Source: Phallusia mammillata
Taxonomy: Eukaryota
Length of the DNA stretch: 64,000 nucleotides
Reading direction: 5' to 3'
NCBI GenBank assembly: GCA_965637545.1
Contig: OZ281501.1
Location: 17,422,001 to 17,486,000 of the forward strand
Both the position numbers and the translations under genes were made by a program. Shown piece after piece: positions 1-64,000 of this stretch (positions within the stretch are counted from its first letter, which is position 1; each line of letters begins with the position of its first letter). The notes under the pieces are model-generated. The model saw nothing but the letters and a program-made list of their open reading frames with translations. It made no database searches and had not been told where the DNA came from.

Positions 1-104
1 TTTTTTTTTCAAAATGGTATTAAGCAACCTTTTAGTCGTTGATTACGATTATGGTATTTCTGGCAAAAGTAATACTTTAACTTGTACTTACTTATAATTT
101 GCAG

Positions 105-584
105 AAACAAGCTTCTGAGAATGGAAGACGAATTCGGTAAGCTAACTAGACAAACTAGAAAACACTGTTACACAAAATGTGAAAAAACGTGACACAAAAC
201 CTATAACAAAACGAATAACGCTTAAACTTTCTAGATGCTTTGGACTTGCCGGAACCAAAAGGGCCTAGGGACAGCAAAAAAGACCAAAAATAAATCTGAG
301 GTAGTGTTTTTAAACATTATTACCTTTCATAATAAATTTACTTTTAAGTGTCGTTTTTGAATTCGTGATTCGATTTGTTTGCCATCAACAAATTTTCTAA
401 CAGCATCAACGAAAATATAAAGTTGAAAAATGTTTTTTGTTGTTTTTCAGACTCGGCCCTGAGAAGAAATCGGCCAATCTCTCCGATTTTGTCAGTGCTG
501 AAAATAAAAAAAGTGTACTCGGTTTCGTTGCTTGATATTTTTGTGTCAGAAAATGCCACAGCTACAAGAGTTTGTATTAACTGA
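105..584 (+). CDS. Secreted peptide precursor, copy A (exons 105-136 and 451-584; exon 1 lies left of the window)
   Basis: AG/GT-bounded exons homologous to copy B; translate to NKLLRMEDEF-DSALRRNRPISPILSVLKIKKVYSVSLLDIFVSENATATRVCIN*. Confidence 0.6.
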
Positions 585-1560
585 CTTTTTCAGTTTGATT
601 CTCAACAAATGTTGCTCTTTGGACAGCTGCCTAACAAACTTGGAATACGGACTTTCAATTGTTAAAGCCTGTAGAATTTACCTCTAGGCAAAGTAGGGTT
701 TTAATAAGTAAAATATGCGAGAACTATATAGGGTCGCTTACCTTGGTAAATACTGTAGACTCGGAACGGCCGACCTGCAAGGCTGAGCCTCACGAAGGGG
801 TTTGTCACGTTAAAACACGCCCCGCCTTTTCCGCTTAAATCACACTTCCCGAATCTCGTGTAATAACCCACAGCGACAACAACCACAACGTATAGCACAT
901 AATCAATACAAGCAGTTACGAAATAGGATCAAAGACGGAAGCGTTTTTCTGTACAAGAAAACGAAGCACATTGAAATATGCCAATGAACAAAAAGCCAAT
1001 GACCCACTCACCAACTATTTTGCGACGCAGGTAAACAAGTATTTACAGTTCCAAGACGATAAAACAATCGCTGCAAGCACTGTAGGAAAATTAAGCATGT
1101 CATATATACAAACCATAAATAAAATTACGCCATAAGTCAGAATTAAACACTCACCTATAATCACAGGACATTTGAAACTGCTTAGGTCGCAAAATATAAA
1201 TTCTACCGATGCTTCATTGCGCGTTAAAACTAATCAACAGCAGATTTTTATAAAACAATAGTACTGATGCCGCCACCTAGCGCTTTCATTTTTTGTGGCT
1301 TGATTAGTATTGTTTGTCAAAAAGGACAATTTTCTGGGTGTGGGTGGTAGCCAGCTTGCAGCATGTTTGCAGTTGGCAAGTCAGACTATGCAAACATTAA
1401 TTTTTTGACTTGTCCGTGACATTTGTCGTTGTTTAGTGTTTTTGCAGATGGCCAGCTGGGTTGCCCAAATCCACCAACGAAGTTGGGATCACATGCGAAA
1501 CACAAAGTGAATGCACGACAAATCCTAATTGTTGTTACGATCCCCTAGGAGTTTTACATT

Positions 1561-1624
1561 GCGCTGACCGGGTAAAACGTACGCTGACCGGGTAAAACGT
1601 ACGCTGACCGGGTAAAACGTACTG
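1561..1624. repeat. 20-bp tandem minisatellite (ACGCTGACCGGGTAAAACGT x3)
   Basis: Three head-to-tail units with no spacers (first base of unit 1 differs). Confidence 0.95.
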
Positions 1625-1728
1625 AAAGTAACGAACTTGCAAGCAGGCCTGAAAACGAAGCTGACAAGTGTAGAATACAAGACAGGCAACGGTGATTGTG
1701 ATATAACTTTTGGCGGGTTCACCACTGA

Positions 1729-1795
1729 GCCGGTGTAGCTCATATGGCAGAGCACGAGTCCCGGAAAGACTCCTGACGTGGGTTCGAATCATTCC
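1729..1795 (+). mobile_element. tRNA-derived SINE head (Pol III A and B boxes)
   Basis: TAGCTCATATGG (A-box-like) and GGTTCGAATC (B box); similar to the minus-strand copy at about 17107-17185; no canonical anticodon arm. Confidence 0.6.
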
Positions 1796-2133
1796 AAGTG
1801 TAAAAGAGAGAAAAGAGACGTTAGTAGTGACAATGGAAACAGACGTACGAAGCGAAGTTTTCAACTCTTTTCATTCACGCGCCTGAAACAATATAGCTAT
1901 CATTAGTTGGGGAAACAGACGTTTTCCAAATCTATCTCCTCCAACCACAAAGGAAAATCCACTCTCGCTCCCACTACCATCATCAGCTGAAAATATTGCA
2001 AAATATTTGTAAATTTTCCTCCTCCACGAAACTCGAGACTTCCGAAGCAGCTCTATAACATGCAACATACGTGGCTTCAACAAACAATACTTCGTTTCAG
2101 TTGGTGGTTGTCGTTAAACTTTGGACAGGAGTC

Positions 2134-2836
2134 ATGAACAAACTTGTATTTGTGGTTCTGCTTTTTGCTGTGTTGCTTAGCTTTGGAGGGGCGAGGAGAC
2201 GACGACGGGGTCGTACAGGAGACTTAGCTTTTAAGCAATTAGACAACGATGCTGCCGATTTTTCGTAAGTTTTAGAATCAACTTTCTACGCTTTTAATTC
2301 TTTTTATTTCAAAATGGTATTAAGCAACCTTTTAGTCGTTGATTACGATTATGGTATTTCTGGCAAAAGTAATACTTTAACTTGTACTTACTTATAATTT
2401 GCAGAAACAAGCTTCTGAGAATGGAAGACGAATTCGGTAAGCTAACTAGACAAACTAGAAAACACTGTTACACAAAATGTGAAACAACGTGACACAAAAC
2501 CTATAACAAAACGAATAACGCTTAAACTTTCTAGATGCTTTGGACTTGCCGGAACAAAAAGGGCCTAGGGACAGCAAAAAAGACCAAAAATAAATCTGAG
2601 GTAGTGTTTTTAAACATCATTACCTTTCATAATAAGTTTACTTTTAAGTGTCGTTTTTGAATTCGTGATTCGATTTGTTTGCCATCAACAAATTTTGTAA
2701 CAGCATCAACGAAAATATAAAGTTGAAAAATGTTTTTTGTTGTTTTTCAGACTCGGCCCTGAGAAGAAATCGGCCAATCTCTCCGATTTTGTCAGTGCTG
2801 AAAATAAAAAAAAGTGTACTCGGTTTCGTTGCTTGA
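2134..2836 (+). CDS. Secreted peptide precursor, copy B (exons 2134-2264, 2405-2436, 2751-2836; 82 aa)
   Basis: Canonical GT-AG introns with matching phases (2, 1). Product MNKLVFVVLLFAVLLSFGGA-RRRRRGRTGDLAFKQLDNDAADFSNKLLRMEDEFDSALRRNRPISPILSVLKIKKSVLGFVA*, with a clear hydrophobic signal peptide and basic cleavage sites. Confidence 0.7.
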
Positions 2837-5800
2837 TATTTTTGTGTCAGAAAATGCCACAGCTACAAGAGTTTGTATTAACTGACTTTTTCAGTTTGAT
2901 TCTCAACAAATGTTGCTCTTTGGACAGCTGCCTAACAAACTTGGAATACGGACTTTTAATTGTTAAAGCCTGTAGAATTTACATCTAGGCAAAGTAGGGT
3001 TTTAATAAGTAAAATATGCGAGAACTAGGGTCGCTTACCTTGGTAAATACTGTAGACTCGGAACGGCCGACCTGCAAGGCTGAGCCTCACGAAGGGGTTT
3101 GTCACGTTAAAACACGCCCCTTTTCCGCTTAAATTATACTTCCCGAATCTCGTGTAATAACCCACAGAGACAACAGCGGCAACAACCACAACGTCGCACA
3201 CAATCAGTGCAAGCAGTTGCGAAATAGGATCAAAGACGGAAGCGTTTTTCTGTGCAAGAAAACGAAGCACATTGAAATATGCCAATGAACAAAAAGCCAA
3301 TGACCCACTCACCAACTACTTTGCGACACATGTAAACAAGTATTCAAAGTTTAAGATGATAATACAATCGCTGCAAGCACTGTAGGAAAATTAAGCATGC
3401 CATAAGCCACATATACAAACCATAAACTAAGACGAAAGTCAGAATGAAACACTCACCTACAATCACAGGAAACACGTTCACTTGAATAAATCAGCCAGCA
3501 CAAAATCTTTTATTGATAGCCTTCTTTCGCTCTAAAAATGCAATACAAACGAATTTACTGAAAGCAGTGACGAAGTCACCTCACTATATTACGTTGTACA
3601 GTAAAATGAACCAGACATTGTAACCTGCAGGCAATAGCCTTGGTGTCCGTTGGTAACAAAGGGATCTGCAATGCAGCCGTCTTAGCGAAAAAGGTAGTGC
3701 ACCCCTGCGCTAGACTAATGCTATAAAATATCTGTTCTTTCGAGCAAAATGCAAACTTTGGCTGAACTGTAAACGGCTTGCAAACCTCAAGCGAGAAGAA
3801 CAACAAAGCACTACTGACGTCTAGCGGTTTGCAAACAGAAAGTTTCAACCGTAATTATGTTGACAACTATCGAAAACCACCGAGTATATACGTACTTTTT
3901 GATGACACATTTCGCTTTCATTGGTACCGCAAATTTACGTTTTTCAGAGTATTTGTACCGTTAATCTGATTCAATTTAGTCAATGAATTTTGCTGTCATA
4001 AACTTTCAAATGTGGTCCAACGAATTCCAATCCAAACGCAACTGATAAGCAAGCGACATTTACTGCCCTAATAAACATACCATATTTGGTTTTAAAACTT
4101 TGAAATATGTTAAAAAACAAAAATCGTCTTAGACTGGTGTAAACTAACTTACCTATTTCTATTTGCTAGCCCCATTTCGACATGCTAACACTTGCTGAAA
4201 TGTTACTTCATTGCCATGCATATAGAGCTTTTGGTCGTTTTAATATCAATGTTGAATACAAATTGACCCATGATTTCACAGTGATCAAACAACATTAACT
4301 GTACAAAATGTACGACTGAAGTATTCCTGCAGGCTGCAGTAACTGGAAAACTTAAAATTGAATCAGGTCCAGCAACAAATTCCAACATGCCAGACAGGCC
4401 TGTCATCCTTTTCTCTGCTTAAGGCTTTATTCTGCCAGCTGTATAAAGACAGCGTGCAAATCGAGTCTTAAAACCCACAGGTTTTCCTAAGGCAAAGCAG
4501 ATAAGCAGAGTGGCAATAGCAAAAAAGTGCATTCGCGCCATTCTGACATTTAGTTTGTCGGGGTGCTGGTCAGGTGTTTGTTTCGTCACTGCTAGCGTTG
4601 TATGACGCATTTGTATTGTTTGTCACAATGCTGAAGCCCAGTGAACATTATAATTGGCAACAGAAAGCAGATGTTTCATGTTTTGTCTCTTTTTAAGTTG
4701 TGCGCTGACTTTAAAAGGAGTTTGATTAAAACAAATCTGCCAAAGAGCAGCTCTTGTATACATAGAGAGTACATTTTTGTTGGTTACCACAGATTATGTG
4801 ATTTTTTGAGGTAAAGCTTTTTTGGACAGTTATGTTTTTAATCTTTAGCTAGTTGTTGATTTAAAACTGCAGCGTTTGAAGTTTAGGTGACTTATTTATT
4901 GTGTAATGCTTATACTGTAGATAAGACAAGAGCAATTTAACTTACACAAAAGCATTTTAGGCCATAGGTTACCAAATAATCGTGAAATTTATTCAACTTC
5001 AATAAAAGAGAATCAACAGAAAAAGAAAGAAGGCAATTTGTCCGGTCTGCTGCAGGCGCAAAAGCCCTGCAAAGCGGCTGTAGCAGGTAAAAGGCAGGAT
5101 GCAACAGAGTTTGTTGTCCGTTTAGTCCTCTTAGATAAGGAAAATATAATAGTTTAAACATGACAGAGTGTTATTGCTGTTTTTTCGTTTCTTTTATTCA
5201 AATGGTAAAGTTAGGTTGAATAGCCACATTTGTCTAAGATTATTTATCATGAAAAAGCATTTGCAACATTTAACTGCTTGACCAATGCACAGTTAGTTGG
5301 TAATGTAAAATGTAGGTAATGGAAGTTTAATATGTAAAATAAAAACGAAACCTTGTGGATCGAAACAGTGCGCACTGTTGGCAGCTTGCTTACAATGTAA
5401 GAATACGTTGTAATAAAGGATTTACATAAAATATTGCCAACTTTGGTGCTTCCAAAAGTCAATTTCCGTTATAAATATTTCGCTGTACTGCATATTAATA
5501 GTCGTAACGGCTTGAATAATGCTCTTGACATTTTGTTAAACGGTTTTTCTAATGTGGACGTGCACAACTGCGTTTTTCTTGTGGTGACGTAAGCCGAACA
5601 TTAGAATGTTTCAGTTGTGGTCTTCATGCAACATGCGCGACTGTCTTTAAATTGCGCTTGTGTGTTAACAGAAGCTTATGAGTCTCATGACTGACTTGTT
5701 ACAACAGTAATTGTGTGATAAAATTGTATGCAAGACTTGCATCAACAAATAGTCACGCGACAGGGCGTAATATAAGACGTTCGAACGGCTGTCTGATTTA

Positions 5801-5880
5801 TCACCAACAAATTGGATCTATCAAGGCCTAAAACCTGCTTGGCACAAACGGATTTTAGCTGAAAGATTTGCTGGGTAAAG

Positions 5881-8800
5881 ATGGCACCTTCTGAAAGAAG
5901 CGGTCAGCAAAAAACATTTAAGGAAACAAAGTCACTAGGTAAGCTTCATCGAACGCCTTTGACTCTAGTTTATGTAGGTGTTTCATTATACATACATCTA
6001 AAACGTCATAGTCTATTTGGTATTAGCTTTTGGTACCCTCATCGTTCAAGACAAGTGTATGTTATTATTATATACCAAACAATATTACAATAAAAATGGG
6101 ATTGTTATGTTAGTTGTGTATGTATATTTGTTTAAGTACGTAAATGTATGTGACCTTTTAGGCCGAAAGAGTGTGCACTGTCTGCAGCTTATCATTTATT
6201 GGCTTCATGCTTTTACTTACATGCATATCGTGTGTTACCTTTGTAGTGACCCATACGCTTTTAGGCAAGCAACATTTACATATGTACGTTTTGTGTTCTA
6301 TCATGACCAGCTGTATCAGGTTAATCAGATTTTGTAGGTTTTATGAGCTGCCGGTGACAGTCAGTAGCTGGTATTAGCCGGTTTGTTTCCCATAAAGGGG
6401 TTTTAACGTTGTTTGCCTGCCGCAAGACAACAATAGAACCAGCGCATTTGTCCTTATACAGCTCACCACAGTTACGTCATCTGTGGTCAGAATTCGTTGG
6501 TGCTTTTTGCCCGTAAGAACACCAGAATATGCTTTAAAGCCAATCTCCTGAAGCCAAATCTACTTGCTTGAAAAATGAATGTATGACGTAAGCAATTGGT
6601 ATTTGTATTGTTTGGAAATTTTACGAAGATTCGATTCTGTTTAACATGATAAAAATACAAATATCCACAATTTGGCAAAACAACTTTGCTTTCAAAAAGC
6701 CCAAAAAATATCCACCCTAAGATTTTCGGGTAAATGAATGTTTCCAACCAATAGATGTTCATGTTGTTGTTTGCAATACTGCCAACGAAAAATGTTGAAA
6801 TCTTGTAAAGTAGTAAGTAAACAGACTTTTTACCACAAGCTCGTCCCACTACCTTGTTCGCACATGCAACATCCTAAACCGAACAGGAGTCTGAAAATAC
6901 TCGTACCCGGGCAAAAAAAGTTTGAAAACTTCGAAAGTATTATATTATTCTCAAGATCGAATATAGTATGGGTGAGATTGATTCAATATCCACAAAAACT
7001 TCGGAATCGACGCTTACAGTGTGACGCAACAATCAATAATTCATGACACATACAAAGTCACGTGTTTCAAGGCATGAACTGTAATACAGAATACGGAACA
7101 AACGAACTAAAATAAAGCAAATTTTTGTTAACGTAGGCTGTGTGTGTAAATTTCTTGATTTGGTGTGACGTTATTTGACCTATTTGAGCACATTTTGCAG
7201 CAATTGCTGTTTTGTGCGAAAATACTACTACGCATCATAAGGCTTATGCGCAAACTGATTCATAAATGCTATGTGCTGTGTATTGCAAAAGCGCCTGATT
7301 GTTTAATAATCTTAACATCGTTGCATTTTTGTTCTGAAAATGCGTTGTCAGCTGACAAATACATTTCATCATAAAAGTTGATGTATGAAATGTATAGATG
7401 CAGTTTGTCTGTTCAGTCGTGTTGTGGACATAATCCGGAAACGGGTCGTTAGCATTGCTGACTTTAAAAGATTAGCGCCAATTTGTTTGCACTTAACAGG
7501 AAATGATATTTATTCTCTTTTCTATTCCCACAGTAACCCGGAAGTCGGAAGTAAACGGGATCCGTGAGAAATTTCCCACCAAGGTGCCGGTAAGTGAAAG
7601 ACATGTGTAAAAAATTACCTATAGTGTGAACTACCAGTTTTCTAAGTAGTATGCAAATATACTGGCAAAAACTCTTCAGAGTCATCTTGGCACTGTTACT
7701 TGAACAGGGCTTCCCAAACTTCTCACCTTTTTAAATACCTCGAATTTAAATGAAAAGAATTTGACCTCTTTAACTAAATAATCTGCCTTTAATACACTGG
7801 CATGTTAGTGTGATTCATTCTCTATCTTGCTGTATGCTCTTTTCATAATATTATCTCAAGACTTAAAAGTTTGTGTTCTACATTCGTTTGGGGTCGCGAC
7901 CCCTTAGTTTTGGAAGCCTATGTGTTGTAGACTAGAGCACGGTTTTGGTTTTGGAAGGCTCTAAGGAGGCGTAACTTTTGGTTTGATTTACCTAATTGTA
8001 AAGTTTGTCTGCAGATCATAGTGGAAAGGTACAGAAAGGAAAAGTATTTGCCGATTCTTGACAAAACGAAGTATCTCGTTCCCCAGGAGATGACAATGAG
8101 CCAGTTTGCCACCATTATAAGGTAACGTATCTTTATCAACCATCAAGTTTCGCTTATTTTTTCAGAATTGCAAATTTAAATAGCTTCTAATAGCTTCACA
8201 AAAATGAAAATATATTTGTATGGCAGTTACACACATTTTAATTCTTTTTTAACCTGCAAATTGTATTTTTAAAAGCGTCTTAGTTTTGAATTCTGAAAAC
8301 GTTTTACAAAATTGAATGTACATTCCTTTGGCAATTACATAAATGAAACAAAATACGAACAAACATTGCAAAATTAAACAAAAACCCACAAAATAAGCGT
8401 CTACAATGGTTGACAAATATGGATGTTTTGTTAGTGTGTTGCCACGTCGAGAAGCGTGTAGTAAATGGTGAAAAAACGCATTGTGCGTGCGTTGACTAAT
8501 GTTTAGTCACAACGATGCGTGAAATGATCGTTTGTTACTGGAGCGCGTTAGTGTGACGTCACAGTGCTTGGTGCTCGTTATGTTCTTTAAACATTAAATC
8601 GTTTTTGCACAGAACCACTTTAGAACGTTAACATTTTCCCAATTTCACAAAAAAGTTTAATTCACAAATGTTGTTGTTAAACAGAAAATTATTTATCACC
8701 TAGCTATAGCAGTGGTTCTTAATCTTTTGACCCCCCTTTTTCCCGAAAATAGACAATGTGCCCATCTTTTGGAGGGTGTTTTACCCCTGTTTCACTAACT

Positions 8801-9225
8801 AATAGTGATTAGGACGAGATTGTCATAAATACCCAGGTTGAGATCTAATAAAGTACCTTATTCCTGGTGAATAGTGTTAATTTATTAAAACTTTAGATTC
8901 CGGCTGTTGGAAAATAATCATTACTTATAATGATTAAGACAAGAAACAAAAAACGTATGCCCTCATAGCATCGATATGCGATTTTACCGCAAAAAGTTTA
9001 TCCTTACATAACTGTCTAAATCCAAGTTGGAACAACCATGTATTGTAAACAAGTATGAATTTTAGGAATAGAATGTGTGTTGGCTCGTCTCAAGCCGTTT
9101 ACTTCACCGTCAACAAACGGCACATGCCAAGTATGTCGATGACTATGGCTGAGATATACCACGACAATATGGATGAAGACGGATTTCTCTACATGACTTA
9201 CGCCTCGCAGGAAATGTTTGGATAA
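5881..9225 (+). CDS. MAP1LC3C: Microtubule-associated protein 1 light chain 3 C-like (ATG8 family); exons 5881-5938, 7534-7589, 8015-8121, 9066-9225; 126 aa
   Basis: Spliced product contains TFKETKSL, GIREKFPTKVPIIVERY, LPILDKTKYLVPQEMTMSQF and DEDGFLYMTYASQEMFG*, typical of ATG8 and closest in motif to LC3C; all phases consistent. Confidence 0.93.
7706..7920. mobile_element. Degenerate hAT-type MITE in LC3 intron 2
   Basis: CAGGGCTTCCCAAA at the start and TTTGGAAGCCTA at the end are imperfect terminal inverted repeats. Confidence 0.45.
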
Positions 9226-9940
9226 CTTTACGCTATTTACCGCTACCTAACGGTCACCAACACTTTCTGTGCATAGCTTGGATTTTCCTTTGGATTCTGT
9301 GTACGTCGGTATGTACGACAACCTATGCCTAAATGCCTTGTACTAGCTGCTGTTGTCGGTGTGTTGCTGTGGCCTAATTAGGTGATTGCTTAAAACTTGT
9401 TTTAATAACTGTGAGCTTCTATATATACTACTGTTCTATTGCTGTTTCAAATTGTTGGTAATTACAGTTCTTGCCATTTTCTGTCTTGTTTTTGTTCAGT
9501 TGCGCGAATTTAGTTTGCCATGCGTTTCTATGTGTATAATCATCAAACTCATTAGATTGGTGCAACTCTTTTTTGCCGCGTTGTATGTTGATATTTTGAA
9601 ATAAAACGTCTGCAGTTCGATTTCGTTTAAATTGCACTTTCTTTAGACGAGAAAATTAAAAACAAACGCAGAAACATGGTTGTTTGCAAAAAGCGAGAGG
9701 CTACAAAAATTGATTTCTCTCATCCGTGATAGTAATTGCAACGTGATTCCAATGAGGGAAAAGTAAATATAGCAACAGTATGTAGTTTGCAAAATTTGAT
9801 GCATTTGTGTTTTTAGGTCACTACTAGCTAGAACGTAGATAACTGTGTAGGTATATAAATTAACTAGAGGTATTTTACTTAGTTCTTACATGAAATATTT
9901 CCTATTGTTTTAGCATAAGCGGCGATTATTTCCGTCTTTT

Positions 9941-12900
9941 ATGTTAAAAATGCATAGATCTGGTATTCTTGTGCTTACGAAGCATGTTTCGTCTCTTTGT
10001 CATGGAGATGTCGTAAAACACATTGTAGCTGGTGTTAAAAAGGTCGTTTCTTCTACACTTTATGTCCATGTGGAAAATGCCAGCTCAAAATCAAATGCTT
10101 GTGGAGACTTTAACCCAAATGATGCAGACATTCTAAGTCGTTTGTTGCAAGGAGCAGAAAAAGTTGATGTTCAACCCAAAAATGTTCCTGAAGAGTTTTC
10201 TCCCGATGTTTTCCCGTTTTTGTGGAAGTTTTATTCAGAGGCAGCATCCCAGTGTCATGGATTGGACGTTAATATTCTTTTACATACAGTCGGTTGCAAA
10301 AACCCAGCAAAACATCAGCTTTACCGGTGTGTAATTTTTTGCCCAAAACATTGCTTTGGTTTGCTAAAAAGTTATAAATCATTGCAAATTCAAGACACCT
10401 TTTTAACTACCCCTGTTTTTTCACAAAAAGATATTGTTTACCTAGCCATTTCGTGAATGTTGTACTTGCTAACAAGTAACAATGTTGCTGTTTTTAATAT
10501 TTAAACATATTGCTTTTTTTGTTAAATCTACATATTATGCAATCACACTGAGAACCATTCAGTGACAGTAAATAACACACATGGCAATAATTTACAATGC
10601 TTAACAGCAAACATAACTTTCCCTTATTTTTTAGTCCAATCCAGTGCATAATGGCAGATCTGGATTCCCGATCTCAAGAAGTTTGTCAACTACTTCAAAA
10701 ATTTGTGTCCTCAAATTACAACTATGAGTCACCTGTAGACCATAAGCTTCCAGTCATTGAAATTGCTGATTACAGTAAAATGGACTTCAGTAATACTACA
10801 AATTCCAGCCCAAAGCAGCCATGCAATAGAAAGGGTTCAATTGTACTTGGTGGAACGTTCGATCATGTTCATACTGGTCACAAACTGTTACTCAGTGAGG
10901 CAACTTTGCTCGCAGACAAAAGAATTCTGATAGGTAAAGTTAAATACAAGTCATGTCTAACTATTACCTACATAAATCCATAATATGTTTACTACAGTGC
11001 AATAAAACATGCTACAATTTAAAAAAACAAACAGTAGGGTTGGAGTGTTAATACATGTGGAACATACCAAAAAAAATACACATGCAAAAAATTACTTATA
11101 ATTTTGGTTATGTATTGCATCAAGGCAATTCTGGCAAAACCTTCAAGGGTGAACTGACTAACTAATCAGTTAATTACCAATTTCAGGAATAACTGATGCT
11201 GGCTTGCTAAAGCGCAAAATTTTATCCGAGCTTATCAAACCGTGGGAACAAAGAAAAATACAAGTGGAGCATTTCCTGAGAGACATAGCAAATATCTATG
11301 TTAACCAGCCTAGGTAAATTCACCACTACACTTAATTTCTAAATTTCAATAGTTTTGACGTGTCAGTGACATTTGTGATGTTTTCAATTAGTGAGAAACA
11401 TCCCGCTAACTCAAAGTTGTTGGAAATTGTCCAAATTGAAGATCCGATTGGTCCAGCTGGTACAGACCCTAACCTGCAGTGCATTGTTGTCAGCAAAGAG
11501 ACAGAGAAAGGGGGCCATGTTGTGAATGAAGAAAGGCTAAAAAATGGCCTAAATCCTTTGTATGTTCATGTAATTACTGGAGGTAAGCATAATTGAGTAG
11601 ATACAAAGTAAAACCAATATTTGCATGAGTTTTAATGTGGCATGGGAATTTTGTGTTTTAAAAAAATCAGTTTGGCAAATAACAGAATGTTTTAGTTTTA
11701 TGAAAGCAAAAATCACATTTTGCCATAAAATCAGAATGGTGTTTATCAAATGATCAATGCAGTTTAAATGTTTGCCATGTATTTTTCTACAAATAAGACA
11801 TGTATAGAATACTTATATATGTATAAAACAAACTTCACCAATAGACACATATTCGCCTTTATTTGTAAACTATAGGGGTCCTTGATACCGATGTTGATTT
11901 ATCGAAATCTACAAACGAATCCAAAGTCAGTTCTTCAACGTTGCGCTTTGCTATGCTCGGAACCTTGCTTCGAGCTCCTAATACAAGAACCTCAACCTCA
12001 AATCATCCAGAAGGTGCCTATGTTATTGGGCTTACTGGGGGAATTGCATCTGGAAAAACAGCTATTGGACAACGCCTCGCCAAATTGGGTGCCACTGTTA
12101 TAGACTGTGATAAACTGGGCCACAAGGCATATGAACCGGGTACTTTAACATTTGAAAAAGTTGTGAAAAGATTTGGCTCCGATATTGTGGATAAATCTGG
12201 TGCAATCAATCGCGGCATTTTGGCAAGCAAAGTGTTCTCTGGTGATGACAAAAAGACAAATTTGCAAGATTTAAATCATATTGTATGGCCTGAAATTGAA
12301 AGACTGGCAAAGATTGCAATAACTGAAACAGTGGGACAACATCAATCACAAAAACTACCGAAACCTGTTTGTATTTTGGATGCAGCGGTCTTACTTGAGG
12401 TAGGACAAATTATTACATTATTTTATTGGTAGTTGGCTTATGTATTACATAAATTTGGTGTTTCTCAAACCTTTATGGTCTGTGACTATTTTCGCAACAG
12501 TAAAATGACTGGCATGCTAAAAAACATGTGTAAATGATGAAACATGTGTTACTGATGGTAATGATTAAGGAAAGCAGTAGGAAGAAAAATACTTTTGAGG
12601 CTCGTAGGATGTTTGCAGACTTACGCAAATTGTCCGTTTAAGTGTGACAACTTACCGACTCGAGTCAGTTTGTTTAAATTTAATATCTGTTTCATCGTCG
12701 CAACATTAGTTGATATTGAACATTATTCCTCACATGATACAATGCTGTAGAAACACGAAACTGCAAATTTTGACCTCTCTGTATCATTTCATAAAACAAA
12801 AACATTGTGCATGTTGTGTCAATCTGGATTTTTTAATACACAAATTTTGCCTACCCTACTGTAATTATTTTTCCTGCAAAAAGGATTTTAACTGTGGACT

Positions 12901-15269
12901 GTACACACCCTTTTAACCGGTCAGGTCTTTCAGTGACAAGACATTGGCCTTACAGACGATGGTGGGATTCAAAAATTTTGTCAGTCGGTTCTGTCACAAA
13001 AGTCATATTTTTCAGTCGGTTCTGTTACAAAAAGTCCATTGACAGTAACCAGTAATGCTAACCGATTCGCTGATCCCATCAAATTTCGTGAGACAGTTCT
13101 ATAGAACCTGTGCGAACCGACTGAATCCCACCACTGCTTACAGACTAGTGTACATTACTTTGTTGACATTACTATATTTTTGTGTAAATTACTGACTGAA
13201 ATGGTTTTGTTTTTAGGCTGGTTGGGACAAATTTACAGAGGAAGTTTGGGTTTCTGTGGTACCACCTTCTGAAGCGGTGAAGCGTGTTATGGAGAGAGAT
13301 GGAAGGACCGAAGAAGATGCTGAAAATCGGCTCCGCTCCCAAATCACCAATGCTGAGAGAGTGAAAAAGGCGCATGTGGTGTTGTCTACACTCTGGGCTC
13401 CAGAAGTTACACAAAAACAGGTGAAATGTTTTCCTTGATTTGTAATTTTCAGCATAGAGTAAATTAGAAACCTTTGTAGTGAAATTACAGATGAATCTGG
13501 TTAACCAAAAAATTCATTTAATAGCTTAATACTGAACATAGGGTTTTGTAAAGAAAATCGTCCAGTTGATTTCATAATTTGCTTAATTGCACATTTAAGC
13601 TTGGCAAGTTGATATGTGATTAAACTGTTTTATCTGCTTTTTAATGAAAAGGTAAAACCAAGCACCCAAAATGATTTGAAACTGACATTTAAATTTTTGT
13701 TGAAAACGGCAGGGTAAAAAATAAAAAAAATCCTGTGAAAATTATCTATTTTTAATTATGGGTCCCCTTCTATGAAGGGGACACATATTGTTTTTGTCCG
13801 TATTTTTTTTTCTTTTTTCTTTTTTTCTTTTTTTCTTTTTTCTTTTTTCTGTCTAACGCTGGTTTGTTATACCCGTTTGGTCAAGAAAGAGTGCTTTAAA
13901 TTTATTCAAATTTGGACAAATGTTAGTTATTAATCCAAATTTGATCCTCCTGAAGTTTGACCCCGAATGACCCAGCGGTTCACCCACAGGCCCCCAAAAC
14001 GTATTTTTTTAAAAACGGCTGTACTGACTAAAGTACAGGATCTCTGAGCGATATGCTTTGTTGTTTGGTGCAATATAAGGTATTTCAATGAAATTTTGTA
14101 TCTTTTTTTCGATTCACCCATTTCCACCCCTTAAACCCCCAAATATTCATTTCTGTCTAATGCTGGTTTGTTAAATGTGTTTGGTCAAGAAAGAGTGCTT
14201 TAAATTTATTCCAATTTGGACAGATGTTAGTTATTAATCCAAATTTGATCCTCCTGAAGTTTGACCCCGATTGACCCAGCGGTTCACCCACAAGCCCCCA
14301 AAACGTAAAATTTTTAAAACCGTTGTACTGACTAAAGTACAGCGTCTTGGAGTTTCATGCTTTGTTGTTTGGTGCAATGAAAGGTATTCTAAAGAATTTT
14401 GTAACTTTTTATTGGATTCACTCATTTTACCCCTTAAACCCCAAAATAATAAGTTTTAGGCCAAAAATACAAGCCCTAATGTGCTGAAATGTTAAACAAT
14501 TGTTTGCAGTAGGTTATTCGTTCAGTATTTAAAATTTTGCCTTAATCTGCCAAATAGTTCCTTTTACAGCCCATAATATGTGTACACTGTCAGTCAGATA
14601 GAAGTCTCAACTCTAAAGGGAGTAATTCACTTGTTTACGATTAAGGCGGGTGAATGCAGCGGGAGTGCTCAGCTTGACGTCCGGACAGATGTTTTACGAG
14701 ACAGTGGTGTCAGTGATTAGAAATCAGCTGTTTTTGCGCAGCTATGCTATGTCGTTTTATTAAGTATCAAGCACATTTTCAGTTGTGGAAAATTGTGTTT
14801 AAAAACTGACCTTCAACGACAATCTCAAGGTCAAAGTATGAGAATAAATTAAAAGTATTTTTCCCATTCTTATTTACTGATTTTTTTTGTAATTATATAA
14901 CAATAATGATGCAAAAAGAATCCGGACAAAACTTTTAAGTGGGTTAATGCTAAAGTTGGTTAAGTTTTTTTCTTAAGAATCTAAAAATAACCAGGACGTT
15001 AAATCTGCACAATGCGTGTGTGGGGACCCATTTGTTTTTGCTTGCAAAAACAATCATATATGTAGATTAAATGATGTGTATAGTAAATTGGTAAATATCA
15101 TATAGAATATATAAAATGGAAGTATATCAGAAAGCCACCCTTCTAGTTTTATCTACATTTTTAATGCCTAGTTGTCTGTTGTAAGGTTGAAAAGGCATGG
15201 ACACTTCTTTCACAACGCATGCAACCTGACTGGAATTACACAGAAGCAACAGAGGAATCAAAACTGTAA
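9941..15269 (+). CDS. COASY: Bifunctional coenzyme A synthase (PPAT + dephospho-CoA kinase); exons 9941-10326, 10635-10933, 11187-11313, 11392-11582, 11876-12399, 13217-13420, 15186-15269; 604 aa
   Basis: PPAT motif LGGTFDHVHTGHKLLL, EDPIGPAGTDPNL and IVVSKETEKGG; DPCK P-loop IGLTGGIASGKT, IDCDKLGHKAY and DAAVLLEAGW; exon lengths sum to 1815 nt in frame. Confidence 0.96.
12957..13136. mobile_element. hAT-type MITE, same family as 52314-52462
   Basis: TIR (C)GATGGTGGGATTC...GAATCCCACCACTG with 8-bp TSD CTTACAGA on both sides. Confidence 0.9.
13758..15031. mobile_element. Helentron/HINE-like composite element in COASY intron 6
   Basis: ATGGGTCCCC (13758) and GGGGACCCAT (15022) are inverted; hairpin GTCCCCTTC-TAT-GAAGGGGAC at 13762-13782; T-rich (TTTTTTC-type) microsatellite at 13801-13850; 304-bp tandem duplication at about 13849-14460. 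Confidence 0.5.
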
Positions 15270-16438
15270 ACTTTTACATCTGGCCTTATTGAAAAATCAT
15301 CAAAACAATTATTATCCAATTGAAATAGAGCTTTGCCTTTTGCTTGCTTAGCAATTCTGTCCCAAAGCATTCCAATTGCACATAACATATTATACACCTC
15401 TAACAAAACAGCTTTTTGTGTATCAAGTATAAATACCCTTGTAATCTGTTACAAGTGTTTCTGTTGAACTGTATATTGCCAGGTATTTATTGACCTGTTG
15501 TGAGCAAGCCTAACGTGCAATTTAAATGTGTTTGTGTTCGTTGCAAGCCCGTTGGTTTACCCAACAGTGTTTACCCAGGGAATTCACCCCTGTGCCCCCG
15601 TCCGTATTTTTCTTCACCCCTATAATGTTCCTAATCTATGCAATTGCGTCGCTCGAGTATAATTCGTCGGAATAGTGGCCAATAAAAGATTAAATTGCTG
15701 TTTTCTGAGATGTCCGTACGTTTGCAGTTCTGTTTAGATAGCGTTCGTTTTTTGTTTCTGCTTGCTTATTCCGAAATTTAGTCTAGGAAAAACACAATAA
15801 CTAAGGGTGGTGATACGCCTTAATGCTGCCGTGTTAAATGTTTAGTCTTACATATATCAGCTAGCAGATGAGTCTCAATTATTCCACACGATAGCCATAA
15901 GGACGCACGTGAGTTCTATTTGGTTTAGAGCCGAAAACCTTTGCTTTTCAACTAATGGTCTATGATAAAAAGTTTAGCAAGCACCTGTACAGTAGACCAG
16001 GAATTTTAAACTTAAAGTTGTGAAATTCCTGTGCTAAACCAACTTGAAATCTTTCGCAATTTTTCGATACATCTAATGCTGTATTTGTTACAGTGGGATG
16101 AAGCCATCACAGTGATGAATCTATCTTTACAAGTGCTTGTGCAAAACAAAAATGCATAAATGACATAATATAGTACACTACGTAAAGCACAAACGTTATG
16201 GACAAAAAAACAAAGTATATCAACACCCTATGATAAAATACTACTTCAGATTTTAGGAACTTACAAAAAATAGATTTTTATGTCGATAAAACTAAAGTCC
16301 TACAAAAAATAAAACTGAATAAAAAGATAGATTTTACAACAAAAATGTTTTCAAGTAGTAAGTATCAACATGGAATAGAACAATAGAACTGACCTTTTGG
16401 GTTTAAAACCACCAAGGTTATTAAAGGTCATTGACCCC

Positions 16439-19400
16439 TCACCCCGATACTGAGAACGCTTGCTTGCATGCCATAAGGGCGTCCATAGCAGTTGGGGAAA
16501 GACGAAGGTCGTTCAAGGTCCTGCCCTCAAATGACCTCTCGTAACCCCTGTATGTTGTCCATTTGCCTTCTTCTACACCTTTAGTATGAACTCCATCAAA
16601 CCTGAGTAAAATTGCTTATTTAAGTTGGTTAGTTTGTTTCATTTTTATCCTCGGTGGGCGGACAAAGCCTGAATGCGTTATGCTCACAATCAGTCCGCCG
16701 TCGAGCTGCCTGTTTTATTCCAAGTACATGAAATCGTTTTTTTATCCAATTTTTGACCCATGAAGTTGACTTCAATTTGATTCAACCCGTCAGGTTCCAC
16801 TGGGTTGAAGCAATGTCGATTAAATTTCTTGCTCAGGAAAACTGACGTGGCCAAGACAGGATTAGAACGCACAACCCTGTGACCTTGGGGTGGTTACGCT
16901 AGCCACTTGGCCATCATGGTTTTAACCACAGTCCGGATAAAACAGTAAATCTCATCCAGATTATTACATCTCACTAAATTTGCAAGATTGTGGTTATTTT
17001 AACCTTTTCGTTATAAATCACAGTACGCCAGGCCTTAAAAAAGACGTCGTACCAAATCAGTCGGTCACCAAGCCTTTTTATGCGAAAGTGATAGACTAGA
17101 AAAATCTCGCATGCGGTGGGATTCGCACCCACGACAGGAGTTATTCCGGGGGACTCGCGCTCTACCAACTGTGCTACATCGTACGCAGCACATGTTAACT
17201 TCGTAGTATGGGATCGACAGATCGACCATTGATAATATTTTTCTAGCCTTTGCCTTGTCATATATGAGAATGCTTGGGAGACCGTATTGATTCAATACGA
17301 GGCCTTTAATAGACCTGGCTATATGAGTGTGTCGTGATCGCTGGTAGGCATAGAAGCTGCAGGACTGATCCCAGTAACTTCATCTTAACTGATTATTGGT
17401 CAATCTGGCGATCCCCTACTACGAAGCTTACAGTGCAGCATACGATGCAGGCAACGGTGCTTGTGATTCGACTTTAGACGGGCGTACGCTTAAAACACGC
17501 CTATATACTGACCTCGCAACACCGTTGACATCTTTATAGATTTTCGTAATCTTTCCCTGGTGATATCTGACCCCGCCAGAATTATTTCCATCCGTTCCAC
17601 CGTAAGATCCTTGACTGAATAAAACGATCGTACCTACCCCAATATCGCCCTCCAGTGGGCTTTCGTCTAATGCGACATCCTGAAAAAACAAACAAAAAAG
17701 TTTCTAACGGTCGGCGGTTCATGATTCTAGTGTTGATGTGACAATATATTGTTCGAATGTAAAATTTCCCGGAGATTTTTGAGAGGATAAATTTTACGCC
17801 CAATTGAAACACTCTGGTAGAGTATTTTTTGTCGGGTTTGGGCTAAGAATAAAAAAATGGAATAAAATTGACTTAATTCGGGCCAAACTTCACACTTGGC
17901 CTTTTTTGTGCCGACATTTTACCAAATTTTGGGCCTAATTCAGGTTTTGTTATTAGGTTAAAGCCCGGGTTCGGGTTTGCACTTTCGGATACGAACCGGT
18001 TCCAAGCCCAATGTCAGGCTCGCTTATACAACTCGGGTCCATGTACACCAATATGTACAAGCAAACTTAATTATTGAACCATTACAATCCTCTACACTCC
18101 TTGTAGCTGCAGCGCGTTTGGCTCTCATCCACCAGTTGTGCCCGACACTTTTATGTGCGCCATAACGTTTTAACGTTGCGCAGCTATTTCCGGCTTGGTG
18201 ATTGTTTTAGTGCAATTGTGTCGCTATGTTTTCCTTCACCAAGCAAAATAAACTCTACTCAACTCATATTGCTCTTTTGAAATATTTCATTTACCCGATA
18301 TGACTGGACTCTGCCGGATGGGTCATTGTCGTCCCAATTCACTGTGTAGGACATTTTATCTTCGTCGAAACTTTCAATAGTCGCCATGAAATATGCCCAG
18401 AGCTGATGCAGGCAAACCACGTGATCCCCGGGCACTGGAGCGCGAAATTTCTGCTGAGTAGGGGCTTCCCCGGCAGGTACTTCTGGTGATTCGAATCCTG
18501 CCTGTTCTCGGATTGCAGCGCTGTGAGAAAAGTGGATTGACTGCAATAGGCGTTTTAAATGGAAGAACACACACCGAGAAAAGGAGGTAAAAAAAGGTCT
18601 AAAGATTTGTTTTTTAAAAACCTTAAAGATAATGTGCTGCAAGTTTCAACTGTTCAAACAGTCTTTTATTTTCCATATTTTCTAAAACAGTCTTATTTCA
18701 AATTAAGTGGTAAAATAAGAAATAAAAAAGTAAAAAATGTAAAAAACGAGATTAAATTTGTACATACAAAAAAGTAAAAGAAAAAGTAGGAAAACAAAAA
18801 ATAATTTATGAAGGCGTAAAGCGTTGGAGTTTCTTAAATAGATGTTTCAGAATTTTTATTTGCTTACCTTATTTCCACAATTTTCGAGTCTAGTTCTTCA
18901 ATATTTGAAACATTTTGAACATTAATAGCTGGGTAGGTTCCCGCTACCAATTTTCCTACTGTTGTTTCGAGCCATTCGTCACCTTTTCCTGAAGAAAATG
19001 CAAAATACTAATGTAAATATCATGCTCAAATTGCTGCAATCTAATTGCCACAATCTTATTTCTGCAAAGCAAATTACCAGAATGAAATTACCACCATAAA
19101 ATTGCCACGATGTAGATACTATTTTGAAATTGCCGCGATGACATTTTACCACGATGAAATTACCACCTTGGAATTAATCGGTTATTTACTAGCACCACCA
19201 TTCCCACAACATTGTATTTTAAACATCCATAATTGACATAAAAGATGAACATAAATTCATAACTTATGCGATCAGCCTTGAAGCGTGTATCTATGCAGAC
19301 CAGCGATCACGGCACACTCATATATAAATCACAGTACCCCAGGCCCTTTGAAGGCGTCACACCGAATCCGCGATTGATATAAAAAGAATAATATAATCTA

Positions 19401-22400
19401 TACATCACGGCATAGGGACAGTAAATGCCGATAAACGGGCAAAAAACATTGGAATAAAACATGTTGTCATGTTTACCTACTACAATGGTCACTAAAGGTT
19501 TCTTCAAAGATTTGGCAGCAAACTGTATTTCCATCCGGCAGTTGTCGCTGTTTGCATATTCCTGACTCACACAAGCCACAGCGATCTGACATTCCTTCAA
19601 AGCTTCGGCGATTTGCCCGAACTAAAAAACAACCCAACAGAATTTGTACACCACTGTTGTAAGTCGGGTCGGTTTGGGCTTCAGTTTCTGGAAAGCGGTA
19701 TCGAGTTGGGCCTGTCTTCACACTCTGCCTAATTTGTGTCGTTATTTACGCCTGATTCAGACTTGACAAAATTCCGGTTTGGGTCGAGTTTAGGGATTGG
19801 ACTTTTGGGTTCGGCCCCCAATTTCAGGCCTACTTAAAACTCTAAGTAAGGCACACAGACTTGTGTATACACTGAAATAATTGCGAAAAATGTACTTGAC
19901 GAATTCTGACATGTAGATTATTGACTCCTTTAGCAACAAGGAACAAGCATTTATGATAATTTGTGCTGGAAAAAAAAACTTTGGAAAATCTACTAACACC
20001 ATACCTCACGGAAGACCCACATTTAGCTAATTTTCGATAGGTGGCGTAAAGAGCACTTTCAGGGAAGGGTCGAGGTAAGCGACGTAGCATTTAAAATTTA
20101 ATAAAACTATAGCAAAAGAACACAGTTACTAATTTAAAACTTCCAAAACCTTTTTTCCCTACCCTACCCTTCTTTAGCCGCTAAATAACTAATTCAGCTC
20201 ATTACGTCACCTATCAAAAATTAGCTAAATGTGGGTCTCCCGTGAGTTACGGTGTTAATAGCTCTACCTACAACTTTTAATACAATCGATACTGTGACGT
20301 CACTATCATACCATTCCCATTCCGTCAGCGGCGCTCTCGAGTCGCTGAACGTCGATCCACGGTGACATGCTGAGGGCAGTGGAGAGCTTTTGGACGATCA
20401 CACGCGGGTCGCTGAATTCTTCACCAACGCATTTCGATATTTGTCGTCGTTTTTCGGCCTCCATTGAGTTGCTCCAGCAGTAACTGAAGAAGAAATCGGC
20501 TTTTCCCGAAACCAGAGTACTGCCTGCGAAGATTTAGAGTTTATTGGTTGGAAAATCTGCTAAAACTGCAAAATTTCATTGTGACGTCATATATATCTGA
20601 CGTGACGTAACATGTGTGACGTCACTATGGACGTAACTTGTGTGACCTCATTATGGTAAGAGTAGTTTTGGTATTTGTTCCTGATTAAAGAATATATAGC
20701 TAAATAAAATACAAGCTTTTATATTATATACCTGTCACAGTGACTCCAGATTCAGAAAATAAGTCCATTTGGCCGTCACCTGTCGCTGGGTGGCGCACTT
20801 GCTTGATTTCGACTTTGGGAAGAAAGTTTTTGATCGATCTTGCCAGTTCGGTCATCTTGTATTCTTCTACCTCTTTGTTCTTAAAGTGAATATAGAGTTC
20901 TCCGGCTATGAGAAGTCCCACTACTGTCATTTGCCACTGAAACGACCCAGTACCAACCTGCAAGACAGAACTAAAAGTTATCGTTCCTAGGAAAAAATAA
21001 TGTAAATGGATTTTACATTTTAGTCTGCTGTCAAGGCAGGGTTTGGAAACATGGCCTTGTGAGCAACTACAGGCGTGGTAACGGTTTGGCAACGTACATT
21101 TGAATAACAGAGTACAGGCAATATGTCCTAATTATAACTGGCAGCGTAGCCAAACGGGTAATGTATAACTGCCAAGTAATCACAAGGTTGTGGATTCTAC
21201 TCTTGTCTCGGGCACTTTAATTGATTTCCATGACCAAGAACATTAAGCTGAATTGATCCAGCGGGATAAATTGACTGAAAGTCACCAACTTTGTAATAAA
21301 TGAAATAATCCAACAAAAAATAATTCAACAGACTTGCAATACAGGCAGCTTAACCACCCCTGGTATAGACTGTGTAACTCTACCATTGGTGCGCACAAGC
21401 TTGTCACCACTGCGTTTTTTGTGTGTTTATCGTCCTAGTTGCTTTATAACAACTTTATTTCAATTTATGTCATTACCCTGATGCAGGCGTCTCGTTTCGG
21501 ACATCATCACGTCGGCATATTATAATAAAAACTGCTGGAAGAGGCTACAAATTTGTTAATCAAAACTTGTTTCCAGTTTCAAATGCCAGAAAGCGTTGAG
21601 TTTACATATGCTTTCTCGCTTTTAATTTCCTCCCCTGGGTTATATACACTGTGATAAAACGGCTTAAATCTTACCACAAGTGGTATAACTGGAAGTTTCA
21701 TAGTTTTCTTTGCATACTGAAACTCCATTCTGCACCGGTCGTTGCTCGCATATTCGTCGCTCAAACAAGCGATGAAAACTTTAGTTCGCTTCAAAGCTGT
21801 GACGATTTCAAGAAGTGAGTCTTCGTTGTCATTTTCCATTGTAAACACTGTGAGTCCTGAATCAAAGTATAAAAGTCACAAAATGGGGTTTTACAGTAAC
21901 AACCCTTTTGCACATGAGTCTTCGGACTGAAAACTTTAAAAAGTCTGAAGTTATTCACGTTTTTTTATGTTTAGATAGTCAGTGGTCGGCAACCGCCGGT
22001 CCGCGGCCCGGTACCGGTCCGTGAGGAGTTCGTTACCGGGCCGTACAATTTTTTAGGTTAAACGCTATAAAACATTTTCACCATATATCCCGGGGATGAT
22101 AAACTAATTTAAGCGATTTTATTGCTAAATATTTGTAGTTTTTATGAAGACCGGTCCGCGATAAAATTTTAGTTTCAAAAACGGTCCGCAGTGCAAAAAA
22201 GGTTGCCGACCCCTGACCTAAGTAATATCATCAGTATCTCATTCAAATTCAAACAGACTTTTTAAAGTTTTCAGTCTGCTATTATATGCGACTGTTGTCT
22301 CCATCTGTCCTACTGAGTCTCTGGTGACTTGTGATTTACAATATCCTACACAGTTTATAGCACATAATTCTTGCTTAATTTTTTCCGCATTTGAAAGCTT

Positions 22401-25400
22401 AAAAAAAAGTCATAACTGGGAGCAGCCCTGAAGTGTCCGTGCAGACCAGCGATCACGGCACACTAATTTATAAATCATTATTTGCCGGGCCTATTGAAGA
22501 CGTTTTACCGAATCATATAAGAATGTTAAAGAGACCGGCTTTTAATTCGGTTTGATGCCTTTAATAGACCGGGTGTAGTATTATGTTTCAAGTTGTATAC
22601 AATGATGGTATTCAAACGTTACGATATATCAGCTGCACATAACTGTTTTTGGACAAACGAAACGTTTTTTGAGGATAAGTCCTGAAGCGCTAATGCAGAC
22701 CAGCGATCATGGCTGTCCAGTCCCAAAAAGGCTCCTTTCGGGGGTTCGATTCCCACTGCAGGCTAGATTTTATGACTTAATTAATGCCTTGCTATATGTG
22801 GGAATGCTTGGAAGGCCGGTTTGATTTGCTATAACTCTTGAATATAGGCTCAACGTACTATCATTTGTTTACTAAGGGTTTACTAAAAGGACACAAAAAC
22901 ACAGACACAACTGTTTTTCGTTAGAAAGGTTTCAACAAGATACAGAACCAACCTCTATGACCATTTTACCTCTATGACTACTTACCCATATTGCGGAGTC
23001 GATTAACAATATCTCTCGGGTCACACATACTGTCCACCACAGATTGTTCGTAGGAGGGTGGAAGCTCTGTTCCTGGGATTTCCGCCCGTTGTATTGCGGA
23101 GGGACAATTGATTTTGGCGTAAGACACGAAAACGTGGATTTCGCCGTCGACTTCAGTCGTGCCTTGATTGCCTTCTGGTAAAAACATTAAAATCGTTGAC
23201 CCGCGCAGAAACATTACATTACGTTCAATTGACGATAAGGTACAATATGGGTCATCGACTATCATCCAATGATAAAAAGTTTCTTACCAAAACAATCCGA
23301 TATATATTAATATTGTTCCCCAAAATGTTACACTAATTTTAACAAAACCACAGGACTATGAACAATTGAAGGCTACGTAACATTAAAACATTAATGAGAC
23401 AAAACATTAGAGAGTACGCTAACTATCCAGGGGTCAACAGTCAGTATGAAAGCATGGAGACAATACATGATAAGTTAGCTGCAGACAGTACACTATGTTT
23501 CAACCTATATAAGGTCTCATCAGTGCAGCTGACAAAGTGACCAACCTGTTTCCGATTCTATGGACGCGAGAATATCAAAAACATTGGGCGGAGTTCGGAA
23601 ATCCTCTAGAGTGTAATCAGTAAATGTCTGACTGTAGTCCTGTAAACGAAAAAAATGTTAAATTTGTTTTTGGGCCTCGGGCAATAACTTTGCTCCGGTA
23701 TCAGTGTAGGGATAGTTAATATATATTAACTGGGAACATGGCTCTTGCTGTGGGTTCGAATCCCACCGCAGACTAGAATTTTTAAATCTATGCCTTGTTA
23801 TGTGTAGGAATGCTTGAGAGACCCGCTTTATACGGTATGACGTCTTCAATAGACCTGGTAGTGTATGTTTTTTTTAATGGTTTACCCCTTTTGCTCATTT
23901 TGCTCCGTTTCGACTTATTATGAATGAATGGTGAAAATAATAGTCAAATGTTAATGCGAATTAATTAATTTGCTATAGAGGAAACCCCGGTTAAACCGGA
24001 TTCGGTTAATCCGGATCTTCGCCTAATTCGGACAAAACTTGAGGTACAAATGATTTGTAATATGGTAAGGCTTATCGACATCAGTTAATCCGGATCCTAG
24101 CATAATCCGGACAATTTGTTTGGTCCAAACGGGTGCGGATTAACCGAAGTTTGCTACTTTCTTATATTTAACTCCAAACTTTGGTGAAAAAAAAAAAAAA
24201 AAAACTTCTGTTCAATCATCATGTACCTTGTATGTGACCCATTTGCCGTCTGCCTCTCCTTTCGTGTGGTGACCCTGGTATTTTGTATTTCCCGATTTGT
24301 CTTTGTATATTTTGTCAATTTCTCCTTCATGCCAGCGATAACCTCCACTCCGTACAATACCATGCACCTCTTGTTGACGGTACCTTCATTTTATGTTTAC
24401 GCATTGTTGTGTGTTTTTTGGTTTGATTCATTGTTTTACGTTGTATTCTCATTTACTGGAAATGACTTTATCAACACCAAAAACGCTTTTATTGATAACA
24501 TAATCTGCACATTAATTTAAAGTGAATCACTAATTTGGACTAGGGATTTGTAGTGCACTCTTCTTTTCGTATCTTGAAACTATACGGCAGGGTTTCTTTT
24601 CATGTCGAACCCCTTCCTCTTTCCCTAACACCGGTGGTTGGTATTTTTTACCACCTTTTTCCGCTCCATCCATAACCTTTTAACGTTGCGAAGATATTTC
24701 CGGCTTGGTGATTGTTTTAGTGCTATTGTGTCGTTATGTTTTCTTTCACCAAGCAAAATAAACTCAACTCAACCTTCGCCAAAATGCCAAGTAGTTTGAA
24801 GTTGCTAGCGGCCTAAAATTGAACCAAACTCGAAAGTGTGCAAGCCCGAAACCTGGCCTGAACGCTATTGGTCTTAATTTGGCCCTAATATTAGGAAATT
24901 TTCGGTATAAATAATGTCCATGGTGAAGTCAGGCCCGAATCAACCCCAATTTATTTAGACTTAAGCCCGAACCCAACCCGAAAAGGCGGCGCCAAATTAC
25001 AATTCTGGACTTAAATGCTAAACTGTAAAGCAGGGGTGTCCAACTCGAAAGCACCGCCGTGCCAATCTAGGTTTTAAAATATACTCGCGTGCCAACGTTT
25101 GGTACTTTTTCCAAACCATGTATTAAACGTCTTAACGGTAGAAAAGTTGTCAAACTTGTTTATGATACTCCAGAAACCTTTCATAGCATACCATGTCGCT
25201 TAAAGCGCAGAATCCATAACATGGAATATAATACGACAGCATAAAGGCCCGGAATGATCAAGAATTTGCCAGTTTCAAACGCCTAAAAGTAGACAGATCG
25301 AGTCTAAAAACGACCAATTTAATTAGTGGATTTGTGTAACCTTAATACTGATCATCTTTACTGAAGTTAGAATAACGGCCAAAAAGAATCAATAGAAAAA

Positions 25401-28400
25401 TATAAATTGCCTGACAAATCCTAATGTTTACCATCTGAATGTGCAAAAACTTGCGTGCCATTTTCAAATGCTCTGCGTGCCACTTTTGGCACGCGTGCCA
25501 CGTGTTGGACACCCCTGCTCTAAAGTCTAAAACAATGATCTGAGCAAAAAAAAATCAAAGCCAGTATATTTGTGATTTTTTGCTCGGATTATTCAAAACC
25601 GTGAGTAGTGTACCTAAAACAATGAGCTATATAATTTTAATGTGAAGAACGAAAATAAATTACTTACCGGCCTTGGTGGAATAAAACCTTCGAACCAACT
25701 CCAATTTGGTCTGCAGATGGAACTTGGTCAAGAGCCAAGTTGAAATAATCGATATTACGTCCAGTTGGATCGTGGTCGTCCCACTCTATCGTGTACTTTA
25801 ACGTCGACTTATCGAAGCTCACAATCGTGGCTAAAATATTTAAAAAATTACACGTGATATTTGAAAAAGGAATATAAATACCTAAACGTACATACTTTTT
25901 ACAATCAAAAAAATAAAACAAAAATGAAATACATGTTAATAAAAAAAAAACCTTTACTTCTTAAAACTTCTTATAACCCTAAAGTGCCTGTAAAAGGCTT
26001 GGTTTGGGCTGTTTTCACACTTTGCACTGACAATGACAACAGCGATTGTTGAAACTTCTGCACTACAATCTACACCAGTGCTCTTCAACCTTTTTAGTGG
26101 CACGGAATCCTCAAGGTGGTTTGTCTCACTTTGCGGAATCCCCATAAAATAGTTTTAACCAATGTAATAGGATACACCAAAGAAAAAACATGCATTTTAC
26201 TTAACACACCCCAAGCACAAAATAAAAGTTGAAACGCATTGCCATGTTACTTGTAACCGTCGTTTCAACATTTATCTCGCATTTTTGCCAGAGTGGCTGT
26301 GTTTATTACGTTAAGGCTGTCTTTATCACGTCACAATTGATCAATGGTGCAACCAAGGTTAACTACTAGATTAGATATTACGGGCGAGCATTGCTGTTCG
26401 CAACAATGATATTGTTATGATTCATATTTGTACAACAAACCGCTGCGAACCCCTGAGCAACCCTTAAAGATCACGGAACCCCTGTAAGGTTAGTCGGAAC
26501 CCCGGTTGAAGAGCCCAGATGTATTCTATACAAGAGTTTTCAGTACTGCGTTTTCAACATAATTTTTACATTCCACGGACTCGAAGCGTTATTCATACCT
26601 AGAGAATTACAAAATTCCAGGATATAAAACAATAATTATTTTTGTTAGAAACAGACCTTTTGATAAATTTGTGTTTTCAATGGCACTCCTAGCTATTTTG
26701 AAACAGTGTTTTGGCCGAAAACTGTCTTATACTCGTGTATTAAATAGGCGTGTATTAAATTTTTACTGATTAACTTTAAAAGTTCATTTACCTGTAAAGT
26801 ATTGCCACTTGCTCTGACCCCACATCGCCACCACGTGGTCATTTATTTGTGGCATATTTCTTTCTACTCCGTCTCCTGTGTCTACTTTCATAGCAGCCAT
26901 TGCCCCTAATGGCTTCGGTTTTGTCATCGCCTGGATGACACAATGTTTTGTTTTATGTTGTAAAATAATATTGATATTTTTACAAACACCGCTAATATGC
27001 ATCAAGGCTTGTAAATGAGTTTAAGAAAAGCGTTGTAATGTACACATTGGTATATCACGTTTAAATCCGAGTTGTACAGTACTGAAAATTGAGGCTCAAA
27101 TCTGAAAATTAAAGATCGAAACCCGGACTGAATCCGATTTAAAAAACAAGGCCCGAAAGTTGGTTTAAGGCAGACCCGGATCAAGCCTGTTTTGTTTAAA
27201 AGCCCAAACGCGATCCAAAAAAACACATTACAAACCTGGTTTACGCAAAATAGTTTTTTGTCAGTGATTTTAAATCCTGTTTGAAAGTAGCCGACATATT
27301 TTTTCCCCACAAACAGCCTTAACACATCTCCTTTAACATATATGTGTATGTTACGAAAAGAGTGCTGTTTTATCATACTTTTTCCCTAATAATCGACCTT
27401 TCTTGTATTATCGAGTTCGATTAATCTTCAACAATGTGTACACGGTGTAGCTGCAGCGCGTTTAGCCATAGTCCGCCAATTGTGCCCTTCACTGTTTTGC
27501 GCTCCATATAAAGTTTCAACGTTGCGCAGCTATTTCCGACTCGGTGATTGTTTTAGTGCAATTGTGTCGCTATGTGTTCTTTCACCAAGCGTAAAAAAAA
27601 CTCATCTCAACTTCAACCAACACTTACCGTATGGTTAAGTTCTGTTGTTGGGGATATAGGGGCAGAAGAGTTATTGGAAGAAGCAACAGACAGTTGAAAT
27701 GTGAGTTGTTCAACCGCTTTTCGTAACTCCGTAACTTCATTCTGAAGTTTTTGGTTGAATTGTTTCAGCGTTTCAATTTCCTTTGCTTGTTTGGTGATTG
27801 TTTTTTGCATGTCGTCATCAGGTTCAGAATCATTATCTAAAGTTAGAGGGCCGTAATTGTATTATATAACTTACTGATACAGAGAACATGGCATTGCTAT
27901 TATCCAAAGGTAATTAAATTAAGTTTGTTAAATACTGATTTTTGGGATGAAAAAACATTGGGTTTAATTACTGAACTGAAACGGTACACATGCCATAGTT
28001 AATTAAATTGGGCTTTTTTGTACTGATAAAACACAGGTCTATACATAAAGATACGGTGGCAATACTGTTTTGTTGTACGTAAGTAAGCTTCTTTTTGTAA
28101 TTGTTTTTCGGGGTTTTACTTAAAACACTTATATTTTTCGAACGCAAATCCATCGTAAACGTACATTAACAACACAAAATAGTTCATGTTTATCAATATT
28201 ATACAGCATGCGACCTATTAGAAAGAAAACGCAGGATAAAAATCCTGATAAAAGGGCGTTATGAGAGCTATCAGACAATAGTTAGCAGACCATTGTTGTT
28301 GGTTACTATTCTTTGTAAAGCAAAGGCACACCAACCGCAGTAAAAATGGAATAAAATTTACATCGCTTCAAAAGTTTTGTGTGTCTTAGGTATTTTACCT

Positions 28401-29272
28401 TAAATTAAAGTTCAGTTTTCATTGTGGCCTTATGTAGCCACATGCAGTAACAGAAGAATTTTCACAAGGCACAGCCAAAAGACATACAGGTATTTGCTAA
28501 AGGGTGCGCCCAAACAAATGTAAACAATAAAATGACAATCCCTAAGCCTTTGTAGTCATAACACTAGCGATTGTATGCCTACGTCCCTACGAATTGCCAC
28601 ATACACATTAAGAATATAAAATCTCCAACCCGAATTAACAATAAATCAGTGTATAAAATAACATACATATTGCACTGAACAATATTCTTAAATTGACAAT
28701 TACAATTAGGTAAGGTTTTCGTAGTAAGTTGATTTCAAGGATATTTAGAGGCATATACCACATTTTCCAACAACTAGTCTTGCTGTAATCTCTTACTTTT
28801 TCCGATACTGTAAGACTTAACTTTGTGACTAGTTCGAAAATACAATACAATTACATACGGACAGATAGGTTTTGCAACATACCTCCAAATGACGACATAG
28901 ATTTTAAACTTGGGTCTGATGGAAAACCTCTTAAATCAGCTGCAGGTTTTCTATTAGTCGAACCTATAACATAATTTCTTCTATAGTTGTTTAAATATAC
29001 TGTGTAATTTAAGTTTTTGTAAGCAATATAATTCCATTTTCTGAAGACGAAGAACCTATAACATAGTTTTTTGTTTGCTTGTCCATATAAACTGTGTAAC
29101 TTAAGCAAGTTTTTGTGTACATTACAATTACAAACAAATTTTACATTCCGTTTTTTTACTTGACTTTTTTTAACTTACTTGCAAAAGACGCTATCGATTT
29201 CGACCTTGGATCTGAAGGAAATCTCTGCAAATTACGGGCAGGTTTTCTTCTAGTTGAAGACGAGGAACCCAT
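16439..29272 (-). CDS. Uncharacterised double-TIR, double Tudor-like-module protein with predicted N-myristoylation; 16 exons (29272-29179, 28963-28883, 27836-27628, 26930-26792, 25830-25668, 24383-24227, 23639-23546, 23174-22986, 21856-21675, 20957-20732, 20523-20312, 19621-19477, 18988-18868, 18520-18295, 17679-17513, 16601-16439); 855 aa
   Basis: All 15 introns are GT-AG with consistent phases; 2568 nt open frame. TIR1: HVFVSY...VFIACLSDEYASNDRCRMEFQYAKK..LPVIPLVV. TIR2: DFFFSYCWSNS...WIDV...IAVACVSQEYANSDNCRMEIQFAAK..KPLVTIVV. Two homologous modules of about 155 aa (DHVV..W.YF.ATI.SFD....YT..WDD.DP.GR...IGVG..VLF.QG...SGG.R.H.G.I.KIYKD). N-terminus MGSSSSTRRK. Confidence 0.88.
16846..16920 (-). 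mobile_element. Second tRNA-derived SINE head family (related fragment on + at about 52500-52550)
   Basis: Minus strand reads TGGCCAAGTGGCTAGCG...GCGTTCTAATCCTGTC (A/B-box-like); similar GGGTTCTAACCCTGTC at about 52525. Confidence 0.45.
16995..17355. mobile_element. Inverted pair of tRNA-derived SINE fragments (minus copy about 16995-17185, plus copy about 17220-17355)
   Basis: Minus head TAGCACAGTTGG...GGTGCGAATCC; plus body GAATGCTTGGGAGACCG...AATAGACCTGG...GTGTCGTGATCGCTGGT, also seen at about 22790-22850 and 23790-23840. Confidence 0.7.
17780..18035. mobile_element. Dispersed GCCCGAA/TTCGGGC-rich element family (other copies about 19650-19830, 24780-25015, 27060-27290, 45130-45330, 51150-51240, 51780-51935)
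   Basis: Recurrent internal motifs (AAGCCCGAA, GGCCCGAAA, GGGCCTAATT) and ends resembling CAG(A/T)GTTGTAA / TTACAA(C/T)TCTG; boundaries approximate. Confidence 0.6.
18086..18270 (+). repeat. About 190-bp interspersed repeat, three same-orientation copies inside the TIR gene (also about 24660-24775 and 27440-27615)
   Basis: Shared core AACGTTGCG(C/A)AG(C/A)TATTTCCG(G/A)CT(T/C)GGTGATTGTTTTAGTGC...TTCACCAAGC ending in AACTC-type tail repeats. Confidence 0.85.
19290..19400 (-). mobile_element. Tail of the same tRNA-SINE family (reverse orientation)
   Basis: CTATGCAGACCAGCGATCACGGCACACTCATATA is the near reverse complement of about 17322-17355. Confidence 0.7.
21980..22215. mobile_element. hAT-type MITE (truncated sister copy about 55278-55462)
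   Basis: TIR CAGTGGTCGGCAACC...GGTTGCCGACCCCTG; the internal sequence is repeated at 55278-55462. Confidence 0.85.
22440..22850. mobile_element. Cluster of rearranged tRNA-SINE fragments in both orientations (further plus copy about 23700-23840)
   Basis: GCAGACCAGCGATCA tails at about 22441 and 22696; B-box GGTTCGATTCCC at about 22744; body GAATGCTTG; GGTTCGAATCCC at about 23754. Confidence 0.7.
23976..24155. mobile_element. Tc1/pogo-type MITE, reverse-orientation sister of 36934-37288
   Basis: CGGTTAATCCGGATC and GGTCCAAACGGGTGCGGATTAACCGAAGTTTGCT match the RXR intron element in reverse complement. Confidence 0.8.
25031..25517. mobile_element. hAT (Charlie-like) MITE
   Basis: TIR CAGGGGTGTCCAAC...GTTGGACACCCCTG; 8-bp TSD CTGTAAAG/CTCTAAAG (1 mismatch). 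Confidence 0.9.
26076..26518. mobile_element. hAT-type MITE
   Basis: TIR CAGTGCTCTTCAACC...GGTTGAAGAGCCCAG; TSD degenerate. Confidence 0.7.
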
Positions 29273-30535
29273 GTCAAATGTAGTTCAATTCAGCAACTAT
29301 AGTTAGCCTTAACACTGTATTCAGATACAGTTCAATACAGCAACACGGCTAGTTGTGACCAAACAATGCCCCGCGCGCCTTTTGTCATACACACACCCAC
29401 ACAGAGCGGTGTAATTTTCGATTCCGGAATTTGTAAATTGAAGTGAATGAATGGCATGGCCAGACTGGACTTGTCGGCTGGCTGCTTGTGCTGATGGTTA
29501 AATAGATTTTGCTACTCAGTTTAGCAATTGTTTACTGGAGATTTGATGTTGTAGGCCTGTTTTTTTGCGTTGCCGGGTTTTGAAATACGTATTTAGTGTT
29601 TTTCAGTAAAGCTGTTCAATTGGTATGAATTTACACAAAACCCCTGTATTTTGACGAAGAACTTTACTAAATATGCAACCTGGTGAAACGTTTGTTCTGT
29701 ATTTAGTGTTTTTCGAAAATGTTTTTTAACTGAGACTATATTGCTGGTGACAAAAATATTACTTTTTAAAGTTTATCTAGCCATCTGAGGCAACAGGCCG
29801 CTTTTCGTTTTTGTAAAATTTGCTACTAGATTCTTGACTATTCAGAGAAAATTACTGTTCGTCAAAATAAATTCAATAAACCATAAAACCATGACAGTCA
29901 TGTAAATAAACATGCACTTTTTGTGTTTGCTATGGTAGCAATAAAAAGCATTATAAAACCGAAACTTCGTCCAAGTAAACAGTGTGAGTAAGGTATGTTT
30001 GGTATAAGCTGTAATTTTTAGGCCGGACGTTTTCTGGTGGTATAAAAAAAGTTTGTATTTTTTTGTATTTTGTGTACATTTATTTATAATTTAATGTTTT
30101 CCTTACTATTTTTGAAGATCGTCAGTAGCCCACCACGTAACAGTTGTCAAAACAGATACCGTATTTGCCTTGATATTGGTCAGCAGTACATTTAAGTGAA
30201 AATAATTGCAAATTTTAGGTCTTTTTGTTGCCAGCTCTAGTAAGTTGCAAGTAAACAGGTTTAGAATAATTACACCAATATTATTACAGCTGTAACGGAT
30301 ATGAGCCACCAACAATCTGACATTACACGATTTTGAAAACAGTTTTTCAACCCAGACAGTTTGTCACACGAACGTCATGTTGCACTAAAACCGTGCAACA
30401 GTTCAAGTAATACGTTAGCAACTCGCAGCATAGAAACTAGAATGGTGTTTTGCCAACCACAAAATATATCATGCTAAGAAAATTGCCATTTATTTAAATA
30501 GTTTTTCAATCGGAAAAATGACGAACAAATACCGC

Positions 30536-30614
30536 ATTGGTCTCATTGGATTTTCGTTCTACTAATCCATTTTTGTTGTACATGACTTCAGCGGCAGCGC
30601 AGATTATGACGTCA
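30536..30614 (+). promoter_or_regulatory. Putative RXR core promoter: two inverted CCAAT boxes and a palindromic CRE
   Basis: ATTGG at 30536 and 30545; TGACGTCA at 30607-30614; about 600 bp upstream of the first coding exon, in the divergent TIR-RXR spacer. Confidence 0.4.
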
Positions 30615-31223
30615 TAGTAGTGATACTTGTCTGTTCTGGTGGTTGAGTCTTTTTCTCTTGCATTTTTTTGTTAAATTTTGTTGTTGTAGCCTTTTTTTTC
30701 AGCAAAAAGGAAAGGCAGCACAGTAACTATTTAACTGATAAACGAATTCTCAGAGGTCGTTAGTTTTTGAGTTGACTCAATCAATGAAAAAAATCTCATC
30801 TCATTATATTTGTTACGTTGTTTCTCTACAGTTGCGTTTTATTAGTATCGGTTTTACTTTGTTAATCACGTTGTGTTGTGATACCTTTAAGAAGCAAAAC
30901 TGAAAAGAAGATGTTTTTGCTTGAATGACAGATACAGTTAAATTTGTGCATTATAAATTCACAACTAATGCATTTTTACAGAAATGCAACTGTGGTCAGA
31001 TTACCAGATTTTTTGTGTGAGAATACTTTGCCTTTTTTGCATGTTTTTTGTTGCAATATTCAACTGAAATAAATGCCTTCCATTAAGGCAAGGTTGAATG
31101 TCACTTAAAATAAATAATAATGTATACATATAGAAGCCTTACATCATATAAACGTCTAAACTTTGTTTTCAACTTTAGGTGTATAATGTGACATTTAATT
31201 TCAAAAGTAGCAAAACCTTTGAA

Positions 31224-34200
31224 ATGTCGCTTCCAACAAGTGGAATGCCTGCGTCCACACCCTCCAGTATGCCGTCAATGTTCACACAATCCAATCAGCG
31301 CTTGCAACAAGGAGCTATGCCAATTATGAACATTAGGAATATGGTCCCAGTTGGACCCCAGCACTTTGGAATGGGTCCACAGGGTGGGCTGATGCAACTC
31401 CCCCCACACAGCATGATGCTCCCTATCAAAAATTCAGATCGTGGATCAATGGTGTCGCACGACCTCAACCCAAATGTAGGTGTAAATCTGGTCTAATTGC
31501 TACCTTTATCAGTTTAAAAATGGTACCATTGAAGTGTGGTTAGTTACTATGACTAAAAACATATTTTGAGTCTTTGTTTGCTAGTTTCGTACTTTGTTTA
31601 TTTTTGTGGAACAGATGATAATTATGCGGTTGAACTGAGACATAAAATTAGTTCTTTACGAAATATAAGCATTAATTTGTGCATGATGTGGTATATACCC
31701 GAACACATTGTTACTTTTAATTTGTAGACTTCGACCCTATTTAAAATATGCACCCAAGTGTTAAAATAAATCTACCAAGAAGTTTGTAATGATGAATTAA
31801 AAGATGCAAATGCTACTGTTGGGTTGTGTAACATGTGAACATAAAAAACTATCTTGTTTTTGTTTAGTCGTCACCACTAAATGGGCAGTCATCATCTCAA
31901 CAACAAATTCCAGACAGTAGCTCAGGTGGTCAAGGTAACCAAACATTTCAAAATAAATTGTTGTCTCTGCAAATTTAACACGAAAATGCAAAGTTTGCAA
32001 AACTATTAGCAGAAGGTATTTCTTCAGTTTAACCCAAATGTTTTCTTCAATTTATACTTTGTTTTATTTTCTGTGCACACACAACTTATATCTTTATAAA
32101 TAAAGTAATAAAATGTTTCTGATTTTATGCTGTATGGATTTATTTTTACAGTATAGGTGTAAAAACTGTTAATATTCTATTTATTGTTTTTGTATGTGCA
32201 GGGCGACCAATTCAGTTTGACAATATTCACGTTAAACAAGAAATGGGGCTTCCAGGTCAAACCTCCGCTCCTCTGCAGTTTCCACAACTTTCGTCAACAG
32301 ACAATCAATCGCTTAATCATTTGCCGAACCCATTTTCGGTTTCGAGCAGCCCTTCAGTTTCTAAACATATTTGTGCTGTTTGTGGTGACCGGGCATCAGG
32401 AAAGCATTATGGGGTGTACAGTTGTGAAGGATGCAAAGGTACAAAAATGTTTTGCAACTTAATGTACTTTTAGTTATTTTGTGTTTCTGTAGTGGGTACT
32501 TTTTGTTTTAGAATACTTTTAAGTTATTTCTTTGACAAAATGCGGCAATTGCTATTCTTCAAAAGTGTTTTTTTATGCTCATTGCTTGGATGTAATCTTT
32601 GTCTGTCTGCCAAACATCACAAAGATAAACCCATTTAATTCTCACAATTTTCAACTTTGAGACCACAGGCTTAAATAAGATTTTGATTGGTCTGCAGTCA
32701 CTTCCCAAAATACAAACTATTTTTTTACACCATATTGTTAAAATCATTGTATACTTCCATACAGACCAGTCATAGTTATATATCCTAATATAAAAAACAA
32801 TACCTTAAAAAGCCAGAAAAATGTTGTGTTAACAGTTTTCATTGTTGCAAAAATTTTCCCTTTGGTAACTGTACTACATTCTTGTACAGGATTTTTTAAG
32901 AGGACTGTGAGAAAATTGCTAACTTACACTTGCCGTGATGACAAAGACTGCGTAATTGACAAGCGGCAAAGGAACCGATGTCAGTACTGTCGATATCAAA
33001 AATGTCAAGCAATGGGAATGAAAAAAGAAGGTACCAGTTAACCCTATAGCTTAAAATTAAATTAACAAAAACAATAAAGGGTAATTGATAAAAGCTGTTA
33101 TCTGTAATCTGATTTTAAGAATATCGACCCTTTTGTAAAAACTGGGTTAGTGGCTCAAATATGCCTAAGTGTCGTTCTGCAAATGTATGTTGTTAAAAAA
33201 ATGAAAAGTTTTACACATATTTACATATTTCTTCATTTACAATAGGCACTTTAGTTTAAAAATAAAGGTTTAACCTCAGTTGGGTTGTAGGTTAACTGTG
33301 ACAAGCATAGATTAATTTTGATTTTTCCACTGTGAACATTTTAACCTATCTTAGATCCACCTTAGAAATTATACTGTTAGCCTGTAGTTACAGGATTGTT
33401 GGTATTACGCTTTAACCATTGGCTGTAGTTTCCTGATAAATGGTAATATAGGTGCAATGCGAGGTCAGGACCTTTTGTCCTCTGTTGCCCAAAGTAGTTC
33501 CTTCCATTTTATGCCGGTTCAGTGGTTATTTTTATTTCAACATGGTTTAACCCCCGGTATGGGTCGTGACTGCAGTAAAGCCAGACACTTAAATCTATTT
33601 TTATGCATACCATGCAAGTTAGTTCTTTTATTGTGGCTATTTAAAAATTCTGCAACGTATTTACATGCAGATTAGCATGGCTACAGTTAAAAGTTCATTT
33701 TAGTTTACTTCTATACTGTGAACACAACATATACTTGCAAGACAAATATAAATATATACTGTTCTTTGTTTATATATATGTGTATAAACTTAATATATGC
33801 ATTCCATTGGTTATGTCTACTGCAATATTTAGGCAGCATACTTGCTTAATAGGTAGAATTGTATGTCACATATCGCTTATATCTTGGAAATTTTTATTGT
33901 GGTATTGCCTACATGTCTTGCTATGTACTGTATTTTGGCAAAAATTGTAATCCAGTACCACCAATACTTTTTATTTTTTGCAGTGGTTCCCCAACCGAGA
34001 ATTTTTAAACTTAATAATCTACTTTAATTTAAATTTGTGGCTTGTAAAAACACTTAAACTCTGGGAATATGACCTGTAAAGTTGATAAAATACCCAATTT
34101 AAAGTGATCTTTGTGTGGTTTAGCATCTACTATGTAGTATATCGGGGAGAAATGAAAAAAAAACTTTTAAGGGAGAAATTTGTAGAAAAGGTTGGGAACA

Positions 34201-37200
34201 AATGTGTTAATTACTTGTTGCTTGTTTTGCACCGCAGCAGTACAAGAAGAAAGACAAAAGAATAAAGAACAAGATGAAATGGGTGAAGTGAATCCAGCTG
34301 ATGAAATGCCAGTGGAAAAAATATTGCAGGCTGAGTTGGCTTCTGACCCCAAACCAGAAGATATTATCAGTTTACAGGAGGTAAAATGCCAGGAATGGCT
34401 TATATTTAACATAGTGCATGGTGTCTTACAGTGACACTACAGTACTGCTTGTTGTGTTCATTGGTCTAGTATTATTGTTTGCTTTTGGTATGCCTGTATT
34501 GAATTAGTGTATGTTTTTTGTTTACTTGTTACCATACTATCCTATATTTTTTACCAAATTTAGCCCAGTTAAATATGAATGAAATCGATAAACTTATAAA
34601 AAAAATAATGTTTTAAAGGCAGTTTTGATCTAGATTAGTGTTTCTCAACTGGAGTACTTTTTGGGTGGTCCACAGGATTATAATTATTTTGGTGAAAACT
34701 GGAAATACTTGGATATAATTGATTCAATATTCAGCACGAAAAAAGCTTATCCAAGTTATTGGCTATTTATGGATTTGCTGTCAGTTGTTTGATATCACTC
34801 CTCAAAATTCTGTATTAAAGTAATATATTTCAAACCAATATTCTTGTTGTGGGTGCTTTCTTTATCCTTATTTGACAATGGACTGGTCCATGATATTCAT
34901 TTAAATTGAACTGGTGGTCCATGGCCTGAAATGAGCTGAGAACCACTGTTGTAGACTGCTAAAATACTAATATTTCATATTGCACCTTATTCTTGACAGC
35001 AAAAATAATTGATGCAAATATATTTTGTTACAGCCAATGGACTCTGATGCCAGTGTGTGCAAAGCTGCTGATCACCAATTGTTCACGTTGGTAGAATGGG
35101 CCAAGAAAGTTCCTCACTTCTCTTCTCTTATATTAGATGATCAAGTCACATTGCTAAGAGCAGGTCAGTTGTTACTCTGCTATTGTTTAGGCCAGTGGAT
35201 ACTGAAGGTGCACTCCCGAAAATAGCTATGTGACCCCTGAGAATCATAATTTCATGGCTATCTTTTCAGTACATACACATATGGTAAAATTTGGACAATT
35301 TCATAGGAGCATCCTGGAGTAAAAAAGAAACACTGGTGTAGATACACTGAAATCTATCATATACAGTGATACTAAAATAGTATTATTGTAAAAAAACAGT
35401 GAATTTTTAGCCATGCTTTGTTTAATTACATAACTTCATGTTTTCAATGAACAACTTATGATGTCCTACACTGGCTTTACAATAACCACATTTGTATTCT
35501 TGATTGTCATTTAGCTGGTTGAGATAGCTAACGTTGTTTACTCGTTAGGTCATTTTGTTTGTTACGATGCTTTAATGCGCTTTAATTGCTTCACTTTATA
35601 ATTTTTGTTGTTATGCCCTAGTGGCACATTGTTGAATAAAGCCAAGAAGCCTATATCGTTCGATTCCGGTTTTAAATCTTTAAGTAGAGAACCAAGTCAT
35701 ATACAAACCATATTTCACGTCTAAGGGACCGCCGCAAAAAGGTCATTAAAAGGTTAATGTTAGCTTGGCTCATGCAGAGGTTACTGCAGGTCAACTTTTA
35801 GGTACTGAGTAAGACGGTTGAAAATGATGTAATGCGCTTATGCTGTAACGCACCTTTATGAATTGGCCCTGTTCATTTAGCTTGGACATCTCTACCTAAT
35901 ATTGATGTTTGACTATTTCGGTTCTAGGTTTGTTTTCTGAAGTAATTCATATATTTTTCAGTCGAACATTGGTTTAGCCGTGTAATTATTAACACTTAAT
36001 TATCATTTTTTGCCTTCAGTTTCAGTCTTTAAATGATAAAATTTATCATTAAAACATTTGTTGCTGTAAAAATTGAGATTTTTCTGTGTTAGGCATGCAC
36101 GGCTTATTGTTTTAATCAAACCTGTAGCACGTTTGGAAAATTGTAGAACTTTAATTCACGGGCCAAGAGCCAGTCGATAACGAAATTAGCGCAAATATTA
36201 TGTCGCCCTTGATTGGCTTGTATTACACGTGCTTTTCCAGTAATACCAGTGGTAAGCGGTTGTTTGTCGCAAGTTGTTTGACGTGTCGGCCACACTTTGG
36301 ACTTTGCCACTGGCTTCGTGACAGAATATAAATCCCTCATGTCAATAAACTGCGGATCTCAAATCTATCTTAATACACCTAATCCTAATCAAATTCTCAA
36401 AAAAACCGCAACTCTGCTCTTCAAAAGTAGCCCAAAACCCGCATACAAAGTAGATTTAAAAACTAGCCCCAAAAGCGCAACTACAAAGTTAATTAAAAGC
36501 AAGTCAAATTTTAACGTCATTTAAATACTAGTAAAGACACATGCATGTAAAATAACAAAAAATGTTCTTTTAACAACCCGCTAAAAAAAGCTAAAACCGC
36601 AGCTTTTTGACCGAAAAGAGCCCAATTGGGTAAAAAAAACGCCACCCTAAGAAAAAACTGCACCTAATAATGCTGGTATATGTTCTTAACAGGTTGGAAC
36701 GAGCTTCTTATAGCGTCTTTTAGTCATCGGAGCATCGAAATCCCAGATGGCATTATTCTGTCCTCTGGTTTACGTGTCTACCGGCAGACTGCTCATTCTG
36801 CGGGCGTCGGGGCCATTTTTGACAGAGTTCTTACTGAACTTATTTCAAAGATGCGTGATATGAATATGGACCGCACAGAACTTGGCTGTTTACGTGCTAT
36901 TGTGCTTTTTAATCCAGGTATGTTGACTAAGTACAGCAAACTTCGGTTAATCCGCACCCGTTTGGACCCAAAAAATTGTCCAGATTATGCGAAGATCCGG
37001 ATTAACCGATGTCGATTAGTTCAAGCCTTGCCACATTACAAATCATTTGTACCTCAAGTTTTGTCCGGATTATGCGAAGATCCGGTTTAACCGATGTCGA
37101 TTAGTTCAAGCCTTGCCACATTACAAATCGTTTGTACCTCAAGTTTTGTCCGGATTATGCGAAGATCCGGATTAACCGATGTCGATTAGTTCAAGCCTTG

Positions 37201-38862
37201 TCACATTACAAATCGTTTGTACCTCAAGTTTTGTCCAAATTAGGCTAAGATCCGGATTAACCGAATCCGTTTTAACCGAGATTTACTGTATTTCGTACAT
37301 TTGTGCAGTTTTTTTTTATTGATTTTGGTAAATTTTCCCAGCCAAGTAGAATATGTTATTTTTAACATTATCATTTCATAAAATTGTGTAGAAAAGTAGA
37401 AAAAACAAAACATTTGTTATGAATAGTGATTTTTGGCAGGTAAGGTTTTAATAAATTATTTAAACCTAATAAGTTTTGACAAATGACAAAATTCGGGATT
37501 TAAATTGCTCGTATAATCACCTAAAATATATCTTTATGTTACTTTCTTATTCTATTTTTGAGTCTTGTCTCTGCTATAAATAAAAAGTCTTTTAGTGCAT
37601 GTTACGGTACACTAGGTGAATGTGGATTCACTTTTGACCTTTATATATACCGTATTTTACGGACCATAAGGCGCAATCTAAATCCTTTTCCTTCCTCATA
37701 AATTGATCGTGCGCCTTATAAGCCGGTGCGCCTAATGTATGGATCAAGTAGTGCTTAATTGCCTAGGCTACACTCAAAACCAGTACCGATACTATCATTA
37801 TATAAATAAACCACCGTCTTACACAAAAACTATGGTAAACGCAACTACCAACTGTGATATTCAGAGCATTATACGGGACTTTACTGAGCTTTATACGGTA
37901 ACCCATACTCCTTAAAATACGTTGCGTTCTATAGTCCGGTGCGCCTTATGTATGAACAAAAAACTAATCAAAGCAATTTATTGACAGTGCGCCTTATAAT
38001 CGGGTGCGCTTTATGGTCCGTAAAATACGGTAAGTGATACATGCTTTTTTGCCATCCAGTTTAAGAGACACGGTTAATGGTACAAAAGTTCCCTTTAAAG
38101 AGTTCAAAAATACCCTGTCCTCTCACTAGTGTAAGTCACACAGCTTATAAAATACCTGCGGTCGTTTACCTGGCTTAGGGACTTTTTACTGTATCAAATC
38201 TCCACCACTTGTGTTAAACGGTTTTCGTCTGTACCAGTTACGCCTAGTGTACCTGAGGAGTTTGTTTGGTTGGTAAACGCTTATCCATATAAGGTTGACT
38301 TCCGTAGATTTGCAACGATCTGCCATCATTGTGGTAAACTTGCACGATTTAGTATATCCGAGCAACGTAAAAACTTGATAATAAACTTATAAAACTTAAA
38401 ACTAGGTATTTCTACAACTACTGTTTTTCAAATTTAATCAATCGTTTTTGCCAGTAACTCCATATGTTTAAAACGGTCTCACATTCGTGCCAATAACAAC
38501 ATCATGTTTATGTTTCAGACGCAAAGGAGCTTTCTGATCCAGTTCAGATTGAGCAACTTCGCGAGAAAGTTTACGCTTCTCTCGAGGTTTACTGCAAATC
38601 CAAATATCCGGAGCATCCTGGTCGATTCGCCAAATTGCTCTTGCGCCTTCCAGCCCTGCGCTCTATCGGCCTCAAGTGTCTAGAGCATCTTTTCTTTTTC
38701 AAGCTGATCGGCAACACACCCATTGATCAATTCCTTATGGACAAATTATCAACGGACGATAAGGGAAACCACCGTGTGGGGCAGCACCAGTCCGTTGGCA
38801 TTTCAGTGTCGCCTTCATCGACGGCCGATATGGCGTCAACGTCGGCCGTATCGTCGCTCTAA
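31224..38862 (+). CDS. RXR: Retinoid X receptor (NR2B); exons 31224-31479, 32202-32438, 32890-33030, 34238-34380, 35034-35163, 36693-36917, 38519-38862; 491 aa
   Basis: [34 protein letters not shown]...CRDDKDC...[12 protein letters not shown]; T-box KKEAVQEERQ; [73 protein letters not shown]. Confidence 0.98.
34636..34948. mobile_element. hAT-type MITE in RXR intron 4
   Basis: TAGTGTTTCTCAAC...GCTGAGAACCACTG imperfect TIRs. Confidence 0.6.
35740..35793 (+). promoter_or_regulatory. Candidate nuclear-receptor elements in RXR intron 5: DR5 (35740-35756) and DR4 (35778-35793)
   Basis: AGGTCA-ttaaa-AGGTTA and AGGTTA-ctgc-AGGTCA. Confidence 0.4.
36934..37288. mobile_element. Tc1/pogo-type MITE with internal 85-bp tandem triplication
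   Basis: TA|CAGCAAACTTCGGTTAA...TTAACCGAGATTTACTG|TA; units start at 36981, 37066 and 37151, with a partial fourth at 37236. Confidence 0.85.
37650..38030. mobile_element. Tc1/mariner-pogo-type MITE
   Basis: TIR CCGTATTTTACGGACCATAAGGCGCA...TGCGCTTTATGGTCCGTAAAATACGG flanked by TA on both sides. Confidence 0.92.
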
Positions 38863-41800
38863 GTAGACGCCGGTGTATATAGAGATGGCCCTTCTCGTTT
38901 CATTTGCTCTATCACTTCGCGAGTCGGTTTTCGTTTGCGAAACACTTTTGTGGTTCACGGTGGTGTTGGTAATTAAAATGACCGTGGAAATACAAGCTCG
39001 CTTACGGGGCAAAATAAGACTTAAAAGTGTTTCCTGCGTCGCTAAATTGTTGTTTTTTTAAAATGCGAAACACTTTTATGGTTTACAGTGCAAAATTTTG
39101 AACCTCTTACTTCGCACAAAGAGGTAAAAAGTGTTTTTATTATTCCTTTTGTGTTTTTTAGCCTTACTGCTTAAAATTTGTGCCGAATCTCAACGTTTTT
39201 GTCTAAGTAACTCATAAATTAACATTAGAACTCACATTCGACAAAGTTTTCTGAATACCGTGGCATAAAGAGCACTGGCGATTACTTAAACGACCTTTTC
39301 CAAAAAATAGTTTTAAACTTAAACTAAAAATCTAGTTTCCAACCCTATTACTGTCTTAATGACTGTGCTCTTTACGCCACCCATCAGCATTTAGCAAACT
39401 TTGTCTTTAGCGAGTTCTTATGTCAGTAGTTCAACCAATTAACCCCAATTTGTGAGCATCCGTCCTTTAACATGTCCAGGTATATCGTGGCTTTGGTTTA
39501 ATTAACGAGTTTCTAGTCCCAAGGTGTTCAGGTGGGCCCAATATGACATTGTGTCACATCAATACCTGCCTTTGGCTGTCAACATCCAAAGTTCACTTGC
39601 ACATGACCCTATCCTTTTTGTGGCGTCATTGTCGCCATCATCTACGTCATAATAACCTTTCGTGGTTGTGGTTTAACTTATAAAGCATCGAACCTTTCAT
39701 TTCATTGCACTGATCTCTATCGAGTGTTTGTCATTTGTATGCTTGTGACATATTTTGCTGTGTAATTAGGCGATTAGTTTGCTGTCAAATAAGTAATTTA
39801 AGCTATAAAATAATTTGTGCTGCACGTCTAATCATAAAAGGGTAAAAACAGGAACGGATTAATTAGTGCCTTTTGGGGATTTTTGCGACGTTTGAAATGT
39901 CGCCATGCAATATAGAGGAAATACTGTCTATGTGTATTTATGTGTTGTTTCTTTCCATCATCGGTGACGTCACCATGGCAATGACGCGTTGCGATCTTAA
40001 TGCGTCAAAATTGCTTTCACTAAAAAGTTTGAATAATTGCGTTTTCCATGATGCAATTATTTTTTCCTCAAATAAGCCTCAAAAACTCAACTTTTTAAGA
40101 CTACAAATGTTTATGGCCAATTGCATTTCTGATTAAACAAACTTTTTCTGCTTTTAAACAGAAATATTGCTTGATAGATTCCAGTTTGGGACTCTGTATG
40201 CAATAAAACAGAATATCCGATTAACCGGATTCGTGTGTAACGCTTTAGTTAAACTTGATTCGTTAAAAACTCTTTTGATAAACAAAAAACGCTTTCAAAA
40301 GTTTTTTAACAATCGGTTAATGGTAGCATTGGAAAACATATCTTTGTAAATTTTACTGGCCATAGCGAGTATAATAACCCGCTTAAAGTCAGCCTTACAA
40401 CAGACGTATAGCTACCGCATCGCAATAATAGATAAACCCATATTTATTAAAGCAGTGCAAACGAATTATCAGTTGCGTCCTGTTAGCAATGGTGCATATG
40501 ATAAAGGACTGTTAATTTGACCCTAAAGCCAAAAACGGTTTCTTAAAAACATCGGTATGAGCGAAAAAAACAAAACAAAAACATCGGTAACAAAACGAAA
40601 ATATGCATTACCGGATCTTGGATTAAGGCTTGTTTTAATTTAAAAACGAGCTTTAAAAATCCATTTTAGCACGTGTACAATGATATAAAAGTGTGTGTTG
40701 CACATAATATTAATACAAAAATTTCTGCTATATGCCTTGTACATTATTACTTTTCCCAAAATACAGATTCGTATTTTGTCTATGTTGTCGGTATTCTGAA
40801 ATTTTGTCATGACTAGTCCCAAATTGTCAACTGCCTTTCATCAACTAGCACAGCAAAGTTATGTAAAAATAAATCCACGGAAATTTGTCTTTTGCTTTTT
40901 TTCTAATGCTCTGCAAAATTGTATCCCCGTTTTTTCAAACATGTGGATCTTATAAAAGCAGTGAAGTATTTTTATCGTTTTACATTTTCATCGCGAATGT
41001 CGCTCATTAATTTTGTTGCCTTGTTCAGAAAATACAAATGTCCAACGCATATTGGTTTTGTCCATTAATGCCTCAGTTCTGGCACCAAATGTTTTATGCC
41101 ATGTACTATATCACTACAACCGGCAGTATATCAAACCAGCGTTTTTATCGCGACCCAAAAGGGTGTATTTTTCAGGGGGGCAAGAGTGTAGGCCTTAATT
41201 AGTTACAGACAACAAAAAGACGCAGCAAAAGACACGTGTAACACTTTTAAATGATTAAAATTACCACTTAGTACAATCTATAGTGACAAGTGTGTCATTT
41301 TCTTGTCACCCCCCTTACTATTACACAAAATGTTTCTCTTTTTTCGGTAAGCAGGGTTGCTTTTAAGAGGGCCCAAGTACTAGACTAGCAACTGTATGCA
41401 CGAAAGAAATAATTAATTGATTTGTGTTGCTTCGAGAATTAATGCTGTGAATAACTTCTCTATGTTCAAAGAAGATCATGTCGTAAAACAAATGGTTTAT
41501 TCAGAGTTGATTAGTTCCACAATTTCAAACGAGTCTTTTGCCTGTTATGACAGTCATAAAATTCATGACCCATTTCAACGCGCTTTTGTATTTTTGTTTT
41601 TTGAACAATGATTTACAGCTTTGCGTTAGTTATAAATTTTACAAGAAAGAAACGTTTTGACGGAGCCGACATATTGGCAAACAATAAACATTGTCAATTA
41701 GGTCCTATTCTTAACAATATTAGTTGGCACAATAGAAAAGTACTTTATTTCATTGGAGCAACACGTAAATTACAGAGAAGAAAACAGGATATTTATTCAT

Positions 41801-43230
41801 CACGTTGTTATAGCACCTTCAATGTAAGTTTGAGTGAGGAGCTACATATCCTGCCGTGGCTCTAATGACAAGCTGGTTGTATTGACATAACTAGCGACTC
41901 GTGGCATCTGGGCCTTTTTCTCATAATCAGCTGGTTGTTTAGCAACAGATGGTCAATGGGTCGCTATTGGCTGTCCGGCCACTCAGCAGCAATTGAATAC
42001 ATTCGTCAGTGATATCAGAGAAAGCTACTTCCTGCTAGTAATTGCGTCATATCGTGCAGTACAGCTGCTGCTGCAGAGTTTTGTTGTTGTTTAAACTTTT
42101 CATTATGCTGTCATAAAGGTGTGTGTCTTAGGCTTACTGTGTCAGGATTTTTAGCAGAAGCAAGACTATATAGCAGTTTCAATTAGCTTTAAAATGGCAA
42201 ATTGATTAAGCTGTAGCAATAGATAGCAGCAAAATACATATTACAAAAACTTACTGTGGTGTATCAACAGTTCTACTACAATTTTGACCAGTCATAAGAT
42301 TGAAAGCAGGGCAATTATATGGGAATTAGTATTTCAACACGTGAGCTATATCCTCCGAATAACAAGACAGCTGACCTAATTAGCATGCTTTGGAGCGCGC
42401 TGTCATGTTATTAGACACGATTAGACAATAATTAGTGATTATTTTTTCAGAAAGAATGGTTTTGTTTCTTATGAATCCCAGCTCAAAGTATTTCAACGTC
42501 ATTTTTACCAGCAAAATTGTCAGAATACTAGCTTTATACGCTGAAAGCTGACAATTTATCGTGAAGATTATGTGAAGACTGATATGCCAGTTTCTGTTAC
42601 CACCAGCATTTTGCTGTTTACAAATTTCACCCCTTGAATTGCAGTACAATAGGTGATAAAATGCCAGGATGATGTCAACCAATTGCTGCTATTATTTGTC
42701 GCCTTTTGTTTTGGTTCTTTTGAAAACGCCTCTACAGTAACGTAGCAGCCGGCGACCACTTGACATATTTTCGAAAAACGCTGTGGTCGAACGATAGCCC
42801 CAAGGGCCAACGATCGTTTCTGACTGTTTGTCTTTGAAAGGAATATGGATCTTTTGATGCTTGAAGCAGAAGTAGGCCCTTGTCTACAGTTGTTGTTTGT
42901 TTATTAGCAGTTTACAATGTTTTCAGACCAATGTTGTTGAAAAACCTTTGTAATATAATTAAAGTTTACCCGTTAGTGTAGTCTGTATAGTTGTGCTGAA
43001 GACTGATTGTGGTAATGCAGACAAACATGGCGATCCTTTTATTTTGCTGGGCATGAATAATTTACCATTTTAGCAGATGCTAGGCAGTGCTACGTTCTAT
43101 TGCAGATGAAGCCGTGTTTAAATGCACAGTGGTGAGATATTGAGCTCATTGCAGGACAATAGTCTTTGAACTGTTGTGTATTTTAATCAATATTTTTTGT
43201 GTTTTTTAGAAAACTATATAATTTAGGTAC

Positions 43231-46200
43231 ATGACTATGGATAAACCTCTCACATTAAATAGCATATGTCGGCTAACGCTGGCTAATGCTATGTTTAAAA
43301 GGCTTATTGGGGAAGAAGATATTAACAAAATTCACAGAGCTCTTACTCAGTTTGTGTCTGGAAAAATCGTCCCAAATTCTGCTGTAATAGGAATTCTGCA
43401 AGCTTTTCTGCTCTGCTTGGACAGTTGCAGAACGCTTAGGGTTGCAAGGACACAGATAACCCAAGAAACATACTCAAAAACCAATTCTTGGGGTCAGGGC
43501 ATACACAGAAAGGACAGTGAGTCCGAAAAACAAGGTCCACAAAGACGTTTTAAGACCCTGCTATTGGCTCGTCACACTGTACACGTCATAATGGCTACTT
43601 GGACAAAGGCTGCATTCGGCCAGTCACACCTGATTGACTCCGACTTACCTGTTGAGTTGACGATGCGAATGAGGCAATGGCTGGCCTCGTACATTGTCGA
43701 CGGTTTCCTTATGTGTAATAACTTATGTCGGACATCGTTCCCTTCAATCAAGTGCCAGCATACCATTACTGACTGGGACGAAATGCAGACAGAAGGCAGG
43801 TGCAGACAGCGCAGTCTAGAACACCACAACAATTTAGCGCAATTGGACGTACTTGCAGTGAACTTGTGCAAAGAAATTCGAAGTGAATATGGACTCACTG
43901 GTCATCCAATGAAAGAGTTGGACATGCGAGCTTCTAGTGGAAACCTCCAATGTACAAGGACAACTCTGAATTATCTAAAAGTGGCCCTCGAACAGTCACG
44001 TGACAGGGAAGATGACGCAACAGATTTGAAACCTTTACGAGGTATAAAAAATGTTGTGTTGAGCTGTAAGTTTTTCTTTATAGTGATGTAATAAATACAC
44101 AAATACCAGAGATTCTGTGTGTAGTGAACACAGTATGTTGAAACATGTCCTACAATAGTTATTGTTGTTTAAAATGACTGAACAATTAAAATGTATATTA
44201 TTGATATGTACGTGGTTGTATTACCTTCATACCTGCAAGTTTAAACAAATGAAATATGTTTCGCAGTGCAAGATATGCCGACCATCAAACTGGAGGTAGC
44301 TATGGTGGGATCAACACACAATGCACACTCAGACAATTTGCTCGCTGTTTTGGAATCTTCGAGAAAACATAACATCAATATCAGCATCTCTTCTTTCAGG
44401 TAAGGAAACTGTAATAGACTAGTCCGTTTGAGATCAATCTTGCTTTTTCTGTCCAAGGTTCAATGTGTTTCTAACAATAATTACAAAATTTTAGAACCTA
44501 TTCTTTAGCGATAATTATGCAACTTTCCATATAGTCGTTTTGGGAACCTCCTTTCTTAAACACGTTTTTTGGGACCGTGTTTTAGGTTTAAAATTGATAG
44601 GCTGTGTTTCGCATGGGGCGCAATATAGTGGTGATCAAAAATGAAATGCCCGATTACATTTGATCAGTACCATTTTATCAGTGTGAACAAAAATGCTAGT
44701 GTTTAAACGAGATTATTGTAAACGTGTAGTCTCAGTCGTTTTATTTTCAAACACACATTGGAACTAACTTTTTTGTTCAAGCGAAATTAAGCAACCGGTC
44801 ACAACCGTTTGCGGATTTTTAAACCAAGCACGTGACACTTTCAGGTTCGATGACGTCACTCCGGCTCTGACGTCAGAAATAATCCGCAACCTTGTCGACC
44901 CTGGTCTCATCCGACAACTGCACTTCCGCCACGTGGATCCTACTTGTCTGTTTCAAACCAAAGATGCTTTAAGAAAGTTGACAGGACTCGAAGAATTCTC
45001 GTTGTCCACTTGCTCTTTCCAACCTGTTACGTTCAACGCAGACGAGGTTGGTTGCAATGGTTTTATTTACATGTAGTCGATATCGTTTGTTTGTTTTTTT
45101 GCCGCCTGTAGTCAAATTACTAATGTAGCTACACTTGAGATAAAATTGGGTTCAAAATTGAAGCCCAAACCCAGTTTTACAAAATATAAGCCTGAATTAG
45201 GCCCGAAAATTAGATCTGCCAAGGTGGAAATACTAGACAAATGTGGCCAACTATAAAGCAAGGCTCGAATTAAGCGCGGTTTATTCTACCGTAAGTCCGC
45301 CAGCCCTAATTACAATTCTGGCTCGGATTAAGACTGCAGGCAACAGAACTATTGTAACAGAACAAAAGAAAGATGAGCATTTTTCAACATGTGTCATTTT
45401 TGTTTTACTGTAAGTAAGATGTTACTCACCCTGCACAAAGTAATCATCACAAAAACGTATGTTATTTAGAAATGCCTGTTGGTTTTTATTGTAAAATAAG
45501 ATGCGCACCGCACGTCTTTATGATGTAATAAATAAACCGGATTGCCCTCGCAAGGCTTATGTAACTGTGTTTCCGTTGACAGAACACGCAATACAACTGA
45601 CAACACGTTTATTGAGGTCAAAATAATTTGTATTTTTTTTCCTCTAGACCGCCACCTTGTGGAACGAAATGATTGGCAACTGGCCAAAACTTCGCTGGTT
45701 GGAAATCAGCAGAATCTGTTTCACGTTCAAATCGGCATCAGACGTCAAAATATCTCCATCTTTGAAATATCTTGAATTCTCCGAAGGAAGCTTATCAGCT
45801 GAAATGCTAAAGTGGCTCACTGGGCATTTTGAACAAGACGGAACTATTCGATCTCTTCGTTTTGTGCGCGAAACCGCTCTTTCCAACCGTGAACGTCTTT
45901 GGAAAGAGTTTACTAACCTTCTTAGCGCATCTAGAACATCAATCTCAACTCTTAGCGTCGACCATTGCTGCCTTAACGACAATCAATGCGACGAGATGAC
46001 CCAGGTTCTCGGCTCAGACACCACAACCCTAAGTTCCCCGCCTTCAAGCTTAAAGAAACTCACCATTCGCGAACCGCACACTAGTTGGCGCACTATGAGT
46101 GATATTTTTTCAACAGTTATTTCAAGTTCCGTTCCTCTTTTCCCAAAGCTCCATTACTTCTCAGCGCTTGTACCACGAATGTCCGAAGTCTCGCAGTGGC

Positions 46201-46361
46201 AACGTTTTATTGTTCCGACCAGTGCTGACTGCGCAATAGAGGTTGCGAATCAAGGGGACCCTCGCCACTTCTACGAAAGGAAATTAGCCAAGTTGGCCTC
46301 TAAGGAAGGAAGACACGTGCAAATTGACCTATGCTGGGAGCCTGAGTGTGACTGGACATAA
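43231..46361 (+). CDS. Uncharacterised protein with N-terminal BC-box-like motif and C-terminal degenerate LRRs; exons 43231-44041, 44267-44399, 44845-45046, 45648-46361; 619 aa
   Basis: 1860 nt in-phase spliced frame; TLNSICRLTL at the N-terminus; LxxLxL repeats LTGLEEFSL, WPKLRWLEI, SLKYLEF, TIRSLRF, SISTLSV, SLKKLTI, PKLHYF. Confidence 0.8.
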
Positions 46362-48680
46362 GTTTACAGTTTTTAGAGGTTCCCGATAAGTCTTTGTAAA
46401 ATTGATTGTTGAAAACTGCAAAACTATACTATCACAATAACTCACAATAGAAAAGTTTGAAATACCGATAGATTCAAATTTATGAACACATTTAGTCATT
46501 CATGTTTGTTAATTTAAGATGCATATTTCGCTTTTACAGCACCCTCGCTATCTATAAGCAAGTGCACAGATATCATATTAGTGAAACAGTACACATAAAA
46601 CAACTGGAAAAGATGTATAAAATTAATATCAAAAACGAATATTTAAATCTGCCGAACCTGAATTCAACAAAATATTAAATAACGATTTATGCTGTAAAGA
46701 GTTTTTTAAATTAACAGTGAGATTTGGTTAGGTTTATGAACTAGGTTGATGTTATTGTTATGACACCTCTCTAATAGCTCTCGCCGTCGGCGTTTTTACA
46801 CAAATTGCATTTTAAATATTCGCGAATGTTTAGCGCTATCTAGCGGTATTAAGCGAACTGGTCTGGTGTGAGTTTTTGTGTTATAGTAGATTTTTCGTTA
46901 AAGACGCATAGAGCACACTTTACCAAATTGTTTAGTTTCAGAAGTTATTGTATTCAATTGAAAATATTTTATTGTTATCAAAAACAATCGTGCATTACAT
47001 TTATGAAACTCGCCTTTTGATCTTCTTTATGTGTTTTAGTTACCTTACTGCGTATTTATTTTAACTTTGTTGTTATAGTACCTTACTACCTCACCTTTAC
47101 TATACAATAATTGCCCACATACGTATTTTGTGTTACACATGCTTTGCACTGTTATATGTTGGCGGCACCAACGCAAATTGCAATTTAAAACTTTTTGTTT
47201 CGCTTTCACTTCTGCCGATGGCCATGGTGTGGTGTGTGCTAGCTTTACCACGGTGCCAATTATGGCTAATATAGTGTAAAAAATAATACTAAACCCCTAT
47301 TTAATGTTTAACTTTAGATACACGTTCCATCTTATTTTCACAAATACAACATAAAAATTATAATCATTTGGGTTTGCACCTAACTACAGAAATGCTTTAT
47401 TGAAATTTTTATGATGTTTATGTGGAAACATTTTATGTGGTAATTTATTCGAATTCTCAAGAATACAAAAAAGAAGAGACACTCTGTGTGGTTGTCAATT
47501 AGTCAGCTGTTAAGATGCAAAAATCAGACTTTGTCAATTACAGTTTCCCTTTTAACTGTATTGGACTTTGGACATCAAACATTGTATTCGCATGTAATAA
47601 TAGTGACGTATTTTAATTGACCCGGTCAAGTTACCTCGCCTGTTTTTACACAAAAGCTTGACCGTTTACTAATCGAATAAAACCAGTTTTACCAATCACT
47701 GAACCGGTCATAAACTGTCTTAAGGCTTTTTCATTATAGTCCCTTTACGTGTTAAGACATGCAACGTCTTAAACGGCTTCCAGTCAGGTTACATTTGACG
47801 ATTCCAAACGAACTAAAGATAATTGTGACTTAGAGCATCGTCAACCTTGTGGTGTATGGGTATTTATAATAACGCCTCCATGTTAATATAAGTCAAGCGT
47901 TTTTTTTAACTCAAATTACCGCACAGTAAGTACAGTACATTACAGTATTTCTGTTGTGTGTTCAAACGAAAGTATAGGGCCGTTGTGATTCGCGACATGT
48001 TCTGTCGAAATATAGACTCGGGAACTTAACGGTAGTGTTCGGCGTCATATAGTTTTAGTTAGACAGCGATTAGTTTGTTTATTTAAAAAAGTCAGATATA
48101 TAGTGTGTTAAGAATTGTCTACCCTAAGGGTCAGTACATAACCACCACTTTACAAGTCGCCATCGAGGCAGGGCGGCTACACCAGCAAGTTTAGACGGTG
48201 TCCAAAATTGGACAGAAAGATAGTGCTGTGCTGTTGGTGTCAGTAATAAGATTAGTTCGGGGCGAAAAGGTGTAAAGAAAAAAAATGAAATGATTGTCTC
48301 GCACAACATTTCTTACACTTAGGGGGGCATGTGGTAATTTTTTTAGGGAGCCGCGAATGTAGAATCCCAATAGTAACAACCAGCAATAACACATGCGCCT
48401 GTTTTTATAGTGCTCAGAGCATTGTATGTAGTGTTAAGTAAGCCGTTGTTTTTTGTTACCCATGTCTTTTTATCTTTTATAGTGCACAAAGTGCTATATT
48501 TCATTGGTCAGCAAGGGGCCCGCGGGTTTTGTGGGTTATTTTAGGGGCAGCAAACTGATAAAAAGTAAAGATAACTGTCTAGAAAAAGTATTCAAAAACC
48601 GTGCCAACAAATAATTTACAAAGCGTGAAAAACATCTAAAATTGCGTTCAATGTGCTATGCTATATTGGTAACATATAGC

Positions 48681-49055
48681 CAGGGTTGCCATCGACTTGA
48701 AACCAAAAATATGGACAACCGAAAAATTAAATTTTTATGCGCAACGAAACAAATGTTTTTGAACAAATCTTGGCATTTATACGAGCCATGACATAATATT
48801 TGCAATATATTTTGGAAAGAAACAATCTGTTTCAGCAACTAGAAAATACTAAGTGCATCTCACAACAGGTCGGGTCTAGGTTTACTTCTACTTGTAGCAG
48901 GAATGTGACTATAGCAATTGTTGAAAATAAGACAAAATAAGGACTACAGTCAAAAATAAGGACATTTATTATAAATAAGGACAATGAACTTTTCTGGGAC
49001 ATGGCCCTTCAAAATATGGACAAATCTTAGAAATAGGGACGGTATGGCAACCCTG
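48681..49055. mobile_element. hAT-type MITE (related copy 59560-59793)
   Basis: TIR CAGGGTTGCCA...TGGCAACCCTG; TSD CATATAGC/CATAAAGC (1 mismatch). Confidence 0.88.
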
Positions 49056-50422
49056 CATAAAGCCCTAAAGTCAACATACGCTATAAAGCACAAACATCAA
49101 CAATTGCTAAATTCTGAGCATTTTTTCGAAACATCTTTCCAGTCAGAATCAAGCGAACTAGAAAGAGGCGTTTCAGGGGTGTGTCGCTGCCCTAATTTTG
49201 TCGGCTGACCAGCGAACGCCCCGCCAGCAAACACAGTTGTTTACCAAGTCACTAAGTAAGTTTTTTCAGCGGCTGTCGGAGGTAGTGTGGTCTGCTGGCC
49301 AGTTTTACTTGAAATGCTTGTTGCTGTTCACGCCAAACATAAGTTTGACTCAGTACTGATTACAATTGATAAGTTTGGTTATGAATGTGGATTATTTTTT
49401 AAAAGTAGTTTTTGAGTTTTAATAACGATACCGTTTACTTATTTTACTTTCTTTGATTTAGAGAGAGTTCGTCTTGAAAAAACTTGCAGTCTAATTTGGA
49501 AAACATGCACCTTGTGTGTGTATGCTGAAAGAAATGTAATAAGTTTGTACATGCCGCTAGGACATAGTATGATGTCCTTGGTTGTGTCAATATACTAGTT
49601 CAAACCGGGTAAACAGCAGAACTCTAAGCGCTGTTGTCAAGTTGGGAGGCATTTTAGCGGCTTTTGAGCAGTGACATACAGCATTCAAGGCATCAACAGT
49701 ATAGATGACCCAGATTTTCTCTGAATCACATAAATCTTACAGTCGCAGTGCAAATGTAAACTGCATCTGTTAAATTTAAACTTGTAAGCTTTTGAGCAGA
49801 AAAACAAGCTGGTTTTTGTGGTGGTAGTGCTTACAGCTACATTTGTCTTCAATTGACCTTTGGTTCTTAAACTCAGCGACAGGGCAAACAGGTACAGAAG
49901 TCGTGGAGCATATATGGAAGGTTTGGCCAAGGCAGTAAAACTTATATTGGCGCATTAAAACTTCGCTTTTAAGATGTTATGTGGACATTTAACGACTAAA
50001 TGATGGTTGGTGTAAATACGAATAATAGCTGGTTCGTAAGCTACTGTAGCAATCAAAATGCAAAAACATAAAATTAATAGTTAATAGTCAATTACAAATT
50101 ATAACATGTGTCCAAGATGGTGTGTGTTACTCGTTGTTTGTCTGTGTGTTGGGGATTAGCTACAGTCGCTGTTTCCTTTAGTAATTTGTGTCAAGACATT
50201 TGTGTATCCTGCTGCGCGCCTTTTTGTGTAAAGTAAAAGTTTGTAACCCTCAACCAAATGTAAAAAAATGTTTTTTTTTGTCGTTTCAATCCGATTTTTC
50301 AGTGTTTCTTCAAGACTCTTTAGGATTGTTTTCTGTCAGCAAATCTTAAGGTTGGCTGCACACAAAGTCTGTTCAAACTTGGCCTGTGAAAACAACACCC
50401 ATACCAGTCATCAATTGGTGCA

Positions 50423-53400
50423 ATGAAATTTCTGAGTTTCGACGACCTGGAACGCCTGGACAAATGGGTCTACAAATTAAAAGGAGTCACTATTTTGGAC
50501 TCACACATGCGAAGTAAGTCATACGAATAACATAAAACTATTGAGCAGTGAAGTACCAACGTTTTAGTAAGCAAAACAGTTTGGCAAACTTTTTGTATCA
50601 ATTTGATCTAAACTCAATTTTTAATTGTATAAATTGAAATGCGTAAACTTTTCAAATCGACAACTTAAAAATGTATGTAATATCAAATGTTGGAATGCAA
50701 ACAGCGGGAAAAAACAATTTGTCCATTTGTGAAATTGAAGACACAAGCTCAATATGAAAATAGCATGTACCCATGCTTTGAAAACTGAAAAAACTTTTGA
50801 AAGCTTTGTTATTTCTATGCAGAATGGTGGAACATTGCATTTAAGTTTGTACCGCTGAAAACCAGTCCAGATGTGATTTCTGTTTGGGGATTTATCGCAG
50901 GGATCTTATGTGCTGCCCTGGTTATTTTCTATTCTCCAGCTCTTAAAACCGAGGTATGTAAATAAAGAGGTTTTGAATTAACTGGGTTTGATTTATTCAA
51001 TTGTATTTTGAGTTGAGTTGAGTTTGTTTAGTTTTAAGTTAAGAAAAATAGGTCGGTAGAGTTTTGGGATGAGTTGAGGGAAAGGAAACGGAATTAGTCT
51101 CTGTCTGTGTTGTCATCACACTATGCGTTGGATTTCGTGAAGTCAGGCTCGTTTTTTGGAACGAAACCTTAGCCTGAACCGGGCCCAATTATTAAAAAGC
51201 CCGGCCCGATATACAACTCTGACTTGACTTAACTTAAAACCTAAAAAAAAATTTCGACGTTTCAGGTCCCAGGATGGGTGCACGTGGTTTGTGCGATTGG
51301 ATTGTTCTTCTACCAAACAATGGACCCACTTGACGGGAAACAATGCAGAAGAAGTGGAAGAAGCAGCGGAGTGGAGGAAATTTTTGACCATGGATGCGAT
51401 TCAGTTAACAGTAGTACGTTAATTTTAGTAGTTAGTTCTTACGTATTACTGCGGGACATCGTACGTTTTTGGTTAACATGGTAAACAAATTTGTGGACAA
51501 TGTAATTTCTGTTGAATTTTGCCTTTGTGTTGTAAGCGTGCTTTAATGTAGGAAATTTTGGATGCGATTCAGTTAACAGTAGTAGGTTCAATTTGGTCAG
51601 TTCTTGCATAAGGATTACTATGGGTTGGTTTACATATGTTTAATAAACCTTGTGGACAATGAAATGCTGATATAAGCGCGCCTTGATGTAACGTCTTCGG
51701 GTGTTTAAAGTGATTAAATGTCGTTCTGCAAAGTGACTAAATGAATAGGACGAAAAGGCATTTTATTGCAAATTGTTGAGGAGGTACAAACCCGGCCCAA
51801 AACTTTTAATCAGCAAAGCCCGAATAAGGTCCGAAAGTTGGTAAAATTGAGGCACAAATGTTGCCTAATCAAACCTGTTCTATTAAAACATAAGCCCGTA
51901 CCCGAACCCTATTAGCCAGGCCGTGCTTACAACAGTTGTTTAAGCATTTTTGGAATCATTTGAAAAAGTTGGTTTTGTTTATCGTTTTATATACAGTATA
52001 TGTGGTTTAACGTTGTATGAGAAGTAGTTGCGAATACCAATAGTGGAAAATTATACTTCCCTAAGCTTTAAACTGTACACACGTATCTCTTTCCCAGTAA
52101 CGTTTTGCTATAGCTCTTACTTTTTAGTTTTACAGTACGTGGTCACAACAAGCTGTTTTGTATTGGGCCACCGTTCGTGGATGTGGCTTATCTTCCTGTA
52201 CGTAGGAAATTTCACATTTTTTACAGTCCAATGGCGAACTTATGCAACCGGAATTATGCAAGTTGGCAAGTAAGCTGAACACTCACTATCACTTACATTT
52301 GAGCGGTTGTAGGCAGTGGTGGGATTCAAATTTTTTGTCAGCCGGTTCTATTACAAAAAGTCCATTGACAGTAACCAGTAATGCTAACCGGTTCGCTGAT
52401 CTCATAAAATTTCGTGAGACGGTTTCATAGAACCTGTGCGAACCGGCTGAATCCCACCACTGGTTGTAGGTTATAATCACTTGGAATCTGTCGCCAAGAC
52501 GACTAAGGAGTGTTTATAAGGTTGCGGGTTCTAACCCTGTCTACGCCAATTCAATGAGAAAATTCAGCGGCTTTACTCCAACCCAGTGGTATATTATAAG
52601 TTGAACTAAATTGAAGCCTCCGAGACCTCTAAGTAAAACACAAAACAGGCAGCTCGACGTCGGGCTCATTGTGAGCATATAACGCATACAGGCGTTGCTT
52701 GTCCACTAATGATAGAATTGGCATAAAGTTTATGCCATAAACAAAGCATACAAGAAACGACGTCTGATTCAGTTCAAATTTATGTCAAAGAGAAACACTG
52801 AATCATATCGATTAAGTCATATTTCCTGAATGCGTAAATTTGGACGTTACTGGGTACGGTCATTTTGTTATGTAATACATGTGGTCAGCTTTTTTTTTTT
52901 TTTTAGCTTTTTTTACCAGCTGCAATACACAGTGTCCTTTGAAAAACGGCCTTACCAAGTGTCCATGGTTATCTATTTTGCATAAAAAGTTGTGTAAACC
53001 GATGGCTATATACCGCTTAAATAAAACTGTATCTGTGATCTTATTCAAATAGAATTATATGAGACACATTATTAAACACTTAAACTTCCTTTTTACGCAC
53101 TATATCGCTATCAAAGTTTTTATTCCCGCATTAACTTTTTAGAAAATTTGTAAATATATTATCCTTAAAGAACAAAACGTCTCAATCATACTTTCTAAAA
53201 AAACAAACAATTTGAAGCATCTATTGAGACTTTGTTTAGTTTTGAAAAGCTGGCTATGTAAAATGCTAATGTGCATACATTTTAAGAAATAGAAAGTGGA
53301 AAAATGCATTTTTTAAACTCTTTTACCAGAATTGACCACACTGAAACACAAGTAATGGGAATGATGACCATGCTGACAACAGCGGTGTATGGATCGCAAA

Positions 53401-55694
53401 TATGGGAAACGAAGGTAAACTGCATTTCATAAACTTTGTCGCTCAGTAATATGTTACTGTTGTTTGTAGAACCGGTTTGCCAAAGTAGGCTTTACATCTT
53501 TTACGTGACTCAAGTAACTATGAACGGGTGTAACTGATATCACTGATGTTGGCATGAGCATTTGCCGAAATGTTTGAATAATAAAGCATGTCGCCTTTTA
53601 CGTCTAATTAGGCCGTTATTTTCATCATCAAATTATGAACAAATCCGTATATCATGTTCCAAAAGCCCTGTGAATATTTGTTTTAGGATTTGAGTTATTG
53701 TCTGCTGGAATGTTTAGGACTACTGTTATTTCTTTGTTTGTAATAATTTTTCCCTTGGTAGGCAATTAATTAAATAATTCAGAAGCATTTCGCAGAAATA
53801 TGTAATAATAAGCTTACGACAAACTATGTTTTTTATTTGTTTGATCCCATGATGGAAATGAACGCTTATGGGCTCCTCCTTGTGACAACTAAATATTGCG
53901 TAAAGGCTTGTAACAAGAATTTTTTTTACCAGGTATTAGGATTGCCTTTTAATCTGGTAGAAATCGCAATATACACCACCACTATAACAGGAGTGTTCAA
54001 AGTCCTCGAAAACGTCCAAGACACAATCGCACACAAGGTTAGTAAATGCATACAGCAAAACAACTTGACTAATGGCCACACCATTTAACTCAGTGATTCT
54101 CAAACCCGGCTTTCAGGGCCGCATGCGGCACCCAATAACTTATTTTCCGGCTCGCACTAGACCTCAGAAAACCACCGAACATTGCTAGTTTAGCTTTCAA
54201 AGTAATAATCTTTAGTGATTTACTCAAGGTCTCGTTTTTTGCGGCTCCCTACACACTTAAAAACTACCATTTGGCAACGACAATAAAAAAGTTTGAGAAC
54301 CACTGATTTAACTTCTGCATTTTGTTTCAGAAATCCATTATACCTGCTTCTACGTTTATCATCGGTCATATTCTCTTTTGTTTGTCATTTTACCTAACCC
54401 AAGCGTGGATTGATGAACATGACATGTTGGTTGTGTTCGGATTCTTTTTGGGATTCTTCGTAGCGAAACAAGATCAACGAATTGTGGTAAACGTTTTGAA
54501 CGTGGATATATCATATTTTTGCCTCCAAACTCTTTAATGTGTTTCAGTATGAATTTCCTGTAAATTTTAGGAAGTGTTTTAGTTGAACAAATTTTGGTTT
54601 AATTTTGGTATCTCGAAGTTTCTCAGCCAAATATTTCAACGATGCATTGATCCATGTCTGCATATGGTCTCAATAATACAAGGAAATTAAGAAACACCTC
54701 ATGTAGCCTAGTTCAGTTTGTGCGAGACCTGAAAATAAACTTTTTACAATTAACGAATTCATTTTTAGATTGCTCATTTAGTGGAGGGAAAAATGAAATT
54801 TTGGGATACATCTCTGATACCAGTTGTGGCTTACACTTGCTATGCAATCTTTGGGAGTGCAGATCCAAACACCCTTGCAGTATTACTTTGGGCTTGCTGT
54901 GTAAGTATTGCTGTGTTGGTTAATTTATCATTAACTCTGAGTCAACGGGTCAACTTAAGGCTGTATAGTCCAAAGGTCGCTAACATAACACATATGATAT
55001 TGCAGCTTATTAGGCTACTTTGACCGAAATGTTGGCAAGTTTTGAATGGAGTAGGTATTGCTCCAAATCAGTGTTTTCCGGTGGATTGAAATAAATTTTG
55101 GTTACCAATCTGCCCAAATTAAAAAAAATTAAGTATGAAATGATTTAACGCACTTGCAATAAAACAAGCAGCTCGACGGCGGACACATCGCGACCATATC
55201 CAGGCGTTGCCCGCCCAGAGAGAATAAAAATACAACAAACGAACAAACATAGGCTATATCTTTCTTCCCCAAGTCCTGTTCGTTACCGGGCCGCGCAGTT
55301 TTCAGGTTAAACGTTTTGAAACATTTTCCACGTGCATCCCGGGGATTGTAAACTAGTTTAAGCGTTTTTGTTGCTAAATATTTGTAGTTTTTTGAAGGCC
55401 GGTCCGCGATAAAATTTCAGTTTCAAAAATGATCAACAGTGCAAAAAAGTTGCCGACGCCTGGTTTAGAAAACAATCAAACCATCAATAACATGTTTTCG
55501 TTCCTCAGGTTTTCAGTTTTATTGACGTGGCAATATTTTTTACCTGCGTCACACGAGAAATGGCGGATCACTATGGATTCGAAATCTTCCGACTTCAGAA
55601 GGGAGAACGGACATTTTGGGATGCTCTGGAAGAAGATGCTCCTGATCCCAACAACAAGCCACGTGTTGCTGATGAGTTTACTCACAATGACTGA
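50423..55694 (+). CDS. CDP-alcohol phosphatidyltransferase, CHPT1/CEPT1 family (divergent); exons 50423-50513, 50823-50953, 51266-51413, 52128-52269, 53330-53414, 53933-54037, 54331-54486, 54769-54900, 55509-55694; 391 aa
   Basis: AIGLFFYQTMDPLDGKQCRRSGRSSGVEEIFDHGCDS, QWRTYATG and IDHTETQ align with CHPT1/CEPT1; many hydrophobic segments; 1176 nt in frame. Orthology (CHPT1, CEPT1 or SELENOI) not assignable by eye. Confidence 0.9.
51375..51690. repeat. Local tandem duplication of about 170 bp covering the 3' end of the catalytic exon and its donor
   Basis: GGAAATTTT...GGATGCGATTCAGTTAACAGTAGTA...TTGTGGACAATG...AAGCG(T/C)GC occurs at about 51375-51545 and again at about 51551-51690. Confidence 0.8.
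52314..52462. mobile_element. hAT-type MITE, young copy
   Basis: Perfect 14-bp TIR CAGTGGTGGGATTC/GAATCCCACCACTG and perfect 8-bp TSD GTTGTAGG. Confidence 0.95.
54091..54305. mobile_element. hAT-type MITE
   Basis: TIR CAGTGATTCTCAAA...TTTGAGAACCACTG; perfect 8-bp TSD ATTTAACT. Confidence 0.93.
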
Positions 55695-56646
55695 ATATCT
55701 GATCTAGGCTATTATGCAGTGTTGATGAATTTTTTATATAGACCCTTGCCACAGACATTCTTTACATAACTAAACACAGTTAGAGCTGTAAGTTGGGCCT
55801 GGCTGAGGTGTGAATGAAACCGACTTGATAAGGGCATGACTTTACACGGCAACATTTGTGTCGCAATTTTACATTGGTAAATTGGACTTTTTACATAATT
55901 TTGGGTTGGTTTGCAGGTCCACTTGACCTACAACTCTGAACAGAGTTAATATAGGTGACAAAATCAGGCACGAGAACATGAACCTCAAACTATGGGGAAG
56001 TATACTGATCTAAATATAAAGTAACATGTCTTACGTTAGTACATTGAAGTAGCATACCTAGAATACTTACACTAAAGAATTTAAACTTGACCTCATCAAC
56101 GAGAGCAATTAAAGTTTTTCTCACAAGACTGTATACGTCAGTGCTTCTTTTCTTTGTTACCACTTCGCTATGCATAAAAACACATATACCTTTGCCACTA
56201 AATCGTATGACATTTAAGTGTTGCAAAATTGTATTCTTGAATGCTGTGTTTCATCGATACCCCCGGGCCGTTTAACATAAAGTTTGAATTTCAGTGACCT
56301 CTCTAGATTGATTTGTTTTCGCTATATGTTGAAATTATACATTACCAACGTCTGTTGCTGCATTTAAATATTTCGACTTCATTTTATTTTTGAAACTGTT
56401 GTAGACATTCTGTTGCGCCAAAAGTATACTTTTTTTTGATCAGACGTTCCGGGATGGTACCTAGATTTTAGTGCTTACTTTTACTGTATAGTTATTTTCG
56501 TATCCCGGTTTAGCTTTCAAGTCATCAAACAGTCCTGCACGTTTTCAACACAACGTTCACTCAAATTAACAGTTCAAAATTGAAAATCTTCGGACTACAA
56601 AAGAGCAAAAAAAGCATTTCGGGTGAAAGTAGAAGCCCCTTTACAC

Positions 56647-56892
56647 ATACGTATGGGCAAGAGGGGGCACTTGCCCCCCCCCCCCCCCCCTGGAATTTCA
56701 GTGTACCTCAATTTAACACAAACCTAATTAAATTGGCAGCGTGGGGATTTGTGACGTCGTTCAATGCTTTAACGTTTAGGCAACTCAATTGTGAAGTACA
56801 CGATTTATGGCTTCACATGTAACAAATTCTTGATGCGGTAAAGTATCAGCCAAAATTTGCCCCCTCTTGCAAAATTTTCTGCCGGCGCCCAT
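56647..56892. mobile_element. Probable PIF/Harbinger-type MITE with poly-C tract
   Basis: Right end GCCGGCGCCCATG; left end ATGGGCAAGAGGGGGC; internal GCAAGAGGGGGC and GCCCCTCTTGC are inverted; long C run at about 56674-56690. Confidence 0.5.
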
Positions 56893-57578
56893 GTCACTGA
56901 CTGCATACCACATACGGCAGTGCTTTGCAAACTTCAGTACAAGGTCGAAACGTCGGTTATTTTACAATAACAATCTACCAACGGGCAATAACCGCTAATA
57001 CAGTACGTATGCCGGGGATCACCAGCTTTTTATTGAGTAACGTACACAAATGTGTGACTACCTTGTCAACTTGTTTGGGTGCAAAACAAAACGAATTCGA
57101 TATGTAAATGCAATTCCAACGCCTTGTTTGAAAACTGATAAGATCATCTTCAGACGAAAATTACAGGATTATCTACTTTTCAACAATACGTTTGTGCTAT
57201 ACTGCCAAACTGTACTGTTTTCCGTCTGGATGTAGTATTTTGCCTAAAAACTTGCACCAATATGACCGAGTGGTTAGCGCAACTGTGTTTACAAACTCGT
57301 GGGTTTCAATCCTTTCTCGGTCATTTCTGTTTCCCTGGGCAAGCAACTATAAGCGCCAACCCAGCAAAACCCCATGTTTTAAACCAAATTGAAGCCAACT
57401 AGTTTCTAGTTAAAAAAATAAAATAAGAAATGATCCAACGAAATTGCAATGGAGTACACAGTTCGTCCCAAACGAAGTAAAGATACAGGCTTTGCCAGTC
57501 CATCAAGGATAAAAATGAAACAGATAAACAAGTGCCATGTAACAGATAAAAGTGCCAGTGACACATCCACCAGTTACA

Positions 57579-59268
57579 TCAATCTTCTGAGAGTTTACTA
57601 AAAAACGACTGCAGTTCTTGAAGGGCAAGGCCACGGTGTGAAATTTTGTTCTTTATCTCTAAATCCATTTCTGCATATCTGCAAGAGTGAATAACTGAAA
57701 ATACTTAACCGACAATCAAGATGCTTCAACATAAGTTGAACAAAACTAAAAGTATATTTGAAATTCCTTGGTAATTATGCAAAGGCCTCTGAACTTTAAA
57801 ATACTTATTTAAAACAAATAAACATTTTTAATTCCAATTGTCAGATTTTTTCATGTGTTTGCTGTTAGGGCATACACACAAGCTCAATAAGCACATATTT
57901 GCCAACTGTGAGCAATTTTAAAGTTCTGTTGTATTTTATTTAATGCTTAGCATTTCTTAGCAAGATTTCCTGTTTAAAACCAAAAATGTAAAAAACAAGC
58001 ATTTACACAAACGTTTTGCACAAACATTTACATCCTTTTGCTGTGCAAAAATCTTGGAAGAAAGTTGATGACTGCCATCAAATTTAACTGCTTACCTCAG
58101 TGTGTCATAAAATGCAAACTTACGTTGTGTCGTAGCCATTGGGCAGAAAACATGGATCCCAACCAAATGTTCTTGGACCTCTAGGAGGGACAATTGTACC
58201 CTGCATGAAAATTTAAGCATCAGGTCTGTGAAATTTTTTGTGAATTTCACCTCATAAATATTTACGTCACATTTTCCGCGAAATAAAATCACGTCATCTG
58301 AGTTGCCACTGCAATATGCAAAAGTACAAAGTGCATAGGCAGATTTATCTTCCCAACCATCCAGCATTTTGTATATTCCCTCTGGTCCCAACTTTGTCAG
58401 AAACCATTTGCTTCAAAAACAAAGTCAGTAAACTGTTTTTTTAATGTAAAGCATAGGAAATCCTCTTTTAAATGTAAACATGGACAAATTATCATGTTTT
58501 AATAAAAAACTACATTTGAAATAAATGTAAAACAAGACTATTACATCACTACTTTTACAACTGTACTAAAGTTTGTTCTTAGAAAATTTAAAACAAATAA
58601 ATAGCAAGTGCTGTGAGTCTGGAATAATAAACATAACCACATGCAACATATAACTAACATGTAGGGGCCAGGAAGGCCACCCATTGCATTAAAACATAAA
58701 CATGTATCCTCAATCAGCACTGGACCCTTCAGTTGTTTGGCAGCTTCTTTGCATTTAAACTTTGACACATCATCAGCTTCACCTTGATATTCTGGAACTG
58801 GAAATTTGAACAATATTTTCATTTCTAGCAGAACATTTTAGTTTCTTAGCAAGAGGTACAATAAAATTCAATTACAACATACTTTTCGGGAATTTATCAG
58901 AATAAAATTGATTGGTAAATTTGATATGACACATTAATAAATCGTATCATAATATTAAAAAGTTTTAATAAACACTTAAGGCAACATTTCATAATGACAT
59001 AATATAATGTAATTATGTATTAAATAGTGAACAACAGATTTAAAGATGTAAACTAAACTTCCTGGTTGTGTTTTAACAATTGCTTTTGATCATGGTAAAT
59101 AATACAGCCTGGTTTTTAGTTTTGTTCCATTGCTAGAGATTACAAAAATAAAAACTTACGATCAATTGACACACTTGTCACTTCAATTTTGTCATTTCCT
59201 CTTAAAATCGACGTCACTTCTTTGAGTTTATTTTTGTTTCCAGTTACAAACGTTATTGCTTTTTTCAT
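57579..59268 (-). CDS. ITPA: Inosine triphosphate pyrophosphatase; exons 59268-59160, 58797-58659, 58410-58266, 58200-58124, 57678-57579; 189 aa
   Basis: [58 protein letters not shown] and KNKISHR motifs; phases consistent. Confidence 0.97.
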
Positions 59269-59325
59269 TCTAAGTGCAATGGGTTTCTAACAACCGTTAC
59301 TTTAGCAAATCAACCTGATCAAATA

Positions 59326-59338
59326 TTTCCCGCCAAAA
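59326..59338. promoter_or_regulatory. E2F-type site upstream of ITPA
   Basis: TTTCCCGCCAAAA, about 60 bp from the ITPA ATG. Confidence 0.5.
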
Positions 59339-59559
59339 TTCCGTTGTCCTTTCTAAAGACACAATAAACTGCTCCTAAAAACATGTTCTAATTACTTATT
59401 TTCAAACAAAAACATATATGTTTGACAAAGTCAAAATTTATCCCAATTTCTGATTCTATCATCCACGTTCCCGATGAAACATATGCAGGGTAATCCCCTA
59501 AAGTGAAAAAGAAACCATTAATAAACATTACCCATGCAACAAATTAAAATGACAAAAGA

Positions 59560-59793
59560 CATGGTTGCCATACCGTCCTTATTTTTAACATTTACAAGTT
59601 AAAGGAGTTGCTGGAACAGATTCTTTCTGACAAAAACACGGCATGTGATATGTCATGGTGTAGCGAGGTCGCTACAATGGCTCATTTAAATTCAAAAAAT
59701 GTTTAAAAAAACGTTTTTTTTATTTCGTATGAACATTTAATTTTTCAGTTGTCCTTATTTTCGCGTCCATGTCGATGGCAATTGGCAACCCAG
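59560..59793. mobile_element. hAT-type MITE between CDC6 and ITPA
   Basis: CATGGTTGCCA...TGGCAACCCAG imperfect TIR, related to 48681-49055. Confidence 0.6.
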
Positions 59794-60087
59794 ACAATAG
59801 GATTGCACGCCCTCAAGTGACAATAGGACTGAACTCACTCAAAAATCTTTATGCAATGAGCTGGGCAGTTTATTTTCTTTCTAACGAACATCAATGCCTA
59901 AACGCTGGCACATAAAATAAAAACCAAAGCATAATAAAAAAAAGTTTAGTTGATCTTTTTCTAACATAACAACATAAAAATAAAAACACAGTGATTCACA
60001 TCACAACGCTAAAAGGCAGTAATAGCAATAAAACTGGTAATGGCAGTTTTTAAAAGTGGTATTTGCAATAAAACTATTTAATATGAT

Positions 60088-63000
60088 TAGAGGCCCAACT
60101 GCAAAATGGATGAGAGAAGAGCTTTCCCCTTCAGTGCAAATTCCACATCCTTTTCTTGCATATTTAGTTTCACCTACAACAAATAAATACGGATTAAGAC
60201 AAAGAATACTTTAATGCTATAATGTAGACCGGTTTCCTAAGCCTTCTAATACCATTATTTCACACTGGTTGGTTAAAATTAAAGCTAGAAACTTGCCAAA
60301 TCTTCCAAAAGTGCAGTAACACATAGGGTCAAAAAGCCCGGTTTTAAAAACACAAAATACATGCTACACTGTATTGCTCAAAGTTTGCTTACAGCAGAAT
60401 CAATAATATTAATTTTTTATGAGTTAGAGAAATTCATTTTACTTGCAACATGTTTTTTTTCTATATTGATTAACAAAAAAGTAAACATACACAAGCAAGT
60501 ACCTTTGATTGTCTAACTTGCTTAGCTTTGCGCGTACTAAGAATTCCTCTTGACTCAACCAATTCACAAAGTGACACAAACTCTGATTGTCCGACTGCAG
60601 GAACTTGTCGCTTTTTGCATATTGTTGTGTAGGATTCATGCAGCTGCAATTGGAAAAATATGTTAGATTGGAAAAGAGTTTGATTAACTCAGAAAAAAAA
60701 CACAGAGACAAACTTCCAACAACAAATGAAGCCAAAAGTAGGTGCAAAATGTTAAAATAATATCAAGTGCAATAAAACATAGCTAAGTGTGTTGCAGCTA
60801 CATGCAGGTTTTTTTTTAAGGTTTGGTGACCGCTAAGTAGTTTTAGTTTTAAGTAGTTTTAAGAGACCGCAAGTGTTTCATTTAAATACCAAAAAATAGC
60901 CATATTTGCTTAAACGAATTATTTATTAGGCTACTGGCAAATTTTGGGAAACCGCTGGAGAAATTTGGGAACCGTTTCGGTCCCCCAAAACACCAACAAG
61001 AACCTAGCAAAAAGATAGGTTTTGCATTATTTATATGCTTGGCTTATACTTTTTGATTGACATCCAAGCCATACACAAAAACACACAACTTTGAAATACT
61101 ATGAAGCACAAAATTGATAGATCATAGCTTCATGCATTACAAAAAAATAACAAGGGCAAAATGAAAGGAAAGTTTTGCATTATTTATTGGCTTTGGTTAT
61201 TGATTTTCTCCGAATATTGTACGATTGGTGTGATGTTTATTTTATGTCATATATCTATATTAAATATCAACAATACCTTTCCCATTGGGACTTCTTTGCA
61301 CTTGGAGGTCTTGCATAGCAGGAATAATGTACATACAACCAGCTTTTGTTGTAATGGAAAAGTGTCGTCATTGTCTTGTTCGCAGGAGGTTTTTTGCTGA
61401 CAAAGGTTGCTTGAATCGTAGACACCTTGCATAATGTTGGAGATTTGTTGCAATCCAACTTTTTGAGGGACAGAACCTATAAAGGGAAGACATAAAAATG
61501 AAAAAAATACATATGTAAAACAAGTGCTAGTTCTATTGGTGGAAAAGTAACCAATGACAACTAGTTTTTGGCATCAGAAAAAAAATTGTTAACTGATCAT
61601 ATTAATCCCCTTTTATTGTATTTGGAAATGTTGTGCTTGTGATATCAAATGCAATAAACACCGAAAAACATGAACTTACTGTTAGTGTCTGTTGATTTGT
61701 TTCTTGATGTTTCCACAACTTCGACAGCCCTGCGACAAACATCTAAAGCTTTTCGTGCGTCTCCAGTCATGGCTGCAACTTTCCTTGCACAAAATTGAAT
61801 TGCCATTGGATCGATGAGACTTGGATCTGACAGATTGTTTTTATTTTTAGCCTGCAAAATTATAACACAGAAAACATTTTATTTTTCACATTAAATGAGT
61901 TACAACTAGATTACGAACCTAATCAAAACATACTTGTGTATACAGAATACTTCTTAGTGCAAAGGTTTTAACAAACGCTGTTTCAATTATTTTGGCCTTT
62001 GTGTTTACCTGTTGTACTCTGGCTTGCAAAATCTTGACAAGTTGGTCTTTTGTGTACGGTTGAAAGTTCATAAGGTTAGGTTTGCAATCCGAGCGAGCTT
62101 GAAGCCTTAAAAAATTTATTGTTACAAAAGCACCACAAAAAAATCAATTTCTGTTTAGTTATTAAACAATGTTAACATTTTTAGAGAAAATGATTATTTT
62201 TGCTATTTGCCTTAGCAAAACTATTTGCCAACTTTTCATATTGTTTGGGATAAGTTGATCACTGACTTATTATAGTCTATGGACTAAAAAAAACTAAACC
62301 AAGGGCACAAGAAAACTATCAGCATAATGATAAACTGTAATCAATAAGCTAGATAGTACCTGGGCAGTATTCTGTCTGTCAAGTCAAGAGAGTTTGCAAT
62401 TCCGATCAAAATCATGCGAGAGTTTTTGAGACTTGACCATCCAAACATCGTGTACAACACTTCCTGGTGTTTGCTATCTAGCTGGTCCATCTCATCCAGA
62501 AACAAAAGTCTAAAATACCAAAATCGCATTTAAAACTTGTTGATTTTCTGAAGAGTTTTTTACAATTAATTGGAATTGTTAACCTACATCATTTCACCCG
62601 AAGATGTCAAATGATTTTCAATGTATTTCAGAGCAGATCTGGAGGTCTTCGATTGCCGACTTAAAGCACCAAGTTGTGAAGCAATGCACTGATAAATGGA
62701 AGCAGCTGACCGAATGGACATGCAATTGACGTTAATGATTTGTCCAACCATTGCTTTTACCTAAAAATACCAAAAATGTTGATTCTGCTTCCAGCTGATT
62801 TTAACAAGAAAATTATAGCTTATGTCAGTAGCCTACAACATTCCCATCTGTATATAACACAGACCCATTTTTTATACCTTCGTTTGCGATAAAATGTTCA
62901 GCATGCAAGCGCTTTTTCCAGTTCCTGGGGCACCAGAAATATACAAACTGCCAGCGGTTCGATTGTTAGCATGATCCGAAATAAAGTTTGTGATTTCACT

Positions 63001-64000
63001 AATTTCGCTTCCACGCCCAACAAGCGTTGCAGGGGCAGCATTATGCAGTGCATGCTTTATCTTGGAGAAGGAAGAATCTGTAAAAAATCATAAAACCTTC
63101 ACTGCTAACATGAATAGATAGTGGTATTTCAAGATATGCTTTTTGGAAATTATGTAACAAAACAAAGAAGTACGAATGATCTTAAGATTTTTTTGTGCAT
63201 TACGGTGCAACAAATTTAGTTGCAAACACAATATAACAGATAAAGACACCCATACAACAAGCAGTTATTTTTGTCATTTCAAATATACCTTTGTGTCCAT
63301 GCTTAATTGGTGATTTCACATTGACTTTGATCTCTTTGACAGGAACGTTATGATGTTGAGTTTCAATAAGAACCTTACGAGTAGATTGTTTTGAATCTGA
63401 AACTTCTTTTTTTCTTGGGCTAGAACATTTTTCACTGCCATCTGTTTTTCTGGATGGCACTTCTAGAGTTTTTAACTTATTAATCTTCTGTTTCTTAGTT
63501 GGTGATGGAGATGCGGTTTTGAGGCTAGCATCCAAAGATCTTTTGGGTGAAACTTGCTTCTTTGGAGATGAAGAGTTATCTTTTTGTGGTGAACTAAAAT
63601 TTAAAGTGTTGGAAACATCTCCCAGTGGTAGTTTAGTTGGGGACTTCTGTAATTGCGTACAGTAACCCGATGTTGGGATAGTCGACCCAGAGAGCGCAAG
63701 ATTCAAACGATTTTTAACAAACGCACTTTGAGCAGCCTCTACTTTTTTGCTCCTTGGTGAATTTAGAGTCAGCGAGCGCAAAGGTGAAAGCAAAATTCTG
63801 CAGTTCGAGACACTTGGTTTAATATTTTCCTTGCATCGCTTAACAGGCGACACCGGTGATAGCTTAAAAATTTCATCAAGGACATTGTCATCAATTAGGG
63901 AATGTCCTTCTAGTTCAGGCAGCTGTTGGCCAAGTAGGTTTAGACGCTTGCTTGCCGACTTCGTTAATGCTGCTTTTGAAACCCCAAGGCATTTCTTGGC
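60088..64000 (-). CDS. CDC6: Cell division control protein 6 (5' end lies beyond the window); exons >64000-63289, about 63078-62878, 62760-62588, 62510-62360, 62107-62009, 61854-61679, 61477-61273, 60643-60503, 60174-60088 (inner boundaries approximate)
   Basis: LVGRGSE, GSLYISGAPGTGKS (Walker A), INCMS, LFLDEMDQL (Walker B), LIGIANSLDLTDRILPRL, FQPYTKDQL, GDARKALDVCRRAVE and PLQQKLVVC; winged-helix SEFVSLCELVESRGI. Confidence 0.97.

What the first reader, a model, noticed from the sequence alone, without database searches (positions are those of the whole stretch)
16439..29272. Novel architecture: Tudor-like module, TIR, TIR, Tudor-like module, with coiled coil and lipidation signal
Seen: an intact 16-exon, 855-aa frame. 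It has MGSSSS plus basic residues, two 30-aa repeats, a coiled coil (KTITKQAKEIETLKQFNQKLQNEVTELRKAVEQL), module 1 (about 155 aa), TIR1, TIR2 and module 2. There is no LRR, transmembrane, SAM, ARM or death domain, so it is not a TLR, IL-1R, MyD88 or SARM1. Established: TIR domains act as signalling scaffolds or NAD+-cleaving enzymes; Tudor/SH3-like barrels read methylated Arg/Lys or nucleic acids. Inference: a membrane-tethered intracellular sensor-effector in which ligand binding and oligomerisation switch on a tandem-TIR enzyme, i.e. a candidate undescribed innate-immune or cell-death system. I know no named protein with this layout but could not search.
Basis: partly seen in the sequence, partly recalled or inferred. 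Interest (0 to 1): 0.92.

Follow-up and report, generated by a model that had tools for sequence, protein, structure and literature searches.

The report
Lipid-anchored double-Tudor, double-TIR protein gene
This sea-squirt gene is intact and encodes a probably membrane-anchored protein with two TIR immune-signalling domains flanked by two tandem-Tudor "reader" modules; the same layout occurs from choanoflagellates to corals and tunicates, and I found no study of it.

Summary
I rebuilt the same minus-strand model: 16 exons, 855 aa, all introns GT-AG, no stops.

- **Model support:** it aligns end to end with RefSeq proteins of other ascidians (Clavelina 58%, Styela 56%, Ciona 64% identity), with no indels at exon junctions.
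- **N-terminus:** a myristoylation motif (MG[CS]xxS) starts 26 of 49 family members. One choanoflagellate has a PH domain instead.
- **Novelty claim:** overstated. About 50 full-length proteins with this layout are in public databases (cnidarians, tunicates, a sea urchin, choanoflagellates). All are labelled uncharacterised, and I found no paper on them.
- **Function:** untested. TIR2 keeps the catalytic-type glutamate in nearly all members. The Trp of the NADase WxxxE motif is Asn in TIR2 and Arg in TIR1. Fold comparison cannot separate an enzyme from a scaffold.
- **Expression:** no RNA evidence was found for this species.

The scan noted this same stretch once before (TIR glutamates), not on other DNA.

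The parts
29179..29272 (-). Exon 1: start codon, MGSSSST N-myristoylation-type motif, polybasic patch, repeat 1 (residues 6-31)
   Evidence: Model. Motif regex and family conservation. Repeat.
28883..28963 (-). Exon 2: repeat 2 (residues 33-58, FPS..KS..SF motif)
   Evidence: A second copy of the motif is also present in the Clavelina ortholog.
27628..27836 (-). Exon 3: acidic patch and coiled coil (residues about 68-108)
   Evidence: Heptad test: 0 of 5000 shuffles. Coiled-coil Pfam hits in orthologs.
26792..26930 (-). Exon 4: linker and start of tandem Tudor 1, barrel 1
25668..25830 (-). Exon 5: tandem Tudor 1, end of barrel 1 (WDDHD, W191 at 25783-25781), linker, start of barrel 2
24227..24383 (-). 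Exon 6: tandem Tudor 1, barrel 2
   Evidence: The weak acceptor is supported by the ortholog alignment.
23546..23639 (-). Exon 7: C-terminal strand and helix of tandem Tudor 1
   Evidence: Found by its likeness to the module 2 tail. tblastn. Orthologs.
22986..23174 (-). Exon 8: TIR1 N-terminal part (box 1, HVFVSY)
21675..21856 (-). Exon 9: TIR1 core with CRMEF; Glu420 codon at 21725-21723
   Evidence: Pfam TIR_2 1.4e-7..
20732..20957 (-). Exon 10: TIR1 C-terminal part and inter-TIR linker
   Evidence: Donor 20732 is preferred because the 16 aa lost with donor 20780 are matched in all the tunicate-clade proteins aligned.
20312..20523 (-). Exon 11: TIR2 N-terminal part (FFFSYCWSNS, DPR, WIDVQRLES)
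19477..19621 (-). Exon 12: TIR2 core with NCRMEIQFA; Glu613 codon at 19531-19529
   Evidence: Pfam TIR_2 1.7e-6..
18868..18988 (-). Exon 13: TIR2 C-terminal part
18295..18520 (-). Exon 14: linker and tandem Tudor 2, barrel 1 (WDDND, W733 at 18336-18334)
17513..17679 (-). Exon 15: tandem Tudor 2, barrel 2
16439..16601 (-). Exon 16: end of tandem Tudor 2, C-terminal helix, stop codon

Best explanation
What it is (shown, about 0.95): the ascidian ortholog of an old, conserved and uncharacterised protein family of choanoflagellates and animals. The invariant core is tandem Tudor, TIR, TIR, tandem Tudor. The N-terminus carries a variable targeting or regulatory part. Here that part is an N-myristoylation motif plus a basic patch, two short Ser-rich repeats and a coiled coil of about 40 residues.

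How it most likely works (inferred, about 0.4):
1. The protein is myristoylated on Gly2 and held on the cytosolic face of a membrane by the lipid and the basic patch.
2. The coiled coil pairs two chains.
3. The two tandem Tudor modules act as ligand-reading or autoregulatory modules. Each has a conserved pocket of [W/H], [Y/F], W, D, D in barrel 1, which would suit a methylated or otherwise cationic group.
4. The modules control how the TIR domains assemble.
5. TIR2 is the most conserved domain and keeps the catalytic-type glutamate (E613) almost family-wide. It is the likely active unit and would cleave NAD+ or make a nucleotide signal.
6. TIR1 (E420) has lost that glutamate in many non-animal members. 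It most likely serves as the built-in partner TIR. This follows from published structures in which active TIR enzymes need a second TIR.

The output would be a membrane-proximal stress, immune or cell-death signal.
For: Gene and orthology:
- Intact 16-exon ORF.
- Collinear full-length identity of 58%, 56% and 64% to the Clavelina, Styela and Ciona proteins.
- It sits inside a tunicate-type clade of five proteins (Clavelina, Styela, Ciona and one unnamed sequence besides the window's) with 99% SH-aLRT support.

One polypeptide:
- The whole layout is one uninterrupted ORF in the intronless loci L001 and L002.
- In corals, contigs of 2.7-4.9 kb (possibly transcripts) encode the full-length protein.

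TIRs:
- Pfam TIR_2 on the window's own exons; 1e-19 to 1e-21 in orthologs.
- TIR2 profile: best PDB hit is the Cat1 CRISPR TIR NADase, E=7.7e-6. For the N-terminal half, SARM1 ranks first, E=0.035.
- The TIR2 motif S..YA.S.NCRME.QFA.KSL.KP is conserved in at least 80% of members. Its Glu is present in 47 of 49 members.
- The TIR1 Glu is kept in nearly all animal members aligned but is Q or another residue in most non-animal members.

Tudor modules:
- Model pLDDT 94.1, pTM 0.87.
- Foldseek probability 1.0 to the SETDB1, 53BP1 and UHRF1 tandem Tudors.
- Tudor_3 is above its cut-off in orthologs.
- Pocket residues are conserved.
- Nine of the ten shorter (likely partial) proteins with the module that were scanned also carry TIR_2.

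Membrane targeting:
- The myristoylation pattern is at the N-terminus of 26 of 49 members, 21 of them with Cys3. Four more have it just inside a probably mis-called start.
- There is a PH domain instead in Salpingoeca helianthica (44.6 bits).
Against: - No assay and no expression data for this species.
- The Trp of the WxxxE motif used by known TIR NADases is Asn609 in TIR2 (invariant in the family) and Arg416 in TIR1.
- The same glutamate also occurs in TLR TIRs that are not NADases (my own knowledge), so it does not prove catalysis.
- Structure matches for TIR2 tie Hydra TRR-2, MyD88 and IL-1RAcP (scaffold TIRs) with SARM1.
- Sequence links to SARM1 are not significant on their own (E 0.035-0.5).
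- The relative position of the two TIRs is poorly defined (pTM 0.58).
- The Tudor pocket lacks one aromatic residue of the 53BP1 cage (Asp in its place). Its ligand is unknown.
- The structure models were made on the Clavelina ortholog, not on the window protein itself.
Confidence: 0.45

Rival explanations
1. Non-enzymatic TIR adaptor. The protein would be a membrane-sorted scaffold like TRAM or TIRAP. It would bridge TIR-bearing receptors to downstream partners by TIR-TIR contacts, and the Tudor modules would recruit methylated or other partner proteins.
For: - An N-myristoylation motif, as in the vertebrate adaptor TRAM, with PH-domain variants that recall the lipid-binding part of TIRAP (the comparison is from my own knowledge).
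- MyD88 is the second sequence-profile hit (E=0.016).
- The Trp of WxxxE is absent.
Against: - The Glu and its neighbours (NCRME) are conserved almost family-wide in TIR2, more tightly than a fold alone would need.
- The best sequence-profile hit is a prokaryotic NADase TIR.
- Both TIRs are TIR_2 type, with links to prokaryotic defence TIRs in a choanoflagellate member (PDC-S66 1.4e-10, SAVED-TIR 7e-8).
- No homology to TRAM or TIRAP was detected.
Confidence: 0.3
2. Chromatin or nuclear methyl-mark reader. The tandem Tudors would read histone marks as in SETDB1, UHRF1 and 53BP1, and the TIRs would serve only as oligomerisation domains.
For: All the closest Tudor structure matches are histone readers. 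The acidic-aromatic pocket residues are conserved.
Against: - The conserved N-terminal myristoylation and palmitoylation motif, or a PH domain, points to membranes.
- No nuclear, DNA-binding or chromatin-enzyme domain was found in most members.
- Nine of the ten shorter module-bearing proteins scanned also carry TIR_2.
Confidence: 0.07
3. Model artefact or dead gene. The 855-aa frame would join two neighbouring genes (Tudor-TIR and TIR-Tudor), or the locus would be an unexpressed pseudogene.
For: No contig of four probable RNA runs of this species covers any exon. The acceptor at 24383 is weak.
Against: - There are 2568 nt without a stop across 16 exons, with 15 GT-AG introns in phase.
- The alignment to orthologs is collinear with no junction indels.
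- Family-invariant residues are kept.
- The same layout is one continuous ORF in intronless orthologs.
- The RNA runs are small (20-34 million letters of contigs), so their silence is weak evidence.
Confidence: 0.03

Closest known systems
Uncharacterised orthologs: Clavelina lepadiformis LOC143468110, Styela clava LOC120344759, Ciona intestinalis LOC100182474, Nematostella vectensis LOC116604300, Lytechinus variegatus LOC121423874, Salpingoeca rosetta PTSG_10079
   Same: Same order of parts: targeting N-terminus, coiled coil, tandem Tudor, TIR, TIR, tandem Tudor. Identity to the window protein is 58%, 56% and 64% for the three ascidians, about 45% for Nematostella and 33-38% for more distant members. 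The window protein lies within the tunicate-type clade of five proteins.
   Different: The N-terminus varies. Tunicates have MGSSSS plus a basic patch. Cnidarians and several choanoflagellate-type members have MGC (myristate plus palmitate type). Medusozoan-type members add C2H2/Di19 zinc fingers. One choanoflagellate has a PH domain, and one unnamed protein has EF-hands. None has a studied function.
SARM1 / C. elegans TIR-1 (TIR NADase of axon degeneration and immunity)
   Different: No ARM or SAM domains. Two TIRs in one chain. Tudor modules and a coiled coil instead of ARM/SAM. The Trp of WxxxE is replaced by Asn or Arg. Sequence similarity is not significant (E 0.035-0.5). Not an ortholog.
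TRAM (TICAM2) and TIRAP/MAL, membrane-sorting TIR adaptors
   Same: A cytosolic TIR protein brought to membranes by N-myristoylation (TRAM) or a lipid-binding module (TIRAP). The PH-domain variants in this family are comparable. The comparison is from my own knowledge.
   Different: Those adaptors have one TIR and no Tudor module or coiled coil. No detectable homology beyond the TIR fold. They are vertebrate-specific, whereas among named sources this family was seen only in cnidarians, tunicates, a sea urchin and choanoflagellates.
Tandem Tudor domains of SETDB1, UHRF1 and 53BP1 (also SAWADEE, SGF29)
   Different: 10-16% sequence identity. The last cage aromatic is Asp. Barrel 2 carries its own invariant polar set (Q, Y, R, H, H, K). 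The module sits in a lipid-anchored TIR protein, not a chromatin protein.
Prokaryotic sensor-TIR immune effectors (Cat1, SPARTA TIR-APAZ, Thoeris ThsB, SAVED-TIR)
   Different: The protein is eukaryotic, lipid-anchored and has a tandem TIR. The sensor is a Tudor pair, not a SAVED, CARF or Argonaute module. PADLOC found nothing for the tunicate TIRs at E 0.01 or below.
Mollusc Toll receptors with tandem TIRs (PMC4929906)
   Same: Two TIR domains in one animal protein.
   Different: Those are transmembrane LRR receptors with the canonical TIR type. There is no Tudor, coiled coil or lipid anchor. I saw only the abstract.

Membership tests
TIR domain superfamily (Pfam TIR_2, PF13676) | Profile match above the curated cut-off | tested here: met
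   Window exon 9: 32.5 bits. Window exon 12: 28.9 bits. Cut-off 28. Orthologs: 61-80 bits, with two stretches in four of the five scanned.
TIR domain superfamily (Pfam TIR_2, PF13676) | Flavodoxin-like alpha/beta TIR fold | tested here: met
NAD+-cleaving TIR enzymes (SARM1, plant TIR, AbTir, SPARTA, Cat1 type) | Catalytic glutamate at the conserved place | tested here: met
   E420 (CRMEF) and E613 (NCRMEI). The TIR2 Glu is present in 47 of 49 family members. The TIR1 Glu is kept in nearly all animal members but lost in most non-animal ones. It aligns with the Cat1 ...WCWDEL glutamate.
NAD+-cleaving TIR enzymes (SARM1, plant TIR, AbTir, SPARTA, Cat1 type) | Trp four residues before the glutamate (WxxxE) | tested here: not met
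   Arg416 in TIR1. Asn609 in TIR2, and this Asn is invariant in the 24-sequence TIR2 alignment.
NAD+-cleaving TIR enzymes (SARM1, plant TIR, AbTir, SPARTA, Cat1 type) | Measured NAD+ hydrolase or cyclase activity that depends on self-association | not testable with these tools
   Needs a biochemical assay.
SARM1 orthologs | ARM repeats and two SAM domains before the TIR | tested here: not met
   No ARM or SAM hit in the window exon pieces or in orthologs.
TLR / IL-1R receptors | LRR or Ig ectodomain and a transmembrane helix before the TIR | tested here: not met
   No such Pfam hits. The protein starts with a cytosolic lipidation motif.
MyD88 | Death domain plus a single TIR | tested here: not met
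   No death domain. The MyD88 TIR is only a weak profile hit, E=0.016.
Tandem Tudor domains (SETDB1, 53BP1, UHRF1 type) | Two packed Tudor barrels | tested here: met
Tandem Tudor domains (SETDB1, 53BP1, UHRF1 type) | Tudor profile match above the cut-off | tested here: inconclusive
   Tudor_3 scores 33.8-36.7 bits against a cut-off of 25.8 in orthologs. The window's single exon 14 scores only 12.5 bits, E=0.14. The spliced window module could not be submitted as one sequence.
Tandem Tudor domains (SETDB1, 53BP1, UHRF1 type) | Aromatic cage that binds methyl-lysine or methyl-arginine | tested here: inconclusive
   Conserved [W/H], [Y/F], W42, D44 (invariant) and D46 in barrel 1. One usual aromatic position is Asp. 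Binding cannot be tested here.
Uncharacterised Tudor-TIR-TIR-Tudor family (Clavelina LOC143468110 and relatives) | Full-length collinear homology with the same domain order | tested here: met
   58% identity over residues 1-853 against 1-849 of the Clavelina protein. No indels at exon junctions. The clade of five tunicate-type proteins has 99% SH-aLRT support.
N-myristoylated proteins | N-terminal M-G-{EDRKHPFYW}-x-x-[STAGCN]-{P} | tested here: met
   MGSSSST fits the pattern. It is found at the N-terminus of 26 of 49 family members. The pattern itself is from my knowledge of PROSITE PS00008. The actual modification was not tested.

The most novel reading that the evidence does not exclude
A signalling module that predates animals. 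A lipid-anchored, coiled-coil-paired tandem TIR enzyme would be gated by two tandem Tudor readers of a methylated (or other cationic) ligand. This would link protein methylation or a small cationic metabolite at membranes directly to NAD+-derived signalling or cell death. The module would have been kept from choanoflagellates to tunicates and lost in vertebrates. Its chemistry may differ from known TIR NADases, given the invariant Asn in place of the WxxxE Trp.
Probability: 0.25. Interest if true: 0.85.

Novelty: new variant of a known kind. Interest (0 to 1): 0.55.

Why it matters
[quoted passage not shown] Few animal TIR proteins other than SARM1 have a known enzymatic role.

This family pairs prokaryote-like TIR_2 domains with tandem Tudor modules. 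I found that pairing in no paper. The core is strongly conserved across choanoflagellates and animals. Among named sources the family appears only in cnidarians, tunicates, a sea urchin and choanoflagellates.

If the Tudor modules gate a TIR enzyme at membranes, that would add a new input (methyl marks or a cationic ligand) to TIR signalling. It would also date a sensor-effector of this type to before the origin of animals.

Ciona has an ortholog, so the question can be tested in an established laboratory chordate.

Tried and rejected
- **RNA evidence:** the run search found only DNA holders plus small probable RNA runs. Laying four of them on 18400-24399 gave contigs on intronic repeats only. 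This is uninformative, not negative.
- **Single-sequence PDB searches:** TIR2 exon 11 and Clavelina residues 305-690 found nothing. Only profiles gave hits.
- **Barrel-1 profile against the PDB:** no meaningful hit.
- **ESM Atlas feature search with exon 14:** only leads to Tudor and Agenet clusters at 0.85-0.87.
- **Bacterial and archaeal genomes:** A prokaryotic origin of the module was therefore not tested.
- **Literature:**
  - No paper in the library combines tandem Tudor with TIR, and none names the ortholog loci.
  - Gerdol et al. 2017, which defined the "ecTIR-DC" families of invertebrates, is not held. I could not check whether this family has a number there.
  - The placozoan paper and its supplements did not help.
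- **Unnamed orthologs:** cluster look-ups named only one, Salpingoeca helianthica.
- **Rejected alternatives:**
  - Donor 20780 (839-aa model), because orthologs keep the 16 residues it would drop.
  - A separate exon between 22981 and 21875, because TIR1 is complete without it.
  - Paralogs elsewhere in the window: none.
- **Limit on submissions:** Folds and family scans used the Clavelina ortholog and alignments of database proteins.

Full report
**Observation.** The region holds a minus-strand gene. I took the stop-free segments and chose GT-AG sites that keep the frame.
- One small exon (23639-23546) was found because its translation resembles the tail of module 2.
- tblastn of the model against the whole window finds only this gene and its internal repeats. 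There is no paralog elsewhere in the window.
- The window has no N runs.

**Is the model right?** The closest database proteins are RefSeq predictions from other ascidians.
- Clavelina lepadiformis LOC143468110: 58% identity over residues 1-853 against 1-849.
- Styela clava LOC120344759: 56%.
- Ciona intestinalis LOC100182474: 64%, N-terminally short.
- In a multiple alignment of tunicate-clade proteins there are no indels at any exon junction.
- The 16 residues that the alternative donor 20780 would remove are present in all the tunicate-clade proteins aligned.
- The weak acceptor at 24383 gives a stretch matched residue for residue.
- Clavelina also has two copies of the N-terminal FP[ST]..KS..S repeat.
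- In other species the whole layout is one uninterrupted ORF (intronless loci L001 and L002). In corals, contigs of 2.7-4.9 kb (possibly transcripts) encode the full-length protein. The layout is therefore one polypeptide, not a fusion of two gene models.
- For this species itself, RNA support is missing. The probable RNA runs hold only intronic repeats of the 6-kb stretch I laid.

**TIR domains.**
- The window's own exons 9 and 12 pass the Pfam TIR_2 cut-off. Orthologs score 1e-19 to 1e-21, with two stretches in four of the five scanned.
- TIR1 and TIR2 are 33% identical to each other (E=5e-21).
  - TIR1 is closest to SPARTA TIR-APAZ, TIR-1/SARM1 and the plant TIRs RUN1 and RPS4.
  - TIR2 is closest to Hydra TRR-2, SARM1, IL-1RAcPb, MyD88 and AbTir.
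  - These are ties, so the fold does not say enzyme or scaffold.
- A profile of TIR2 finds the CRISPR-associated NADase Cat1 as best PDB hit (E=7.7e-6). MyD88 follows (0.016), then plant and bacterial TIRs, then SARM1 (about 0.5).
- The N-terminal half alone ranks SARM1 first (E=0.035).
- PADLOC defence models hit a choanoflagellate TIR2 (PDC-S66 1.4e-10, SAVED-TIR 7e-8) but not the tunicate TIRs.

**Conservation in the TIRs.** Across 49 family members, TIR2 is the most conserved part. F.SY.W.NS, DPR, W.D and S..YA.S.NCRME.QFA.KSL.KP are invariant or nearly so.
- The glutamate at the catalytic position of TIR NADases is E613 in TIR2 and E420 in TIR1.
- The TIR2 Glu is present in 47 of 49 members.
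- The TIR1 Glu is kept in nearly all animal members aligned but is Gln or another residue in most non-animal members.
- The Trp four residues upstream (WxxxE in SARM1, plant TIRs, AbTir and Cat1) is Asn in TIR2, invariant in the 24-sequence alignment, and Arg in TIR1.
- One defining feature of NADase TIRs is therefore met and one is not.
- This agrees with the earlier scan note on the same stretch about the glutamates, and adds the missing Trp.

**Tudor modules.**
- The two modules are 46% identical over 151 aa (E=6e-42).
- On single window exons, Pfam gives only faint Tudor_3 and Agenet hints. In orthologs Tudor_3 is above its cut-off (33.8-36.7 bits against 25.8).
- A model of Clavelina module 2, built with 43 homologous modules, has pLDDT 94.1 and pTM 0.87 and is all-beta with a C-terminal helix.
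- Foldseek puts the SETDB1, 53BP1 and UHRF1/2 tandem Tudors on top at probability 1.0.
- The ESM Atlas shape search also finds SETDB1, FMRP/FXR and SGF29.
- Barrel 1 keeps [W/H], [Y/F], W, D (invariant) and D at the places of the 53BP1 cage. The comparison of residues is from my own knowledge.
- Barrel 2 has its own conserved polar set: Q78, Y81, R93, H95, H116, K118.
- Of ten shorter (likely partial) proteins with the module that I scanned, nine also carry TIR_2.

**N-terminus.**
- MGSSSST fits the N-myristoylation pattern. The pattern starts 26 of 49 members, 21 of them with Cys3, which would allow palmitoylation. Four more have it just inside a probably mis-called start.
- The window and Clavelina proteins lack the Cys but have a basic patch after the motif.
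- A Salpingoeca helianthica member has a PH domain instead (44.6 bits). One unnamed protein has EF-hands. Medusozoan-type members add C2H2/Di19 zinc fingers after MGC.
- The coiled coil has a clean heptad pattern (0 of 5000 shuffles reach it). Orthologs also show coiled-coil hits.
- Membrane targeting and pairing are therefore inferred from conservation, not shown.

**Family and history.**
- A profile of barrel 1 searched against 1.84 billion representatives found 135 proteins. Fifteen of them are 650-1057 aa long, and all but one of these carry two or more module stretches.
- Two word-index searches found about 50 full-length relatives each. They come from corals, sea anemones, Hydra, a jellyfish, three ascidians, a sea urchin, Salpingoeca rosetta and EukProt transcriptome entries. 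All named ones are "uncharacterized", "TIR domain-containing" or "Tudor domain-containing".
- No vertebrate, arthropod, nematode or mollusc name appeared. Only the 8000 best word-sharing candidates were scored, so absence is not proven.
- In a quick maximum-likelihood tree, the window protein sits in a clade of five tunicate-type proteins (99% SH-aLRT) next to Clavelina.
  - That clade joins the anthozoan clade (support 87), then a medusozoan-type clade.
  - Choanoflagellate-type members lie outside; the outgroup I named did not form one side of a branch.
  - The sea urchin is on a long branch.
  - This fits vertical descent from before the animal-choanoflagellate split, with many losses.
- The domain order is mirrored (Tudor-TIR, TIR-Tudor), and most intron positions differ between the two copies of each domain. 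The duplications are therefore old.

**Mechanism.**
- Shown: an intact gene; its orthology; two TIR_2 domains; two tandem Tudor folds (by ortholog model); a conserved lipidation motif; a coiled coil; and unequal conservation of the two TIRs.
- Inferred: a myristoyl and basic-patch anchor; coiled-coil pairing; Tudor modules as ligand readers or autoinhibitors; TIR2 as the active unit with TIR1 as its built-in partner; and NAD+-derived output.
- I give the enzyme-sensor reading about 0.4, a pure scaffold adaptor about 0.3, a chromatin reader below 0.1 and a model artefact about 0.03.

**Novelty.** The layout is not unique to this locus, because it is a database-wide but unstudied family.
- I found no paper on it.
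- I could not read Gerdol et al. 2017, which may list it among the conserved invertebrate TIR families.
- I rate it a new variant of a known kind: a TIR signalling or effector protein with a sensor module not described before.

**Limits.**
- Folds and most family scans used the Clavelina ortholog, because the spliced window protein could not be submitted by reference.

Noticed in passing
window 18102-18263, 24670-24773, 27446-27609; also 19287-19368 and 22433-22514: Short interspersed repeats sit in the introns of this gene: three copies of one element of about 100-170 nt (83-93% alike) and two copies of another. Contigs of the probable RNA runs pile up on intronic stretches at about 22000-22400 and 24000-24200, with many variants, as expected of a high-copy repeat.
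   Followed up: partly
window 9941-12432 (+): ORF pieces with phosphopantetheine adenylyltransferase (GGTFDHVHTGH) and dephospho-CoA kinase (GLTGGIASGKT) motifs, probably a bifunctional CoA synthase gene. Named from the motifs only.
   Followed up: no
window 36680-37090 (+): An ORF piece that looks like the ligand-binding domain of a nuclear receptor (RXR/HNF4-like by eye).
   Followed up: no
window 58092-58822 (-): Two ORF pieces that resemble inosine triphosphate pyrophosphatase (ITPA/HAM1) by eye.
   Followed up: no
window 43231-44091 and 45657-46361 (+): Two long open frames (286 and 234 aa) of unknown identity. Not examined.
   Followed up: no
L001:1001-3427 and L002:1001-3223: Orthologs with the full Tudor-TIR-TIR-Tudor layout are intronless single ORFs on ENA assembly contigs of unnamed organisms (3.2 Mb and 12-15 kb). 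The ascidian gene has 15 introns.
   Followed up: partly
proteins P0013, P0049, P0151, P0170 (family members): The family's N-terminal part is swapped between lineages: a PH domain (Salpingoeca helianthica), an EF-hand pair (an unnamed protein), and C2H2/Di19 zinc fingers after MGC (Rhopilema, Hydra). The four-domain core stays fixed.
   Followed up: partly
window 29180-29257 and 28884-28961 (-): The first of the two N-terminal repeats contains RFPSDP, which fits the R-x-x-S-x-P shape of a 14-3-3 mode-1 site (my own knowledge). The second has GFPSDP. The exact motif is not kept in Clavelina or Styela.
   Followed up: no

What the first reader, a model, noticed from the sequence alone, without database searches (positions are those of the whole stretch)
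19477..23174. Both TIR domains retain the putative catalytic glutamate and a TIR_2-type signature
Seen: TIR1 SDEYASNDRCRMEFQYA and TIR2 SQEYANSDNCRMEIQFA both carry the S..Y..S/N..C..E helix-C pattern. Both have an insertion after the FxSY strand ending in DPR. TIR2 has a WID BB-loop entry; TIR1 is degenerate there. Established: the helix-C Glu is the catalytic residue of SARM1, plant NLR TIRs and bacterial TIR NADases (e.g. Thoeris ThsB); TLR adaptor TIRs are generally inactive. Inference: an intramolecular TIR pair could form a composite active site producing ADPR or cyclic ADPR isomers. The SYCWSNS...DPR motif recalls, from memory and unverified, TIRs of invertebrate LRR-ROCO proteins.
Basis: partly seen in the sequence, partly recalled or inferred. 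Interest (0 to 1): 0.8.

Follow-up and report, generated by a model that had tools for sequence, protein, structure and literature searches.

The report
Tandem TIR pair in Tudor-flanked gene
An intact sea-squirt-type gene encodes a protein with two TIR immune-signalling domains flanked by tandem Tudor modules; both TIRs keep the glutamate that NAD-cleaving TIRs need, but only the second looks like a conserved active site and no activity has been shown.

Summary
Window 19477-23174 (minus strand) covers five of the six exons of two adjacent TIR domains. They lie in an intact 15-exon, 828-aa gene (29272-16439). Both quoted helix-C motifs exist (TIR1 E393, TIR2 E586). Both exons pass the Pfam TIR_2 cut-off. 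The long post-strand-A insertions ending in DPR and the TIR2 W-I-D are real.

The gene is not an LRR-ROCO protein. It is the tunicate ortholog (63% to Ciona, 57% full length to Clavelina) of an uncharacterised family found in choanoflagellates, cnidarians, echinoderms and tunicates. Its order is N-terminal MG, coiled coil, tandem Tudor, TIR1, TIR2, tandem Tudor.

The two TIRs are not equivalent. TIR2's Glu is kept in 59 of 60 members, with invariant SYCW.NS, DPR, W.D and NC..E motifs, and its fold is closest to SARM1. TIR1's Glu is Q or L in most choanoflagellate members and its BB loop is not conserved.

Evidence against cyclase activity:
- Neither TIR has the WxxxE tryptophan.
- Two TIRs of the same SYCW-DPR subtype were inactive in a 2026 preprint screen.
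- Glu retention is the norm in non-TLR animal TIRs.

Catalysis is plausible for TIR2 but unproven. The scan noted the architecture on this same stretch (s1-394844).

The parts
16439..29272 (-). Whole gene: 15 exons, 828 aa. Order is MG start, coiled coil, tandem Tudor 1, TIR1, TIR2, tandem Tudor 2, stop.
   Evidence: All introns are GT-AG and there is one open frame. The protein is colinear with Clavelina, Ciona and Styela orthologs. The exon D start was corrected to 24383 from the ortholog alignment.
22986..23174 (-). TIR1 exon 1: strand A (FVSY), 32-residue AA-loop insertion, DPR cap, helix A.
   Evidence: In the ortholog model: strand 7-12, short helices, helix 44-53.
21675..21856 (-). TIR1 exon 2: strand B, short unconserved BB loop, helix B, strand C, helix C with SDEYASNDRCRMEFQYA, strand D.
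   Evidence: Pfam TIR_2 at 1.4e-7. Family alignment.
21723..21725 (-). Codon of the TIR1 helix-C glutamate E393. Position E-4 is R389.
   Evidence: The column is E in 50 of 60 members, Q in 7, and L or H in others.
20732..20957 (-). TIR1 exon 3: highly conserved D/E region (G.GSF.W..VVG.LIAGELYIHF), helix E, and a roughly 35-residue low-confidence linker to TIR2.
   Evidence: pLDDT is below 50 at model residues 172-181.
20312..20523 (-). TIR2 exon 1: strand A and AA loop (FFSYCWSNS), 23-residue insertion, DPR cap, helix A, strand B (W-I-D), BB loop ending GMGM.
   Evidence: Invariant F, S, Y, W, S, G, R, W, D. This exon was the query that recovered the family.
19477..19621 (-). TIR2 exon 2: helix B, strand C, helix C with SQEYANSDNCRMEIQFA, strand D.
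   Evidence: Pfam TIR_2 at 1.7e-6. Aligns to plant TIR helix C.
19529..19531 (-). Codon of the TIR2 helix-C glutamate E586. Position E-4 is N582.
   Evidence: The Glu column is E in 59 of 60 members and the E-4 column is N in 58 of 60.
18868..18988 (-). TIR2 exon 3 (outside the finding's range): G.G..W, D/E region, helix E.
   Evidence: Invariant G, W, G.
23546..26930 (-). Tandem Tudor module 1 (exons 26930-26792, 25830-25668, 24383-24227, 23639-23546).
   Evidence: 50% identical to module 2. Tudor_3 lies above its cut-off in the Clavelina ortholog. The fold was tested on module 2.
16439..18520 (-). Tandem Tudor module 2 (exons 18520-18295, 17679-17513, 16601-16439, including the stop).
   Evidence: AF2 pLDDT 90.8 and pTM 0.85. 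Foldseek hits are 53BP1, SETDB1 and UHRF1 tandem Tudor at prob 1.00, with weak E-values (about 1e-4) and modest TM-scores.
27628..29272 (-). Exon 1 (29272-29179, MGSSSS start) and exon 2 (27836-27628, heptad-rich probable coiled coil).
   Evidence: An MG(C/S)..S start is shared from choanoflagellates to tunicates. Lipidation and the coiled coil are inferred from sequence only.

Best explanation
This is an intact gene for the tunicate ortholog of an old, uncharacterised holozoan protein family. The domain order is N-terminal MG (probable myristoylation), coiled coil, tandem Tudor, TIR1, TIR2, tandem Tudor. The anatomy and family membership are shown.

The two TIRs arose by a duplication older than the choanoflagellate-animal split, and they have different roles.
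- TIR2 is the functional core. It is SARM1-like in fold. It has an invariant helix-C Glu (E586) surrounded by invariant AA-loop (SYCW.NS), DPR, W.D/BB-loop and NC..E residues. These are the elements that line the NAD pocket in SARM1 and plant TIRs.
- TIR1 keeps the Glu in animals (E393) but not in most choanoflagellate members, and it has no conserved BB loop. Its D/E surface is very conserved. It most likely serves as the non-catalytic partner that receives the TIR2 BB loop in a head-to-tail (BE) pair, within one chain or between coiled-coil-linked chains.

Inferred mechanism: the protein sits at a membrane, and the Tudor modules bind a ligand, possibly a methylated protein. This drives TIR assembly, which opens one active site per pair at TIR2. 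That site cleaves NAD+ or a related nucleotide. Because the WxxxE Trp is missing, the product is more likely ADPR or canonical cADPR than a 2' or 3' isomer. Catalysis itself is not shown.
For: Gene model and colinearity.

Family: 50 hits with the TIR2 exon, many of 740-850 aa with the same domain order. Named members come from Salpingoeca, Monosiga, corals, Nematostella, Hydra, Lytechinus, Ciona, Clavelina and Styela. The best matches are Ciona at 63% and Clavelina at 57% over the full length.

Duplication age: TIR1 and TIR2 split on one branch with 100/100 support, and each side holds both choanoflagellates and animals.

Conservation: the TIR2 Glu is kept in 59/60 and N at E-4 in 58/60, while the TIR1 Glu is kept in 50/60.

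Fold: TIR2 against human SARM1 TIR gives Z 14.9, rmsd 2.3 A over 124 residues, 25% identity. TIR1 against SPARTA TIR and Hydra TRR-2 gives Z 15. SARM1 is the top Foldseek hit.

Glu register.

Pocket elements in SARM1 (beta A, AA and BB loops, alpha B, alpha C): PMC7075850.

Precedent for two TIRs of one chain forming one pocket: Raw, PMC13455253.

Active cADPR-making TIRs without an aromatic residue at E-4 exist, namely Lingula (L), S. rosetta F2UB80 (N) and Guillardia (H).

Tudor fold. Conserved MG start.
Against: No enzymatic data exist for any family member.

The two tested TIRs with the same SYCW.NS...DPR...W.D...C..EF signature gave no cADPR isomer or NAD depletion in E. coli (Table S4 rows 136 and 137, Rotaria and Dimorphilus). 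Three other NC..E-type TIRs (Clytia, Aphanomyces, Rhizoclosmatium) were also negative.

The WxxxE Trp is absent. L6 W131A and ROQ1 W82A lose NADase activity.

The helix-C motif is as close to TLR1/10 (C-H-Y-E-F/L-Y-F-A) as to known NADases.

The relative orientation of TIR1 and TIR2 is not confidently predicted (pTM 0.55).

The structure was predicted for the Ciona ortholog, not the window protein, because the spliced window protein has no reference.

No exon was covered by contigs of four probable RNA runs.
Confidence: 0.48

Rival explanations
1. Non-enzymatic scaffold. The TIR pair nucleates TIR-TIR assemblies at a membrane, like MAL/MyD88 or TLR TIRs. The invariant helix-C, AA-loop and BB-loop residues are a protein-binding surface, and the Glu is kept for structure or binding.
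For: - The helix-C motif aligns well with TLR1 and TLR10.
- Structural neighbours include MyD88, IL-1RAcPb, IL-18R beta and Hydra TRR-2 at Z values equal to the NADases.
- Only 12 of 61 Glu-bearing animal TIRs were active.
- Both tested SYCW-DPR TIRs were inactive.
- There is no WxxxE Trp.
Against: - A Glu invariant in 59/60 members across more than 600 My, set in a pocket-forming group of invariant polar and aromatic residues (S, Y, W, N, S, D, N, C, E, Q), is more typical of a ligand or active site than of a flat interface.
- TIR2 is nearest to SARM1 in sequence and fold.
- No MyD88-like death domain or kinase-recruiting part is present.
Confidence: 0.3
2. Both TIRs are catalytic and together form a composite intramolecular active site that makes ADPR or cyclic ADPR isomers (2'cADPR or 3'cADPR).
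For: - Both Glu are present in the window protein and in nearly all animal orthologs.
- TIR active sites are built from two TIRs.
- Raw needs both of its TIRs.
Against: - The TIR1 Glu is Q or L in most choanoflagellate members and in one Hydra paralog, so the ancestral protein worked without it.
- The TIR1 BB and AA loops are unconserved.
- An aromatic residue at E-4 was found in 12 of 12 cyclase TIRs surveyed and is needed for cyclisation. Here it is R and N.
- The isolated SYCW-DPR TIRs made no isomers.
Confidence: 0.12
3. Signal receiver or degrader. The TIR pair binds or hydrolyses an ADPR-type signal made by another enzyme such as SARM1, as Raw hydrolyses cADPR, rather than cleaving NAD+.
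For: - Raw precedent: two TIRs form one pocket with essential Glu residues, give no NAD hydrolysis, and hydrolyse cADPR.
- The absence of NAD-derived products from SYCW-DPR TIRs expressed alone fits this idea.
Against: - No sequence match to Raw surfaced in any search.
- The architecture differs from Raw's DD1/DD2 layout.
- This idea is purely an analogy.
Confidence: 0.08
4. The gene is a dead or mis-assembled copy with no function.
For: No exon was covered in four small probable RNA runs.
Against: - There are fifteen exons, all with GT-AG introns, and no stop or frameshift.
- TIR1 is 78% identical to Ciona TIR1.
- The runs are small contig sets that prove nothing about silence.
Confidence: 0.02

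Closest known systems
Uncharacterised holozoan MG-coiled coil-tandem Tudor-TIR-TIR-tandem Tudor proteins (e.g. Ciona intestinalis LOC100182474, Clavelina lepadiformis LOC143468110, Styela clava LOC120344759, Nematostella LOC116604300, Salpingoeca rosetta PTSG_10079, Monosiga brevicollis MONBRDRAFT_27923)
   Same: Full-length colinear similarity (57-63% to tunicates, 45-49% to corals, about 33% to the choanoflagellates S. rosetta and M. brevicollis). Same domain order, same MG start, and the same TIR1 and TIR2 signatures.
   Different: Nothing of substance; this is an ortholog. The window's own protein was not found in the collections searched.
SARM1 TIR domain (NAD+ hydrolase/cyclase, catalytic E642)
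   Same: It is the best structural match of TIR2 (Z 14.9, rmsd 2.3 A, 25% identity). It shares a similar strand A (D-V-F-I-S-Y type), a strand B/BB-loop entry (hydrophobic-D-V/I-E-K/R-L) and a helix-C Glu.
   Different: This gene has no ARM or SAM domains. SARM1 has W638 at E-4 where TIR2 has an invariant N. SARM1 has SYRR where TIR2 has SYCW. TIR2 carries a 23-residue AA-loop insertion with a DPR cap. Sequence similarity to SARM1 is marginal (E about 0.7).
Raw (Drosophila), a two-TIR cADPR hydrolase (PMC13455253)
   Same: It has two TIR domains in one chain, unequal, both needed, and proposed to form one pocket with essential Glu residues.
   Different: It belongs to an unrelated family by sequence. 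Its TIRs are hundreds of residues apart and it has dimerisation domains instead of Tudor modules. No NAD hydrolysis was reported for Raw. Nothing is known for this family.
SYCW-DPR TIRs of giant invertebrate proteins (Rotaria A0A818LFL5, 2825 aa; Dimorphilus A0A7I8VYT1, 2178 aa; cluster representatives Capitella R7TDS1_2 and Trichoplax B3S268_2) in Hurieva et al. 2026, Table S4
   Same: They have the same TIR subtype as TIR2: F-I-S-Y-C-W-x-N-S, an insertion ending D-P-R, W-M-D, C-V-S-D-E-Y...C-x-x-E-F, and G-T-G..W. These proteins also carry a second TIR that often lacks the Glu (M in Capitella, L in Dimorphilus).
   Different: They are far larger proteins with other domains. Their architecture was not verified here; the placozoan study describes roughly 3000-aa placozoan TIR proteins with LRRs, classed ecTIR-DC 14 II, but whether B3S268 is one of them was not checked. 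No Tudor modules are recorded for them. The similarity was read from the table and not aligned with a tool.
Cat1 (CRISPR-associated TIR 1, bacterial NADase filament)
   Same: It is the best sequence match in the PDB for both TIR profiles (E 5.3e-6 for TIR2, 2.2e-3 for TIR1). The match covers helix A to strand D and includes the helix-C Glu region.
   Different: It is bacterial and CARF-linked, and it has the W-C-W-D-E-L motif with Trp. The match is only about 75 residues long.

Membership tests
Pfam TIR_2 (PF13676) | Score above the curated gathering cut-off (28 bits) | tested here: met
   The window exons score 32.5 and 28.9 bits. Whole TIR1 and TIR2 of the Ciona and Clavelina orthologs score 31.9-48 bits.
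TIR fold | Flavodoxin-like beta-alpha fold superposable on solved TIR domains | tested here: met
   In the AF2 model of the Ciona ortholog pair (pLDDT 86), both halves reach Z 13-15 against SARM1, SPARTA, RUN1, MyD88 and TRR-2. The test was on the ortholog, not on the window protein.
Catalytic TIR NADases (SARM1, plant TNL TIRs, AbTir, ThsB) | Glutamate at the helix-C catalytic position | tested here: met
   Sequence and profile alignments place E393 and E586 on the Glu of SNC1, RPPT, Cat1 and TLR1/10 with the same S..Y..S.xC..E spacing. Both lie early in helix C of the model. A residue-level 3D superposition on SARM1 E642 could not be done because no coordinates are returned.
Catalytic TIR NADases (SARM1, plant TNL TIRs, AbTir, ThsB) | WxxxE motif: an aromatic residue four positions before the Glu | tested here: not met
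   The residue is R389 in TIR1 and N582 in TIR2. N is kept in 58/60 family members. It is not absolute: active TIRs with L, N or H at that position are listed.
Catalytic TIR NADases (SARM1, plant TNL TIRs, AbTir, ThsB) | Conserved, intact BB loop | tested here: inconclusive
   In TIR2, the W.D entry and the G-M-F end are conserved. The TIR1 BB loop is short and unconserved. The criterion is therefore met for TIR2 only.
Catalytic TIR NADases (SARM1, plant TNL TIRs, AbTir, ThsB) | Glu-dependent NAD+ turnover | not testable with these tools
   This needs a bench assay. The nearest published data are two same-subtype TIRs that were inactive in an E. coli lysate LC-MS screen.
SARM1 orthologs | ARM - SAM - SAM - TIR architecture | tested here: not met
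   All 828 residues are accounted for by the coiled coil, two tandem Tudor modules and two TIRs. There are no ARM or SAM hits.
Holozoan Tudor-TIR-TIR-Tudor family | Full-length colinear homology with the same domain order, and orthology of each TIR | tested here: met
   BLASTP aligns residues 1-814 of the first gene model (816 aa) to residues 1-849 of Clavelina at 57%. In the tree, the window TIR1 falls in the tunicate TIR1 clade (97/93) and TIR2 in the tunicate TIR2 clade (100/99).
   No such Pfam hits appear in the window exons, the orthologs or the other proteins recovered with the TIR2 exon.
Raw-type two-TIR cADPR hydrolases | Sequence homology to Raw and its DD1/DD2 dimerisation domains | not tested
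   No Raw sequence was available under an id. Raw never appeared among the hits. The comparison is by analogy only.

The most novel reading that the evidence does not exclude
This is a pre-metazoan, membrane-anchored, Tudor-gated TIR enzyme. The two tandem Tudor modules read a methylated or other modified ligand and switch on an intramolecular TIR1-TIR2 head-to-tail pair. The single composite site of that pair (E586, in an NxxxE/SYCW variant of the TIR active site) makes an NAD+-derived signal. On this reading, it is a signalling module shared by choanoflagellates and many invertebrates. No vertebrate member appeared among the named hits, although vertebrates were not specifically searched.
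Probability: 0.15. Interest if true: 0.85.

Novelty: new variant of a known kind. Interest (0 to 1): 0.5.

Why it matters
Which animal TIR domains are enzymes is an open question. Until 2026, SARM1 was the only accepted animal case.

This family offers a clean test case:
- It is present from choanoflagellates to tunicates.
- It is usually one or a few copies per genome.
- It has a tandem TIR pair in which one domain keeps an invariant Glu in a non-canonical (NxxxE, SYCW) pocket while the other has partly lost it.

If TIR2 is active only together with TIR1, that would explain why isolated SYCW-DPR TIRs scored negative in the published screen. It would also give a second example, after Raw, of a single-chain composite TIR site.

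The flanking tandem Tudor modules suggest an input, reading of a modified protein, that has not been linked to TIR signalling before.

If the family is inactive, it shows that an invariant helix-C Glu does not by itself mark an enzyme.

Tried and rejected
- LRR-ROCO membership was rejected. There are no LRR, Roc or COR domains in the gene, its orthologs or other proteins recovered with the TIR2 exon.
- I first guessed a mollusc origin. That was rejected because the nearest named proteins are all tunicate.
- I looked for the window's own protein in the collections so that it could be folded. It was not found. The spliced protein has no reference and I did not type it in. I therefore folded the Ciona ortholog segment (63% identical overall; TIR1 78%) with a 53-row family alignment.
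- Residue-level superposition on SARM1 E642 was not possible, because the fold tools return ranges and scores only.
- The profile search of the PDB gave only Cat1 below E 0.01. SARM1 matched only the helix A to BB-loop part.
- PADLOC gave only faint ThsB and SAVED-TIR hits (E about 2e-3), which is not evidence of kinship with defence TIRs.
- For expression, four probable RNA contig sets cover only intronic repeats and no exon. This is uninformative.
- In the literature, no held paper combines a TIR domain and a Tudor domain in one protein. The Dev Comp Immunol paper that defined the ecTIR-DC classes is not in the library, so I could not check whether this family has an ecTIR-DC number.
- I considered using the missing WxxxE Trp as a disqualifier and softened that view after finding active TIRs with L, N or H at that position.
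- My first gene model lacked 12 residues at the start of exon D. This was corrected from the ortholog alignment.

Full report
**What is there**

The region lies in AT-rich (about 37-40% GC) intron-rich DNA. Reading the minus strand gives a chain of stop-free pieces. These join through canonical GT-AG introns into a single 15-exon open reading frame, from ATG at 29272 to the stop at 16439-16441.

Comparison with orthologs showed that my first model had lost 12 residues at the start of one Tudor exon. The corrected exon starts at 24383, and the protein has 828 residues.

- TIR1 is encoded by exons 23174-22986, 21856-21675 and 20957-20732.
- TIR2 is encoded by exons 20523-20312, 19621-19477 and 18988-18868.

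The finding's ends are exact exon ends, but the last TIR2 exon lies just outside its range.

**The observation**

- The TIR1 helix-C motif is at residues 381-397, with Glu E393 (codon 21725-21723).
- The TIR2 helix-C motif is at residues 574-590, with Glu E586 (codon 19531-19529).
- The two core exons alone pass the Pfam TIR_2 gathering score, at 32.5 and 28.9 bits against a cut-off of 28.
- TIR1 and TIR2 are 39% identical to each other, with an alignment score 26 sd above shuffles.
- After strand A, TIR1 has 32 residues and TIR2 has 23 residues before a D-P-R that caps helix A. Typical TIRs have a handful there.
- TIR2 has W540-I541-D542 at the end of strand B. TIR1 has nothing conserved at that point.

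**What the gene is**

A full HMMER scan with the first TIR2 exon returned 50 proteins. Many are 740-850 residues long and hit at the same relative position. BLASTP of the gene model against them shows colinear similarity over nearly the whole length.

Named members come from these groups:
- the choanoflagellates Salpingoeca rosetta (PTSG_10079), Monosiga brevicollis and three other Salpingoeca species;
- corals, Nematostella, Actinia, Hydra and a jellyfish;
- the sea urchin Lytechinus;
- the tunicates Ciona, Clavelina and Styela.

All are labelled uncharacterised. The window protein is closest to Ciona intestinalis (63%) and Clavelina (57% from residue 1 to the end). The window therefore comes from a tunicate that is not among those sequenced proteomes.

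None of the named hits is a vertebrate, arthropod or nematode. The searches were capped, however, so absence is not shown.

The flanking modules are 50% identical to each other. A model of the C-terminal one (pLDDT 90.8) matches the tandem Tudor domains of 53BP1, SETDB1 and UHRF1, at Foldseek probability 1.00 but with weak E-values and modest TM-scores. The Clavelina ortholog passes the Pfam Tudor_3 cut-off.

The N-terminus starts MG(C/S)..S in choanoflagellates, cnidarians and tunicates alike, and is followed by heptad-rich sequence. This suggests a lipid anchor and a coiled coil, inferred from sequence only.

No LRR, Roc or COR domain is present anywhere.

I found no paper in the held library that describes a protein combining TIR and Tudor domains. 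The paper that defined the ecTIR-DC classes is not held, so I could not check it.

**The two TIRs are old and unequal**

A maximum-likelihood tree of 20 TIR1 and 20 TIR2 domains separates them on a single branch with 100/100 support. Choanoflagellates and animals appear on both sides. The duplication therefore predates animals.

In a 60-member alignment:
- The TIR2 Glu is E in 59 members. The exception is a locally broken S. rosetta model.
- The residue four positions before it is N in 58 members.
- The TIR1 Glu is E in 50 members. It is Q in four of the five named choanoflagellate species and one Hydra paralog, L in Monosiga and H in one sequence.

TIR2 has 12 invariant and 18 nearly invariant columns. 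They fall in these elements:
- strand A and the AA loop (F.SYCW.NS);
- the DPR cap;
- strand B (W.D);
- helix C (S..Y..S.NC..E.QFA.K.L.K);
- the D loop (VG.G..W).

These correspond to the elements reported to form the NAD pocket of SARM1 and plant TIRs: beta A, the AA and BB loops, alpha B and alpha C (PMC7075850).

TIR1 has 4 invariant columns, and its AA and BB loops vary. Its D/E region (G.GSF.W..VVG.LIAGELYIHF) is strongly conserved.

**Structure**

The spliced window protein has no reference, so I folded the Ciona ortholog's TIR1-TIR2 segment with a 53-row alignment. The mean pLDDT was 86 and the pTM 0.55. The linker was below 50, so the relative placement of the two domains is not reliable.

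- Foldseek's best hit is the human SARM1 TIR.
- VIA-align puts SARM1 on TIR2 (Z 14.9, rmsd 2.3 A over 124 residues, 25% identity).
- VIA-align puts SPARTA TIR, Hydra TRR-2, MyD88 and RUN1 on TIR1 (Z about 15).

Both glutamates lie early in helix C, directly after strand C.

Sequence and profile alignments put the Glu on the equivalent Glu of SNC1 and RPPT, Cat1 and TLR1/TLR10. The Glu is therefore at the catalytic position as far as alignment can show. A residue-level superposition on E642 was not possible with the tools.

**What that Glu is worth**

A 2026 preprint from the Sorek laboratory (10.64898/2026.04.20.719644) bears directly on this.

- It reports that most non-TLR animal TIRs keep this Glu.
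- Of 61 Glu-bearing animal TIRs expressed in E. coli, 12 made a product, mostly canonical cADPR.
- Its Table S4 includes two TIRs with the same signature as TIR2 (F-I-S-Y-C-W-x-N-S, insertion ending D-P-R, W-M-D, C-V-S-D-E-Y...C-x-x-E-F, G-T-G..W). They come from 2825-aa Rotaria and 2178-aa Dimorphilus proteins, and both have an empty 'Active' field.
- Three further NC..E-type TIRs (Clytia, Aphanomyces, Rhizoclosmatium) were also negative.
- The giant proteins also carry a second TIR that often lacks the Glu, which mirrors the asymmetry seen here.

The SYCW-DPR TIR subtype does occur in very large invertebrate proteins, although this gene is not one of them, and I could not verify that they are ROCO proteins.

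Manik et al. (10.1101/2022.05.07.491051) describe the WxxxE motif.
- An aromatic residue at E-4 was present in all 12 cyclase TIRs they surveyed.
- W204A in AbTir cuts cyclisation.
- L6 W131A and ROQ1 W82A lose activity.

Here the residue is R in TIR1 and N in TIR2. This is not a disqualifier, because active cADPR producers in Table S4 have L (Lingula), N (S. rosetta F2UB80) or H (Guillardia) at that position.

**How it most likely works**

The anatomy, the family and the age and inequality of the two TIRs are shown. The rest is inferred.

TIR2 is the functional site. TIR1 is a partner that offers its conserved D/E surface to the TIR2 BB loop. TIR active sites are known to be completed by a second TIR through the BE interface. 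Raw shows that two TIRs of one chain can build one pocket.

The coiled coil and probable lipid anchor would concentrate the protein at a membrane. The Tudor modules are the likely input.

I put about even odds on the account as a whole. Within it, I give roughly 40% to TIR2 being an enzyme at all, and a lower chance to a cyclic isomer product.

The main rival is a purely scaffolding TIR pair (0.3).

**Expression**

Four small probable RNA contig sets of the same species covered only intronic repeats and none of the TIR exons. This says nothing either way.

**Verdict**

The strong reading, that both TIRs are catalytic and make cADPR isomers, is not supported. What remains is an unstudied, deeply conserved tandem-TIR family with one very well conserved, SARM1-like but non-canonical pocket, and it is worth a bench test.

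The same stretch was noted by the scan as a novel architecture (s1-394844). My results agree with that description.

Noticed in passing
window 60400-64000, minus strand: These exon-like ORF pieces look like a CDC6/ORC1-type AAA+ protein, with a Walker A GAPGTGKS and an LDEMD box. This is the upstream neighbour of the TIR gene.
   Followed up: no
window 58095-58837, minus strand: Two ORF pieces resemble inosine triphosphate pyrophosphatase (ITPA). This was recognised by eye from the translation and not tested.
   Followed up: no
window 19294-19308, 22440-22454, 22694-22708 (minus strand), and the surrounding introns at 19250-19400, 19990-20300, 21460-21545 and 21980-22400: A 15-base motif occurs three times in introns of the TIR gene, against none expected by chance. 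These intron stretches are covered at 90-99% likeness by many unrelated contigs of other runs. They are therefore dispersed repeats. No tRNA-like gene was found there.
   Followed up: partly
window 29272-29255 (codons 1-6) and orthologs P0072, P0081, P0061, P0013, P0067, P0017, P0022: The N-terminus MG(S/C)..S is conserved from choanoflagellates to tunicates. It fits an N-myristoylation signal (plus a palmitoylation Cys in cnidarians and some choanoflagellates) ahead of the coiled coil.
   Followed up: partly
window 18295-18520 and 25668-26930 (first Tudor of each module): The first Tudor of each module has W..Y/F ... Y-T-V/I-x-W-D-D-x-D-P. This resembles the 53BP1 methyl-lysine cage pattern (W, Y, F-D-D-G-Y), but with the last aromatic residue replaced. 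W40, D41, D42 and D44 are invariant or nearly so. This was read by eye and not tested structurally.
   Followed up: no
Family tree: Within tunicates, TIR1 is better conserved than TIR2 (78% against about 60% to the nearest ortholog). Across the whole family, however, the TIR2 key motifs are the invariant ones. The two domains seem to be under different kinds of constraint.
   Followed up: no
P0070, P0074, P0076, P0078-P0083, P0085, P0088, P0089, P0094, P0095, P0102, P0103 (unnamed and Hydra members): Many members, including the Hydra and several unnamed ENA/Logan proteins, carry an extra N-terminal zinc-finger hit (PF05605, zf-Di19 type) in place of part of the coiled-coil region.
   Followed up: no
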